A DNA stretch of 59,562 nucleotides, counting the filler, from Dugesia japonica (Eukaryota), in NCBI GenBank assembly GCA_001938525.1. It is 5 parts of 5 records of this genome, joined end to end, with 100 filler letters (N's around TTAATTAATTAA, not from the genome) between each part and the next. Parts side by side here need not be neighbours in the genome. Positions count along the whole stretch, not along the records: positions 30,174 to 41,933 come from MQRL01509563.1; 4 more parts are not named here. One strand, given 5' to 3'. Made by a program: the position numbers and the translations under genes. This document shows, piece by piece, positions 1 through 59,562 of this stretch (the stretch's first letter is position 1; every line of letters starts with the position of its first letter). The notes beneath the pieces are model-generated. The model ran no database searches. It was not told the DNA's origin and was given only the letters and a program-made list of their open reading frames with translations.

Positions 1-300
1 AGTTCCATCATCGATGTACTGTGTTCCCAAAGATCACAAAGAAATAATGAAAGGAAAACCTATTGTAAACGCTTGTCGTTCTTCCTGTTCGACAATTCTG
101 GACGTTTTTTCCCAACCATCTACTTCAATTTGAGCGCAATACTTTATTGCATTGATAGTTTGACCACTTTGAAGCAGCACGTAATAAAGAATGCCTTTCC
201 AATCTCACCACATGCATAGCATCACCTTCTCGGAAGCAAATCAAATTTTGCCCCTGATATGATGTTTTTCCTGGTCCCATGATCTAGGTAAATGCATTGA
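1..300 (-). pseudogene. Mariner transposase fragment (catalytic domain), degenerate
   Basis: Minus-strand translation gives KVMLCMW*DWKGILYYVLLQSGQTINAIKYCAQ...PELSNRK, matching the mariner KVxLCxWWDWKGIIYYELL...RPEL block; contains stops and indels. Confidence 0.7.
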
Positions 301-1890
301 AAATTTTTTTTTACAATTTCAAAGCAATCAAACTGCTTTATCTGTGCTAAAGCGAATCGACTTCAGTTATCATTCAATCTTTAGACAAGTTTTAAAAGTT
401 TTTCTCTTAGAGAGGTTTAAAATTAGTACTATTTCATGAAGGACCCAAGTTAACGTTAGAAACCAGGGATCTCAAATTCAAATTATCTTGCAGGCCATTT
501 TAGATGAAATGCGTTAGTTAGCTGGCCGAACGAAGACTGAAATTTTGTGTTACTGTATACAACTCTTCTAGTAATAGTCTTACTAATTAAATACATTATA
601 TTATATCGTATTTGTTATCAAATATTACAAAGATAATTTATTTTAGAATAAATTAATCATTTTTATCAATTCTTTACTAGTGTCAGTGAAGTAATTCGGG
701 GTACTTGTTTGAGATCNNNNNNNNNNNNNNNNNNNNNNNNNNNNNNNNNNNNNNNNNNNNNNNNNNNNNNNNNNNNNNNNNNNNNNNNNNNNNNNNNNNN
801 NNNNNNNNNNNNNNNNNNNNNNNNNNNNNNAATAGACACAAAATGTTAGTACTGGACCAGCAATTCAACTTTTATAATTATTATGATTATTATTATTATA
901 TAATTATTATTATTATGAAATTATTATAAAAATATTGAAAATTAAAAATTGGCCATAGAAGATCCTAATTTTGTGACACAAAAGTAAAATATATCGATAA
1001 AAAGGAAATGAAAAATTAAGTTATAAAAATAATATACCATAATACAATATTATATTAGAAGGGTCTCTAGGACCAGTTTTATTTATTATAAATAACGGAA
1101 TTTTCCGTTTAATATTATTATACAGTTAATTAACTCTGGTCCAGTCATGAGTCAAAGTCTGATTAGGGTGAAATAAAATTCAGAATTAGTAACAAAACAA
1201 GTTACTCACCCTAATATAGAATAAGACTTCACATAGTAACCAGTCGAGTCACACGAGGTGACTAACAAAATAAAAGTCAGTACAAAAAGAGAGGGTGCAA
1301 AGCAAGAAGAGGAAGAGTGACACATCGAGAAAACAAGAGCTTGCCTCCAATCAGTGGCGGTAAAATCAGAATATCCCGTTCTGATTGCCTGGCTAACCAG
1401 CAGCTCATTTTTCCTGTACGCCAGTAGCAATAAAACTAGGCTACTCGAAGAGAAAATTGCATAATTTTAAAACCTAAATTTCTAAAAAAAATATAATTGC
1501 TCAAACACAATCGCTCCCGTAATAGTGCCAATTTCTTATTCGCATTATTGATTGCATCTCTTAAATCTTTTACCTCCTTTCACCATTTTATTGTTTCGGT
1601 GCATAACGTCTGCTTCTCAGCCAATTACTCTTCTGACTATGGTTTAGACTTTATTGTAGACATTCTATGCAATAAACAATTTATAAAATTCATGTGTCAA
1701 TTTAACTTGCAATTATATGATGGTTGTTATTAGAAATTATTGTCGAGTGCCGAAGTTAATCTTACTGTCTCATGAAAACTAATTTACTCATTAAATTCAT
1801 TGATTTTATTATAGTTAAGTATTTTCTTTAAATAAATTATTATCAATTCTAGTAATTTTAGCTAAAAAATATATTATATTATCCACAAAA

Positions 1891-2369
1891 TCACAAAGTT
1901 GTTTCTAGAGTGTCTTCTTCTTCCAATAGCTCTAGATGTGCGGTGAGTACCGGAAACGCTTGTTCTATGTGTTGGTATATTCTCTAGCTGGCTTGATTGT
2001 ACGTTAATAAATTATTCTCCAGTACAGTGTGTCGCTACGCGATCTGTGGTGCCCGTCTCAGATGTTCCAACGTTCTGGACAGTAAATCTGCCAGCGCTGA
2101 ATTTTGTTGTTGCCGTTCATACTCCTGCTGTTCGAGATGCTTTCCAGTTGCTCGATGTGCTACCGCAATTAGACTATTTCCTCTCTTTGCTACTTGATTT
2201 CCAAATTTTGCAGTCTTAATTTATCCTCGTATGACCACCACGGATCTAGGTTAGATCCGAGGTCAGTAAACGAATCATATAGATTCGGCATTCAATTTGG
2301 AGGAGGGGATGTAAAGCTCCATCCTTGCAGATACTTCATAACTTCTTGCATCGATATCTCTCTTGACAT
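1891..2369 (-). pseudogene. Orphan coiled-coil-like protein pseudogene, homologous to 51860-52144
   Basis: GC-richer island translating to MSREISMQEVMKYLQGWSFTSPPPN*MPNLYDSF...PWWSYEDKLRL..., with four in-frame stops and one frameshift near 2178; aligns by eye with the reading frame starting at 52144. Confidence 0.5.
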
Positions 2370-2456
2370 CTAAATCACAATAACTCATCTTTGTTATCAA
2401 TTATATCTGATTTTCATTTATTCTGGATTTTGATTAATGTTTTTTATAATCAATAC

Positions 2457-2960
2457 TAGTGCATCCAATACCGGCTATATTTTTAATTCCGGTATTTCGG
2501 TACTGAAAAATTCCAATACCGATAATACCGGTATTGAAACTTAAAAAATTACAGCATCGTTAATATCTCAAATAAATAGTAACAATTTACAGTGATTCGA
2601 TAAACTTTTTTATTTTATATAAACATTACAGATTTTATTTAATTTTGTGCTTTTTTCTCCTTTGTAAAATATGCTCGTAAGAAACAAAGGTCATTCAGAG
2701 TGTCATCCTCAAGAGATGATCGTAATTTGGTGACAATTTGCAACTTGCAGAAAAATCACGCTCCGATTCAACCCTTGTTGGCTTTACAGTTTTCAAGTAT
2801 TCGTAGGAGTTTTAAAAATATGTTCCAAGAGTTCCTCCTTCTTCAAAAACTGCAATCTCCTCGCGGATTGATTTTGATAAATCTTTTGAAACGTTCAATC
2901 TTCCATTATTTTTACACTTCATATTATTCAAAATTGCCATGTCAAGTTTTTATTTCAATG
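2457..2960 (-). mobile_element. hAT transposon 3' end (dimerisation-domain remnant plus terminus)
   Basis: Minus strand reads ...VESER...QIVTKLRSSLEDDTLNDLCFLRAYF. The terminus TAGTGCATCCAATACCG and multiple ATACCG/CGGTAT subterminal repeats resemble the hAT end at 12760-12845. Confidence 0.7.
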
Positions 2961-5048
2961 ACAAGTTTGCAGTACTGTCAACAGAATCGCTATCAGATGA
3001 AACGCTCGTCGAATAGAGAGGCTAGCTTGCTTGCTGGTTGAACCGCTCATTCAATCNNNNNNNNNNNNNNNNNNNNNNNNNNNNNNNNNNNNNNNNNNNN
3101 NNNNNNNNNNNNNNNNNNNNNNNNNNNNNNNNNNNNNNNNNNNNNNNNNNNNTATATGGTTATAACAGTAAAACAGGGGTTAAAATTTCGCTGTGAGAAC
3201 TTAGTATCTTATTGTTCTCAGGGATTTCTACTTCCACCTTCACTATGCGTCTATCATTATTAAACTTGATTTATAGTCACGGAAATCATTTTAATACATT
3301 AATTATCAAAATTGTCTAAGATTAACACAATATAATTTAGCAAAAGTTTCATTATCCTTATTGATCATTATTAGTATCTGAGTGATTTTCTCATTTTCGT
3401 CGTAAATCTAAATTCAAAATATTAGTAAAAACAATCAAAAAAATTGCATTCAATAAAATCATAATTCAAAGTAAGTTAACCTCGGTTTAATACTTTAGTG
3501 AATCTTAATATTATTACAAGGGTAACAAAACGTGTTATTTCTTTAAGTATGATATAGTATTGTTTTTGTCTTTAAGTGCGATATGAAATAATAAGATCAT
3601 TAACAGCTAGATAATAATTAAACAGAATTATCAAAAGGTTTAAATCTATAATATTAAAATTCAGTTGACAAATACTCGTAAAATTAATTATGGTAAACAA
3701 ATATAAACCACTCTAAGTTATAGTTATCCGTTTATATTAATTAAAATAGAACATCAGAATCCTATGGTTATTAAGTCATATTCAAAACTTATCATTTCTA
3801 AATCTTTAAACACCAGAAACTCGAGTAAACGATAATTAAACAAAAATTCCTTTTCGATAAGAAACACTTTTTCATTTTGGCAACCAATCAACTAATCAAT
3901 AACAATGTTATCACATAAAATTTGAGGCTATCTATTAAATTTATCATCATGTTAAGTGACGTTTATTGTTTTAATGTATAATTATTGAACTAGATTTATG
4001 AAAATAATATATTACCAAAGTATAAAACAATGAAAAGATTCAAATTACATTTGCTAATAGGATTAACATTAATGTATGATAAAGGTAAAAATTAGTTAAA
4101 AATAATTTAATTATCTACGAATATAATTAATTCATTATCACTTTACAGAGACAAATATTAAAATACGAAAATAATGCAAGTACAACAATTATATTCTTAC
4201 GACCATTATATTCTTATGACCAAGAAACATAGATTAAAGAAACACATGGATTCCACGATCATCACAAACAGCATTTAATTTGATCTTTGATATGAATTAA
4301 TTCTCATCATCTTAAACATAAACAGATGGTATTTCTCAATTATCTTTCGTCATCTCTAATTTGAAAATCTTTTATTTTAACATTTGATGGNAAGCCGGTG
4401 GATGATCTCGGAATCGTAAACATTACTTATCGGAAATTACTTTTCTAGTTCGAGTGATTTCTGGTTGATTCTCAGTATAATTTCTCTTCTTTTTTGATTT
4501 ATCATAATTTCGGATAGGAAGTGAGTTTTATAAAATATATTGATAATATGCTGCAATATGCTTATAATAAATGATATACGTATACACACATATTCAGCAT
4601 TGGCATAAACTCAAATAAGTTTTACTTTTATATGCTTTTAAAATTGTAGTGGGCTTCGTTGCTCACTGCAAGCACGCACCAAAACCATTGAATTGAAGAC
4701 AAATTTTTTAATATATTTTCATAGCACTCATTCATATTGTGCATCCTCAGTATCTTTTTTTTGCAACAAAATATAGTATTGTTTTTGTCTGCTGATTTGA
4801 CTCATAGACGTTTTATTTTTTCTTCAAATTTAAAATGTCACCCTGGTGATCTTTGTAATTATAAATTAAAATATTATCACTTTAGGTAATGATATAACTA
4901 CCAATTTGAACTCATAACAATACTATCTCATGATCATTAATAACGAATATAAATAATACCATAACTATTCACAGTTTGATTTAATGCTCTTAATAGTGAT
5001 AATAATTATAATATTTCTAATTAATTATACATTACAATAATAGACATG

Positions 5049-5082
<34 letters not shown>

Positions 5083-5182
5083 NNNNNNNNNNNNNNNNNN
5101 NNNNNNNNNNNNNNNNNNNNNNNNNNNNNNNNNNNNNNNNNNNNNNNNNNNNNNNNNNNNNNNNNNNNNNNNNNNNNNNNNN

Positions 5183-5248
<66 letters not shown>

Positions 5249-5295
5249 GTAATTCGATTTAATAATCGTTCTTGATGTAATAATAATAATAATAA
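5049..5295. repeat. (AAT)n microsatellite spanning an N gap
   Basis: Direct AAT tandem run on both sides of the gap. Confidence 0.95.
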
Positions 5296-5814
5296 ATTTA
5301 TTCCGATTAATAATTACACTATTGTTTTAATTACCAATAATAAAATAAATTATAATATTTCCATTTTCATAGATTTTAAATTATAATCATGAAATAGCTA
5401 ATGTACTTTTGTTTTAATCTTTTATATATAACTACATAATTTTCACTTCATTTATTATTTTAATATATTACTACTTTTATAACATTTATAGGGTTATAAA
5501 TAAAATATATAATTTATTGTTTTAATTATCATACCTTCTTGTTCATTTTCACCTTCTTTAATTCTAACCATTTTGTATTTATTATTCTTTTTAATCAATT
5601 TACCATTATTTATTTCTTTTGCTGCTATTAATTGCTTTAGTTTTATTTAAATGCTCATTTGTTATTAATCATGATCTGAACTCTGGTTTTCCTTTATTTT
5701 CCTTTTAATATTTATTTCTTTTAATTCTGTAAATGTATTTCATTAATTAATTTATTTATTTCTTTACTTAAAATAATCAATCCTGTTTCTTGTAATAAAA
5801 ATTACAAAAATATT

Positions 5815-6250
5815 AAGTTTAGTATTTCTATTGATGAATGGACAGCAAAAAAACAATAAGTATTATTTAATTCTAAGGCAATGGAAATCCTAGGGAAGAT
5901 ATAAATAAGTAGTAACTACAATGCAAGAAGTGTTTTAAATTTAGTGAAAGAAAAATGACGTAGGTTTTATAACTTATGGCGCTGTCATTATGATTAAATT
6001 TGATCAACAATTTTGATACAATCACTGGCTTCACCTTGCGATGATGGTGCTATTTTTAAGACAAATTTGACGAAGTTGTTGAATATGATAAAGATGATAA
6101 TTATAAATCAATAGATATATTTGATATAGATTAAGGTGTGTATTAATAGATCACTAACATACATCTTACAACAAGAATTGAGGAAACGATAAACAGATTA
6201 AGAAAAATCGTTAAAATATTTAATTATTCTCCTGCTAGAAACGATAATTC
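5815..6250 (+). pseudogene. Highly degraded hAT transposase remnant
   Basis: Fragments FSISIDEWTA, HWLHLAM and IKQ.RKIVKIFNYSPARND occur in hAT order and parallel the hAT at 11-12 kb. Confidence 0.45.
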
Positions 6251-7379
6251 AAATTAAATGTCTCAATACACACAATATTAATAGATTTATTTATTGATGC
6301 AATTTGGTAAATTTAATTAGTCAACTCAAGTACAAATAAATAAATGGTAAATAATATAAAATTTAGCTAATAAAATATTAAAACCAATCAAGTATAATTT
6401 ATAAAATTATTTCAATTGTAATTATTTAGCAGAATGTTCCATTTGAAATTGATTATGCTTTTTCATATAGTAACCACGCTGTGTAATTGCTATCAAGTTA
6501 CAAAAACGAAAAAATATCAATTGGAATATCGAGTTTATTCAACTGCTGTAACATTCAATTATCAGCTTACTACACCAAATATCGATATACTAATCGATGG
6601 AATATTTAATTTGGAAAATTCTACTTGTGCTTATAAAATAAAATAATATTTTGTAAATTAAAAATTTATCTTTAATTTTCTTTATTAAATGTTTTAATTA
6701 ATAATCGTATTAGTTTATAAATAGTAAAGATGATGGTGAATTATTTTTGCCCATTATGAACAAATTTTATTTATTCATCTTTTTGAAACGTTGAAAAATA
6801 TTTTCACATCACTTAAATAAATATTTTCTTGATAAAAAATCAAAGAATATATTTAAAAATCAAATATTGAAACGGTGCAATTAGTTATTATTTGTCATAT
6901 TCGATAAATTACGCACTTTCTTTTATTGGCATTTAAATTTTTTTATTTTATTTGAAAATCTACATTACTAAATCTGTAATAATCTGTGATCGATTTGTAA
7001 AATTATAAAAATCAATTAAGTTTGTTAGTAGTAGGACTGACCTTTGAAAATAACAATTGGATTTTTGAGATAACATTTATTTGAGTGATAATCAAAATTT
7101 TATTAAAATAAAGAAAAAGCTTCGATCAAAATAAAATGTATTTGTTAAAAAGTTCAAATTTTCGATAATAGTCTTCTTCAGGAACATGTTGGCTTCTTGA
7201 TACATTCAATGCAATAGATCTTTGTTACTAAATTCTTTAGATTTTATTGACATTTTATTGGTTTATTTAATTATGAATTTTAACTTTTATTTTTAAATTT
7301 ACTTTTTAAAACTTTTTATTCGATATTAATTTTTATGTTAGGAATTTTTAAATTTTTTAATTAACAACTATTATATTTA

Positions 7380-7678
7380 AAATTTTTATTGTAATGATTT
7401 TATTTGTTTTGTTAAGTTAATTATCATTATAATTCTTGTAATGATTAAAACGTAACATAAAATTATCAAACTTTAGTGTATTATTAAGTTAATTTCATTA
7501 CAATTTTTATTGTAATGATTTTATTTATCTTGTTAAGTTAATAATCATTATAAATTGTTATTTTAATGATTAAAACTGAACATAAAATTATCAAATATGT
7601 AGTATATTATTAAGTTAATTTCTTTACAATTTTTATTGTAATGATTTAAACTTTACATAATATTATCAACATTTTTAG
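7380..7678. repeat. AT-rich tandem repeat, ~120-bp unit, ~2.5 copies before an N gap
   Basis: TTTTTATTGTAATGATT recurs at ~7383, ~7504 and ~7630, with TTGTTAAGTTAAT and CATAAAATTATCAAA repeated in the first two units. Confidence 0.75.
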
Positions 7679-8144
7679 NNNNNNNNNNNNNNNNNNNNNN
7701 NNNNNNNNNNNNNNNNNNNNNNNNNNNNNNNNNNNNNNNNNNNNNNNNNNNNNNNNNNNNNNNNNNNNNNNNNNNNNNNNNNNNNNNNNNNNNNNNNNNN
7801 NNNNNNNNNNNNNNNNNNNNNNNNNNNNNNNNNNNNNNNNNNNNNNNNNNNNNNNNNNNNNNNNNNNNNNNNNNNNNNNNNNNNNNNNNNNNNNNNNNNN
7901 NNNNNNNNNNNNNNNNTTTAACTTACTGATATTAATGAATGATAAATATATATTTTTAAGTTTTTATTATTTTTTAGTATGATTTTACCTAACATAATAT
8001 ATTTTTTTCGATTTTAATTGTAATTTTATTGATTTAATTATAATTATATGGCAATTTAATGAGTTTTATATTCCTATAGATAAATGCTTACTGTACAAAA
8101 ACTACTGTACTAATACAAGACATAATGTTNACTGCCATAAAATT

Positions 8145-10313
8145 ATGCAGAAATACTATAGTCTTATTTATTATGTGAGAAAATATTTTATATGCCCAGC
8201 ATGCACCTTACTTGGTTTATGTACATATGATGAATTTTATAGGTTGCATGTACATCATTTGACATGTTTTATTGTTGGTAAGAAACAATTACTANNNNNN
8301 NNNNNNNNNNNNNNNNNNNNNNNNNNNNNNNNNNNNNNNNNNNNAAAAAATAAAATTAGATCCAGAAGTGAATGCTATCAAGTTGACGGTTCTCTTAATG
8401 AACCTACTAGGGAAAGAAACCTATTTAAGTGTCATCAAATATTGAAACTTGACGTGTCCAAATTAAATATGAAACAAATAATTTTACCAGATAGTTTAAT
8501 AGATAAACTATTGAAGATAATCGAAGAAATATAGAGTGTTAAAATAAAATTTGGAATACAAATTGAATTTGTCCAGGATGAAGAACTAAAAACATGTAGA
8601 TTGTCGAATAAAGCAGTTCCATTAAGTGATAGGTTTTTCGAAGAAAATATAAATTCATTGAATGAAAAGATAATTATTAGGTCCGAATTAGGAAGTAGTT
8701 GTACATTATCTCGGATCTTAGAAATAAGTTTTAAGATAACAAAAACTAGTGATATAAGTTGGCTTACGGGAAGCAGTTATATTGCTAAACCTAGTAACCT
8801 TGTGAGAAAACAAGCAATAATCAATGTTCAGAACACAGATAATTTATATTTCATCTATAGTGTTCTTTCTGTGCTTAAACACTCTGTAGTTAGAGATAGT
8901 AATAAACACCGAGCAGCGAAATATAAATAATATATAAGGGAACTTATATTCGACGAAAAAGATATGCCAATGAAGTTAATGAATATATCAAAATTTGAAA
9001 AACAAAACCCAGGACTATCCATCAGTATTTTAATGTGAAACCCACAAGCAGTTGAAGACAATGACATTGTAATGAAACATCCGAATCTTGACATAATTCA
9101 TAGATGGAAAATAACCGAGGGAAGAAAAATAAATATGTTACTATTAGAAGATACACAAAAGTATCACTACAGAGCCATAATAAATCTAGACAGGCTTATG
9201 AATAGACACATTAAGAAGAATGGTGTCCGAATACGGTCGACATAGTGCCCTAATTGTCTGAATGAATTCCAAAATAATGCAGCTTTTAAAAACCACGAGT
9301 CTCTTTGTAGTAAATTCCAGACAGTAACTACGTTTTATATAATGCCGATTGATCCTAACTTAGAATTTGCGGACTATTAAAAAACTATAAGTCCTCCATT
9401 CGTCATATACGCTGATTTAGAATCAGTATTATCACCGGATGAAGATTATCATCAAAAACATTTATCTATTACAGCCGGATTTTCTCTAGTTAACAATTAC
9501 ACTAAAGAAACAAAACATCAAGAATTTATCGGAAACGACTGTGTTTTGAAGTTTTTGAAAGAGATTGAGAAAATCAGTAAAAATAGTGTGTATTCATATT
9601 ATATGTTATAATGGAATATAACTCTGGATCAAGAAATTTCTTTTGCTGCTACCAAAACATGTCACTTATGTGATAAATTATTAATAAATCCTGTTAGAGA
9701 CCACGATCATTTTACAGGTAAATATTTTGGTGCAGCATGCAACAGTTGCAATCTAAGCAGAAGAATGAATATGCGATTACCTGTTGTATTCCATCATTTA
9801 AGAGGATATGACATGCACCATATTCTTAAGCATGGACTCTGTCAATTACCATATTGGAACCTCAGCTGTATTCCAACTACAAGCGAGAAATTCTTGTGTC
9901 TTATTGCACATCAAACGAAATCACCTACCATTCGATTTATTTATTCATATCAATTTATCAATTCATCTCAGGATTCAGCTGTTAAAACTGTCAAAACAAC
10001 TCCTTTAACATCACAGGAATTTATCGACAGCAGAATTATAATGACAAAGGGGATTTTACCATAATATCACGCTACCAGTTTACAAGTCTTAGTTAATACA
10101 AAGGAAATGCCACGAAAGTGGGATGGAGTTAGTGATGAAGAACATGAAAAAGCTGTAGCAATGTGGAAAATGTTAAAATTCAAAAACTTACTGGACTATA
10201 TGGTGGTGTACATGAAGTTGGACGTCTTTCCCCTAGCTGACTTTCTTCAGCAATTCCGAGCCAAGTCATTAGCTCACAACCGTTTGGAACCCTCAAATTT
10301 CTTCTGCATTCCA
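8145..10313 (+). pseudogene. Polinton protein-primed DNA polymerase B (pPolB) pseudogene, N-terminal and exonuclease portion
   Basis: Ordered motifs AIINVQNTDN, FEKQNPGLSI, CPNCL..HESLC, PFVIYADLES (ExoI), CHLC..VRDHDHFTGKYFGAACNSCNL, PVVFHHLRGYD (ExoII), KGILP*Y and YMKLDV (ExoIII). Many stops and frameshifts; truncated at the spacer. Confidence 0.85.
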
Positions 10314-10413
10314 NNNNNNNNNNNNNNNNNNNNNNNNNNNNNNNNNNNNNNNNNNNNTTAATTAATTAANNNNNNNNNNNNNNNNNNNNNNNNNNNNNNN
10401 NNNNNNNNNNNNN
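10314..10413. other. Artificial contig spacer (44N-TTAATTAATTAA-44N)
   Basis: Identical 100-nt layout with a six-frame-stop 12-mer occurs four times in the window. Confidence 0.95.
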
Positions 10414-12845
10414 AAAAAGCGCGTTAAAATAGAGTTGAAAATTACTAAACTAATAAAATAGCCACAACGATTACAAGATATTGTGAAATGTGATATACAA
10501 TATAATATAAATATTGGAGAAGGTAAGAAAATTTATAATCAATTTTACAATTAACATAAAAACTAAAAGTATAAATTATTTTAAATACATAAACATTATG
10601 CAATCTTCAGAAATGGAAAATTTACAATTTGTAAAACATACAAAAGACAACGACAAATTTTGTTTTTAAAAGAAAAGAATGGCGGCCACGCAAAATGCAA
10701 AAACTGTTATAAATTAATAAAAACAAGTGGCGGATCTACAAGTGGCCTCCACACCCATATGAAAACCATTCACAATATTAATACTCTTAAGCGTGATNTT
10801 TCTGCTACTAGTACTGACACTGAACCAAGTGTAAAAAGCCTACGTGCAACTATAACGAAATATTTTAAAACAACGAATAGTTCATTCGAGATTTTATTAG
10901 CGAGAATGTGTGCTTTTGATGGTTTACCGTTTAAATTATTAATTACATCAGAAGATCTTCGAAAGGCAATAGAAGCATTACGTATAGGCGAGCTTCCGAA
11001 GTCTGCCAACAGTATTCAAAAAATTATTGTTGTTTACAGTAACCAGATTCGAAATTTATATGTCAAAACGCTTGCAGAACAGAAAGAAAATAAAATTGGA
11101 TTTAGCTTGACATTTGACGAGTGGTGTTCTGTAAAAAACTACCGATGCATAAACATAAGTATTCAGTCAGAAAGTAAAGTATGAAACTTAGGATTAATTA
11201 GAATGTTTGGAAGTGTGTCAGCAACTAAATGTGTAGAAGTTGTAAATACTAAGTTAAAACAATTTGGTATAACCTTTAAAAATGACATTGTATGCATAAC
11301 AACAGCTGTCATGAAGAAAGTTGGCACTCTTATCAGTGCTGACCAACAATTATGTTTTGTTCCCTGCATGCATTTAGCTGTAATAAAATTTTTGTATACA
11401 AAATCAACAGCATCTGGAAATGCAGCTAGTATCAAAAATGAAGTTGAGTTAGAATCATATATAAACTGGGATTCTAATGGTGAATCAGAGGAGAATTTGA
11501 CGATGAAGACATTGAAAATGATAACAGATTAACAATTAAATTACAGCAAAATAATATATTAGAAATAAATCATTTTGAGCTGGCTCCACTTATTAAAAAG
11601 GTGAGAAAAATTGTAAAAATATTTCGTCGTTCGCCAACAAAAAACGATAAAATATTGAAACTTTATGTCAAAGCTGAATTCGGTAAGGAACCGATATTAT
11701 TTTTAGATTCTAAAACACGTTGGAATAGTTTATTTTCAATGTTAGAAAGATTTTATAAGCTAAAGAGTTGTATACAAAAATCTATTATAGATTTAAAATT
11801 AGATTCTTTCAGTGACGAAGAATTTGAAGCAATATATGTAGCTATTTTCGCACTTCAACCAGTAAAACTTGCCGTCGAAGCTTTGTGTCGGAAAGATTCA
11901 AATTTAATTTCAGCAGATACCACTTTTAAGTTTTTATTTGAAGAGCTGAGTAAAATAAATTCAACACTAAGCAATCAACTTTTAATTGCTTTAAAGGAAC
12001 GGATATATGAAAGACAAACAGAACTATCTGGAGTTATGCATTATTTGCATAATGCATTTGAAGAAGAAGTTTCTACTTCAGTTCACTTAAATGTACAATT
12101 TAATTTCCAAAAACTTAGTAAGATCGCTAATATAAAATCTCTAGTAAGTTTAGCAACCAGAATGCAATTATTTAAACAAACATATACACAGCAAATCAAT
12201 GATAACTCTGACACTGATCAAGATGAAGTTGTAGAAATAGATAATCCACGGAATGAATGCGGCAACATCTTGACAATGAAGCAAAAGTTAGACGAAGCCA
12301 TTTCAAAAAGAGTAAATTATGTTATAGCTGGAAAAAACCGCATACATTTCAAGATATTTTCAACCTTATAAAAAAGAGAAATGGCACTATTCGAAGACGA
12401 GGATACTATGGGCATGTATATACAGCAAATTTATGATCTCCTACATACAATACGTCCAACAAGCGCAGAATCGGAGCGAACAATTTTCTGCTGCGGGTCA
12501 AATATCCACTAAAAGCCGTTCTAATTTAAACGATTAAAGCCTAGATGCATTATGCTTTTTAAGAGCATACTTCGGAAGTATTACTTCCAGTCATTAAAAA
12601 AATAATTAAATTAATGAACNNNNNNNNNNNNNNNNNNNNNNTGTTTTTGTTTTAAGAATAAATTGTTTTTATTGATAATATCAATTTGATATTTTAGTTT
12701 AAAATAAATCAAATGGTTTTTTTTCTATATATATGTGGTTTTTCCTTATTTTTTGCTTTCGGTATTGGATACCGGAATCCCGGTATCGGATTTTTCAATA
12801 CCGAAATACCAATATTAATTTTTCTCTTCGGTATTGCACTCCCTA
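10414..12845 (+). mobile_element. hAT DNA transposon (5' end missing, 3' TIR present)
   Basis: Transposase remnant followed by CGGTAT/ATACCG subterminal repeats and the end ...CGGTATTGCACTCCCTA (reverse complement TAGGGAGTGCAATACCG, a hAT-type terminus). Confidence 0.8.
10613..12596 (+). pseudogene. BED-finger hAT transposase, disrupted (ORFs 10660-11184, 11203-11532, 11601-12371)
   Basis: BED finger AKCKNC...STSGLHTHMKTIH, FSLTFDEW, CMHLAV, KTRWNS and a C-terminal PTSAESER...LCFLRAYF dimerisation motif; stops and frameshifts between the pieces. Confidence 0.9.
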
Positions 12846-13714
12846 GTGGACAAATGTCTCCGGGCGCCAAAATGGGGTTTGAAATAATTATATTGTGTAT
12901 TTTTTGTATCGTTTTAATATGATATCTATCAAGATTGTAGGTTTATCACTCTCTTGCAGTCAACTTTTTCTTATGAACTATCAATCTTATTGTGTGAATT
13001 TAATATTGCTAAAACTAGTCTATAAACTACAGATTTCGTAACCTATGACCTGAAACATACATCTTATTTGGATATAGTATTTCGTTTGTATTACTTCTTG
13101 NTTGACTAATCACATGTTTCGTCTGCATTAGTTTCTTTTTAGTCCTTACTTTAATAGCGGTTACATTGGATGACTCTTAATTTCTTAGTGGGGGGCACAA
13201 AATATGAATCTTGTCTCTGGGCGCTAAACACATTAGCTGCGTCTCTGCACCCCCCATAGCAAAAATTCATAACACTGCTTGTATTTTTTTTCGGTTATCA
13301 CTGATTCTTTTAAAAATTTAGGGGCTGATAGGAAAATTTGATGCTAAGGATGGAGGTGGAAGAAATTTTGATTTTTAAAATTTATCTGTGTTTGGAAAGT
13401 TGTGGTGGGTAATTTGAAGTTGGTTTTGTCGAGAAAGTGTGTGTGTAAAAGTAAAATAGAATTCAATTGCACTGTGCAGTTATTGATGTTCACATTTTTG
13501 AGGATTTTATGATATGAGCGTGTCAGGACCAAAATTCTATCTATATATTGTTTAAAGAACTTATGGGGTAGGATGCATGGCTTGGTCTACAAGGGGTGGT
13601 AGCACACTAGCACAGCTGATGAGTTTTCGCGCTTTAAAATTTTGAAGGGGTATAAGTTTGTGGGTAACTGATGGATTAAAAATGATGAATTATGAATTAT
13701 TAATGAATGATTAA

Positions 13715-14510
13715 TTATGATGAATTATTAAAAATGATGTTATATAAAAAATAGATGTATTTTTTGAGCAGAATTGATATTTTGCAAGGGATGGGGCAGT
13801 CTTCATCTTTTGGAGGTTGAGGCTCAGCTGCGGTTTTCAAAATTTTTTCAAGCTTTTCCTTCTTTGTTTTAGCGTTTTGATTTTCAACTATTATTAAGTC
13901 TTGGTCTGGCGAAGTTATCGTTAATTCATTATTATCATCTACTTGGTAAAGTCTTTTTAATAATTGTGTGGCTAATTCTAAAGCCTGTTTAGAAGGTAAA
14001 CATTTTGGATTTTTAAGCGCTTTGAACAAATTTATTAAATGTAAATTTACTCGCTCATTAATTCTCTTCTCCATATTATTTAATAATTCTAACGCTATTT
14101 TACTTTTACAGTTCGAAATTTTGCTTTTCATATACTCCAATGTAATATCAGCTGAATACAGAGTCGTATCAATTTGGCTTAAAACCTCAATTGCTAATTT
14201 GACAGGTTTAAGCGAATTCTGGAAATCTTTGAGCTCGTTAAAATCGATGTGGTCAAGCATGTGTGATAAGTTGAAATTCACCAAAGCTTCCTCGATGAAT
14301 TTTTGTAGTTTAACAAATATAATTATCATATTGGCAAGAGAACTCCAACGAGTTTTACAATCTCTATATAACTCAAGATTGTGGCCCAGTTTAGCTCTGA
14401 CTTTTTCTTGTAATATCCCATTTCTGACAGAAGGCAATCTAAAAAATTTAACTACTTTTCGAATATTCTTAATTATTTCATGGATACAATCGATTTCTTG
14501 AAAACTCTCC
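13715..14510 (-). pseudogene. hAT transposase fragment
   Basis: IRKVVKFFRLPSVRN...DCKTRWSSL...LKPVKLAIEVLS, homologous to ORF 11601-12371. Confidence 0.8.
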
Positions 14511-14778
14511 TCTGTTGTTGTTTCAATTTCTATTCAAGCAAGTTTAAATTTTTTTGTGATTGGTGATCTTTTTTTAAAATCTTATCTTTAAAAGAGAGAT
14601 TTAAATTATTGATGAAAAATTTAAATAAACAAATATTTGGTTTAAGGATAAATTAAAATTATTNAAATAAATTAAATTAATTTTAATAAATAAACTTTTA
14701 AAAGGAGTGAAAATTTTGACGGAAATTTTTAATAAAAATTAAGTAAACAAATAAAATGTTTTTTAAGTGAATTAAATA

Positions 14779-16048
14779 TTAAGTGTGTGCATTAATTTTA
14801 AAGGTATTTTCTACAAAATTTTCAAAAAGAAAAGTCGAGAAAAACAGCTTTATTATGAGAAATGGATACAAATTGTTCATTCAAAATATTGACCATCGCT
14901 CGATGGTCAACTACTTTCTCCCATCTTTCCGATAAAAGGGGGATTCCATGTCGAAAGAAGGAAGCTATCCAGAAATCCACCTCATAAGAATGAAAACACT
15001 GATCAGACAGGGCATGGGTCATCGATCGGAAGAGATGAAAATCCGAAGGAGCCATATCTGGGGAATATGGCGGGTGTGGTAGTATTCCCAGTTCAGGTTT
15101 TCTAAAGTGTCCTTTACAACTTTTCTCGTATGTGGGCGAGCGTTGTCATGCAGTAAAAAGACCTTGCCGTGTCTTCCTTTATAATCTGGTATTTTTAACT
15201 CTTGACTCAGTTGTTCTATTTAGTGTTTGTAGACTTCTGAGGTGATAGTTTTGTTGGATTTTAGCAGTTCGTAATACATGATTCAAGCTGATCCCACCAA
15301 ATACACAACATTAGTTTACACAACATGGAACCATGGATATTTGGTTTGGCAATGGACTTTGATTGTTCTCCTGGTCTGCCTCATGATTTTCAAAGCTTGG
15401 GTTGTCAAATCGTACCCATTTTTTTCGTCACCTGTGAGGATGCGATGTAAAACGTTTTTCCTTTGATGCCTTTGAAGCAGCGATTCACATATGAATTTAC
15501 CCCTTTCTACGTCTCTGGACTTCAATTCATAGGGTAGCCAATTTCCTTGTTTTTGTATAATTCTAATTGACTTCAGGCGTCTGTAAATTGTGGTTCGACT
15601 GACATCTAATGATTTCACAAAGTTCTTCCTGCGTTGCAGTTGGGTCTTGATCGACTAAAGACTCCAATTCCATATAATTTACTTTCGTAGGTTGTTCCAG
15701 ACGTATCTTATCCTCAGTATCAAAATCACCACTTTTAAAGCAGCGATACCAGTATTCGCATGATGAAATCGATTGGCTATATGCGTCATAGGCTTTTGAC
15801 AGCATTTGGTGACATTCCGCAGCACTTTTTTTCAAATGGAAGCCAAAAAGCAAAGCTTCTCGCAAATGGGAAGCTGGCATTTTGTTTGCTAAAAATAAAA
15901 AAATCTTATGAGTATTTTTAAATGAAAATTATTGATTAGTATAATTCAGTAATTGTAGATCACGAGGAACACACAAAAAATTTGTCACATGTCATATACT
16001 GTGTATTACATCAACTGCATGACCTTTAAAATTAATGCACACACCTAA
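14779..16048 (-). mobile_element. Full-length mariner element (1270 bp) with 27-bp TIRs and TA TSD
   Basis: Left TIR TTAAGTGTGTGCATTAATTTTAAAGGT (14779) versus right TIR reverse complement TTAGGTGTGTGCATTAATTTTAAAGGT (ends 16048), one mismatch; TA at 14777-78 and 16049-50. Confidence 0.92.
14870..15880 (-). pseudogene. Mariner (Mos1-like DD34D) transposase, frameshifted
   Basis: HLREALLFGFHLKKSAAECH, WLPYEL (WVPHEL), ILTGDEK, LHDNARPH and PPYSPDMAPSDFHLF, split over several ORFs. Confidence 0.9.
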
Positions 16049-16748
16049 TAAATAAAATTTTAAATGAAAATTAAGTAAATAAATAAAATGGTTTTAAGAG
16101 AATTAAATTACTTTTAATAAATAAAAGGTTTCAATTTTTAATTTTAGAAAAAAGATCACCAATTAAAACACGGGATTTTAATTTGTTTGATTAACAAATA
16201 TTGTTGGTTATAGTNNNNNNTTTTAATAAATCGTTGTAATGAATTTGAATTCTGATGTTAATGATTTAATGAGTTTTCAAAACCCAACTAATAGTATTCA
16301 ATAAAAATTTCAGCACATACGCTCTTAATTTTTGTCAATTGTGAGCAAGAGTGACCCAGTTTTCTCATTCTCAACATTTTATGCAGTAAAATGTTTATTG
16401 AAACAGTCTAGTAAAGCAATTGCTCACCATGATCCAATTTTCTTATATCGGTCTTCCTTATCATGTTTAGGCACCATAAGAGTCGAATAAGATTATAAAT
16501 CAAATTATTATTATTATTATTTATAATTATATAAGATTATAATTCAAATTAGTTAAAATTTTAAAAATAATACATTTTCTGAATTCATTATAAAAGTACT
16601 AAACTCAAATCTTTAAAAATAATTACAATTGTTTCAAAATATTTTTGGAAAAAATATTCAATAATAAATTTATTTAAGAAATATATATATATAGAGTCAA
16701 ATATGTAAAATAAAACAGTAAAAAATTATGTTGATATGTAAAATAATA

Positions 16749-19663
16749 TTAAATTTCAGTTTCCATTATAGATTTATTGGAATTAATAGTTGAATTACTA
16801 GCATTTGTGGAATTTGATTTAGTTGAAAAATTACGAATAATTTTNNNNNNNNNNNNNNNNNNNNNNNNNNNNNNNNNNNNNNNNNNNNNNNNNNNNNNNN
16901 NNNNNNNNNNNNNNNNNNNNNNNNNNNNNNNNNNNNNNNNNNNNTTTGTACCTTCATTTAAATATTTTTCTAGTTTGGTATATAGAACTTGATGACTTAA
17001 TTTCAAATTAACATTTTTAGCTTTAAAAAAATTTAAAATGTAATCAAAAAATTTTTTTCGAACTTCAAATTTTTCGAAATTTTGTTCTTCTGTTTGAATA
17101 CGTTGATTTTGGATATCATTTTCAGAAGTTTTAATATTTTTATATTGTACTTTAAAGGAATACATGAATGTTGGATAGCTAGATTCTATGCTAGCCATGG
17201 GTAATGTTGCACTAATTAACACTATTATTACACATTCGTTTCGAAAATCATATTTCATCATTTTAAACGAAGAAATGTTTTTCATGAAATTTATTTGTGA
17301 AAAATAATGCGGTTGACTTATTAATCTATTTAATTGACCATTCAGGAAATCGTCCGCAGCTCTACATGATTCAAAAGCAATTAAAACAAAACCTTCACCA
17401 TGTTTCATGTAATTATCTAATGCAAATTTAGAAAGTGTACTTAATTGATGTTCAGACAAACCATTTTTTACTTTTATCAACATTTTATTTATTCTATTGA
17501 AAGAACATTTGTCATAATGCGAGGAAAAATCATAATTTCTGCATTTTTTCGAACAATAGTAAGTGAAACAATTATAACATGAACAATTTCCACGATCAAC
17601 TTTATTAATTTGTAAAATCTCTTTAGTGCAGTTTATAAAATTGCAAATTACACAATTATTATTGTTTACATTCTTTTTGACAATATTCTCAACATAAATA
17701 TTTTCATTTTCTTGGCAATTAATTGGGAATTCTCTATTAAGATTTGGAGTTTTCCTTTTGACATTTAACAATAATTTTAAAGTGCAGGGATTTATTCCAA
17801 AGCTTTCGCACAGCATTTCATCAAATGAATTTTGATCTTGAATAACGTTTATCAATGTACTTAAGATAAACTCGCTTTCTTTTTTATTTAGTTTAAAAAT
17901 TTCATCGGTTTCCATTAATTTATTTAAATTGGCATATTTAGGAGACACGGAAATATTATTATTAAAGGTTCTATGTAACTCTTTACTAACTGATTCTAAT
18001 TTCGAATTACTTTCGAGGTTATTCAATTTATAATTTATAGGAAAAACATCTTTTTCTGTCGAAAGTCTGTGATTACTAATAGATGTGTTTAAGTTATCAT
18101 TTTCGGATGGAAAACTCTTAACATTCACATTGTTTGTAGAGTCAATCAATTTCTGATCATTTGCTTTTATACCTTTTAACTTAGAATCTTCTTTTGGATT
18201 AAAAAAAACCAAGTTTTGACTTTTTGACCGGTATAAAGAACTTGGTAAAAGAATTTTATTTACTTGTTTGTCACTTTTCGAAACAATATTTTTAGAATTT
18301 GGCAGACTATTATACTTAAATTTAGATAAAATATTATCGTAGTGTTTTAAATTTTTATAAGATAGAGTGTTATTATTAAATAATGACGACACTGGCTTTA
18401 TTTCATATTTTGGAGTATGTGGTAATTTAAAATCATTCATCCACTGAGGTACATTAAGTTTTGTTAAAGAATCGGCAATTCTAAGTTCCTGTGTAGACTG
18501 AGCTCTAGATTTTAAACGTTTTATTAAATTACATTCTTCTGTTGCTTTAGATTTTTTAAAATCTTCTGTTGAAATTGCTTTGGAAACTTTATTTTGATAA
18601 TCTATATCAGTATCTTTTCTTAGATCCACTAAACTTCGGGTCTTTTGAAAAGAACATATGGACTGATCACCTCCCAAGTCAGTTTGAGGAAATAAGAAAT
18701 TATCGTTAACAGCACCCGAGTCTAAGTCGGTTTCAGGTAATAATGATGAGTTTGACATTAATGTTTCAAGATCACCACTAATAGCCAACGATTTTAAGCA
18801 AGAAATTCCAGGAATTGTTTTTATACAATGATATGAATTAATATCTTTGTTTCCAGAGTAAAATTCTTTATTAGTTTTCAAAGCACTTGAATCAATATTA
18901 TGAGAAAAAGAACTAATTATCTTACTATTGCGTTTTAAATCTGATATTTTATACTTTTTCATTTGTGAATCACTACATTCAGTGTTATTTGAAGTTGCAT
19001 TTTTTGATAAGCAAGATTTACTTGTTTCAATCTCTGTAAAAAGAGCTGTTGAATCATCTGAAGAATAATTTAATGACTCTGATAGTAAATAAGATACTGG
19101 TTGCTCACTTTGACATGATATCATNNNNNNNNNNNNNNNNNNNNNNNNNNNNNNNNNNNNNNNNNNNNNNNNNNNNNNNNNNNNNNNNNNNNNNNNNNNN
19201 NNNNNNNNNNNNNTTCTATCCTTTTCTAGGAATTCTAATTCTCTTCTTAATTTTTCAAATTTAGTTCCCCTATTTGACAGTGGTTTGGTAACCACGTGTA
19301 TATTTTCAATTTCGTCATTAGTGTACATTTTGTGATTCAAAGATTTAACTGTATCAGTTCTAATTCTTGAATTTATAGCTTGAGAATTGCTTATATTGTT
19401 TAAATCATTTGATTTCGTTCTTTGAATTGTGCAAAGCGTTGAAATTTGAAATGTAAGAGATTTATCTAATGGATCAAAGTTAGACATGTAATGATCATTA
19501 TTGGTAATTGTAGATGTTGCCATACTCGCTGCTTTAGCAGTAGCTCGAGCAGCTGCAATTGATGGATTTGATGCTGTGGCTTCAGTCAAAATAAAATTGT
19601 TTTGCAGATTTAAATTACCATCTCTAATATTTATTGTTGAATTAGCAGTGGCACTGATTGGAT
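16749..19663 (-). CDS. AJM1: Apical junction component 1 (AJM1)-like protein, one large exon; 5' start uncertain
   Basis: 946-aa ORF with a MYND-like finger SCYNCFTYYCSKKCR...H..KC followed by LSKFA...GEGFVLIAF...ADDFL...P.Y, the block I recognise in AJM1/C9orf172; also SLTKLNVPQW. Possible acceptor at 19664-65 and donor at 19715-16. Confidence 0.8.
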
Positions 19664-19962
19664 CTAAAAAAATATGTAATTGCTTTTCATAATTTTTGCT
19701 AAATTTTTAACCTTACTTTTTATGATTATTATTTTTTTAAAAACTACTAGTAAAATAATTAAAAAATACAATAAAATTAAATCAACATGTCAACCTTTAA
19801 CCCAAATTTCTAAGAGGTTTTCATATAAATTCAAAATTATAAAAATATAGGAATTTATTTTTATAAATGTATTATGGAAAAATAAATAATAGTAAAATAA
19901 TAACTTTCAGATATTTTAAAAGTTTACTTGTTTTCTATTTTTGGTGACATTTAATAATTTTT

Positions 19963-20062
19963 NNNNNNNNNNNNNNNNNNNNNNNNNNNNNNNNNNNNNN
20001 NNNNNNTTAATTAATTAANNNNNNNNNNNNNNNNNNNNNNNNNNNNNNNNNNNNNNNNNNNN
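19963..20062. other. Artificial contig spacer
   Basis: 44N-TTAATTAATTAA-44N. Confidence 0.95.
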
Positions 20063-23000
20063 AGATTGGGCCAATAAGGTGTTAAGAAAAGAAAATGTAA
20101 CAAAGACACGATCATCACATGCTGATTTAAAAATAGTGGCCAATAGAAGTACCAGAAAGCCATAAAAAATCTGAAAAATTAACACTAGAACCAATGGAGA
20201 GAAAGAAATTTGAATTAAAAATAGCAACCAATGACAATGATGTTGAGTTGCATCAGAAATTTAGCAGAAAAACTCAACAAACAACAAAACGACAAAATTT
20301 TCATTAATTGCTCGATTTGAGAAATTACTACACAAATTCAACTTAACAAAAGAAAACCAATTTCGCATCAGTGGAAAATAAACGGAAAGTCCAAGAGAAA
20401 AAAGAAAAACCGAACTAAAGCTACTTTGATTCAGACCACTAATTGTATCTGATAATTATCCCGTTGCAGCAAATCCTGTGTGTAAACAGTAAGTATGCGT
20501 TATATTTTATATGTTATTAGAGTAATTTAATGAGAATTAATCTTTAATAAATTTTCGTTAACACGTTGTTGGTTTACTTTTTTATCTATTTTAAATAATG
20601 ATGACACAGTTCGCAGTAACAGATAATTTGACTTTACTTTGTTATATAAATTTNGTTTTTTTTGTTGCTTCATTCAAATAATTCAATGATAGCCAAATAG
20701 GAAATAGATCAGATGTGGAAATAACAGACGCGTACCTGCACACTAGCTCGGAAATAATTCTAACTACATAGTATCATCTTCCATTCCACTAGTCATGCAG
20801 CATAGATGAGATGATCTTAATACATTTATGTCTACTCATCAGTTACCCCAACAAGTTGTACAATTACTTTCTAATCGGGTAGTAACGATCGTGATTGAAG
20901 AATATTGGTTTACTACTATGACACGCTACATAGTGACTAAATAATAATCGATTATTGAGCTGTTTATAATTAGAGTATTTCACTCTACCTATTGGAAATG
21001 CGTTCATAACGATAACACGCCTATCCTNNNNNNNNNNNNNNNNNNNNNNNNNNNNNNNNNNNNNNNNNNNNNNNNNNNNNNNNNNNNNNNNNNNNNNNNN
21101 NNNNNNNNNNNNNNNNNNNNNNNNNNNNNNNNNNNNNNNNNNNNNNNNNNNNNNNNNNNNNNNNNNNNNNNNNNNNNNNNNNNNNNNNNNNNNNNNNNNN
21201 NNNNNNNNNNNNNNNNNNNNNNNNNNNNNNNNNNNNNNNNNNNNNNNNNNNNNNNNNNNNNNNNNCTTATAATAAATGATTATAAATAAATACTATTCAT
21301 ATTGATAATTTTATTATTATAATTATTTTTGTCGATTTAATTACCCTTCTATAAACTCAAAAAAACCAAATACATTTCGATTAGTCACGAACATGATCAA
21401 TTCTATAATAAATGATTATGAATCTTATGAATACTATTATGATTATTTTGTGTCAATTAAAATAAGACACCCATAAGATCGGTGAGGTTTTATTATTATC
21501 GTCATTTCAATCCTTGGTTTGAAAATATGTTTTTCTTTTAATTGTTTAAACCAATTAACCCCATACAATTCGGGTTCATAGTCAGATAATTCAACTAACA
21601 AAATAATACCATATTGCACNNNNNNNNNNNNNNNNNNNNNNNNNNNNNNNNNNNNNNNNNNNNNNNNNNNNNNNNNNNNNNNNNNNNNNNNNNNNNNNGT
21701 TATTTAAATTTGATAAGAAAGAAACTGAAGGGATTATTACATTTTTCTATAGCTTTAGATGGTTAAATAATTTTTTTGGTTAGATAATCAAGCGGTATGG
21801 CCAACCCCTTATCGAAAATGTTAAAACTAATTCGAGTGGAAAGGCGCAAGTCTCGGAGGAGGCAGCTGTTATCACACATCCTCTCAAATGGCGTAATCGA
21901 ACATCCCGACGAGACAGACCTCCAGTGTTTGCCGAGATGTTCCCGCTCCAAAGTAAAATAGATTTGGATGAGGAGTGATAACGAGGATTAGGGATTAAAT
22001 CGTGTGAAATAATTTGCAGGCGTTATATATTTATGATTCAACCAATTCATAGTTAAATAGTTAAATGTTGTTTTAATTCGGTAAGATTCTCATGAAATAA
22101 AATCTAAATATTGTTCTTACTTGTGAATAGTTCCTATCAAATAAACACTGAATGTTATTATTTTATGCATTTTGATCTTTAAAACCTTATTGTAGTGTAA
22201 TTTCCAAATCTTATTGATTGAAGTAAATCAATAAGTAAATCGGGATAAGAAATTTAATGAACATATAATTTTGAACAAAATGAACAATAGAATTTTGTTA
22301 TTGAAATTCATAAACAAATATATTAACAAACTAAGGATATTTACATATGACCTCCAAAAACAGGCCCTTGAACGAAAATAGTTGCTCGTGCCTACCATGA
22401 ATAAGAAATTTAACGTAGTCTAGTAAAAGTTAAAGTGATAATTGCAGGTCTGATATTTCACACTTCACATTATTTGACAGTCAAACACTAGCGAGTATCT
22501 AAGGATTAGTTGGTATTATATAAAGTACATATAATAAAGCATCATGAATACAGCTAATCACTACGAATACCAGTAGCAAGAATCGTGGATCTCAAACCAA
22601 AGAGAAAATTAGGACAGTCGATCAAATTTATGCGGTTATTATGGACCTATAAACAACCGCACAAAGATACGGGGGGAATTAGTGACCGAGAATACCAACA
22701 ATACAAAACGAATAAAAATTATATAAGCAATAAGAATATTTATTAATAACAGAATAAGAAACAATTTTAAAAAATGAAATTATGATGATTCTAAAAGGTA
22801 AAATATCCATTCAATATACCCATAAAATAAAAATTAACAGAATAGAAACGAGAAAAACATTCGATACAATTAGTTTGTATCAGAAATAGAGGTGCTTGAA
22901 TTGAATCGGCACGTACTTTAAATTGTGTTGTTTTTAAATGATTGCATATTCAATTTGTTTAATTCCATAAACTAAAATAACGATTTGAAGCATCTTCCTT

Positions 23001-23200
23001 ATCTACATAGAATTTACTTTAATTTGGCCAAATCATAAATGAGAATGTATTAATAACGAATAACAGATATTTTTTTTTGGATAAACTTAATAATAAACAC
23101 TTAAAATAATTAAAAAATAGCAACTTTAAAAAATGTATTTAATCTGAAAACTAAATAAACATTCTAAAATAAGATAAAAAATATTAACAAAGATCATGCT

Positions 23201-24687
23201 TTAATTATTTAAATTTTTATGATAAACCAGTCCTAAAAAACTAGTTAGTTGGATGGCCGCGACTGTAAACCACAATAAGTAACCGATTAATCCTTGGTAG
23301 AACATAGGAGTAAACACTGCTCTGAGACTGGATAATGATATGGACCATACTTCAACAGAATGATTAATTTCATCGCCAAAAATAGACGGTAAGAAAGTAT
23401 CACTAAAATTTGTAGATAAGTTGCTTGAGTTAACTTCAGAATTGTGAAATAATACACGGTTAGATCCTAACCAGCTTAAACCACTGAGAGATTTGTAGAG
23501 TAGTGTGACATTGAAACATAAAATAATGGGTGCAAAATACTGTAAGGCAACAAGACACAGGCAGTGAAAAATTCGAGCAACAATTTTTTGAAATTCAACA
23601 ATAGAAATTTTACCAGCTTCTTTTCTTAAAGCTTTAATTCGATTATCAGCTAGGTTTAAATAAGACTGTAAATGCATAGTGGACAGAAAAAATCTCAAAA
23701 TACAAAATGCTAAAGGTAAATAAATCTGCAATGCTAAAACATCATCGTATTTCAAAGTAGCAGTACCGAATTTAAGTGTAATTAAAAACTTTTGAACAGG
23801 GACTAACCAAAGACTTAAAATTGCTAAAGGAAATAGAAAAGAAAAATGTAGAACAAATAATTGGGCATTTGATTTAGAATCGTTAATTGCATCAATATAC
23901 ATTTTACCATATCGTAACCCAGAATGAGTGAAAATTCCACCAATAAATGCACTAAGCACTGCTAGCACACCTTTTATAGAAATCAAACTAATTGGACCAG
24001 AATTATCTGGGAAATTTTTAGTTATAGAATTTGTGAAATTTCTATAACCTTCTTCAATTTGAAAAGTCAAATGTTTTTCTGGTAAAATCAAAATCATCAT
24101 AGAAAAAACAAGAAATGAAAACGCAGACATTATAACAATCATTAAATCAGCAGTATCAGTCATAGTAAAATAAATCTTTGTTATATTAATCAAAGATTTT
24201 ATTGTGAAAGCGATTCCCAATATGCACCATAGAATACTTAAATTAACTTTAGCATTTGTACCTAATAAACACCCATAAACAAATTCATTTGAAAAAAAGA
24301 CTAAGGTAGAACAAAGCGAAAAGTCGATCAGCCATTGATAATCAGAGTAATAATGCAATTGAACTAAATCCTTAAATAGGACAGGAACTCGTCTCAAATC
24401 AATGGAAATTGATTTAGATATATTAACTGGAGCATTTTGATCTGAATAGTTTCGTTTATTTTTTCGATCTGAATATTTTAATTAATTTAACTAATTTAAG
24501 AATAAAATTTACTTTTATCTATCCTATTAATATTTGCAGCTTTCAGTATTTCATCTGCAGAAGGATAAACGTATCTAAATAAATTAAAGCAAAGAAGAAA
24601 TCTGGCAAATGACGTATAATTAATGACTTTAGACAAAATACTAGCACCCATTAGGGTAGAAACTAATTGAAACCCTAGAATCGCCAT
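23201..24687 (-). CDS. TMEM161: TMEM161 family membrane protein; exons 24513-24687 and 23201-24468 (480 aa)
   Basis: N-terminus MAILGFQLVSTL...SFARFLLC...RYVYPS, plus YQWLIDF, HLQSYLNLA...KEAGKI and ALQYFAP. Removing the GT..AG intron 24469-24512 (44 bp) joins the two ORFs in frame. Confidence 0.93.
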
Positions 24688-27559
24688 TAATTTTGAATAA
24701 ATAAATTCATTATAATTATTTAAACAAGAAATCTTTTTTAAGATTAATTTTTTACAAAAAACTAATTTCTTTAATTTCGATTGAAAGTTTTTATTATTTA
24801 ATCATAATCGGTTTTATTTATATTTGATAATTGATGAGTTGTCAAAAATAATTAGTTACTATTTGGAAAAATGATTGATTAAATTTTAATTATTAATTGA
24901 AAATGTATAAGGATTTGTCTTATTTTCTGAACATCAATCAAAAGCTNNNNNNNNNNNNNNNNNNNNNNNNNNNNNNNNNNNATACGGTTTAAACTTCAAA
25001 ACTTCACAACAATGAATTAGAGTTCAATCAAAATATATTTAATGCATAAAATTAGAATCCAGTGTGAAAATTTGCTCAATGAAACTTACTATAAATGCAA
25101 CCGATCTCAATCTGAAAATTGGTAAATACAAAATCAAATAGGGCATAAATATTAGAATATTATTAACCCATCAGTAACCGATCATATAATCAAAAGNNNN
25201 NNNNNNNNNNNNNNGTGCTAGCTTCTCTCAAAGCTTTTGTACTCGCCTTACTGTTTCTCAGAAAAAAATTGTTCTTGACACTTACATATAATTTCATAAA
25301 TACAAGTTTCTATAAATAAATGTTAATTAAAAATAAATTTACAATTTTAAATAATTCTTTTATAACCCCAATACAAGTGAGCCAGGAAAATGATTTTTAA
25401 AATAATTGGGAGATTAATACTAGAAAAAACCACTATATTATTAAAATATTTACGATTCAAAAATGTGTCATGGTACTACTTTAAAAAGTACTGTTTTATG
25501 CAATATGTTTTCACTGTCAGAACTAGAAAAATTTTTTTTCGATGTAATAACAAACCCCGACAGTTTAAAGACACTATGGTCTCAAAATTTAGGCTTTTTA
25601 AATTAATCAAATGATTATTTCAAATATAATACAAATGCAACACAGTTGTAAAGATTATGATACGACTGTTGAATATCTATGATGGAGCTTTCCTATTTCT
25701 TTTTATAAATCTTTTTCAATTTAGTATGGGATACGCATGGAACAACATGTAATAATCAAGTTTTCATAATCCTCCGCAAGAAAAATGGCAGTCATTTTGT
25801 ATATTGATTATTTTAGCTCATCGATTACTCAGTTTTAATTTTACCTTCTATAATTCAGTACTTTTTGGAGATACATTATCAATATTTAAATTTTTTAGAT
25901 GTATGCAAATTTAAAAGTAGCATTAGAATGAGAACAGTGTGTGAATACATGAATATGTAAATATAAAATAATGACGATAACCTTCAATAAAAACAATAAT
26001 AATTACTTTTAAAAATGTATAATAAGTAACAATAATACAGTCATATGACTTAACAATTATTAGTATAAACTTTGTTTAATTTTATTACCCTAGAGCGCCT
26101 AAGAATTTTGTATTTCAATAAAATTTTAAGGATAAGAAGCTACTTAATTACGCTCGTTTATATATTATTTTTGAGCTGGTAAATAGGNNNNNNNNNNNNN
26201 NNNNNNNNNNNNNNNNNNNNNNNNNNNNNNNNNNNNNNNCAAGTAAGATAAAAATTGTTGTTCTTCTATTTTATAAATTGTCCCATATTGCAGCTATCCC
26301 TTCTTATGGTATGAGACTCTATTGGTTTCTTATATCAAACTATATCAACATTTTATTGAAATTATATGAAAATAAATAATTTTGAAAAATTTCGACCAAT
26401 AAAATGAATAAAAATAATTATAAATATGCATTTAGTTATATTACCACAATATTTATTTAATTAGTTATTTTTGTTAATAGTGAATAAAATATGCTTCAAG
26501 TTAAAAGTTCTGATGTCAAAAATAAATTATCTCTGGAAGATTTACTAAACATGGCAACAGCGGTATATACCGATGCGATTACAGATAGATTATTTCCAAA
26601 TGTGTTCTATAGCGGAGATGGTATTGTAAAATTTATAAAGTTTTCTGAATTGTATTTGGATGCTTAAGGCATTGCACAGAAGAAATAACCTAAAAGATTA
26701 GTTTTTTGTTTGATAGTTGTCAATTTACTGGGAGAATATGTATAGACTTTGAAAAAGGTTAAAGGGTTTCTGGCTTGTTTATGTTTNGCAATTGAGAAAG
26801 ATAAAGATGTTGAAGATTTTTAAAATTTGATTAACCACAGGTATGAAAATAAAAAGATTGGAGTTAATTTTAAAAATATTAGAGATTTAGGAGAAACGTT
26901 ATTTTCAAATAAAAATTTTCAGAAGCATAAATGGATTAAAAATGAGGTGTCTAGCAGAAACGACAGAATATAGAAAAAATTCAAGAAACAATAATATTAG
27001 TTAATCAAATACAAAAAGAGATCAATTTGATACAGTTAGAAGTTACGCCAGAGTTACAAGTTGAAATAATTAGTTTGTCCAGATAAAAAACCAACAAAAC
27101 ATTTTCGTTGGTGAAAGGTGAACCATATTAGAAGGTTATGTCAAGAAGTGAGGTGAAAACGATATGGAAATGGGCCGACAAGTGCAACATCAATTTTAGA
27201 AATTTGTGACTGATAGAAGAACAAGAAACCAACCTAATCGAATACACGGGATTGCATATAAAGAAGTGAATACAAACAAATGATATTAGGAAGTATATGA
27301 AAGTAATTTCAAAACAAACTTGAAATTATTTACATTTAGTAAATGATGAATGACAATCGATAAAATTGTCAATTTGGTTGAGAAAAATTTTCTATTCACT
27401 TTCAATCCTTTAAAAACCATGATTCATTTGAAAAAATAAAAACTAAATATTATTAAGCCATTGTAACTAAACATTATTTTTAATTTGAATTCGAATTGTA
27501 AATAAAGGTTTTAAATCAACTAAATGAATATTTTACAAAAACCTTTCAAAGTAGTTTAA

Positions 27560-27988
27560 AACTTTTATATTAAAGCAGCATCAACTATTTGAATTTTCAT
27601 TGTCATATTGACAAAACAATTAGGATTAGAAAAATCACACTGTAATCAAATACGCCTTGATTATGTACAACTGCAATATTAAAGTATTAAGAAACCTAAA
27701 ATATTAAAGTGTTATTATCAAATGTTCATATATTGTAGTATTGTTGAATTTATCGTTGCATTGGATGTTAATATTCCTTTTTTGAAATCAGTATGGGTAG
27801 AATAATATGAGAATGATGAGGTACTTCAAATAATTGTTGAGCATTACATGTATTTACCCATTTCTTCGTCATATAATAAAAATATAGATATTAATATACT
27901 GGATGGTAGTGGAAAACGTATCAACTTTGCTCAAAACTCAAAAACTCATTTAATGTTACATTTTAGAAAATTAATTGATGAATTTTGA
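27560..27988 (+). pseudogene. Polinton minor capsid (penton) C-terminal remnant, family A
   Basis: From 27722: MFIYCSIVEFIVALDVNIPFLKSV...YMYLPISS...IDINILDGSGKRINF...LMLHFRK, a typical penton C-terminus; one internal stop. Confidence 0.7.
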
Positions 27989-28039
27989 TATTGTATATTA
28001 TATTGTATATTATATATTGTATATGTCATTGTATATTAA

Positions 28040-28306
28040 GGAGGTGTAGAATTACTTTGCTTTCTTAGAAAACAGTATGAATCCGGTTAGTTGCGAACAA
28101 TATGTAGATTTTCTTTACCTATTTTTAAACGAATTGTTTTGTTTGGTATGAAAACTGCTCAAAATGTACTAGATAATAATGAAACAATACTACCAGCATT
28201 ACAATCAAATGGATTAGCTTAACTTGAAAATGTTATGTTTTCATTACCTAGTGGCGTAACTAGTATAATCCCAAAAATAGCAAACATATTACCGAAAAGT
28301 AAAAAC
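28040..28306 (+). pseudogene. Polinton PZ-like (core protein) remnant, family A
   Basis: KQYESG*LRTICRFSLPIFKR resembles the QxGxG...RxxxPxxK motif; lies between the penton and MCP remnants. Confidence 0.45.
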
Positions 28307-28507
28307 NNNNNNNNNNNNNNNNNNNNNNNNNNNNNNNNNNNNNNNNNNNNNNNNNNNNNNNNNNNNNNNNNNNNNNNNNNNNNNNNNNNNNNNNNNNNNN
28401 NNNNNNNNNNNNNNNNNNNNNNNNNNNNNNNNNNNNNNNNNNNNNNNNNNNNNNNNNNNNNNNNNNNNNNNNNNNNNNNNNNNNNNNNNNNNNNNNNNNN
28501 NNNNNNN

Positions 28508-29190
28508 GTATATTTGAAAATATTTTCCCAATGAATTCAATTTCTGAATCACAAAGCGACGTAGAGTTTTTTTAATGGATCACAAATTATTTGATGTGAA
28601 CGACACTTTATTGTATATTAAAGTAAAGGTATTTGATAAATATGGAAAGGCAATGTCTGACACTCATGATGCGATTCTTAGTAACTATATGTAGCATACT
28701 TTTTTAGGATGTAATTCTTTTTTTGAAAGTGGAAATAGATTTTATATTCATAAAGCATTGATTAAAACTATAATAAATTATAATAGTGCATTAAACATAT
28801 CTGCCTCACAGCAATGGAATATGGACCAGAAGTAAAAAGAAAAAGATCTATTAAAATACCTGAAACATTGTCTATATGCAGTTCCTTTCGATTCAATTTC
28901 ATGGATCAGCCGAAATATCTTAATCCAGATATTACTTTTATCCAGATATTGCATTTCGAAATGGAGATCAATATAATGATAATTATAAAAGCTCTAGTTC
29001 AACAATTTATTGTAAGTAATATGGAATATTTGGATAAGAATCTAAATTGCGGAATAACACTTAGTGATTTTAAGAACAAATATCACTTCTTTGCATTTGC
29101 TTTAGCTCTAGACTTTGATATAAATCAGAATCAATTGCCTCAACAAAAGGATTTGAGATTGTATATAAAGTTTGCCAAATGTTTGTAAGT
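28508..29190 (+). pseudogene. Polinton major capsid protein remnant, family A, with internal deletions
   Basis: FPMNSISESQSDVEF..DVNDTLLYIKVKV, FMDQPKYL, FFAFALALD..LRLYIKFAK; clear DNA similarity to 30174-30743 and 41750-41933. Confidence 0.8.
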
Positions 29191-29229
29191 AAGCGTTTTT
29201 ATATTATTGATTTTTAATTTATTAGTTCT

Positions 29230-29545
29230 ATTCAGATTTATCGGATTAAATCAAAGTTGCTTAGATCATCATGGCTAAGTGTTTATGCANTAGATAAACT
29301 TTAAAATTATATTCCAGTAAATCAAGCGTTAATCGTCAATATATCGCATCTAGGTGGAGAACATTGGATATGTGTTTACAATAAACCTGCACAAATAATA
29401 ATATTTCATCCATTAGAATTTTATTACTTTTCAATGTTGGTGCATATTTATCGAAATTATCAAAACCAATAGTGTAATTAAAGTTCGATATCAAGATCCA
29501 TTTACAGAAACTTGTGAACAACACTATTTACTATGGTTGAAAAAC
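29230..29545 (+). pseudogene. Polinton cysteine protease remnant, family A
   Basis: HWICVYNK and QDPFTETCEQH fragments follow the MCP in the expected order. Confidence 0.5.
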
Positions 29546-30073
29546 AACATCGCAGTTGTAAAGCAATATACGATTTTATTAAAAAATCTTGTTTATTAAT
29601 TTATTTTAAATAAAACCTTATACAAATTAATAACACTGTGAAGTCGATTCATGGATTTCAAATGTCTGAGACTTTTTAATTTTTATATATATTACGTATA
29701 TATTATTTAAAAAATTATTTCTAAAACTTTTAAATATTATTGAAAAAAGTAAAAAAAAATTTTTAAAAATTATAAAGGTTTTTTTGAAATTAAATTATTT
29801 AAAATCAAAATAAATATTTTATATTAGGTAAAAGTATAAAATTATAGAAAATATTTTATAATATTAAAATGTTTTAAAATCAAGATCGATATTTTTTATT
29901 ATGGGAAATTATAAAATTATAAAAAATTGTTTTAAAAAATTATCATAAATAAAATATTTAAAAAAAAGTAAAACTGATATTTTTAAAAAATATATTTTAT
30001 TAAAAGGTCTCAGATTATTTGTTTGAATATTATAAATTGTTCTTTATCATTTTTCATTTTAATAAAAGTGTTG

Positions 30074-30173
30074 NNNNNNNNNNNNNNNNNNNNNNNNNNN
30101 NNNNNNNNNNNNNNNNNTTAATTAATTAANNNNNNNNNNNNNNNNNNNNNNNNNNNNNNNNNNNNNNNNNNNN
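30074..30173. other. Artificial contig spacer
   Basis: 44N-TTAATTAATTAA-44N. Confidence 0.95.
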
Positions 30174-30743
30174 TTCCAATGAATTCAATTTCTGAACCAA
30201 AAAGCGATGTAGAATTTTATATAAATGGATCTCAAACTGAATATTTGCATGTGAATGATACTTTCTTGTATATTAAACTGAAGGTAGGTGATAAGGCAGG
30301 CAAAGATTTGACTGACGCTCAATGATGCAGTTCCTAGTAACTATATGTTGCATACACTCTTTAAGGATGTAATTCTTTCATTTAATAATTACAANNNNNN
30401 NNNNNNNNNNNNNNNNNNNNNNNNNNNNNNNNNNNNNNNNNNNNNNNNNNNNNNNNNNNNNNNNNNTGGTGACAGTAAAAATATTTGTCTTACAGCAATG
30501 GGGTATGGATCGGACGATAATCGAAAAAATTCTATTAAAAAATCCAAAATTCTATTAAATTATCTAAAGCATTATCTTTATGTGGTTCATTGCAACTCGA
30601 TTTTATGGATCAACCGAAATATCTTATTCCTGGTGTCAATGTTCACATTCGATTGAAAAGAGCAACTTCTAACATTTGTTTGCAACCTGTAGTCCATGAA
30701 CCTAACTATGTATTGCCAGATGCAAAATTAATGGTTAGACGTG
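30174..30743 (+). pseudogene. Polinton major capsid gene, family A, 5' part (interrupted by the nested element)
   Basis: FPMNSISEPKSDVEFYINGSQTEYLHVNDTFLYIKLKV..SNYMLHTLFKDV..LDFMDQPKYLIPGVNVHIRLKR..DAKLMVRR, an F54H12.2-type Polinton MCP pattern; a few frameshifts. Confidence 0.85.
30738..30743. repeat. Left 6-bp target-site duplication GACGTG
   Basis: Identical hexamer at 41574-41579, immediately outside the other TIR. Confidence 0.95.
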
Positions 30744-31155
30744 AGTAGATGTAAAATAGCGCGATTAGGCCTGGACCCCCATAGCCATAAAATTTTGATA
30801 TTTTTTATGGCTGTCGATGCCGATTTGCAAACTGTGAAAAAGTGGTAAAAAAAAATAGTGAAAAGAGATAAAAATGATAAAAAATAACAAGATATTAAAA
30901 AGTTGAAAAAAGTTGAAAATATACCCAGGATTGTTTTTTACCCGTAATGATAAATAATGAAATTTTAAAATAAAAACTTGTTTATAAGCTAGGACCAAAT
31001 GTTTTTAGACAAAAATGCATGGACAAAAAATTATATTGAAATTTTAGTTTTGTTTGTAGCTTGTAGCTTGTAGCTTGTAGCTTGTAGCTTGTTGTTTGTT
31101 GTTTGTAGTTTGTAGTTTGTAGTTTGTAGTTTGTATTTTGTATTTGTATTTTGTA
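30744..31155 (+). repeat. Left terminal inverted repeat
   Basis: Reverse complement of ~41207-41573 with few differences; ends internally in (TGTAGCT/TGTAGTT)n 7-mers. Confidence 0.95.
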
Positions 31156-31178
31156 TAATAAAAATTAGTATGATTTAA

Positions 31179-33150
31179 TTAGTATCCAAATGGTAGAGTA
31201 GTTATTCCATCTTCTTTAATAAATCTTTTGTCATCAAATGAAGTTAATGCTTTTTTTAGTTGTTTAGTTTGTTTTACCTGATGAAGTTTAGAGTTGATTG
31301 AATAGTTTGTTCTGATATTATTGAATTGTTGTACAAAACATTTTTATATTGTTGTGCTGTAAAGTTGTTTGTATTACTTATTCCTTNNNNNNNNNNNNNN
31401 NNNNNNNNNNNNNNNNNNNNNNNNNNNNNNNNNNNNNNNNNNNNNNNNNNNNNNNNNNNNNNNNNNNNNNNNNNNNNNNNNNNNNNNNNNNNNNNNNNNN
31501 NNNNNNNNNNNNNNNNNNNNNNNNNNNNNNNNNNNNNNNNNTTCCAAGATTGATTTGGATGTATAAATTCAATCATTAGTGAATCTGTATCAGAGTAATG
31601 TATTCTCCATTGTTCTAAATTATTATCATTATCATTTGGAATTAATTTATTTAATTGATTATAAACAAAATCGTACATGATTAGTTTAGCATAATCTAGA
31701 ACAAAAAATCCAATGTATTGAAATTTATTGTACATGATCAAATGTTTAAATGTTTTTATTAGTGCTACTTCTTCATTAATTATAGTAGATGATTTATAAC
31801 CTGGTTTTGAAACTTGATTTAATATTTCCTTTTTAGTCTTTGCCAAGAATAAACTAATCCTATTTCTCACATTTTCAAGAGTCTTACCAAAGAATGCATT
31901 GTTTAATAGTTTGAAAAATGAATTTCCAAAGTCATCATTATTAACTTTTGCCTCATCTCTTGANNNNNNNNNNNNNNNNNNNNNNNNNNNNNNNNNNNNN
32001 NNNNNNNNNNNNNNNNNNNNNNNNNNNNNNNNNNNNNNNNNNNNNNNNNNNNNNAGATATAGATCCAAAACTTGTCCTAGAACTACATAATTATATTTAT
32101 TTTTCTGAGTCATTATTAACTTTTCATTGGTAGATTGTTTTTTATTCATGTATTTTAATAAATCTTTTTGATAATCACTCAAATCTTCATAACTGATTGA
32201 ATTTTTTTCTACAGCTAATGGATAATATTTAGTCTTTTCTTTAATATTGTCTGAATATATTAAATCAACTGTATAGATGTAATCCATATAAATCTTTTCT
32301 CCATCTTCATTAATTTTATAATCATCATTAGTTCTAACATAAGTTTTGTCATAATCCCAACTCATTTCACCCCAAGATAATCGTTTTGTCATCGATGCAG
32401 CATATAAACTATTCTCATCTAGGCATTTTAGTGTGGTAAATTCATTAGCTACTACATGTCTGTTTCCACATACTCCTGAAAATCCTCCTCTAATTCCTCG
32501 TTCTATAGTTAGAAACATGTCAAAGTTTTGAGGATTAGCATTTATTAATTTAACTTTTGATACTTTCATTCCTATTTCCCATGTAAGTCCTGGTGCAGAG
32601 TAACAATATGTTGGATCAATTTCATTCCAATCTAGTGATAAAGTCCTAAAGTTTTTGAAAAAGTCTGCTAGAATTATTACATCAAGTTTCATGTAATGTA
32701 GTGTATATTCCAAAAGATTGTTAAAATTTGAATAATCATTTAGAAATATTTGATAATCAGATTCAGATAGATTACTTTGTCTAAGTACATTGAAAAAATC
32801 TTCAATCTTTGGATTGTAGTTTATTAATTTTCTTTTAACTTTTGAATAATTATTTCCAGTTACATAATCATATGGATAGATTCCTTTTGATGCTTTTAGA
32901 TTAAAACTATCCAAATGAGGATGACTTTTACTTTTTGATAAATCTTGTCCCATCTTTTCAATTGAATGACCACTGCACATTCTTAATGAATCTAGAAATC
33001 TTAATCTTTTTAAAGAAAATGAAATGTAAACATCATCATTTAATGGAATTAGATTATTAATATCATTAGCATCTGATTTACACAATTCCTTAAAAACAAA
33101 ATGATTATCAAATTTTGAAGCATTATGAGCAGAAAATATCTATCAAAAAA
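31179..33150 (-). pseudogene. Protein-primed DNA polymerase B (exonuclease II through C-terminus), disrupted
   Basis: AHNASKFD (ExoII), RFLDS, KGIYPYDY, YMKLDV, CLDENSLY (A), KLLNNAFFGKT (B) and YSDTDSL (C). A frameshift near 31310 leads into ...LTSFDDKRF...TLPFGY* (stop at 31179). Confidence 0.93.
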
Positions 33151-33153
33151 TAT

Positions 33154-33678
33154 CTATCCATAAACTGGTATGAAATGCTTCTTTGGAGATTCAAATTTCT
33201 TGATACATTCAAGATGAGCATATCCTCTACTAGCTCCTGTCCATGGATTTACTGATAAATAATCACATTGTGGTTTATTTAAATCAAAGTTCCTAGTTTT
33301 GGAAAATTTATAAATAAAATAAATACATAATATTCCACAAATTTTAGTTTTCCAAGGTTGAACTTGTCTCCTATTCCATTTTACTCCTCCTCTTGACATG
33401 ATTGATTTTAATGGAGGTAGTCCATAGGAATCAAAATAATAACTTGTACCTTTGACAGGTTTAATATATGCAACCCAATGACTATCTTTTTGATTTGAAT
33501 TTTGATAGTTGATTATCCAGTTTACAATTGACTGGGTTGTCCAGTTAACTGAAAACTCATTGTTCATTACCACATAAACATTTAAATTTAAAAATTTAGC
33601 AATATCTAATAAATCATAATTAGTTGTAGATGATATGCCAAATGTTTTGAGAAAGTCGAGTACGTTGTAATTATCCAT
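33154..33678 (-). CDS. Adenain-type cysteine protease with a pPolB-derived C-terminal extension
   Basis: HWVAY, YYFDSYGLPP and Q...CGILC catalytic motifs intact; tail PWTGASRGYAHLEC...FIPVY resembles the pPolB segment preceding ExoII. Confidence 0.88.
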   Translation of the reverse strand: MDNYNVLDFLKTFGISSTTNYDLLDIAKFLNLNVYVVMNNEFSVNWTTQSIVNWIINYQNSNQKDSHWVAYIKPVKGTSYYFDSYGLPPLKSIMSRGGVKWNRRQVQPWKTKICGILCIYFIYKFSKTRNFDLNKPQCDYLSVNPWTGASRGYAHLECIKKFESPKKHFIPVYG

Positions 33679-33699
33679 TCCATTTTTATTCAAATCAAT

Positions 33700-34385
33700 T
33701 TAATTGAACCTTCTCAAATGCAATAAGATATTAATCTTTTCTCCATCAAAATCTATTGTATTAAAATTCTCATCTACTATATTTAATTTTATTCTAGAAA
33801 TAAAATCTGTATTAATNTNTGAATAANNTGGATTAGCTGGTCTATCAGTTATCCTATATCCATAAGGAACTGTTCCCATTGGCAAACTATGTAATAAATT
33901 GTATTCTTTATTATTTATATAATTACCTTGTACAATGTTGCAAATAATATTAATTTTATTATCTGAAATGAATTTATCCAACTTGGTCAGTAGATAGCCA
34001 ATAGGTAAAACATTAAATCCAAGAATAGTATGAAAAAAGAAGTATTTTCAAATTCAAGCTTAACTCGTTCAATTGGTTTATCTTTATCATTAATATATAA
34101 TTGGATTAAAGCTTTACCTGTTGATACATCAAAACTTAATNNNNNNNNNNNNNNNNNNNNNNNNNNNNNNNNNNNNNNNNNNNNNNNNNNATAAGCACCA
34201 GGAGTTATTATTTTTTCTATACCATCTAGTTTATATTTATTATTTTTATTATTTATATTCAAAACCATGTTGGATGTAGTGAACCATATTAAAGCTATTT
34301 CCCATCTCCCTTCTAATTTTAAACCTATTGATAATTTAGTTTCTAATTCATGTTCTTGACCAAATATTAAAAATTGATGAGACAT
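33700..34385 (-). CDS. Minor capsid protein (penton), split by a 1-nt frameshift
   Basis: WEIAL...ITPGAY and IICNIV...VPYGYRI..P...IVDENFNTIDF...LLHLRR. One extra T in the homopolymer at 34033-34038 gives SFFHTILGF and joins the two ORFs, matching SFFHKILGF in the homolog at 57.3 kb. Confidence 0.85.
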
Positions 34386-34386
34386 T

Positions 34387-34482
34387 AAACCGAGCGAACG
34401 TAGTGAGTGAGGTTTCTATAAAGCAATTTATTATAGATTTTATTTGAAAGTAGATGAAAAAGCACTCGCTGCGCTCGCGCTT
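34387..34482. other. Two GNA-triloop / tandem-GA hairpins in an intergenic spacer
   Basis: AAACC-GA-GC-GA-AC-GTA-GT-GA-GT-GA-GGTTT on + (34387-34415) and AAGCGC-GA-GC-GCA-GC-GA-GTGCTT on - (34460-34482). Confidence 0.65.
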
Positions 34483-35314
34483 ATTTTAAGTATTTATTTT
34501 TTAACCTAGAATACTTTTCTTTAGTTATTAATTTATCATCCAACAGTTGTTTAATTATTTTATTAAAATCAGTTGAAAGATTATCATGTCCAGCTTTTAT
34601 TGCATTAGTTATTATTAAAAACTTTTCCAACAACTTTATTGGGTTAATACCATCTCCTTTCTTTACAATTTCTTTATATTTGGGTGAATTTTTAAATTTT
34701 TTAAATTCTTGATCAAATATTCCATCTTTTTTACATGTACGGATGTAATTACTTGAATGTGGGGTGAAATTACTAAATAATTTTAAATAAATTTTTTTAG
34801 CTTCACTATTATTAGATCCATAAACAAACATTAAATTTAATACTTCTTGATTAAAAGGTATTTCTTTAACTAATCCAGATTGGTTATCAAATGCAAAATA
34901 TTTTAACTTTTCACCATTTACAATTTTTTCTTTTAAATAAATAATATCTTTACCAATTTTAAAACAATCAAAATTTTCTTCATCATTTTCAATAATATAA
35001 GGAATTAAACTAGGAGGTAAATCATATTTACTACAAACTTTAAAATCTTCTTTTTTCAATTTTATTCTACCATCTGAGATGAGATTATTAACTAGACTTT
35101 TAATAAGATCATCTTTATCTTCATCATTAAGATTATTAATAGAATCTTCTTTGATAGGTTCTTTGATAGGTTCTTTGATAGGTTCTTTGATAGATTCTTT
35201 AGCTGAAAATTGGTTAGTAAAAGAAACTTGTTCAATTATTAATTTATCATATTTCTCTCTTGCTTTAATTTGATCTTTTAAAATTTTTATTCTATCTCCA
35301 ATCCAATCACTCAT
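34481..35314 (-). CDS. Conserved Polinton hypothetical protein (277 aa, EPIK repeats)
   Basis: Intact ORF; C-terminal GDGINP..LLEKF..I..AIKAGH motif typical of a Polinton accessory gene; syntenic homolog at 57641-58499. Confidence 0.75.
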   Translation of the reverse strand: MSDWIGDRIKILKDQIKAREKYDKLIIEQVSFTNQFSAKESIKEPIKEPIKEPIKEDSINNLNDEDKDDLIKSLVNNLISDGRIKLKKEDFKVCSKYDLPPSLIPYIIENDEENFDCFKIGKDIIYLKEKIVNGEKLKYFAFDNQSGLVKEIPFNQEVLNLMFVYGSNNSEAKKIYLKLFSNFTPHSSNYIRTCKKDGIFDQEFKKFKNSPKYKEIVKKGDGINPIKLLEKFLIITNAIKAGHDNLSTDFNKIIKQLLDDKLITKEKYSRLKNKYLK

Positions 35315-35320
35315 TTTTAT

Positions 35321-35914
35321 TTAAGCTTTATTTGAGTTGTAGGGATCATGATATGGATTCAAATATAATCCTTTACCACTAGGTATAATTTCTATTCCCT
35401 TTTTAAATTTCTTTTTATTTATTACTTTCAATCTACTTAACTGATCACTTAGTTCTCCCTTTAAATATTTATGAATAGCAGATCCTTGATAAGGATTTAA
35501 ATAAATTCCATGTCCACTTTGAGGAGGTTTATTATCAATTCCATTATCAATTCCATTATCACCTTGCTGTAACCGCTTTAATTGTTTAGTTAATAATTCA
35601 TTCTTTTTATCAATTCCAATAGATTCTTTAGCTTTATTATTAGCTTCACGTGAATTGGATACAACCTTTGCAATGCTAGCAGCTGCGCCACCTGCAGCTC
35701 CAATTCCTGCCAAAATACCAGGTATTAAAGCTAATAATGGAAATATACCACCAGAGTGGACACCATCATGTTCATATTCAGAGAGCTTTTGTTTTAATAT
35801 TTCTTTAGTCTTTTTTCCTATCCAATAGTTTTTGCCATTTATTTTTATTGATTTACTTTTATCACTATTTATTAAATCTATTAATTCTTTTTCAGTTGTG
35901 TTGCTGTTAGTCAT
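35321..35914 (-). CDS. PZ-like / adenovirus pX-like core or membrane-active precursor
   Basis: GG|IFPLLALIPGILAGIGAAGGAAASIAKVV amphipathic segment and repeated GxG(I/L)YLNPY motifs; homolog at 58511-59002. Confidence 0.8.
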   Translation of the reverse strand: MTNSNTTEKELIDLINSDKSKSIKINGKNYWIGKKTKEILKQKLSEYEHDGVHSGGIFPLLALIPGILAGIGAAGGAAASIAKVVSNSREANNKAKESIGIDKKNELLTKQLKRLQQGDNGIDNGIDNKPPQSGHGIYLNPYQGSAIHKYLKGELSDQLSRLKVINKKKFKKGIEIIPSGKGLYLNPYHDPYNSNKA

Positions 35915-35939
35915 TTATTTATTAATATAATAATTGGGT

Positions 35940-36710
35940 TTAAAACAAGGAATCTACCAACATTTCCTTTTCCTTGTCTAGATAAAAATAATTATATTTT
36001 GTTTTCCAATGATGATTAGTTTCAAAGTCATATTCTTCTTTACTATTAAAAATGTTGCTAAATAAATCATGATAAACATTATCTTTATCTCTTTTACCTA
36101 GTTTAAAGAAGATGAAACAATTACTATTATTTCTTATAGAATTCTTATCCAAATCATAATAAGTTTGAGATATATAAATTACATTACAATTATTATGTCT
36201 TCCTCTAGTAAAATAAGATTTCTGTATTGATTGATTCTTCTCATTTACTACATCATCAAAAATAATTAAATTCTTTTTATTAGCAGGTAACTTATCACAT
36301 GGAACAATTTCAGATGCTTTAGAAGATAGAGTAATGTTTATAGATTCTCGATTAACAGATTCCAAACTACCCAGTTGAGATGAATACCAAAAGATTATTT
36401 CTTGAGGATTTAAATCTTTGGGAATTCTATCTTGTATTTCATCTGAAAAAATATTAATCAATTCTTGTTTACTCAAACCTTGAGTTAGACCATGATATAA
36501 TAATTGAATTTCAAATTGGTTAATAGTAGTTGAAAAGATGATTAAATTATTATAATCTATAAAACCTGGTGTTAGTAAAATCTTTAGTAGTAAAACATTT
36601 TTCCCACATCCTGATGATCCAATAATTAAACATCTAAACTGTGGAGGAAATATTTCATGTTTAAATTTACTTGCTGAATTTTTCCAAATAGGTGTTACTC
36701 TAGTTGCCAT
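35940..36710 (-). CDS. A32-like (FtsK/HerA) genome-packaging ATPase
   Basis: Walker A GSSGCGKN, Walker B LIIFDD, RGRH, ISQ and IRNN motifs; probable start is the MATR ATG at 36710, with an upstream ATG at 36740. Confidence 0.93.
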   Translation of the reverse strand: MATRVTPIWKNSASKFKHEIFPPQFRCLIIGSSGCGKNVLLLKILLTPGFIDYNNLIIFSTTINQFEIQLLYHGLTQGLSKQELINIFSDEIQDRIPKDLNPQEIIFWYSSQLGSLESVNRESINITLSSKASEIVPCDKLPANKKNLIIFDDVVNEKNQSIQKSYFTRGRHNNCNVIYISQTYYDLDKNSIRNNSNCFIFFKLGKRDKDNVYHDLFSNIFNSKEEYDFETNHHWKTKYNYFYLDKEKEMLVDSLF

Positions 36711-36745
36711 TTTATTATAGATTAATTTTCCAGCTAACATAAAAA

Positions 36746-36940
36746 TTATTTCGTGATTAAATTCATCAACAACATGTTTGTCATCATAGTCTGATTTGCA
36801 ACCATCATGTCACGATTAAATGATTCTTCCTCTTCTTTACTCATGTAAGTAGAAGTATCAGTAGTTAACCATTTCCATAATCCATCTGGTTTAGTTTTGG
36901 GTTTATCTTTATCAACTGGTTTATCTTGTGTATTTCCCAT
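36746..36940 (-). CDS. Small hypothetical protein (64 aa, MGNTQ start)
   Basis: Fills the gap between the integrase and ATPase genes, co-oriented, with an A-rich start context. Confidence 0.6.
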   Translation of the reverse strand: MGNTQDKPVDKDKPKTKPDGLWKWLTTDTSTYMSKEEEESFNRDMMVANQTMMTNMLLMNLITK

Positions 36941-36972
36941 TATTATTATTTTATTAATTTAAAATTTAAAAT

Positions 36973-38408
36973 TTATAAATTAGTCAACTGGAGCTCATTG
37001 GCATAAAATCTACCTAATATTTTATCTCCATCTTTATTCAAAATACCATAAGTTAATACTCCATCCCATGGTTGTGATGTATTATTTTCTCTATAGATTT
37101 TATAAATTGTATAAATATCTCTTGTCCAATTTATTGTATATCCTTTTTCAAACTTGTCTTTAAATCTAAAAATTCTAACTCTTTGCCCAATCTTTAGTTT
37201 CTTACTAGTTGGATTCTTAAAGTCTTTATTTTTAAGATTCCATTTGACTGTTTTATCTTGTAATCCATATGGACTGTGGCTAGCTTCTTTTGGTGTTTTA
37301 TTAATTGAACTATGAACTGTATTATTATAATCATCAACTATAGAATTTAATAAATCAATATCCCATTTTTGATTATCTTGTTTAGTAAAAATTTTGTATA
37401 ATCTTCTTTTAAATGTTCTAATTACTCGCTCTACAAAAACTGCTTTACCCCTAAGTTCTGTATTTAATGGAGTAGAATATAAATTAATATTATTATCTTC
37501 ACAAAACTCTTGAAAAACTTTATTATAAAATTCTCTTCCATGATCTACNNNNNNNNNNNNNNNNNNNNNNNNNNNNNNNNNNNNNNNNNNNNNNNNNNNN
37601 NNNNNNNNNNNNNNNNNNNNNNNNNNNNNNNNNNNNNNNNNNNNNNNNNNNNNNNNNNNNNNNNNNNNNNNNNNNNNNNNNNNNNNNNNNNNNNNNNNNN
37701 NNNNNNNNNNNNNNNNNNNNNNNNNNNNCCTTTAGGTGAACCTAAAAACATTAAATCAGCTGACCAAGTTTCATCTTTAAAGAATAATTTAACTTTTAGA
37801 AAGTTTTTATTTTTATTAAAAGGTTTATGTAACTCGTTAGCCTGTAATTCATCCTCTACAGTTAACTGGATACCACTTCCCATCATTATATTTCCCTTCA
37901 TTGCTAATTTAACTAATCCTCTTTGAATCTTTTCTGAAGTAGAAGGATTTTCTATATTATTTAAATCATGAATTAAATTAACATCAGCTATATGTCTATC
38001 TCTAACATCTTCTGAATTATAACTAATATCATGTTTTAAAGCAGCTTCATCTACCCTATTTACTGGTTCTTCACCTGGTTTTGGAACAAAGTTCTCATCC
38101 AGTCGAATATCCAATCTAGTTCCTGGCCCAGTATAATTATGTTTGAATAAATGTCTTTCACCAGGATATTTTTCTGTAGTAAAAGGTTTTAATAAAGCAC
38201 TTGTTACTTTGGAAGATTGAAGATCTCCTCCTTGAATCGATTGATCTCCTCCTTGAATCGATTGATGAATCGATTGAACAACAACTTGTTTTTTAAAATC
38301 TGTTGGCTCAACACCATACTTTTTTGAACATAGTTTATTATGTCTTACTCTATGTTTCTTTGATAAATATCTATTACATATTAAACACAATTCTTTTTCA
38401 TCAGGCAT
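36973..38408 (-). CDS. Zn-finger / parvovirus-type PLA2 / retroviral-like (rve) integrase polyprotein; spans a 180-N gap
   Basis: CLIC..H...C; NYTGPGT...VNRVDEAALKHDISY; ELHKP...WSADL (D). After the gap: VDHGREF (D), VERVIRTFK (E), YNNTVHSSI, FEKGYTINWT, GRFYANELQLTNL* (stop at 36973). Confidence 0.92.
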
Positions 38409-38433
38409 TTTATTAAATAAATTTTTTACTCAA

Positions 38434-39711
38434 CTAGGATCTAATCATTCTAACATCCTCACCTTTAATATTTTCTACATACATTACTTTACCATTTGAT
38501 ATTTTCAATTCAACATGTTTCTCTTGAAGTATTAACCAATACAAATTACCACTTAATTCAGAATCTTTAGTTATATGACATGTTAAATCTACATTATTTA
38601 CAGTTAATTTTTCATCTTGTGCTGAACAATCAAAACAGAATATCGGATAAAAACTCATCCAATCTTTAATACTTAATTGAGGTTTTGTATTAAAAGCATT
38701 ACACATTTCTAAATACATTTGATATGGAAACATTACTTGATTATTACCTACATCAAATTCCACTCTACTATTTGGGTAATAAACATTATTTAATTGTAAT
38801 TGAATACTTTTTATATAATAATTAAATGTTTTATCTTCTTCTGCCCCAGCTACTTTTACTTTCTTAACAACACTTCGTTTTAATGAAAATAAATTATTAT
38901 TATTCTTATATGAATTAATTAAATGTTTAAATCCAACAATTACAAATCTAGGTCTATATGGTAAATTACCCATTTTAATTGAAAAACTAGTTCCTGTATT
39001 CATTGAACAATTTCCCATCTCTCTTTCCAAGAATGAAGCTTGAATAGGTTTACCTGTTGATAATCTTTCTAAATAACTCAATTCAGATTTTGGTGATAAA
39101 GTCCATTCAGGTATATGTAATTCCAAAGCATCAATTTGAATTTCAACTTTATCATCTGTACTTCCATAAAAAATCTTTTCATTCATTATTTCCCTATTAC
39201 AATCTAATTGAATAAAAGTATTAAATAATATTCTATTATAGTTTTGTAAAAACCCAAACAGATTTCTTAAAGGATAATAACCTTCATAACTATTTAAATA
39301 TAATTCTTGTCTCTTGATTGAACTATCTTTAATAAAATCTGGAATCCATCCATATGCTTGATGAGATTTTTCATTAGCTTTATCTATCAAAACTAAGTTA
39401 ATCATTGTAGAGGCTACATCTGGATAAGTTAATGATTCAATATAAGTCGATCCTATTTTTAATCTCATCTGTGAAAATAAAGCTGGAAAGAAATCATTTT
39501 CCAATGTAGTAGTTGGTTTTATATTTTTAAAACTAATTCTAAAATACATTTTGCTATTTCCTAAATCTAAAGGATTAGTATTTTGTAATGATTGAAATGA
39601 AATATCCCCATTCTGGTTTAAATTTACTATTGATCCAGCTGTAGGAGATATTTTCAACAAATCACATTTTGTTTGATTGTGAATAAAGTTTACATTAAAA
39701 TCTAGATCCAT
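38434..39711 (-). CDS. Double jelly-roll major capsid protein, family B
   Basis: Intact 425-aa ORF with LFSQMRLKIG..IE, PLRNLFGF..Y.RI, PRFVIVGF, LNNVYYP and PIFCFDCS.Q, the Polinton PY/MCP pattern. Confidence 0.88.
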   Translation of the reverse strand: MDLDFNVNFIHNQTKCDLLKISPTAGSIVNLNQNGDISFQSLQNTNPLDLGNSKMYFRISFKNIKPTTTLENDFFPALFSQMRLKIGSTYIESLTYPDVASTMINLVLIDKANEKSHQAYGWIPDFIKDSSIKRQELYLNSYEGYYPLRNLFGFLQNYNRILFNTFIQLDCNREIMNEKIFYGSTDDKVEIQIDALELHIPEWTLSPKSELSYLERLSTGKPIQASFLEREMGNCSMNTGTSFSIKMGNLPYRPRFVIVGFKHLINSYKNNNNLFSLKRSVVKKVKVAGAEEDKTFNYYIKSIQLQLNNVYYPNSRVEFDVGNNQVMFPYQMYLEMCNAFNTKPQLSIKDWMSFYPIFCFDCSAQDEKLTVNNVDLTCHITKDSELSGNLYWLILQEKHVELKISNGKVMYVENIKGEDVRMIRS

Positions 39712-39744
39712 TTTCTTTAATCACCATTTGATCTAGCTAATAAA

Positions 39745-39999
39745 TTACTTTTCATTATTGTAAAAAGTTTTATTTATCCATTCTTTTATTAATACTCTAT
39801 AATTGTAAAGTATAATACAAATTACAACTATTATTAAAAAAATAATAATCATTTTATAAAATTTTACTTCAGCTTTTAAATTAACAACCATTAATTGATA
39901 TTTAGATTTATTATCTTGTTCATTTTTTAATAATTTTTCCATCCCCACACTTAAATCACTCAATATACTTGAATCACTTGTTATTTCCTTATTCTCCAT
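39745..39999 (-). CDS. Small coiled-coil plus single-transmembrane protein
   Basis: Hydrophobic run MIIIFLIIVVICIILY; co-oriented and tightly packed within the element. Confidence 0.65.
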   Translation of the reverse strand: MENKEITSDSSILSDLSVGMEKLLKNEQDNKSKYQLMVVNLKAEVKFYKMIIIFLIIVVICIILYNYRVLIKEWINKTFYNNEK

Positions 40000-40015
40000 T
40001 TCTTTTACTTATTTT

Positions 40016-40288
40016 TTAAGAAAGACTATTAAAAAACTTTTCATCATTTTTTAAACTTTTTTCTAAATGATTTTTAGTCTGTTCTTTCATTTTATTAATC
40101 TTTCTATTATAATGTTTAGTTTTATTTATTTCTTTAAGTCTATATACTTCTCGCAAATTTTTTATTTCTTCTTCAGAATTATAATATACATTTTTCTTTT
40201 TAACCTCCCTCTCATATGCTTCTTTATAACTACGAAAACTAATGTATAAATCACAAAAAGATTTTTTTATTTCTTCTTCACCTTCCAT
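40016..40288 (-). CDS. Small charged hypothetical protein (90 aa)
   Basis: ATG-initiated, co-oriented and tightly packed; K/E-rich. Confidence 0.6.
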   Translation of the reverse strand: MEGEEEIKKSFCDLYISFRSYKEAYEREVKKKNVYYNSEEEIKNLREVYRLKEINKTKHYNRKINKMKEQTKNHLEKSLKNDEKFFNSLS

Positions 40289-40382
40289 TTATTTCAATTG
40301 TTCTTCCAAATCATTAAACACTTTATTAATAAATGTTTTATCTTTTAAAATTGTTTCCATTTCCTAAAGAAACTTTTTAGAA

Positions 40383-41060
40383 TTATTTAAAATCAGAATT
40401 TAATTCTAATTGACTTTTACATCTACTTATATACCTATTATAAAATTTAGCTTCTCTTTCCCCATCATTATTATTATTAAAAACATATTCATGATTATTT
40501 TCATCTTCATTATTATTAACAAGAATTTCAGGTTTTGCTGCTCCACCTTTTATATCTTCCATATTTTTTCCAACAGATTTAAATAATCCTTTAAAGTTTT
40601 CAGGTCTAAGTTTAGGATAATTCTGTCTATCATTTAAACAATTTATTAGCTTCATTTTCATTTTATCACTATTTTCTTCAATCTTTTCTCTTTCTGTTTT
40701 CTTTTGTTTAATAGGTTTATATTCTANNNNNNNNNNNNNNNNNNNNNNNNNNNNNNNNNNNNNNNNNNNNNNNNNNNNNNNNNNNNNNNNNNNNNNNNNN
40801 NNNNNNNNNNNNNNTTTTTTCTTTTTAGCTTCAGGGATTAAATCCATTTTTCTTAATACAACATTCATTTCTCTTGTACTAACTCCAATCTTTTGGGATA
40901 ACTCACTTGGCTTTAAAGATAAATTTTTATCAATTATTTCCAAATATTTAGTTAATATAATTTTTTCTTTAATATTTAAATTACCACCATCTTTATTTAT
41001 ATCTATTTTATATTCAACCTCCATTTTATATAGAAAAAATTTAAGCTTTTGGTTTTCCAT
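40383..41060 (-). CDS. Putative helix-turn-helix DNA-binding protein (first gene of the element)
   Basis: LSLKPSELSQKIGVSTREMNVVLRKM fits an HTH pattern and is followed by a basic stretch; contains an N gap. Confidence 0.6.
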   Translation of the reverse strand: MENQKLKFFLYKMEVEYKIDINKDGGNLNIKEKIILTKYLEIIDKNLSLKPSELSQKIGVSTREMNVVLRKMDLIPEAKKKKXXXXXXXXXXXXXXXXXXXXXXXXXXXXXXEYKPIKQKKTEREKIEENSDKMKMKLINCLNDRQNYPKLRPENFKGLFKSVGKNMEDIKGGAAKPEILVNNNEDENNHEYVFNNNNDGEREAKFYNRYISRCKSQLELNSDFK

Positions 41061-41080
41061 TTTTTTTTACCCATATTCCA

Positions 41081-41170
41081 GCGACAAGTGACGACAAGTG
41101 GCGACAAGTAGCGACAGGTGGCGACAGGTGGCGACAAGTGACGACAAGTGACGAAAATTAGCGACAGCTG
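41081..41170. repeat. Nine tandem 10-bp units RCGACARGTG, candidate regulatory array
   Basis: gcgacaagtg/acgacaagtg/gcgacaggtg units located 20 bp upstream of the first ATG (41060), on this end only. Confidence 0.9.
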
Positions 41171-41206
41171 GCTAAACTAAGAAAACTAAGGAAAAAGTAA
41201 AAAAAA

Positions 41207-41573
41207 CTACAAAATACAAAATACAAACTACAAACTACAAGCTACAAGCTACAAGCTACAAGCTACAAGCTAAAACAAAACTAAAATTTCAATATAATTT
41301 TTTGTCCATGCATTTTTGTCTAAAAACATTTGGTCCTAGCTTATAAACAAGTTTTTATTTTAAAATTTCATTATTTATCATTACGGGTAAAAAACAATCC
41401 TGGGTATATTTTCAACTTTTTAATATCTTGTTATTTTTTATCATTTTTATCTCTTTTCACTATTTTTTTTACCACTTTTTCACAGTTTGCAAATCGGCAT
41501 CGACAACCATAAAAAATATCAAAATTTTATGGCTATGGGGGTCTAGGCCTAATCGCGCTATTTTACATCTACT
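41207..41573 (-). repeat. Right terminal inverted repeat
   Basis: Reverse complement of the left TIR; ends ...TTTTACATCTACT. Confidence 0.95.
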
Positions 41574-41933
41574 GACGTGTACGCGTTGAACCTTCAGTAT
41601 TTGCTGGTCATCAATTAGGATTAAATAAGAAAAATGCAATTTATCCAATAAGAAAGAAGGAAATTGTTGCGTTTGCAATTAGTAAAGATAGTACATCATT
41701 TTATAAGGAGCAAATATTTGGCGATCGTCGTTTACCCAACTTTCTTTTAATTGGATTTCAAAATGGAGATCAATATAATGGTAGTTATAAAGCATCAACT
41801 TCAACATTTAAACATTTAAATGCTACTTCCATATCTTTATCGAAAAACATTGATTATCAAGAGACATATATTCAAGATTTTCAAAACGACGATTATAGTA
41901 CAACATATATGCAAAGTGTTGTTCGAAATATGG
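41574..41933 (+). pseudogene. Polinton major capsid gene, family A, 3' continuation after the nested element (begins with the TSD)
   Basis: RVRVEPSVFAGHQLGLNKKNAIYPIRKKEIVAFAI...QIFGDRRLPNFLLIGFQNGDQYNGSY, in frame with DAKLMVR on the left flank. Confidence 0.9.
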
Positions 41934-42033
41934 NNNNNNNNNNNNNNNNNNNNNNNNNNNNNNNNNNNNNNNNNNNNTTAATTAATTAANNNNNNNNNNN
42001 NNNNNNNNNNNNNNNNNNNNNNNNNNNNNNNNN
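41934..42033. other. Artificial contig spacer
   Basis: 44N-TTAATTAATTAA-44N. Confidence 0.95.
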
Positions 42034-44494
42034 ACCTCGTCATAAAATAAAGCATCCAGCCTATGTGGAACTCCAACATTATTATTATTATTATAAAAGT
42101 CACCAGCTGTTATCGAAAATCAATCACCTTAATTATTATTTTAAATTGTAAGTATTTACTTCCTCACAGTAACAATCGACCGGTTAACTCTGATTTACTC
42201 AATTTCGAACAAAACAGTAGTTAAATATTTCAACCGATTGGTTTGCATAAAATTTCCAGCGACCCTTGTCGCGATTAAATTGTTATTAATAAAAATAATA
42301 TTTATTATTAAATAATGAAGCTGATTTTTCGGGCTAAGGATAATACCATGAATATACAAAATAATACAATATGATTATAAAAGTAACAGATAATATTAAA
42401 AGAGATACTACTACGAATGATAACGAAAAACTAATAAATTCTTTAAATATCTATCTCCCAAATTTTATACAAAGTTATTTCTAGCTTTCTATCGTAATAA
42501 ATACTCAATAATAAATCTTTTAATATTTCGTATTAATAATTCTACAATTAATATTTCAATTTCTATTTTATAATTATCATAAAACTAATTATTACTACTA
42601 TCAAAAGATATAAACCTAACCTGACTTTATAATCTATTAATATTCATTTTCGGAAATACATCTAATTCTGTCTACACAAACCAGTTTATATGCGGTCTTT
42701 TTTNNNNNNTTTTTTTGTGCTGTATATGAAAATTTCATATATTCTTATACCGCACAAAAGCAGTTTTGAGTGTATTTAATTTTATATAATAATTTATGTT
42801 TTTTCTACTCATTTCTATAATTCTACTACTATTAATATTTATAATTGTAAATATTTATATTCCTTAATGATAATTTTATATTATAAATGATTAATATTTG
42901 GGTCTGATTAAGGGCATCATTCCTCTATTAGATGATTTTTCGTGAATAAATGTAATAAATGATGTNNNNNNNNNNNNNNNNNNNNNNNNNNNNNNNNNNN
43001 NNNNNNNNNNNNNNNNNNNNNNNNNNNNNNNNNNNNNNNNNNNNNNNNNNNNNNNNNNNNNNNNNNNNNNNNNNNNNNNNNNNNNNNNNNNAATTTAATT
43101 TATTAGTTTTCTATTGTGTTTCTTTAAAATAAATTTATTTAAAATTACTTCTACTTTATTATTATTATTTTTATTTGAATTGGTATTTAAATATGAAAAT
43201 AGTTGCTTATTTACAAAAATAATTATACAATATTGAAAGTGGCATTTAAAGGTCGATAACTAATGCGGCCTCCTTCATTACAGCCTGATTTAAATATTGG
43301 CTGTAAGAGTAAAACGGTTCCCCATCTATGTAAATTGCTATCTAATATAAATGGAAATAAAACTATTTTAATGTTCTGATATTAATCCAATTGAATCTAT
43401 TGAATAGATCAATGATTGCGCCTGAAGAATTTTACAATATTGGACACCTATAAACGTAGGAAATCCATAGAGCGAAAAAGAATCTGTTGTGACATCAAAT
43501 TATTTAATTTTTGTATAATATTGATGCTATAATATGCACAAATTTTATAACTAATAATAATAAGAAACTGTCATACTACAAAAGACTCTTGAGACATTTT
43601 CTTTTGAGTATCGAAGGGGAGTGGATCGACAAGCAGTCATCAATGAAAAGGTTGAGAAGTTTTGTTAATCTCAGGAATTTAACCAGGAATGAATAACTGG
43701 GAAAGATATAATTAACCCATAAATTAAAAATATGCATAATTATAGAACAATATTTTAATTTTGGGCGCCGTGGAAAAATTTTGATTTTCTAGGAGCACCA
43801 CGAATGGAAAATCTTTTGGAACCTCTTCAGTAGACGAATAATACTTTTGAAAATATTTGTAATTTCAATTAAATATGCAAAATAACATTTTATACCAAAT
43901 CCAAGTTTCTCTAATATTTTTACCATTGGAATTTAGACTCAAGAGGACCTAAATCATACCTTGTATTCTCAAGAAGATTTTGAAAAATTTAAAAAGGAAT
44001 ATAAAGAAATTCATCCAGATTTAAACATGGAGGTCTAATTTTTATTATTGTAAATACGTTATTTATCGATATTTAAGGTTATCGATAATTTAGAAAAGGA
44101 GGTTCCTGATAAATTATGAAAAATTCTGTTGTTGATATTTATTTTTGTCTCTTTTTAATATGTGATGTCTTGTCTTGATACATAGTTATTGCATTTAATA
44201 TTTATATAATTATTTTGACTATTTTACGTCAGTTTTGTGATAAATGTTGTATTGAAATATATTTTACTACAATTTTCTCAGTTCATTTAAAATATGTACT
44301 AATTAGATGGGGAAAAAATTACTTGCCAAGAATAACAAAATTTGCGCGCTTATTAGGATATACGAAGCTAGTATTTAAAATCTTTTCAGGCATTTTTCTC
44401 GAAAAGGTTTGTGTTAGAAAAAAATTATTCTTGAAGTTTAACTAATATTTTAACCGTTTTTGTCTCGTTTTATCTTAGCTTATTTAAGAGTATA

Positions 44495-44760
44495 TGCTTA
44501 TATGTTCAAAATGTCCACCATTTATAAGCATTTCTGTATTCACCTTTCCAAATTCTAATGTAACTAAAACTAAATCTAATTCTTTGTTTTATATTTGCAA
44601 TGGTAGTATATCTCAGAAAGTAATCTAACTCATACTTGTTTTTATACGTCACAATATGCCTACTTTTGTAATCTATTGATCCAGTTGTGCAGTCTTTTCT
44701 AATAGTGTAAATACTCCTTTAAAAATCCAAAGTAAAGTGATGAGTTTTGGGTCTCTTCGA
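44495..44760 (-). pseudogene. Tc1/mariner-superfamily transposase C-terminal remnant
   Basis: LER*IQKCL..NGGHFEHI resembles the GGHFEHLL C-terminus; otherwise heavily decayed. Confidence 0.35.
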
Positions 44761-47700
44761 TTCTTTTCGTGCTCGATCCTCGCAACTTTGTTTCATCTTT
44801 TTCTCGTCTGGGTGGTAAATCCCTGAACCGTAAATATTTTGGAATACCATTTTTGTCAGGTTCTTCTACGAGTTCATTTGATCGTTGTTAAAACCAATTT
44901 TTAAGATTATAGGTGGTAATAATAAAATAAAGAATCAATGGCTTCGGAATCTAACACTCAATGAATTCTGCAGCATAATTGATAAAGCCTCATTACTGTA
45001 TACATTAGTATGTACATCGTAGTAATATGAAATCTATTTGATATTTTTAATAATCATGAGAATAATTAACTTTAATTTTTATGTTATTTTTAAAATTATA
45101 ATTTTATCTACATTTTATTGTTTGGCCCTTATTAATACTACATTCTAATATTATACCTTTTAATTGATAAATGAACATCCTTATGCCCCTAGTTATTTAT
45201 GTTACATAATATTTAATATAATTAAAATTTTAAATTTAATTTTCGACAATTTCCTATTTTTTTACTCCATGTAACCTAAAAGAGTGCTTTTTGTTTATTT
45301 AGTGATCTGTGGTCTTCCGTTTCCTTATCTATTTCTTATAACATGTCGATAGCAACGAGACCCTATTGTTTATTCATGTNNNNNNNNNNNNNNNNNNNNN
45401 NNNNNNNNNNNNNNNNNNNNNNNNNNNNNNNNNNNNNNNNNNNNNNNNNNNNNNNNNNNNNNNNNNNNNNNNNNNNNNNNNNNNNNNNNNNNNNNNNNNN
45501 NNNNNNNNNNNNNNNNNNNNNNNNNNNNNNNNNNNNNNNNNNNNNNNNNNNNNNNNNNNNNNNNNNNNNNNNNNNNNNNNNNNNNNNNNNNNNNNNNNTC
45601 AGCCGCTTTTAGTGTCGATCTTACCTAAGAGAAACTATATCTTTACCTTAATGTTTATAATTTTTCTTACTTATCTATGGCGGGTTCTCAGTGATGCTTC
45701 ACACATCTTTTCAGTCATTTATTTATATGATAATTTCCATAATATAATAGTTAATATAAATATATAAATATATAGTTAAGATAAATAGTTAATATTGATT
45801 GGTTTTATTTTTTTATATAAATTGAGTTAAAAAATAGGTAGAGTTCTGATTTACACTGTCAATCAACACTATGGCAATCGACATCCGGTAATTATTGGAT
45901 TTTCTTTGTAATTTATTTAATTATTATTTGATATTATAAAATTTTGTTTAATCACCATTTTACTATCTTTGCGGTATCGCATCTTAACTTTCTCTTCCAT
46001 GAACCCCAACTACAATCTCTCTCATTTGCTCAGTATTTACTCCTCATAAATTATGATCAATAGAAATGGTCATACATAACCGTTAATAAATTTGACGAAA
46101 ACCAACATAACATAGAGAACTATTTATTAAATCAGAGTATCCCGTGTCCAAATCCACCGTGGAATCAGCCTCACGCGGTTCTTCCGGTGGACTTCGATAT
46201 AACAGCCACAGGGTTCGCAAATTATTGAAAGCTGTCGCTTCTCGGTAAACTTATACATTGATAATTTCAGCCATTAATCGGTTGGCCTGCTGCAGCGCCA
46301 ACTCCTTCTCTTTCAGCTGCTGATACTTGGCCGCCTGTTTTGTTGCCTGGCCCTTTAATTGCAGCACCTCGTTCCGCAGCTCTCGGCGCTCTTCTTTCCA
46401 TTTCTTTTGCATTGTGATTACCTCTTTCATGGATATATTGTTGTCTGGTGTTCGATTCACTAAATCATAAGAGAGATTTTAAAAATTTACTACTCAATGA
46501 AATAATAGCTGAAATAAAATAAAAAAAATCTTATATCTGCTTTGATTATTATCAAAGTTTAATAAAATTGCTACTTCCTCTTTTACAGCTAACAATGAAA
46601 ATACCAATGAACAGAAACGAAGTCCATCCGAAGAGTGCGAACCATCAGAATAATTATGATAATGTGACTCTGTGTAGGCCCAATGAATATAATAATGATG
46701 AATTTTTCAAAAATCCGATTGTTTTGTAAGAAACCTTGAATATTACAAATGCAGATATTTGTAAAAAAGAAAAACCACTTTATGAAAACAAAATAATAAT
46801 AATAAATTAATTTTTTATAGATAAAATTGATCATCGTGATTGTCAATACATTTCACTGCGTAAAATCACATTTATTCATGCACCGATCGCCTGATAAAAA
46901 TTTTCCTGGTCCTCTCTTTTATGATAAACTAACACAATTTAATCTCAGTAGTGAACAAGCCAAAATTATTCATTCACTGCCTCTGCAGATCATGGTGACA
47001 TACATATCACTTTCTTCACCTTGATGAAAAATCAATTACACAGAAAAAATCAAACAAAATCTCTCAATTAAACAATTTGGGCACATTTATTTCTCGCATA
47101 CAACATATAATTTTGCGACGGAAACGCTCAGGCCCATCAGATCTCTCATAATCGCCTGGTCTTCTTCTTAAGCCTGTTATTCAACCGTTTCATTCTCAGA
47201 TAGGCTAATTTTCAAATCTGCTACTGTCGAGTTATCTGTCACAGTTGCTCCTAGCTCGGTATCTTCGATAGTTGCCATTTGACTATCTCGTTGTGTCATG
47301 AGCAGCTGCAAATTGGCTTCTTTAATTACGAGTTGCAGATTGTCCATGTCCAGAACTGCTCTCAAACTGTCTAATTATTTGGCAGAATGTTTTTTCTCGT
47401 CTTTTAACATCCCTTGTAGCTTTGAGCACTCGATGTAGAATCGACCTCTTCAATCTATGTGCGGCCAAATGTAACGGGGCCTTCTGCTAGCTTTCTTGGT
47501 ATTAAGCATCTAGGAAATTTAATATGATCAGTTTCATTCAGATTACAATTACAAAAATAATAATCGCTAGATGAAAATAGAAACACTTTAATTCAAAGAA
47601 ATTACAATCTAATCAAAAGTATACCAATATACAAATTTTCCTACAAGTCATGGAGCATACAAATATCAGTAAGAAGTAAACAGAAAACAGCCTTACTAGT

Positions 47701-50021
47701 ACATCCTGACCGACAAATCGAGTGCGATACCAGAAGACGTTATCCAAAAAGAATGACAAGGAATCTAAATCCTCAATATCAATAAAGCAAATGGAGGAAT
47801 GTGATATATATAAATTCTAATAAGATTTAAATATATCGAAATTCAAATTATTGAATATTTAAAATTAAATATTCAAAATATTAAAATGAATTAGATTTGT
47901 TTTAATATTGCTGTTTTATGAAATATAATTTTAACTTGTTAATCATCTTATTATTTAATATCTACATTTATATAACAATACTAATAATGTTACTAACATA
48001 ATCAAGAGTAGTGCTGACGGCATCAATAATGATAATGCAAAAGAAACTATGATATAATAACATTTATAAGGTTGACCATTTTAAAATAATTGGCTAATAA
48101 TAACTTCGACAAAAATAACAATAATAATAATAATAATAACGATAAAAATCGTAATAACCTAATTAAATTGTCGATGACAGGGTTAGAACATTGAACTGGG
48201 TTCAAACATAGTGGCAAAGTGTAAACTAAATAAATAATGTTATATAATACTGACTGCTATCGGAACGGATTAGTTATGCCGGATTTATTCACGGCATTTA
48301 ATGCGTTTCATGTTTCATTCCCTGACAACGAGCTACAGGTGACGCAACTATTTGAGGTCAATCTTACCGAGTTCCTTAATGCCTATAAGCGAGAAAATTA
48401 CTGTCTGGGTATTAATGACAGAGAGAATAGATGATGATAGTAAAATTAATGATATTAATTAAACCTAATCGTTGGTAATTTTATAATAATAACAATGATG
48501 ACAGGAATAATAATAATAATAATAATNNNNNNAATAATAATAATAATAATAATTACGGTAATAGTACCAATAATAATAACGATGATAATAGCAAAATTAG
48601 CGACAACAAATATTAATGATAATAAAAGTGCTTGCAAGAATAATAATATTCATCATGATGTTAATATTGTTTAATAAATTAATAATTAGTGTTACAACGC
48701 AAACTAGTATAGATATATTAATGATAACTATGACAACCTTTCTCTCTAGCGAGTGCCAAATTTTGTTTTAATATTTTAACTGGAATTGCATGTTTACCTT
48801 TGACGCTACTTGCCATTTGGTTCTCTATTTAAATGCTGGATGCTACTCGATGAGGATTAATATATGATTGTAATGCAGTAAAAATGATAAACATTCTTTT
48901 TCAGTTTGGCTAGGTAAACGTAACAACAATCGGCAATATTTTAATTAATTTTCCTAAAAAGGAAAAGTCACTTTTATCCCACAACACGTGTGTTCAATAA
49001 TTTCTAATACATTTAATAACTAACGCAGATGTGACTATGTTAATCGTTTCCTGCAGCGTGTGCATATGGTTGGATCAATTCTAACGACATCTGGTCAGCT
49101 GAGTAACAGGGAGAACTTTTTCTACACTAGTTATTCGAATGATATCATGTTTTATTTTAGTGGTATAAGTAATAATTGGTGCCGAGATAGTAAACGGATT
49201 ATGTTAGACATATATGCGATATAATAGATGAATACGCTGCTAGTAAAATCACAAATTTTCTTTTTAGAGTCTTGATGCCTNNNNNNNNNNNNNNNNNNNN
49301 NNNNNNNNNNNNNNNNNNNNNNNNNNNNNNCGACTTAATGAAATATTAAAATAACATAATTAAATATGAACAACAATTACTTGTAAATATTGTCAAATCT
49401 GCATCGGTTAAAATCCTGTAAATAACTTGTCGATAGATTTTTTGAAATATCAGTTTAGAGCTATTACAGCTAGTGATTAATAAATTTTTAAGGAATATTT
49501 TGTCTAAAGTTCAAGAGTTTTAAATACCTTTCTGATCGTCCCCCGATTCCTCTCTAGTTGGTCAGTTTATTTTTATTTTCTTTTTTGGCTTTCTGATTGG
49601 TTCTTATTCTCAAAATTTAAATTTTTCTAACNNNNNNNNNNNNNNNNNNNNNNNNNNNNNNNNNNNNNNNNNNNNNNNNNNNNNNNNNNNNNNNNNNNNN
49701 NNNNNNNNNNNNNNNNNNNNNNNNNNNNNNAAAGTTATTTGTTTTTTTCTCTTTCTCTGTTAATTGACCTTTCTTTATTTGCACTAAATAATTACAAAAA
49801 AATTTATTTTTCTTGATTTATTTTTATTAATTTTAAATAAGTTTAAATCATTTTCGTATACTTCCTTGATGAAGGAAGTGACTGTAAGTATCCATTATTA
49901 CTTTCTGTTTCTTATTGTTTGATGGTTCNNNNNNNNNNNNNNNNNNNNNATATTGTTGCCAAGATAATTTGTTACATATTACTTTCTGTACTACTGGTGA
50001 AATAGTTACGTTACCAACCCA

Positions 50022-50420
50022 TTAGTTTTCTACTTTTAAATATATTTCCCTAATAGCTTTGGTATCTTCAAATGTCGAATGTTCCTCCTTTTGTATTTTC
50101 ATTCCGCATATTTCTTGAGCAAGAGATTTTAAGCTATTCAAATCCCCACAACTTTTTTATTTTATTTTATTTGATTGAAAATCGTTTCCATTTGCGAAAC
50201 GATTTTTCCAATCCCTTATTCCCATCAATTAATATTTAGAAATATGTAGGCAGCTTAATTCTAAAGTGAGGTTATGTCCCATTAGGATCTTTCCCGTTAC
50301 CATCCGTTGTACTCACTGGATCACTTTATATTCGTCTTCTTTATTTCTTGACTATTTTTCTGTAATTCCATGGAATCTCTACCCAAAATCCAAAATTCTT
50401 CCTCTCAGGGTTATTTTTCT
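50022..50420 (-). pseudogene. DEDDh 3'-5' exonuclease (REXO4/ISG20-like) remnant
   Basis: HGITEK*...VQRMVTGKILMGHNL...IRD...SLKSLAQEICGMKIQKEEHSTFEDTKAIREIY matches the ExoII/ExoIII pattern; several stops, and ExoI is not seen. Confidence 0.7.
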
Positions 50421-51859
50421 TATGTATTCTTAGCTATTCCATTTCATTTTTGCGGGCGCCACACTCGTCGATTTTTTCGGGAATTACTAATTTTATTTTC
50501 TATCTTTTTATTTTATATTTATTTCTATTTAAATAATATTTTACTATGTTAATAAAATATTTTAATGTCGAAATTTTGTTTGAAAAAAATACGAAATTTG
50601 ATGTTTTGTAGAAGTCATCTCAGCAAATAGGAAAAGTATTACTGAAAATACTGTGTTGATTTCAGAAATCTAAGTTTGAAAGTTGTAGCTTCATCAAAAA
50701 CAAAATTTCAACTAATTAGATTCCATGATTTTGGAAATTTCTAAAAATAAGCCAATATGCGTGACAAGACAGGTTACGATAAATGTAGCCAATAGAATTT
50801 GTTAGAAGATAAAACGATGTCTGTCAGTAAATAGAAGAGTAATGGCATATTTAAAACTAAACATAAGCACGATTGCCATTTTCTTAAAATTCAATTAAAA
50901 ACAAATTCACTTTCAAAATACTAATAGAAGTGAATGAAATTCTTAACTTTGTAACGGTTTCAGATTTCAGGTTTATTAAATAATTTTGAAAAGAAAATGA
51001 AAGGGCAACCGGGAGAGATGAGAAAAATTTGGTTAACCTATAGATGTGCTTTATAAGTAAACATATACCGTGATGGTGTGTGGAAATACATCACTGATGT
51101 GTGCAATAGTGAGGAACCATAGGATTACAGCGTGCTTTATGGTTAGTTGGGGAGAATATTGGCACGATTAGAATATTTATGTTTCCCTAAGGAATTACAT
51201 TTGATTTCTCATTTTTATGTAAGCTGATATGTTATGATTTAATAATTACTTAAATTGTAGAGAAGCATTTTATTTGATAATTCAAAAATGATTTTTTTAT
51301 ATTATTCATTTGTAGTAATGTTGGGCTTCTAGGTTTTGATTTTGATTCCGTTTATTCTTTTCCTGGTTCTTTCCGTGTCTTTCCATTTTCATCAGTTATA
51401 TATCTCTTCTAAGGGTAGATACCACGAAGTCGGAGAAATTTGTCAACCCCTCGTGTGTTGATCATATACTCCGCGTTTCATGCAGGACTATGCGGTATAC
51501 CGTCTTTAGAAAGTCCTCGTGATGTTAATGCTGCTCAGTTATAATTTATTCGCTCGGTATTAATTTATTTATTCGGATGAACAAGTCAAATACATTCTTC
51601 ACGATAATACATTTATTGATACATTTCAAGGTGCTCAAGAAATCGCTGACTTAGTAATTATGCATTTTGATTCTGACACGGTTTTCTTGGAATCTTATTC
51701 TTTTAACAGTGTACGGACATTTACTAGCAAGGATGCTTCTCAATCAATAAAGCCTTTTACTATATCGACTAACATACAGTTGTTAATGATGATGGTGAGT
51801 TCTCTTTGGCGGCTCACACTCACACGGTCTCGTAATCTGGCCATTTTCCTCTTCAATAC

Positions 51860-52144
51860 CACAATCTTCTCTTTGGACTCTTAATCTCTTTACAAAGTCT
51901 TTTTAATTACGCTCTACTGGTGACTTGCTCCGCAAACAACTCTCATCTGCTCGTTTTCTGCTCTCAGGTCAGTGAGCTTTAAGTCCTTTAACCGGAACCG
52001 ATCTTGGATCATACACCAGGGTTTTTGGTCGTATTTATATTCTACGATGGAGTCCCTTAGGTTTGGAGGTTTATTCGGTGGTGAGGAGAATAAACATCCT
52101 GAAAGTGATTGTCAGGCCTCCGATGATGATATTTTCCGGGACAT
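51860..52144 (-). pseudogene. Orphan coiled-coil-like protein pseudogene, homologous to 1891-2369
   Basis: MSRKISSSEA*QSLSGCLFSSPPNKPPNLRDS...KPWCMIQDRFRLKDL... Confidence 0.5.
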
Positions 52145-52806
52145 TCATAATGATGAACTCAATCCTATGAATGAATCTTTTTATAGCAATTGTTTATAGT
52201 AGCACATTATACTTATATGTTTATTTATCGGAATTATGCTTTAGTAGCACGGAAGTGACATTTCCGCGGATGAAGCTGAGTTACAGATTACTTTAAGGAA
52301 AATCTCACTTCTCTACTTCTGACTGAGATATGATTTAACACATGTATTTAAATTTTATATTGATCTATTTATTTATATTTATGTTCATTATCAGGTCTCA
52401 GGAGATAACTGCACACACCGACATACACCCAATTATTTAAAGTGATTTTCCCGGAGACTATTTATTGATAATTATCCATTGTTATAAGCATTGCATAATT
52501 CAGTTAAAATCTATTAATCAAACTCAAAAATAACTGAATTCTATGATTATAAGTTATTACTCAAGGTGTCAAAAAATCGTCAATGCATTTTAGGTTATAA
52601 CATATCATGAATTAGGTTGTCACATATGAAATGTCCGATTTTAGATCTCGTTTTCTAAACTAATATATTTTTATGTAATATTTAACATTTAGAACTTATT
52701 TATATATTCTTTTGAAGTTGGCGCAAAATGTAAAATGTTACAGTGTAAAAATGCGCCCCGCGGGGCGCAAAATGTAATTTGCAAGGCATGCGTGCCTCGG
52801 AAAAAT

Positions 52807-53418
52807 CTAGAACAAATCATCTAACATTTCATCTGTCTCTTTGTTTACATAAAAATAATTATACTTTGTTTTCCAATGAAGATTTACCTCATAATCATAT
52901 TCTGTTTTGTTAGTGAAAATATTTGAAAATAATTCATGATACACATTGTCTCTATCTGTTTTATTTAGTTTAAAGAAAGTGTAACAATTTAAATTATTCC
53001 TTACAGAATTTTTATCGAGATGATAATATGTTTGGGAAATATAAATTACATTACAGTTTGAATGTCTTCCAAGTATGAAATACCTTTTTTGAATCTCTTG
53101 ATTTTTCTCATTAACAACATCATCAAATATTATTAAGTTTATTGGAACTATATTTTGATTTTCAAACATTAAAATAATTTCTTGTTTAGTTAACCCATTT
53201 TCAAAACCAATGTAAAGTAATTGAAGTTCAAATTGATTGATTGTTGTTGAATAAAAAATTAAAACATCATAACCTAAAAATTCTGGAGTTAATAACATTT
53301 TCATTAATAAAAAATTTTTCCCACAACCTGATGAACCTGTCATTAAAAGTCTAAAATTATTCGGCAATACTTTAATATTAAAAGTTGTTAAATTTTTATT
53401 CCAGATATACGAAGCCAT
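52807..53418 (-). CDS. Packaging ATPase with internal deletion
   Basis: GSSGCGKN, LIIFDDVVNEKNQ and LGRH; lacks ~50 aa relative to 35940-36710. Confidence 0.85.
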   Translation of the reverse strand: MASYIWNKNLTTFNIKVLPNNFRLLMTGSSGCGKNFLLMKMLLTPEFLGYDVLIFYSTTINQFELQLLYIGFENGLTKQEIILMFENQNIVPINLIIFDDVVNEKNQEIQKRYFILGRHSNCNVIYISQTYYHLDKNSVRNNLNCYTFFKLNKTDRDNVYHELFSNIFTNKTEYDYEVNLHWKTKYNYFYVNKETDEMLDDLF

Positions 53419-53554
53419 TTTTTATATGTTAAATTTTAGGCCATGCATGGCCCACTTTTTATTTTACACTTTAGATTTTTCACTTTAGATTTCGGGCCAC
53501 GCCTGGCCCACTTTTCACTTTAGATTTTAGCATGGCCCACTTTTCACCGTTGGT

Positions 53555-54154
53555 TTACATTCCGAGTTTTGATTTCATTGCATTAATAACCTTTGTCTGA
53601 TTTTCAACTATAATTTTTAAACTTTCACTATTTTTCTTGTCCTTTTCTTTTTTATTACTAGATATCAACTCATGAACTTCATTTACCATATTTTTACTTG
53701 TCATCAATTCATCATCAGTTAAAATTTCATCATTGACGGCTTTCTGACGAAATAGAAATAATTTATTTTTAACAGCATCAAGTTTCTTAATTAACTTTTC
53801 ATATCTTTCCTTTTTAGATTTTATTAAAGATGAATTTAATGTTCCAATATCAGGCAACATGGAACTTGTGCCTGTCAATATCGGTATACCAATTGCTGAC
53901 AACAGTATTCCAACTGGTGCAATTAAAATTATACCTCCAATTCCAATTCCAACACTAACAATTATTTGTGTATATTTTATTGATGAGTCTATTCTTTCCC
54001 ATCTTCTATGTATTTTCTTATAATGTTTTATTTTATCTTTTATCAAGTAAAGGCCATTCTCAAAATCTTTTATTCTAGATAATACAAGTTTATTTTTTAA
54101 ATCTAAAATCGTATATTCTTCGTGTAAACTAGGATATAACTTTTCACTCTCCAT
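53555..54154 (-). CDS. Polinton membrane protein with a glycine-rich hydrophobic hairpin
   Basis: LYPSL N-terminus, helical region, IIVSVGIGIGGIILIAPVGILLSAIGIPIL and C-terminal AVND.ILT.DE; resembles a recurrent Polinton ORF (probably the one termed GasderminX in adintovirus annotations). Confidence 0.65.
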   Translation of the reverse strand: MESEKLYPSLHEEYTILDLKNKLVLSRIKDFENGLYLIKDKIKHYKKIHRRWERIDSSIKYTQIIVSVGIGIGGIILIAPVGILLSAIGIPILTGTSSMLPDIGTLNSSLIKSKKERYEKLIKKLDAVKNKLFLFRQKAVNDEILTDDELMTSKNMVNEVHELISSNKKEKDKKNSESLKIIVENQTKVINAMKSKLGM

Positions 54155-54156
54155 TT

Positions 54157-56531
54157 TTATAGTGGATAATTTGGTGATTTTTCAAAATCATTTCTTCCAA
54201 AAGATATTTGAAGAAAGGAAATACCTTTTGGCAAAATTATTATAATAGATTTTATATTCTTATCTTTAGTAATTCTAGTGCTTACTACTTTAATATCAAT
54301 TAAATCACCAGCTATGAGACATAAAAATGTTTCTTGAATATTATTAATTTTAATGATGTAATTAAATCTTTTTACTTTAGAATAACCAAGAATCCGAATA
54401 TAAATTTTATAATTAATATTTACTGTTAAATTAATAGTAAATGGTTCATCAAAACGATAATAAAAGTTATTTCTAATTTTTATCATTTCACCTTTTCTTA
54501 TAAAATCTATATCTGTAAGTTGAAATATTTCAGATGAAAAAGTAAACCGTGGCAAATCACCATCTTTAGCTGAAATTAAAAATACTACATTATCATTTAA
54601 AGTAATATTGTTAAAAGGTAAATAATTATCAAATAAGTGTTTTATGCTTTTAACTTCTTGTTTTTTAAATAAAATATTAAATTTATCAATATAAATTTTA
54701 TGAAGTCTTGGTTTTATTGTTTCAAATTCTTTCTTTGAGAATTCTATAGTTATATCCTTTAAATAAATTCCTTTTGGTAAAATTATGTTAATAAAGTTTA
54801 TATTAATATGTTTATTAATTTCATTGCTTTCTCGGAAAATTTTTATAATATCATCTTTAGCCTTAACATATAAAAATGATACTGCAATATGATTAATTCT
54901 AATGGTACAATGAAAATTTTTAATTTCACAATAACCTTCTATAGTTATACCAACTATTCCATTAATATTTGTATGTAAAGAAATATTAAAAGATTCTTCA
55001 AGATAGAAATAATGATTTACGAGTCCCTTTGGGATTTTACCCTTTCTTTTAAAATCTAAATTATAAACAAATTTACCCATAATAGAAAACTGAGGAAGAA
55101 CATAATGACAGATAATTGAAAATATTATTTTATTAGTTTGTATAAAAACATAAGGCAAGTAATTATCAATTAATTCTCTTAAACTTTTAAGTGTTACATC
55201 AGAAAATGTTTCTTTATATGTTTTAAACAAAATATTAATTCTGTCAACATGAATTTTATGAAGTTTTGATTTTATTGTTTCAAATTCTTTATTTAATTTA
55301 TCAATAATTTTCAATTTAAACAAATTAACAGTTAAATCATGTAAATAAATTCCTTTTGGTAAAATTATTTCAACATAATTTATTTTTATATCTTTATTAA
55401 TTTCAGTGCTTTCTCGAAAGATTTTAATACTATTATCTTCGCGTTTATATGTAAACCCCATTGCAATATGATAAATTTTAATGATGTAATCAAAACGTTC
55501 AATTTCAGAATAACCCCTTATGTCTATACTAATTTTTTCATTTATCTTTGTGTGTAAAAAAATAGTTAAAGGTTCTTGAAGATAAAAATATTGAATGTAT
55601 GACACAAGTTTCATTTCACCTTTTCTTTAAAAATCTAAATTATTTACATATTTACTCATAACAGAAATTTGAGGAGGAGGTTCATGTTTTACATAACAGA
55701 TAATTGAAAATATTATTTTATTAGTTTGTATAAAAACATAAGGCAAGTAATTATCTATTAACGCTCTTAAACTTTTAAGTAATGAATCTGAAAGGGTTTC
55801 TTTATAAGTTTCAAATAAAACATTAATTTTATCATCGTAGATTTTATGTTGTCTTAATTTCACTATTTTAATTTCTTTAAGTATTTTTAAAATTTAGGTC
55901 TAAAATTTTCTATATATAATTTAATTATGTCAATGATATAAAAATAGTGTTCAAAAGTTTTCTTATCTAAATCGAAAGGTAATTTATCAATTTTATTATC
56001 CAATACGAGAATTTCTTTTTTAATTTTCCAACTTAAATCCTCATCAAGTAATTTTTTTAAACTAAGAAATAAAACAATTCTTTTAAATGGAAAAATTTCT
56101 GATTTTATTCTTTTTATTTCAGAGTTTATATTGTCTAATGTTTCCTGATTACAGTTTTTTGTTAGATTTTTAATTTTCTCATTTACAGTAGTAAGTTCTT
56201 CAGATAAATCTATATTATTTAATTTGTTTAATTCGTTGGCTTTAAATTGAAAATAAACTTACCTAATTGTGGATTTATCAATTTTTAAAACTCATGTGAA
56301 AATTAATTCATGACTCTGTAATTTATCTTCAAGTTGTTTTATATATTTTAAATTAACAGCATCTGAGAGATCTTTAGGATCGTCTGTTATTTTTAAAGAT
56401 GTAATCGTATCACCTGTTTCATTTACATATTTATTTTCATTTTCAGCATTTGATTTTCTAATTTTAGCATAGACATGTTTTATTAATTGTGAATTATTTA
56501 CAGTGAATAAACTTTCACCGAACTTATTCAT
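54157..56531 (-). pseudogene. Putative fibre/spike protein with three tandem ~185-aa domains (ORFs 56292-56531, 55627-55863, 54157-55614)
   Basis: MNKFG start and a GDTIT...DPKDLSDAVNLKYI motif, then three repeats each beginning HKIxxDxxNxLF; a single in-frame TAA at 55627 separates the last two ORFs. Confidence 0.6.
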
Positions 56532-56551
56532 CAGTTTCTTAATAAACTAAT

Positions 56552-56959
56552 TTACCCAAGAGTGTCATATAAATTTTTCATTTCAGATATTATTTCATCA
56601 AACTTTTTTCAATTATTTATTGAATATAAAAAATAAATACACAAGATACCACAAATTTTTAAATCAAAATGTTGAACTTGAATTTTATTTTATTTCCTGG
56701 TAAATTTTTCAATTTGTTCAAAAGGTTTTAAACAAAAAGAGTCAAAATACTGCCCATTTGTGTAACATGTCCAATATGTTCCTTTTTGATTTGTATTTTG
56801 ATAATTAAAAATGTAATTTATTTCCTTTAATTTTTTAGGTATTTCATTTTTCATATAAATCTCTAACTGTATTTGTAAAAAGTCAGCAATAGCATATAAA
56901 TCAAAATTTGTTGTTGTGTTAATTCCAAATGTTCTCAAGAAATCAATTAAATTATACAT
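56552..56959 (-). pseudogene. Adenain-type protease pseudogene
   Basis: Homologous to 33154-33678; catalytic His replaced (GTYWT), two in-frame stops, then QVQ..KICGILCIYFLY. Confidence 0.85.
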
Positions 56960-56966
56960 CTGTTTC

Positions 56967-57632
56967 TTAAAGTCGATATTTACGTAAATGAACTAAAATT
57001 GAAATCATTTCTTGGTTAAAATCTATTGTGTTAAAGTTTTCATCTACAATGTTAAATCTTAAACTGTCAATGTTTTTTGTATAAATTTTAGAATAAATCG
57101 TAACAGATGGTCTTTCGATTATTTTAAATCCAAAAGGTACCGTATTAATTGGAAATGAATATAAAAGATTAATTTGTTCCGTGTTATTTTTTGCAGATTT
57201 AACATAATTACTTTTAACAATATTGCAAGTTATATTTATCATGTTAATATGTGAAATGTCAATTTTATTATCTGANTAATAATTTCCTGGTGGATAAGCA
57301 TTTACTTTAAAACCCAAGATTTTATGAAAGAAAGATTTATCATCAAAGGTTAATAAGTTTTTTGTTTTCATGTTACATTTTGTTGTTGAAGTGTCAGCTG
57401 AAATTTCTATTCCATATTTTTCTAATCTTGATTATATTTCTTTTATTTCATAAGCTCCAGGTTCGATTTTATCATTGTTGAATTTATTATTAAAATTTGT
57501 GATGTTAAAAATAATATTGTAACATGTAAAACAAATTAATCCAAGTTCATATTCTGAATCTAATTCTATAGGAAATTTTAAATCTAATTTTAAATCTTGT
57601 TCATGACCAACTACTAAAAATTGATGTGACAT
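56967..57632 (-). pseudogene. Minor capsid protein (penton), interrupted
   Basis: MSHQFL...IEPGAYEI and ITCNIV...VPFGFKIIERP...IVDENFNTIDF..LVHLRK; homologous to 33700-34385. Confidence 0.85.
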
Positions 57633-57640
57633 GCTATTTC

Positions 57641-58499
57641 TTAAGAGAAATATTTAGTTTTATATTTATCATAAATCATGTTAGATATTAAACCCATCAT
57701 CTTTAATTTTTTACATACACTTTTAATTTCTTCATNNNNNNNNNNNNNNNNNNNNNNNNNNNNNNNNNNTAATAATGTTAACTTTTCAAATAAACTTATT
57801 GGTGAAATGGCTTCTCCACTACTTTCTTTATTTGTTTCTGATATATATTCTGATTTGGATTCTTCTTCTTGTGGTTGTACTTTAGCTATTTTTTTCTTTA
57901 AGGCTTTACATTAACACTTACTTTTTTAAATTTCTTTTTTAAAATTGAACAATAATCACTATTGGTTGGTGCAGGAGTGATAAGTTTATTTAAATAAATA
58001 TCAACATCTTCAGGTGTTTCTGTCCCATCTATATTTCCTAAAATTAATCTAAATATTCCATCGATGTATGGTATAACTTCAAATTTAAATAAGAAATTTT
58101 TATTTCCTTCTTCAAATAAATAAATTTTATTTTCTTTTAAAGTTATTTCCATAAAACTTTTTATATTATCAGTAGCAACAACATTTAATCTAGAGAATTT
58201 AGGAATAATTGTTTGGCTTAACTTTCCATTAGCATCAATGTTTTCAATTGAGTATTCAGGAATAAATGGAACTATTTTTTCATTTAAAAGAATTTTGACA
58301 AGTCTCTTGTTTCCATTATTTCTGGCTTCGTTGAAATTTTTTCTATTGCTGTAATTGTTGGTTTTTGTAAAATAGATAAGTTGCTTTGTAATTCTCTTGA
58401 TTCAATAACATTATCACAGAAAAAATCATTATATTTCTTTTGAGCTTTAATTAAAGCTTTTAATTCTATAATTCTATCTTCAACTTCTTTTGTATTCAT
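57641..58499 (-). pseudogene. Homolog of the 277-aa Polinton protein, fragmented
   Basis: DRIIELKALIKAQKKY aligns with DRIKILKDQIKAREKY, and SPISLFEKL with NPIKLLEKF; syntenic between PZ and penton. Confidence 0.7.
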
Positions 58500-58510
58500 T
58501 TGCTATTTCT

Positions 58511-59002
58511 TTAAGGATTTTTATATGGATTTAAATATAATCCATTGCCATCATGAGCTATTTGTATTCCATCTTTAAACTTTTTTGTTAAATCTTTTAA
58601 GTTGGAATCTTCAATGATATTCTTTAAATATTTATGTATGGCTGAACCTTGATAAAGTGTTAAATAAATTCCTTCTCCTTTTTGGGCTTCGCTTGCTTTT
58701 TTATCTAATGCCTGTATTTCTTTTGGTGCTTTGATTGCTTGCCTTGAATTTGTGACGGTCGATGCAATGCTAGATTCAACGCCAGCTGTTCCAGCCAAGG
58801 CTGCGATAATTGCTGGAATTGCGGCCAAAAATGCAAAGCCGCCTTCATGTTTTTGTTTTTTGAGTTCGTCTTTTACTTTTTTTCTGATATAATAATTTTT
58901 ACCGTCAATCTTTACTGATTTACATTTCTTTGAATTNATTATTTTCTCTAATTCTTCTTCTGTTGGATTTGCTGCACTCGTTACACTCGTTGGATTTGTC
59001 AT
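58511..59002 (-). CDS. PZ-like / pX-like precursor
   Basis: EGG|FAFLAAIPAIIAALAG, GEGIYL, YQGSAIHKYLK and GNGLYLNPY shared with 35321-35914. Confidence 0.8.
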   Translation of the reverse strand: MTNPTSVTSAANPTEEELEKIXNSKKCKSVKIDGKNYYIRKKVKDELKKQKHEGGFAFLAAIPAIIAALAGTAGVESSIASTVTNSRQAIKAPKEIQALDKKASEAQKGEGIYLTLYQGSAIHKYLKNIIEDSNLKDLTKKFKDGIQIAHDGNGLYLNPYKNP

Positions 59003-59093
59003 AATGCTTTACTATTTTCTATAATAAAAATATACATTCTAATTTTTTATTTATCAAGTCTAATCTTAAATGCCAATCTTCATATGTTTCACA

Positions 59094-59562
59094 TTAATAT
59101 TCATTTCTGTGTGGCCATGTTCTTGTTCCATTATCTTCTATAATTCTTTTATCACTATATCCTGTTAAAGTTATTTGCTTTTGACTGGTTATTTGAATTT
59201 CATGTAATTCTGATTTTAATGAATAATTTGTTCCATAAATTATTTCATTTGGATTTTCTAAAACACTATCAAATTCTTTCATTCCAATTTTATTGAAAGA
59301 TTGTACACCTTTATGTTTTTTCTGAAATTTAATACCTTCATTTCCTTGGTGGGCTTCTTGTTGGGCTTCGCTATATTCATAAGCATAAGATTTTGGTTTT
59401 ATAAAATCACATTTAAGTATTTCATTATTAGGCATTTCATCTTTCATTTGAAATAGTTCATTTCCAGTTAATCCATTTAATTTTTCTAAATTATCTCTTC
59501 CAATTATCTCTACAAAGCCGCTATCAGTATTTTTTATTATTAATGGAAATCCACAATTAATC
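59094..59562 (-). CDS. pPolB C-terminus (5' part outside the window)
   Basis: FQMKDEM, KPKSYAY, KKHKGV, NYSLKS.LH and SDKRII...TWP, a typical pPolB C-terminal sequence. Confidence 0.85.
   Translation of the reverse strand, partial: INCGFPLIIKNTDSGFVEIIGRDNLEKLNGLTGNELFQMKDEMPNNEILKCDFIKPKSYAYEYSEAQQEAHQGNEGIKFQKKHKGVQSFNKIGMKEFDSVLENPNEIIYGTNYSLKSELHEIQITSQKQITLTGYSDKRIIEDNGTRTWPHRNEY

Follow-up and report, generated by a model that had tools for sequence, protein, structure and literature searches.

The locus described here raises the question of how one Polinton came to lie inside the capsid gene of another, and whether the site was chosen or simply hit. The window analysed comprises 59,562 nucleotides (filler included) from the Dugesia japonica assembly GCA_001938525.1 and consists of five segments, unlinked to one another and each about 10-18 kb long; the nest occupies the segment at 30174-41933 (MQRL01509563.1). 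We consider it quite probable that a Polinton bearing a phospholipase A2 (PLA2) entered the capsid gene of a distant Polinton by ordinary, untargeted integration, into a copy that was likely decaying.

Architecture of the nest

The inner element, its borders and the two flanks are arranged as follows.

30174-30737, plus strand: outer-family major capsid pseudogene, 5' part (tblastn with P0001 and five other homologues; residues ~30-207; two further frame breaks)
30738-30743, plus strand: left copy of the 6-bp target-site duplication (sequence)
30744-41573: inner Polinton element, 10,830 bp, starting with AGTAG and ending with CTACT (sequence)
30744-31125, no strand: left terminal inverted repeat of the inner element (arm alignment; outer ~160 bp single-copy)
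41204-41573, no strand: right terminal inverted repeat of the inner element (arm alignment)
41574-41579, plus strand: right copy of the 6-bp target-site duplication (sequence)
41580-41933, plus strand: outer-family capsid pseudogene, 3' part (homologue residues ~209-326; the segment end cuts the gene)

An element of about 10.8 kb with AGTAG...CTACT repeats and a perfect 6-bp duplication had been proposed in the preliminary description, and these borders hold: the two hexamers are identical, and at the local base composition any identical hexamer pair would arise by chance with a probability of about 6e-4. The arms of the terminal inverted repeats (~380 bp) align over 382 columns with 95% identity, and the first ~300 columns contain two substitutions and two indels. 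In a tblastn comparison, residues 143-208 of the homologue P0001 (406 aa) align to 30545-30742 (76%) and residues 208-326 to 41576-41932 (80%). Since this register is consecutive on both sides, the flanks are consecutive halves of a single gene that is interrupted at the duplicated hexamer; alignments of five further homologues agree with this. Excision of the element together with one duplication copy thus rejoins the capsid gene, as had been claimed. The claim of a restored reading frame stands at the insertion site only, whereas the gene is broken in frame at two other places, near 30316-30325 and near 30545-30554. The segment ends inside the gene on both sides and covers residues ~30-326 of ~406.

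The outer-family protein is predicted to be a double-jelly-roll major capsid protein, its fold model (P0001) matching the major capsid proteins of PBCV-1, SGIV and mavirus. In the fold library this family is matched best by a Cotesia bracovirus protein, at 24% identity, and a Pfam search did not recognise the family. An adenain protease adjoins the outer-family capsid gene (second copy at 28513-29539, and P0019), the same protease-next-to-capsid order that is described for vertebrate Mavericks in PMC8097293. That the interrupted gene is clearly unlike the capsid gene of the inner element was borne out: P0001 and the inner capsid protein gave no BLASTP match (best E 0.64), and their profiles align (96.7%) with 17% identity. 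The two capsid families are homologous yet distant, at ~17% identity. Neither the inner capsid protein nor P0001 found a relative in scans of viral contigs.

The sequence layout confirms that both flanks lie in a single segment between spacers. This segment contains unread N stretches, but the reading frame is kept across five of the six long ones, so that it looks like one contig. Three features were absent from the preliminary description, namely the extra frame breaks of the outer gene, the deletion and breaks of the inner element, and these unread stretches. A check of the junctions in reads had also been suggested. Here, contigs from two other studies agree with the nest, although they stop short of formal bridging: the left junction is crossed by a 296-nt contig from X2 that extends 23 letters outside the inner element, against a bar of 31 letters, and on the right side a contig from X3 carries the four diagnostic differences of the right arm and the reverse-read duplication. 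Among contigs from DNA runs and long reads none was found to span the whole segment, the best DNA runs contain only 0.41 of the words sampled from the stretch, and no RNA dataset is listed as matching 38400-41933. These observations, and the origin of the interior from a multi-copy family, would suit an assembly chimera in which the nest, or the interior with its deletion, was put together wrongly out of collapsed repeats. We regard this as very improbable, given the matching duplication copies, the consecutive gene halves, the single-copy state of both arms, the contigs of X2 and X3 and the frame kept over most long N stretches; a chimeric interior is more possible than false junctions. That a Polinton of one family lies within the capsid gene of another family is supported as real.

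Gene content and damage of the inner element

All genes called in the inner element lie on the minus strand.

31182-33260: protein-primed DNA polymerase remnant (~560 codons missing at the N-terminus; frame broken near 33140-33155 and 31310)
33283-33678: adenain-type cysteine protease (Pfam PF00770, E 2e-4; homologues P0183 and P0184)
33700-34415: probable minor capsid gene, divided between two frames (46-48% identity to its segment-5 counterpart)
34481-35314: open reading frame (ORF), 277 aa (ORF call)
35321-35914: ORF, 197 aa, including a hydrophobic stretch rich in Gly and Ala (ORF call)
35940-36740: A32-type packaging ATPase (PF04665, E 6e-9)
36973-37865: probable retroviral-type integrase (weak matches: Pfam rve, E 0.07; PDB integrase, E 0.04)
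37866-38408: parvovirus-type PLA2 region, domain at 37911-38153 (PF08398, E 2e-9)
38434-39711: inner major capsid gene, 425 aa, open (PF21738, E 2e-21)
39745-41060: three small ORFs of 87, 90 and 225 aa (ORF calls)

We take 33700-34415 to be a minor capsid gene from its position and size, without a library match, and the ORF at 35321-35914 is presumably PZ/core-protein-like; 36973-37865 appears to share motifs with integrases. The two readable parts of the integrase, separated by an unread stretch, are not in frame with each other, part of the core lies in unread sequence, and the PLA2 frame runs open into the integrase N-terminus. An atlas search with this PLA2/integrase N-terminus gave no usable match, the integrase query found no match among phages, and a literature search with thin coverage of subscription papers found no PLA2-integrase fusion. 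The model of the inner capsid protein (pLDDT 84) has double-jelly-roll matches, none of them above 14% identity in the fold search.

Terminal inverted repeats, a 6-bp duplication, a family B polymerase, a double-jelly-roll capsid protein, an A32 ATPase and an adenain protease mark the element as a Polinton/Maverick. However, it is not an intact (autonomous) Maverick, because the N-terminal half of the polymerase is absent and the frames of the polymerase and the minor capsid gene are broken. All 70 full-length polymerase relatives (at least 1,100 aa) match the remaining C-terminal half, and in each the first match to the inner element falls at residue 431-831. The deletion may have arisen in place or in a helper-dependent ancestor. 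The last ~20 codons of the protease are replaced by polymerase-derived sequence, and 33154-33260, which is polymerase-derived, reads as the tail of the protease ORF. In a Pfam search the remaining polymerase pieces had no match to PF03175, a family matched by one of three polymerase relatives scanned. We also considered a compact natural virus of 10.8 kb and rejected it, since the search that recovers N-terminal polymerase regions from the segment-1 remnant recovers none from the inner element. The inner element is itself defective, and to call it a virus, as had been done, overstates an element whose polymerase gene is missing its first half.

Copy number, order of events and chance

The mean depth per contig of the outer capsid flank reaches 7,754-11,756, versus 6.2-8.1 for single-copy repeat-tip contigs. 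Taken from assembled-contig depth, which is not strictly a copy number, the outer family has roughly at least ~500-1,900 copies and the interior of the inner family at least ~20-90. Both inner-element arms are single-copy, and the repeat tip is so in three of three DNA runs (depth 10.9-16.2, bin 30784-30905). The terminal 26-mer of the inner element had no match in metagenome contigs, and within the window the terminal 18-mer occurs only at the two element ends and at one site with three mismatches. A tabulation of repeat copies had been proposed as a test of targeting; depth shows one tip copy, and neither the window nor the metagenome contigs contain a second site, so that there is one insertion (n=1), too few to gauge a preference in either direction. 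Polinton remnants occur in four of the five segments; if the inner element is set aside, they make up ~23% of the window with rough bounds. Chance alone would yield 0.03-3.2 nests if elements are taken to be 1.2-15 kb long and the DNA to total ~0.8 Gb, and only 0.03-0.26 for the capsid gene specifically. At such a copy number of the outer family, chance nesting is unremarkable.

The target copy itself offers hints on the order of events. In the left flank, nine of the 17 differences listed are near-fixed against the family (at least 1.8% of 498 called bases), seven of these nine at codon positions 1-2, whereas six of eight shared variants lie at codon position 3 (Fisher p 0.057). Divergence between the repeat arms is just 0.33% per arm (versus the flank, Fisher p 0.028), and such arms can be homogenised. 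These values do no more than suggest that the copy was already decaying before the insertion; the differences were selected by the tool (40 of 136 listed) and may mark a subfamily instead of decay. Frame breaks alone were rejected as a means of dating the insertion, as ~300 bp of arms hold two indels, as many as ~850 bp of flanks. An intact gene disabled by the insertion was likewise rejected in view of the other frame breaks. The earlier wording that the element disables its target is thus doubtful for an apparently decaying copy among hundreds to thousands.

Of the two alternatives first put forward, chance nesting agrees with the amplification of the outer family and the abundance of remnants, while preferential targeting finds no support in a single insertion. 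Targeted virus-on-virus parasitism would mean that the inner lineage prefers outer-family DNA and inactivates or rides it, possibly as a polymerase-defective satellite. The position in the middle of a capsid gene, with its low chance expectation, and the missing half of the inner polymerase are in its favour, and there is a precedent in type 1 Ngaros, 91% of which are located in EMALEs (PMC8547959). We nevertheless find it improbable: the repeat tip is present once, the target apparently decayed beforehand, the loss of one of 500 or more copies would matter little, and shared parts are doubtful for capsids that are 17% identical. Still less probable is a stronger version, in which a PLA2-fused integrase would steer a polymerase-defective satellite Polinton into the amplified second family, which would make it the first animal Polinton targeting another.

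A bias without sequence targeting, by which both families accumulate or survive in the same repeat-rich regions, is unlikely as well, if less so. It would fit the spread of remnants over the segments, the 18 of 29 EMALE sites near repeats (PMC8547959) and the frequent nested Polinton-like viruses (PLVs) and virophages of a protist (bioRxiv 10.64898/2026.07.28.741278). However, five unlinked segments of this size give no regional context.

Under the preferred reading of untargeted integration, a retroviral-type integrase would have made a 6-bp staggered cut, as is known for Polintons. The site would have been struck since outer-family DNA takes up an appreciable part of the genome. The insertion may be fairly recent, yet it would predate one arm mutation that separates the samples, and both elements are probably fossils now. 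For EMALE virophages, no sequence-specific integration was found (PMC8547959).

A tidy nest of two Polinton lineages by chance is most likely, and nested Polinton-like viruses are already known from a protist. The nest still provides a clean dated layer, in which the PLA2-bearing lineage integrated in the germline after the outer lineage had spread, and two distant Polinton lineages coexist in one animal genome. If targeting were shown, a Polinton integrase would be seen to choose its target, and viruses to be in conflict with one another within animal germlines. More promising as a lead is the apparent amplification of the outer family to many hundreds or thousands of copies.

Comparison with known systems

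As described in two surveys (PMC8097293; PMC8502044), animal Polintons/Mavericks resemble the inner element in having terminal inverted repeats that begin with AGT and measure a few hundred bp, the 6-bp duplication, and genes for a polymerase, an ATPase, a protease, a double-jelly-roll capsid protein and, probably in the present case as well, an integrase-like protein. Most genomic copies are degraded there, and the one-strand gene layout is found in an X. tropicalis element. In contrast, intact vertebrate elements measure 12.7-24.6 kb, against 10.8 kb with half of the polymerase missing here, and the inferred 500 or more copies of the outer family exceed the vertebrate maximum of 287 reported there. 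The virion module of Mayetiola-class (Alpha) adintoviruses carries PLA2X, and the inner element likewise has a parvovirus-type PLA2. Alpha adintoviruses are defined by a PF03175-type polymerase with an N-terminal OTU domain and by capsid clustering with Mayetiola cognates (PMC8502044). The inner element differs in that its PLA2 frame continues into the integrase N-terminus and its remaining polymerase piece does not match PF03175; the polymerase region that would carry an OTU domain is absent, and we do not class the element as Alpha.

A literature search with thin coverage of subscription papers found no animal Polinton inside another Polinton. In Halocafeteria seosinensis, five PLVs and nine virophages lie within other viral elements and are bordered by repeats and duplications, as in our case (bioRxiv 10.64898/2026.07.28.741278); that host is a protist with PLV and virophage lineages, whereas here two canonical Polinton lineages meet in a likely animal. 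Ngaros in the EMALE virophages of Cafeteria are also mobile elements inside an endogenous virus of the outer element's broad class, but their preference was measured over many insertions (91%, type 1), and the present case is one insertion by a different integration enzyme (PMC8547959). Maverick remnants in bracovirus proviral DNA, as reported in PMC2646287, likewise place a Maverick within another animal endogenous virus; the target is a polydnavirus segment in that case and another Polinton here.

A Polinton within a Polinton capsid gene

A Polinton that bears PLA2 and is now defective does sit nested in a capsid pseudogene, which belongs to a distantly related and apparently much amplified Polinton family. 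The inner element is flanked on both sides by an identical hexamer (chance about 6e-4), and its terminal inverted repeats, or arms, of about 380 bp each are 95% alike over the 382 columns of the arm-to-arm alignment. For the right flank, 20 relatives were found among 138 candidates, the majority with a length of 406-411 aa. In P0001, a natural 406-aa homologue of the outer capsid, residues 143-208 map to the left flank (30174-30743) and residues 208-326 to the right flank (41574-41933), the residue at the duplication being common to both; five further relatives map to the split gene in the same way. The fold model of P0001 (pLDDT 76) matches the major capsid proteins of PBCV-1, SGIV and mavirus, and Arthropoda and Nematoda are commonest among the atlas neighbours of this family. 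The capsid gene of the inner element is open, matches PF21738 and has the same predicted fold. BLASTP gave no match between the inner and outer capsid families, which are joined by profile alignment at 17% identity. The preliminary description had placed a Polinton within the capsid gene of a different Polinton family, and this is borne out by the boundaries, the hexamers, the consecutive halves and the distinct capsids.

Features of the window
30744-41573: inner element, 10,830 bp (from the sequence)
28513-29539 (+): second outer-family capsid fragment, then protease remnant (sequence comparison)
52807-59562 (-): second, decayed inner-family Polinton with ATPase (52% identical), protease, minor capsid, PZ-like gene and polymerase end
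8145-10313 (+): polymerase gene with breaks, from a further Polinton (relatives' matches)
23201-24801 (-): host TMEM161 gene, two long pieces
16749-19589 (-): 946-aa ORF without Pfam match
10585-15928: hAT- and Mos1-type transposase remnants

The window, five segments joined by spacers with a G+C content of about 25%, holds Polinton fragments, a TMEM161 gene and transposase remnants of the Mos1 and hAT types. Together with the atlas neighbours of the outer capsid family, this content suggests that the host is an animal. The second outer-family capsid copy is devoid of homologue residues ~174-265, the stretch holding the insertion site in the split copy. The decayed Polinton differs from the inner element in gene order and includes a 485-aa ORF made of ~580-bp repeats.

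Genes and state of the inner element

Every gene of the inner element is encoded on the minus strand, and together the genes take up 88% of its length. Read from the right end, the order is three small ORFs, then capsid, PLA2, a probable integrase, a small ORF and the ATPase, and after these an ORF that we take to be PZ-like, a 277-aa ORF, a probable minor capsid gene, protease and polymerase. Among 150 polymerase relatives, 70 comprise at least 1,100 aa, and all 70 first match the inner element at residue 431-831 (median about 564); no polymerase relative matched it above 33300. The polymerase remnant at 8145-10313 is matched from as early as residue ~90-190 and keeps N-terminal and endonuclease VII-like regions that are absent from the inner element. 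At the end of the protease ORF, ~33 codons resemble the part of the polymerase just before the first-match point (E 0.002-0.5 with 8 relatives), and alignments with free-standing protease relatives stop at 33283; therefore, a deletion fused the protease to mid-polymerase. Reading frames are broken in the polymerase and minor capsid genes, as well as across an unread part of the probable integrase. As it stands, the inner element cannot be an autonomous virus. The RNA run holds next to nothing on its compared part, and that sample may itself lack the insertion.

A single open frame (37731-38408, minus strand) takes in both the PLA2 domain and the N-terminus of the probable integrase, with a Gly-rich stretch linking the two. 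It could encode a natural precursor that is packaged and cleaved by the protease, or be the product of a lost stop codon; neither the protein atlas search nor the literature search, as far as the retrieved texts go, yielded a precedent. A tandem repeat with a 10-bp unit, 8 copies of which are in register, lies just inside the right arm (41071-41182). It is upstream of the first gene and possibly related to a promoter or origin.

Sequencing support, copy number and order of events

Three DNA runs from three studies (X1, X2 and X3) and one RNA run were compared over 30174-33816, about a third of the segment, and no record in them spans this whole interval. The preliminary description had proposed reads as a check on both junctions and on empty-site alleles. 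The left junction is crossed in X2 by a 296-nt contig (30721-31016, one difference) with 23 letters outside the element, below the bar of 31 letters for bridging. The right junction is inferred from an X3 contig which has the right arm's four diagnostic differences and whose alignment reaches the reverse-read duplication, with 45 further unaligned letters. X1, possibly the source sample, is identical to the left arm. The arm difference at 30811 is present in the window and X1 and absent from X2 and X3; there are therefore two or more alleles of the insertion. Of the RNA reads, 17 depart at 30743, their majority letters agreeing by eye with the right-flank start at 29 of 30 places, and because none of the 138 aligned RNA reads is at least 99% alike to the window, they represent uninterrupted sister copies rather than an allele of this locus with the site empty. 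The 138 reads, from other outer-family copies, lie nearly all on the flank 30174-30743, on both strands.

Summed depth was 1.8-8.2 x 10^5 in flank bins (30174-30661), about 900-9,600 in covered interior bins of the inner element and 10.9-16.2 in the outer part of the arm. As summed depth is not a copy number, mean depth per contig was taken as a floor (7,754-11,756 for the outer capsid flank versus 6.2-8.1 for arm contigs). By this floor, the outer capsid segment appears to be present in at least ~500-1,900 copies and the inner family in at least ~20-90. The arm tip is single-copy, which leaves this subfamily with a single site, too few for testing a preference.

Besides the insertion, the split capsid gene has two additional frame breaks. 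Among the 40 of 136 differences shown, as selected by the tool, 17 lie in the left flank; in each of the three DNA runs, 9 of these 17 are near-fixed relative to the family, which amounts to at least 1.8% of 498 bases. Seven of the 9 fall at codon positions 1-2, and position 3 holds most of the 8 shared left-flank variants (Fisher p 0.057). Between the arms there are 2 substitutions in 301 columns, or 0.33% per arm (p 0.028 versus the flank), one of them missing in X2 and X3. This suggests that the target copy was drifting before the insertion. The left-flank differences may instead mark a subfamily, and homogenisation can account for similar arms; moreover, the arms themselves have 2 indels, which speaks against earlier drift of the target.

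On the assumption that 40-90 insertions of the inner family share ~0.8 Gb of DNA with outer copies 1.2-15 kb long, 0.03-3.2 nests are expected by chance, and 0.03-0.26 within the capsid gene alone. Chance is a sufficient though not proven account of the nest, and insertion was most probably untargeted. A regional bias is improbable, and targeting of the outer family by the inner element somewhat more so; least credible is an assembly artefact.

Comparison with known systems

In the literature available to the search, no animal Polinton inside another Polinton was found, and nothing on nesting in the portions retrieved of 10.1101/2023.08.22.554363, 10.1101/2025.02.07.637071, PMC3671162 and PMC11296320. 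Polintons make 6-bp duplications and start with AGT or AG; in vertebrates they measure 12.7-24.6 kb when intact, and most copies are degraded (PMC8097293). The highest vertebrate count in that source is 287, less than the at least ~500-1,900 copies apparent for the outer family, which shares the order of capsid then protease with vertebrate Mavericks. PLA2 marks the Mayetiola-class virion module (PMC8502044). Viral elements nested in each other are reported to be frequent in Halocafeteria (10.64898/2026.07.28.741278), bracovirus DNA contains Maverick remnants (PMC2646287) and cryptophyte PLVs carry nested retrotransposons (PMC12220804). A true preference is documented for Ngaro, which favours endogenous virophages (EMALEs), themselves devoid of sequence-specific integration (PMC8547959).

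Follow-up and report, generated by a model that had tools for sequence, protein, structure and literature searches.

An element in Dugesia japonica appears to encode an integrase in one frame with a zinc finger and a PLA2 domain, and glycine motifs separate the parts. This raises the question of whether the frame is the gene of a genuine precursor or an accident of one copy, and, if it is genuine, whether the precursor is cut by the element's own protease. The window, i.e. the whole stretch of DNA analysed here, has a length of 59,562 nucleotides including filler. Its main features are collected in Table 1, in which an arrow within a motif marks the proposed cut.

Table 1. The element, its genes and the parts of the fusion gene (positions along the window).
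Feature	Positions	Strand	Remarks
Polinton/Maverick element	30744..41573		10,830 bp; TIRs of ~390 bp, 95% identity; perfect 6-bp target-site duplication; decayed copy
Double jelly-roll capsid gene	38434..39720	minus	PF21738, E 2.4e-21
Leader-PLA2-integrase fusion gene	36973..38408	minus	N run within
N-terminal beta-beta-alpha zinc finger (C8, C11, H23, C27), optional leader	38316..38396	minus	model pLDDT 83-92
Site 1, duplicated IQGG↓D in disordered linker	38222..38266	minus	21-bp tandem repeat; pLDDT <50, residues 40-60
Parvovirus-VP1-type PLA2: GPG loop, His-Asp dyad, distal Asp	37881..38225	minus	PF08398, E 8.3e-10, above cut-off
Site 2, MMGS↓G, end of last PLA2 helix	37872..37886	minus	
Integrase start: short helix, ELHKP, first catalytic Asp at 37757	37729..37871	minus	
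180-N run	37549..37728		length probably not literal
Integrase second half: second Asp, catalytic Glu, C-terminal domain, no chromodomain	36973..37548	minus	
A32-type packaging ATPase	35940..36809	minus	PF04665, E 5.9e-9
Small core-like protein	35321..35914	minus	glycine sites HSGG↓IF, QSGH↓GIYL, PSGK↓GLYL
Adenain-like cysteine protease, proposed cutter	33154..33699	minus	PF00770, E 2.2e-4, 21.4 bits vs cut-off 21.3
Protein-primed family B polymerase	31274..33139	minus	N-terminal part missing; ESM Atlas look-alikes PF03175, score 0.95-0.96

The Polinton/Maverick features found in the element are a family B polymerase (truncated), an rve-type DDE integrase, capsid, ATPase and protease genes, TIRs, and a target-site duplication, the length of which lies within the 5-8-bp range used as a Polinton criterion. 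The flanks are animal-like, with a TMEM161 gene and transposon remnants. The capsid gene is followed by the fusion gene and then by the ATPase gene, and the protease and the truncated polymerase lie beyond. Alignment of the protease identified its His, Asp, Gln and Cys motifs, and the polymerase gave no match in Pfam, PDB or phage searches. The region 33700-34415, which we take to be the minor capsid gene, is coding in two frames and has no Pfam match. With a polymerase devoid of its N-terminal part and a presumed minor capsid gene split over two frames, the copy is a decayed one. The 3' end of the protease gene seems to be joined to the polymerase remnant, and at 33139-33250 the end of the protease frame presumably resembles a polymerase motif. 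Together with a polymerase that has no N-terminus, this resemblance marks an internal deletion in this copy. The three glycine sites of the small core-like protein, which we assume to be pX-like, are found again in another element within the window; their P4 residue is His, Gln or Pro, never M/I/L.

The fusion frame begins with the ATG at 38408 (minus strand) and runs for 226 residues up to the N run, free of stops and Ns and with the first catalytic Asp included. The first-pass annotation had described a single open frame leading from a zinc finger through two IQGGD motifs, a PLA2 domain and MMGSG into an integrase, gapless to the first Asp, and all these motifs were located: C8-x2-C11..H23-x3-C27 (38387-38328), IQGGD (38258-38244 and 38237-38223), YTGPG (38135-38121) and HDISY (38033-38019) of the PLA2, MMGSG (37886-37872), and ELHKP (37835-37821) and WSADL (37766-37752), all on the minus strand. 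The duplication of the IQGGD site was confirmed as a perfect tandem repeat of 2.1 copies. The PLA2 assignment also held, with the Parvo_coat_N profile matched by the window itself and rve by its relatives. No Pfam family matched the zinc finger of the window; the fingers of relatives are C2H2 and weakly U1/matrin-like, with zf-U1 below cut-off in three proteins (E 5e-4 to 8e-4). The integrase begins 13 residues downstream of site 2. Since the doubled IQGGD is one copied site, the frame contains two independent canonical adenain motifs, and a count of three independent sites was rejected. When the residues of the 226-aa piece were shuffled (20,000 trials), at least two such motifs arose in 2.3% and at least three in 0.13% of the trials.

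Beyond the N run, 191 residues share 35-48% identity with the second half of 16 fused relatives, and both sides of the run match the same full-length relatives collinearly. The catalytic D, D and E of the integrase are all visible in the window. Searched alone, the second half of the integrase had no Pfam match; its relatives match rve (PF00665) and fold like foamy-virus integrase. Taken literally, the N run would place the flanking parts in different frames and the first two Asp residues 70.7 codons apart, compared to 58-64 in 16/16 relatives. The length of the run is thus most likely an estimate; a frameshift reading was rejected. The many N runs of the window and further breaks in the element could be taken to mean that the whole fusion is an artefact of assembly or gene calling, or a decay product of this copy. 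Such an origin is extremely improbable, because the stretch from ATG to first catalytic Asp contains neither N nor stop and the same junction recurs in more than 100 database relatives; this refutes it for the PLA2-integrase junction and leaves it for the N run only.

A search for longer relatives yielded 29 proteins: 15 with precomputed PLA2 and rve matches, one recognised by our own profile, and 13 Lottia gene models. A profile of the 15 fused proteins gave 1,865 matches. Among the best 120 of these, in a ranking that favours fusions, 106 matched both domain profiles; of the remaining 14, judged by eye, 12 have their start within the last PLA2 helix. The fusion is thus not the rarity that it had been thought to be. 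In a library clustered at 50% identity, 3,332 clusters were found at E<=1e-30 and the best 150 were examined. Both domains were present in 29 of these 150 and no PLA2 was detected by profile in 121, which include five with a divergent or cut-off PLA2 by eye and three with a protease. This implies that most Polinton integrases work without a PLA2, and on the sequences compared the fusion appears as a minority state among them. Three ESM Atlas clusters with both domains (184, 111 and 72 members) scored 0.82-0.85; since these scores are under 0.9, the clusters are treated as a lead only. The two domains already occur together in automatically assigned database names. Within the fused family, the hosts identified are Lottia and Oculina, from gene models. 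A scan of bacterial and archaeal genomes for relatives gave 14 pattern matches, none of which was confirmed.

The distribution of the fusion was followed on a FastTree phylogeny of 189 integrase cores (unrooted, no bootstrap; rows with <200 profile positions and solo rows without the integrase start were left out). The window falls within a clade of 56 rows, support 100, which consists entirely of fused proteins with identities down to ~40%. Over the whole tree, the fused label changes 14 times, at least eight of these changes being forced by strong branches, compared to 62 changes for shuffled labels. Clade and label changes together indicate that the fusion is old and stably kept in one lineage, and that elsewhere it has recurred or been lost. 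It characterises a family and is not peculiar to this decayed copy. At the C-terminus, 7/77 PLA2-fused and 79/100 solo integrases have a tail as long as a chromodomain; the window copy has no such tail. Two relatives, P0130 and P0157, have an insert of ~250 residues between PLA2 and integrase, which in P0130 is without GG or GxG.

We then compared the glycine motifs in 130 fused proteins, reduced to 82 at <70% identity after exclusion of 13 Lottia gene models that are apparently spliced at the junction. In 74/82 proteins, or in 62/82 with a stricter first-match anchor, the stretch from PLA2 to integrase contains GG or GxG; as the 82 proteins are related, these counts are not independent. The integrase cores of the same proteins, 20,644 residues in all, contain the motif six times; because the cores are folded, they provide only a lenient comparison for a linker. 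Chance GxG motifs also occur in catalytic motifs such as the ATPase P-loop and the GPG loop of the PLA2. On the other side of the PLA2, 44 of the 56 proteins with a leader have GG or GxG just before D-[IL]-Q, six have G-A/S/N, and six have no site. Of the other proteins, 12 are leaderless and start within four residues of the Asp of D-[IL]-Q, i.e. at the predicted cut, and 14 were not scorable. Fused integrases begin 11 residues past the last glycine site, and solo integrases start at median position 16. The leader itself varies: a zinc finger of the window type was found in 10 of the 56, a CxxC..CxxC ribbon in five and other types in 41. A fixed zinc finger-PLA2-integrase architecture was consequently rejected, and the zinc finger is an optional leader, not a fixed component of a polyprotein.

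The description of the sites as canonical for adenain fits IQGG↓D and MMGS↓G in this copy but not the family. M/I/L occupies P4 in 13/82 proteins at site 2, where Lys is found in 40/74, and in 7/41 at site 1, where P4 is mostly Lys or Tyr. In view of this rarity, the canonical form is a local coincidence. The expected conservation of the linkers therefore applies to the GG or GxG on both sides of the PLA2 but does not extend to the adenain P4. The homologous site alternates between GG and GxG (YFGG-D and YFGSG-D), an alternation that corresponds to the dual rule of the adenain-like protease clan. The predicted site rule of the family is GG↓X or GX↓G as in the mavirus protease, with no fixed P4. 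Tandem repetition of site 1 was also seen in the relatives P0003, P0008, P0038 and P0092, with up to five KGG in P0008.

Stand-alone PLA2s were sought among 72 shorter PLA2 relatives. The 26 Lottia models in this set were excluded because they are apparently spliced at the junction; several run on into the first integrase residues. Among the other 46, 18 continue into an integrase, 13 stop past the last helix without one, and the remaining 15 either finish before that point or gave no anchor. Of the 13, five stop within six residues of the first Gly, and these include P0282, P0283 and P0284, the closest relatives of the window PLA2 (66-72% identity). Some ends of stand-alone PLA2s may be contig ends. 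The predicted product end is where two stand-alone PLA2s, P0282 (LGG) and P0283 (IGQ), and the C-terminal PLA2 of P0276 (LGI) terminate.

Such close relatives raise the alternative of a tolerated gene fusion, in which the stop between adjacent genes is lost and regained, the glycines come from the PLA2 gene, and the integrase functions with a passenger or starts from an internal Met. This alternative fits the Met residues right before site 2 in the window and the repeated changes of the fused state over the integrase tree (at least 8 to 14). It is nevertheless improbable, because the 56-row clade is fused throughout in spite of its low identities, a glycine site nearly always sets off the leader, and catalytic residues are kept in both enzymes (the PLA2 Gly, His, Asp and Asp in 74/82 fused relatives). 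Such close relatives with a PLA2 on its own count against the first-pass interpretation.

Structure models were computed for the 226-aa piece of the window (mean pLDDT 80.7) and for the full-length relative P0001 (mean pLDDT 89.0). In the window model, the finger folds at residues 5-31, residues 40-60 with both IQGG motifs are disordered, and the last PLA2 helix (157-176) is followed by Gly177-Ser-Gly179. In the P0001 model, residues 29-45 with site 1 are disordered, and the PLA2 helix ends at residue 151, followed by Gly152-Ala-Gly154 in a block of pLDDT 63. The integrase part of P0001 matches foamy-virus intasome chains (E 1e-15). A fold search with the window model gave no matches at E<=0.001; its best matches were secretory PLA2s, which were not significant, and there were weak matches to small zinc fingers. 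According to the models, site 1 is open and cutting of site 2 would require fraying of the helix end. The first Gly of site 2 may be the helix cap, with P4-P3 in the last turn of the PLA2 helix. In both models the sites hence lie in or at the edge of flexible stretches, site 2 at a helix end.

This position of site 2 is relevant to a second alternative, namely that the fusion serves packaging, that only site 1 is cut, and that the PLA2 stays on the integrase, K-L-G-x-G being a helix end and hinge. Site 2 directly adjoins the helix and shows less disorder, with pLDDT 63-73 compared to <50 at site 1, its P5 and P3 are hydrophobic helix positions next to a P4 that is mostly Lys, and 9/13 integrase-less PLA2s retain the motif (in P0282, GG is the very end, so that no partner remains to be cut off). 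Still, the second Gly, present with the first in 74/82 fusions, is absent from three of the five short-ended stand-alone PLA2s, and the same motif joins unrelated partners with no PLA2 helix before it. An adenain-like protease precedes integrase and chromodomain in P0144, P0167 and P0201, the linkers being LIGGGLVGSG, KSGAG and QEGKG; in P0276, the order is reversed to integrase, chromodomain, KKQKGDG and PLA2. We therefore regard cutting at site 1 only as unlikely, if a more serious contender than a tolerated fusion. The protease-integrase fusions sit in two places on the integrase tree. The P0144 protease was identified through P0167 and P0201 (E 1e-14 to 2e-10), and a direct BLASTP of the window protease against P0144 was not significant (E 0.18). 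Some of the protease-integrase or reverse-order fusions could be decay products.

The reading that we favour, as probable on the sequence comparisons, is a virion-packaged precursor with the layout leader (where present), GG↓, PLA2, Gx↓G, integrase, cut at both sites by the element's own protease. In one Polinton lineage, the integrase would be made at the C-terminal end of a precursor of the virion core. The leader, which is a zinc finger in the window and either a basic peptide or a DUF5679 zinc ribbon in relatives, some of which have none, would together with the PLA2 bring the protein into the assembling particle. The adenain-like protease would cut after P2-Gly sites (GG↓X or GX↓G, whatever the P4); cutting would free the lipase for membrane passage, and the freed integrase would arrive together with the genome. 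We infer the cutting and its exact bonds, the packaging, the activity of the lipase and its role in entry, and the role of the leader. The window copy, decayed as it is, probably no longer does this on its own. As to processing as such, the first-pass annotation was probably right. A precursor of this kind would explain how integrase is supplied to an incoming element ahead of gene expression, as mavirus appears to do, and would mean that a lineage of DNA viruses has converged on the polyprotein logic of retroviruses. By linking a predicted virion lipase to the integrase, it makes both the formation of infectious particles by animal Polintons and the substrates of their protease testable in vitro with short natural peptides.

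In retroviral Pol, the integrase is the C-terminal part of a precursor and is packaged and then freed by the viral protease. The precursor logic is the same here, and the protease-integrase fusions come closest to it, but the family has no Gag, reverse transcriptase or aspartic protease. Retroviral membership was rejected, as Pfam scans gave only PLA2, rve, zinc-binding and chromo domains. Beyond the single lineage, integrases may have been tethered repeatedly and independently, via a glycine site, to an adjoining core enzyme (a PLA2 before or behind, or the maturation protease) and released by the protease in a retrovirus-like manner, a plausible generalisation that we put forward tentatively. 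If it is true, the conserved sites represent the substrate rule of the Polinton protease, and they provide evidence, at the sequence level, for the maturation of real virions by animal Polintons and for direct integration at entry.

This precursor architecture is real and conserved, occurs in a known element class and is apparently undescribed. That the PLA2-like gene is usually a separate ORF, as stated in the annotation, agrees with the available text of Starrett et al. (2021; PMC8502044), in which adintovirus PLA2X is a gene of its own with a C-terminal pX-like domain. The two share a parvovirus-VP1-type PLA2 in an animal Polinton and a proposed membrane action at entry, but the integrase here takes the place of the pX-like domain. 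The string 'cleav' occurs 0 times in the main text of that paper. According to the accessible portions of Born et al. (2018; PMC6048507), the mavirus protease MVP cuts GG↓X and GX↓G in vitro, and mavirus virions contain the integrase, the protease and a predicted hydrolase that is split, its gap containing GK↓G. The mavirus integrase MV02 and hydrolase MV13 resemble the present case in combining an rve integrase with a predicted lipase-fold protein, both of which are present in mavirus virions. In contrast to the fusion, they are encoded by separate genes, the hydrolase is of the alpha/beta type and not a PLA2, and integrase processing is not reported in those portions.

Adenovirus protease sites, as far as covered by the consulted part of PMC4246237, have M/I/L at P4, relaxed in places to Gln/Asn. 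Shared features are the dual rule (Gly at P2 and at P1 or P1') and precursors cut within the particle; adenoviruses have no integrase, and Lys (site 2) or Lys/Tyr (site 1) prevails at P4 in the family described here. Adintoviruses are defined in the available sections of PMC11071296 by an integrase with C-terminal chromodomain, a polymerase with an OTU N-terminus, and a hexon recognisable by BLASTP against references. The standard Polinton/adintovirus integrase shares the rve DDE core and the ELHKP start but is stand-alone and carries the chromodomain, whereas the window frame stops where the core profile does. Packaging of Polinton lipases was proposed earlier (PMC4642659, accessible part), and no Polinton virion had been observed according to the available text of 10.64898/2026.06.19.733378. 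The open-access text searched yielded no account of an integrase fused to either a PLA2 or a protease, nor of sites or substrates of the Polinton protease. No such fusion is described in the accessible portions of PMC5803895, PMC3671162, PMC11161782, PMC12220804, PMC11131425, 10.64898/2026.07.28.741253, 10.1101/2023.08.22.554363 and 10.64898/2026.10.13.758929, nor in the supplement text of PMC8502044, where maps are largely pictures.

Several further observations were made in the window. A 277-aa ORF at 34481-35320 without Pfam match carries a single KKGD↓G site along with an in-frame repeat of 12 bp, and is possibly another core precursor. Short in-frame repeats are common in the element, and 7-bp tandem arrays (31052-31155 and 41204-41276) lie at the inner ends of both inverted repeats. 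The element is hosted by an older decayed gene (30100-30743 and 41574-42030), reading of which continues across the target duplication from the left to the right flank. This gene has no Pfam match and is presumably capsid-like; a related remnant lies at 28528-29188. A second decayed Polinton of the same family (52807-59561) has an ATPase 77-78% identical in DNA, together with remnants of core-like protein, protease and polymerase. Neither PLA2 nor integrase was found for it within the window, and tblastn of the whole window with 16 fused proteins detected no second copy of the fusion gene. This second element includes a 489-aa ORF (54157-55879) of ~555-bp tandem units with 78% identity and no Pfam match. 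A 985-codon ORF at 16749-19706 also lacks a Pfam match. Transposase remnants at 10585-15928, with a BED finger match (E 1.2e-3), are apart from that match assumed by us to be hAT-like and mariner-like. The host TMEM161 gene at 23201-24801 is nearly intronless (Pfam E 2.9e-104).
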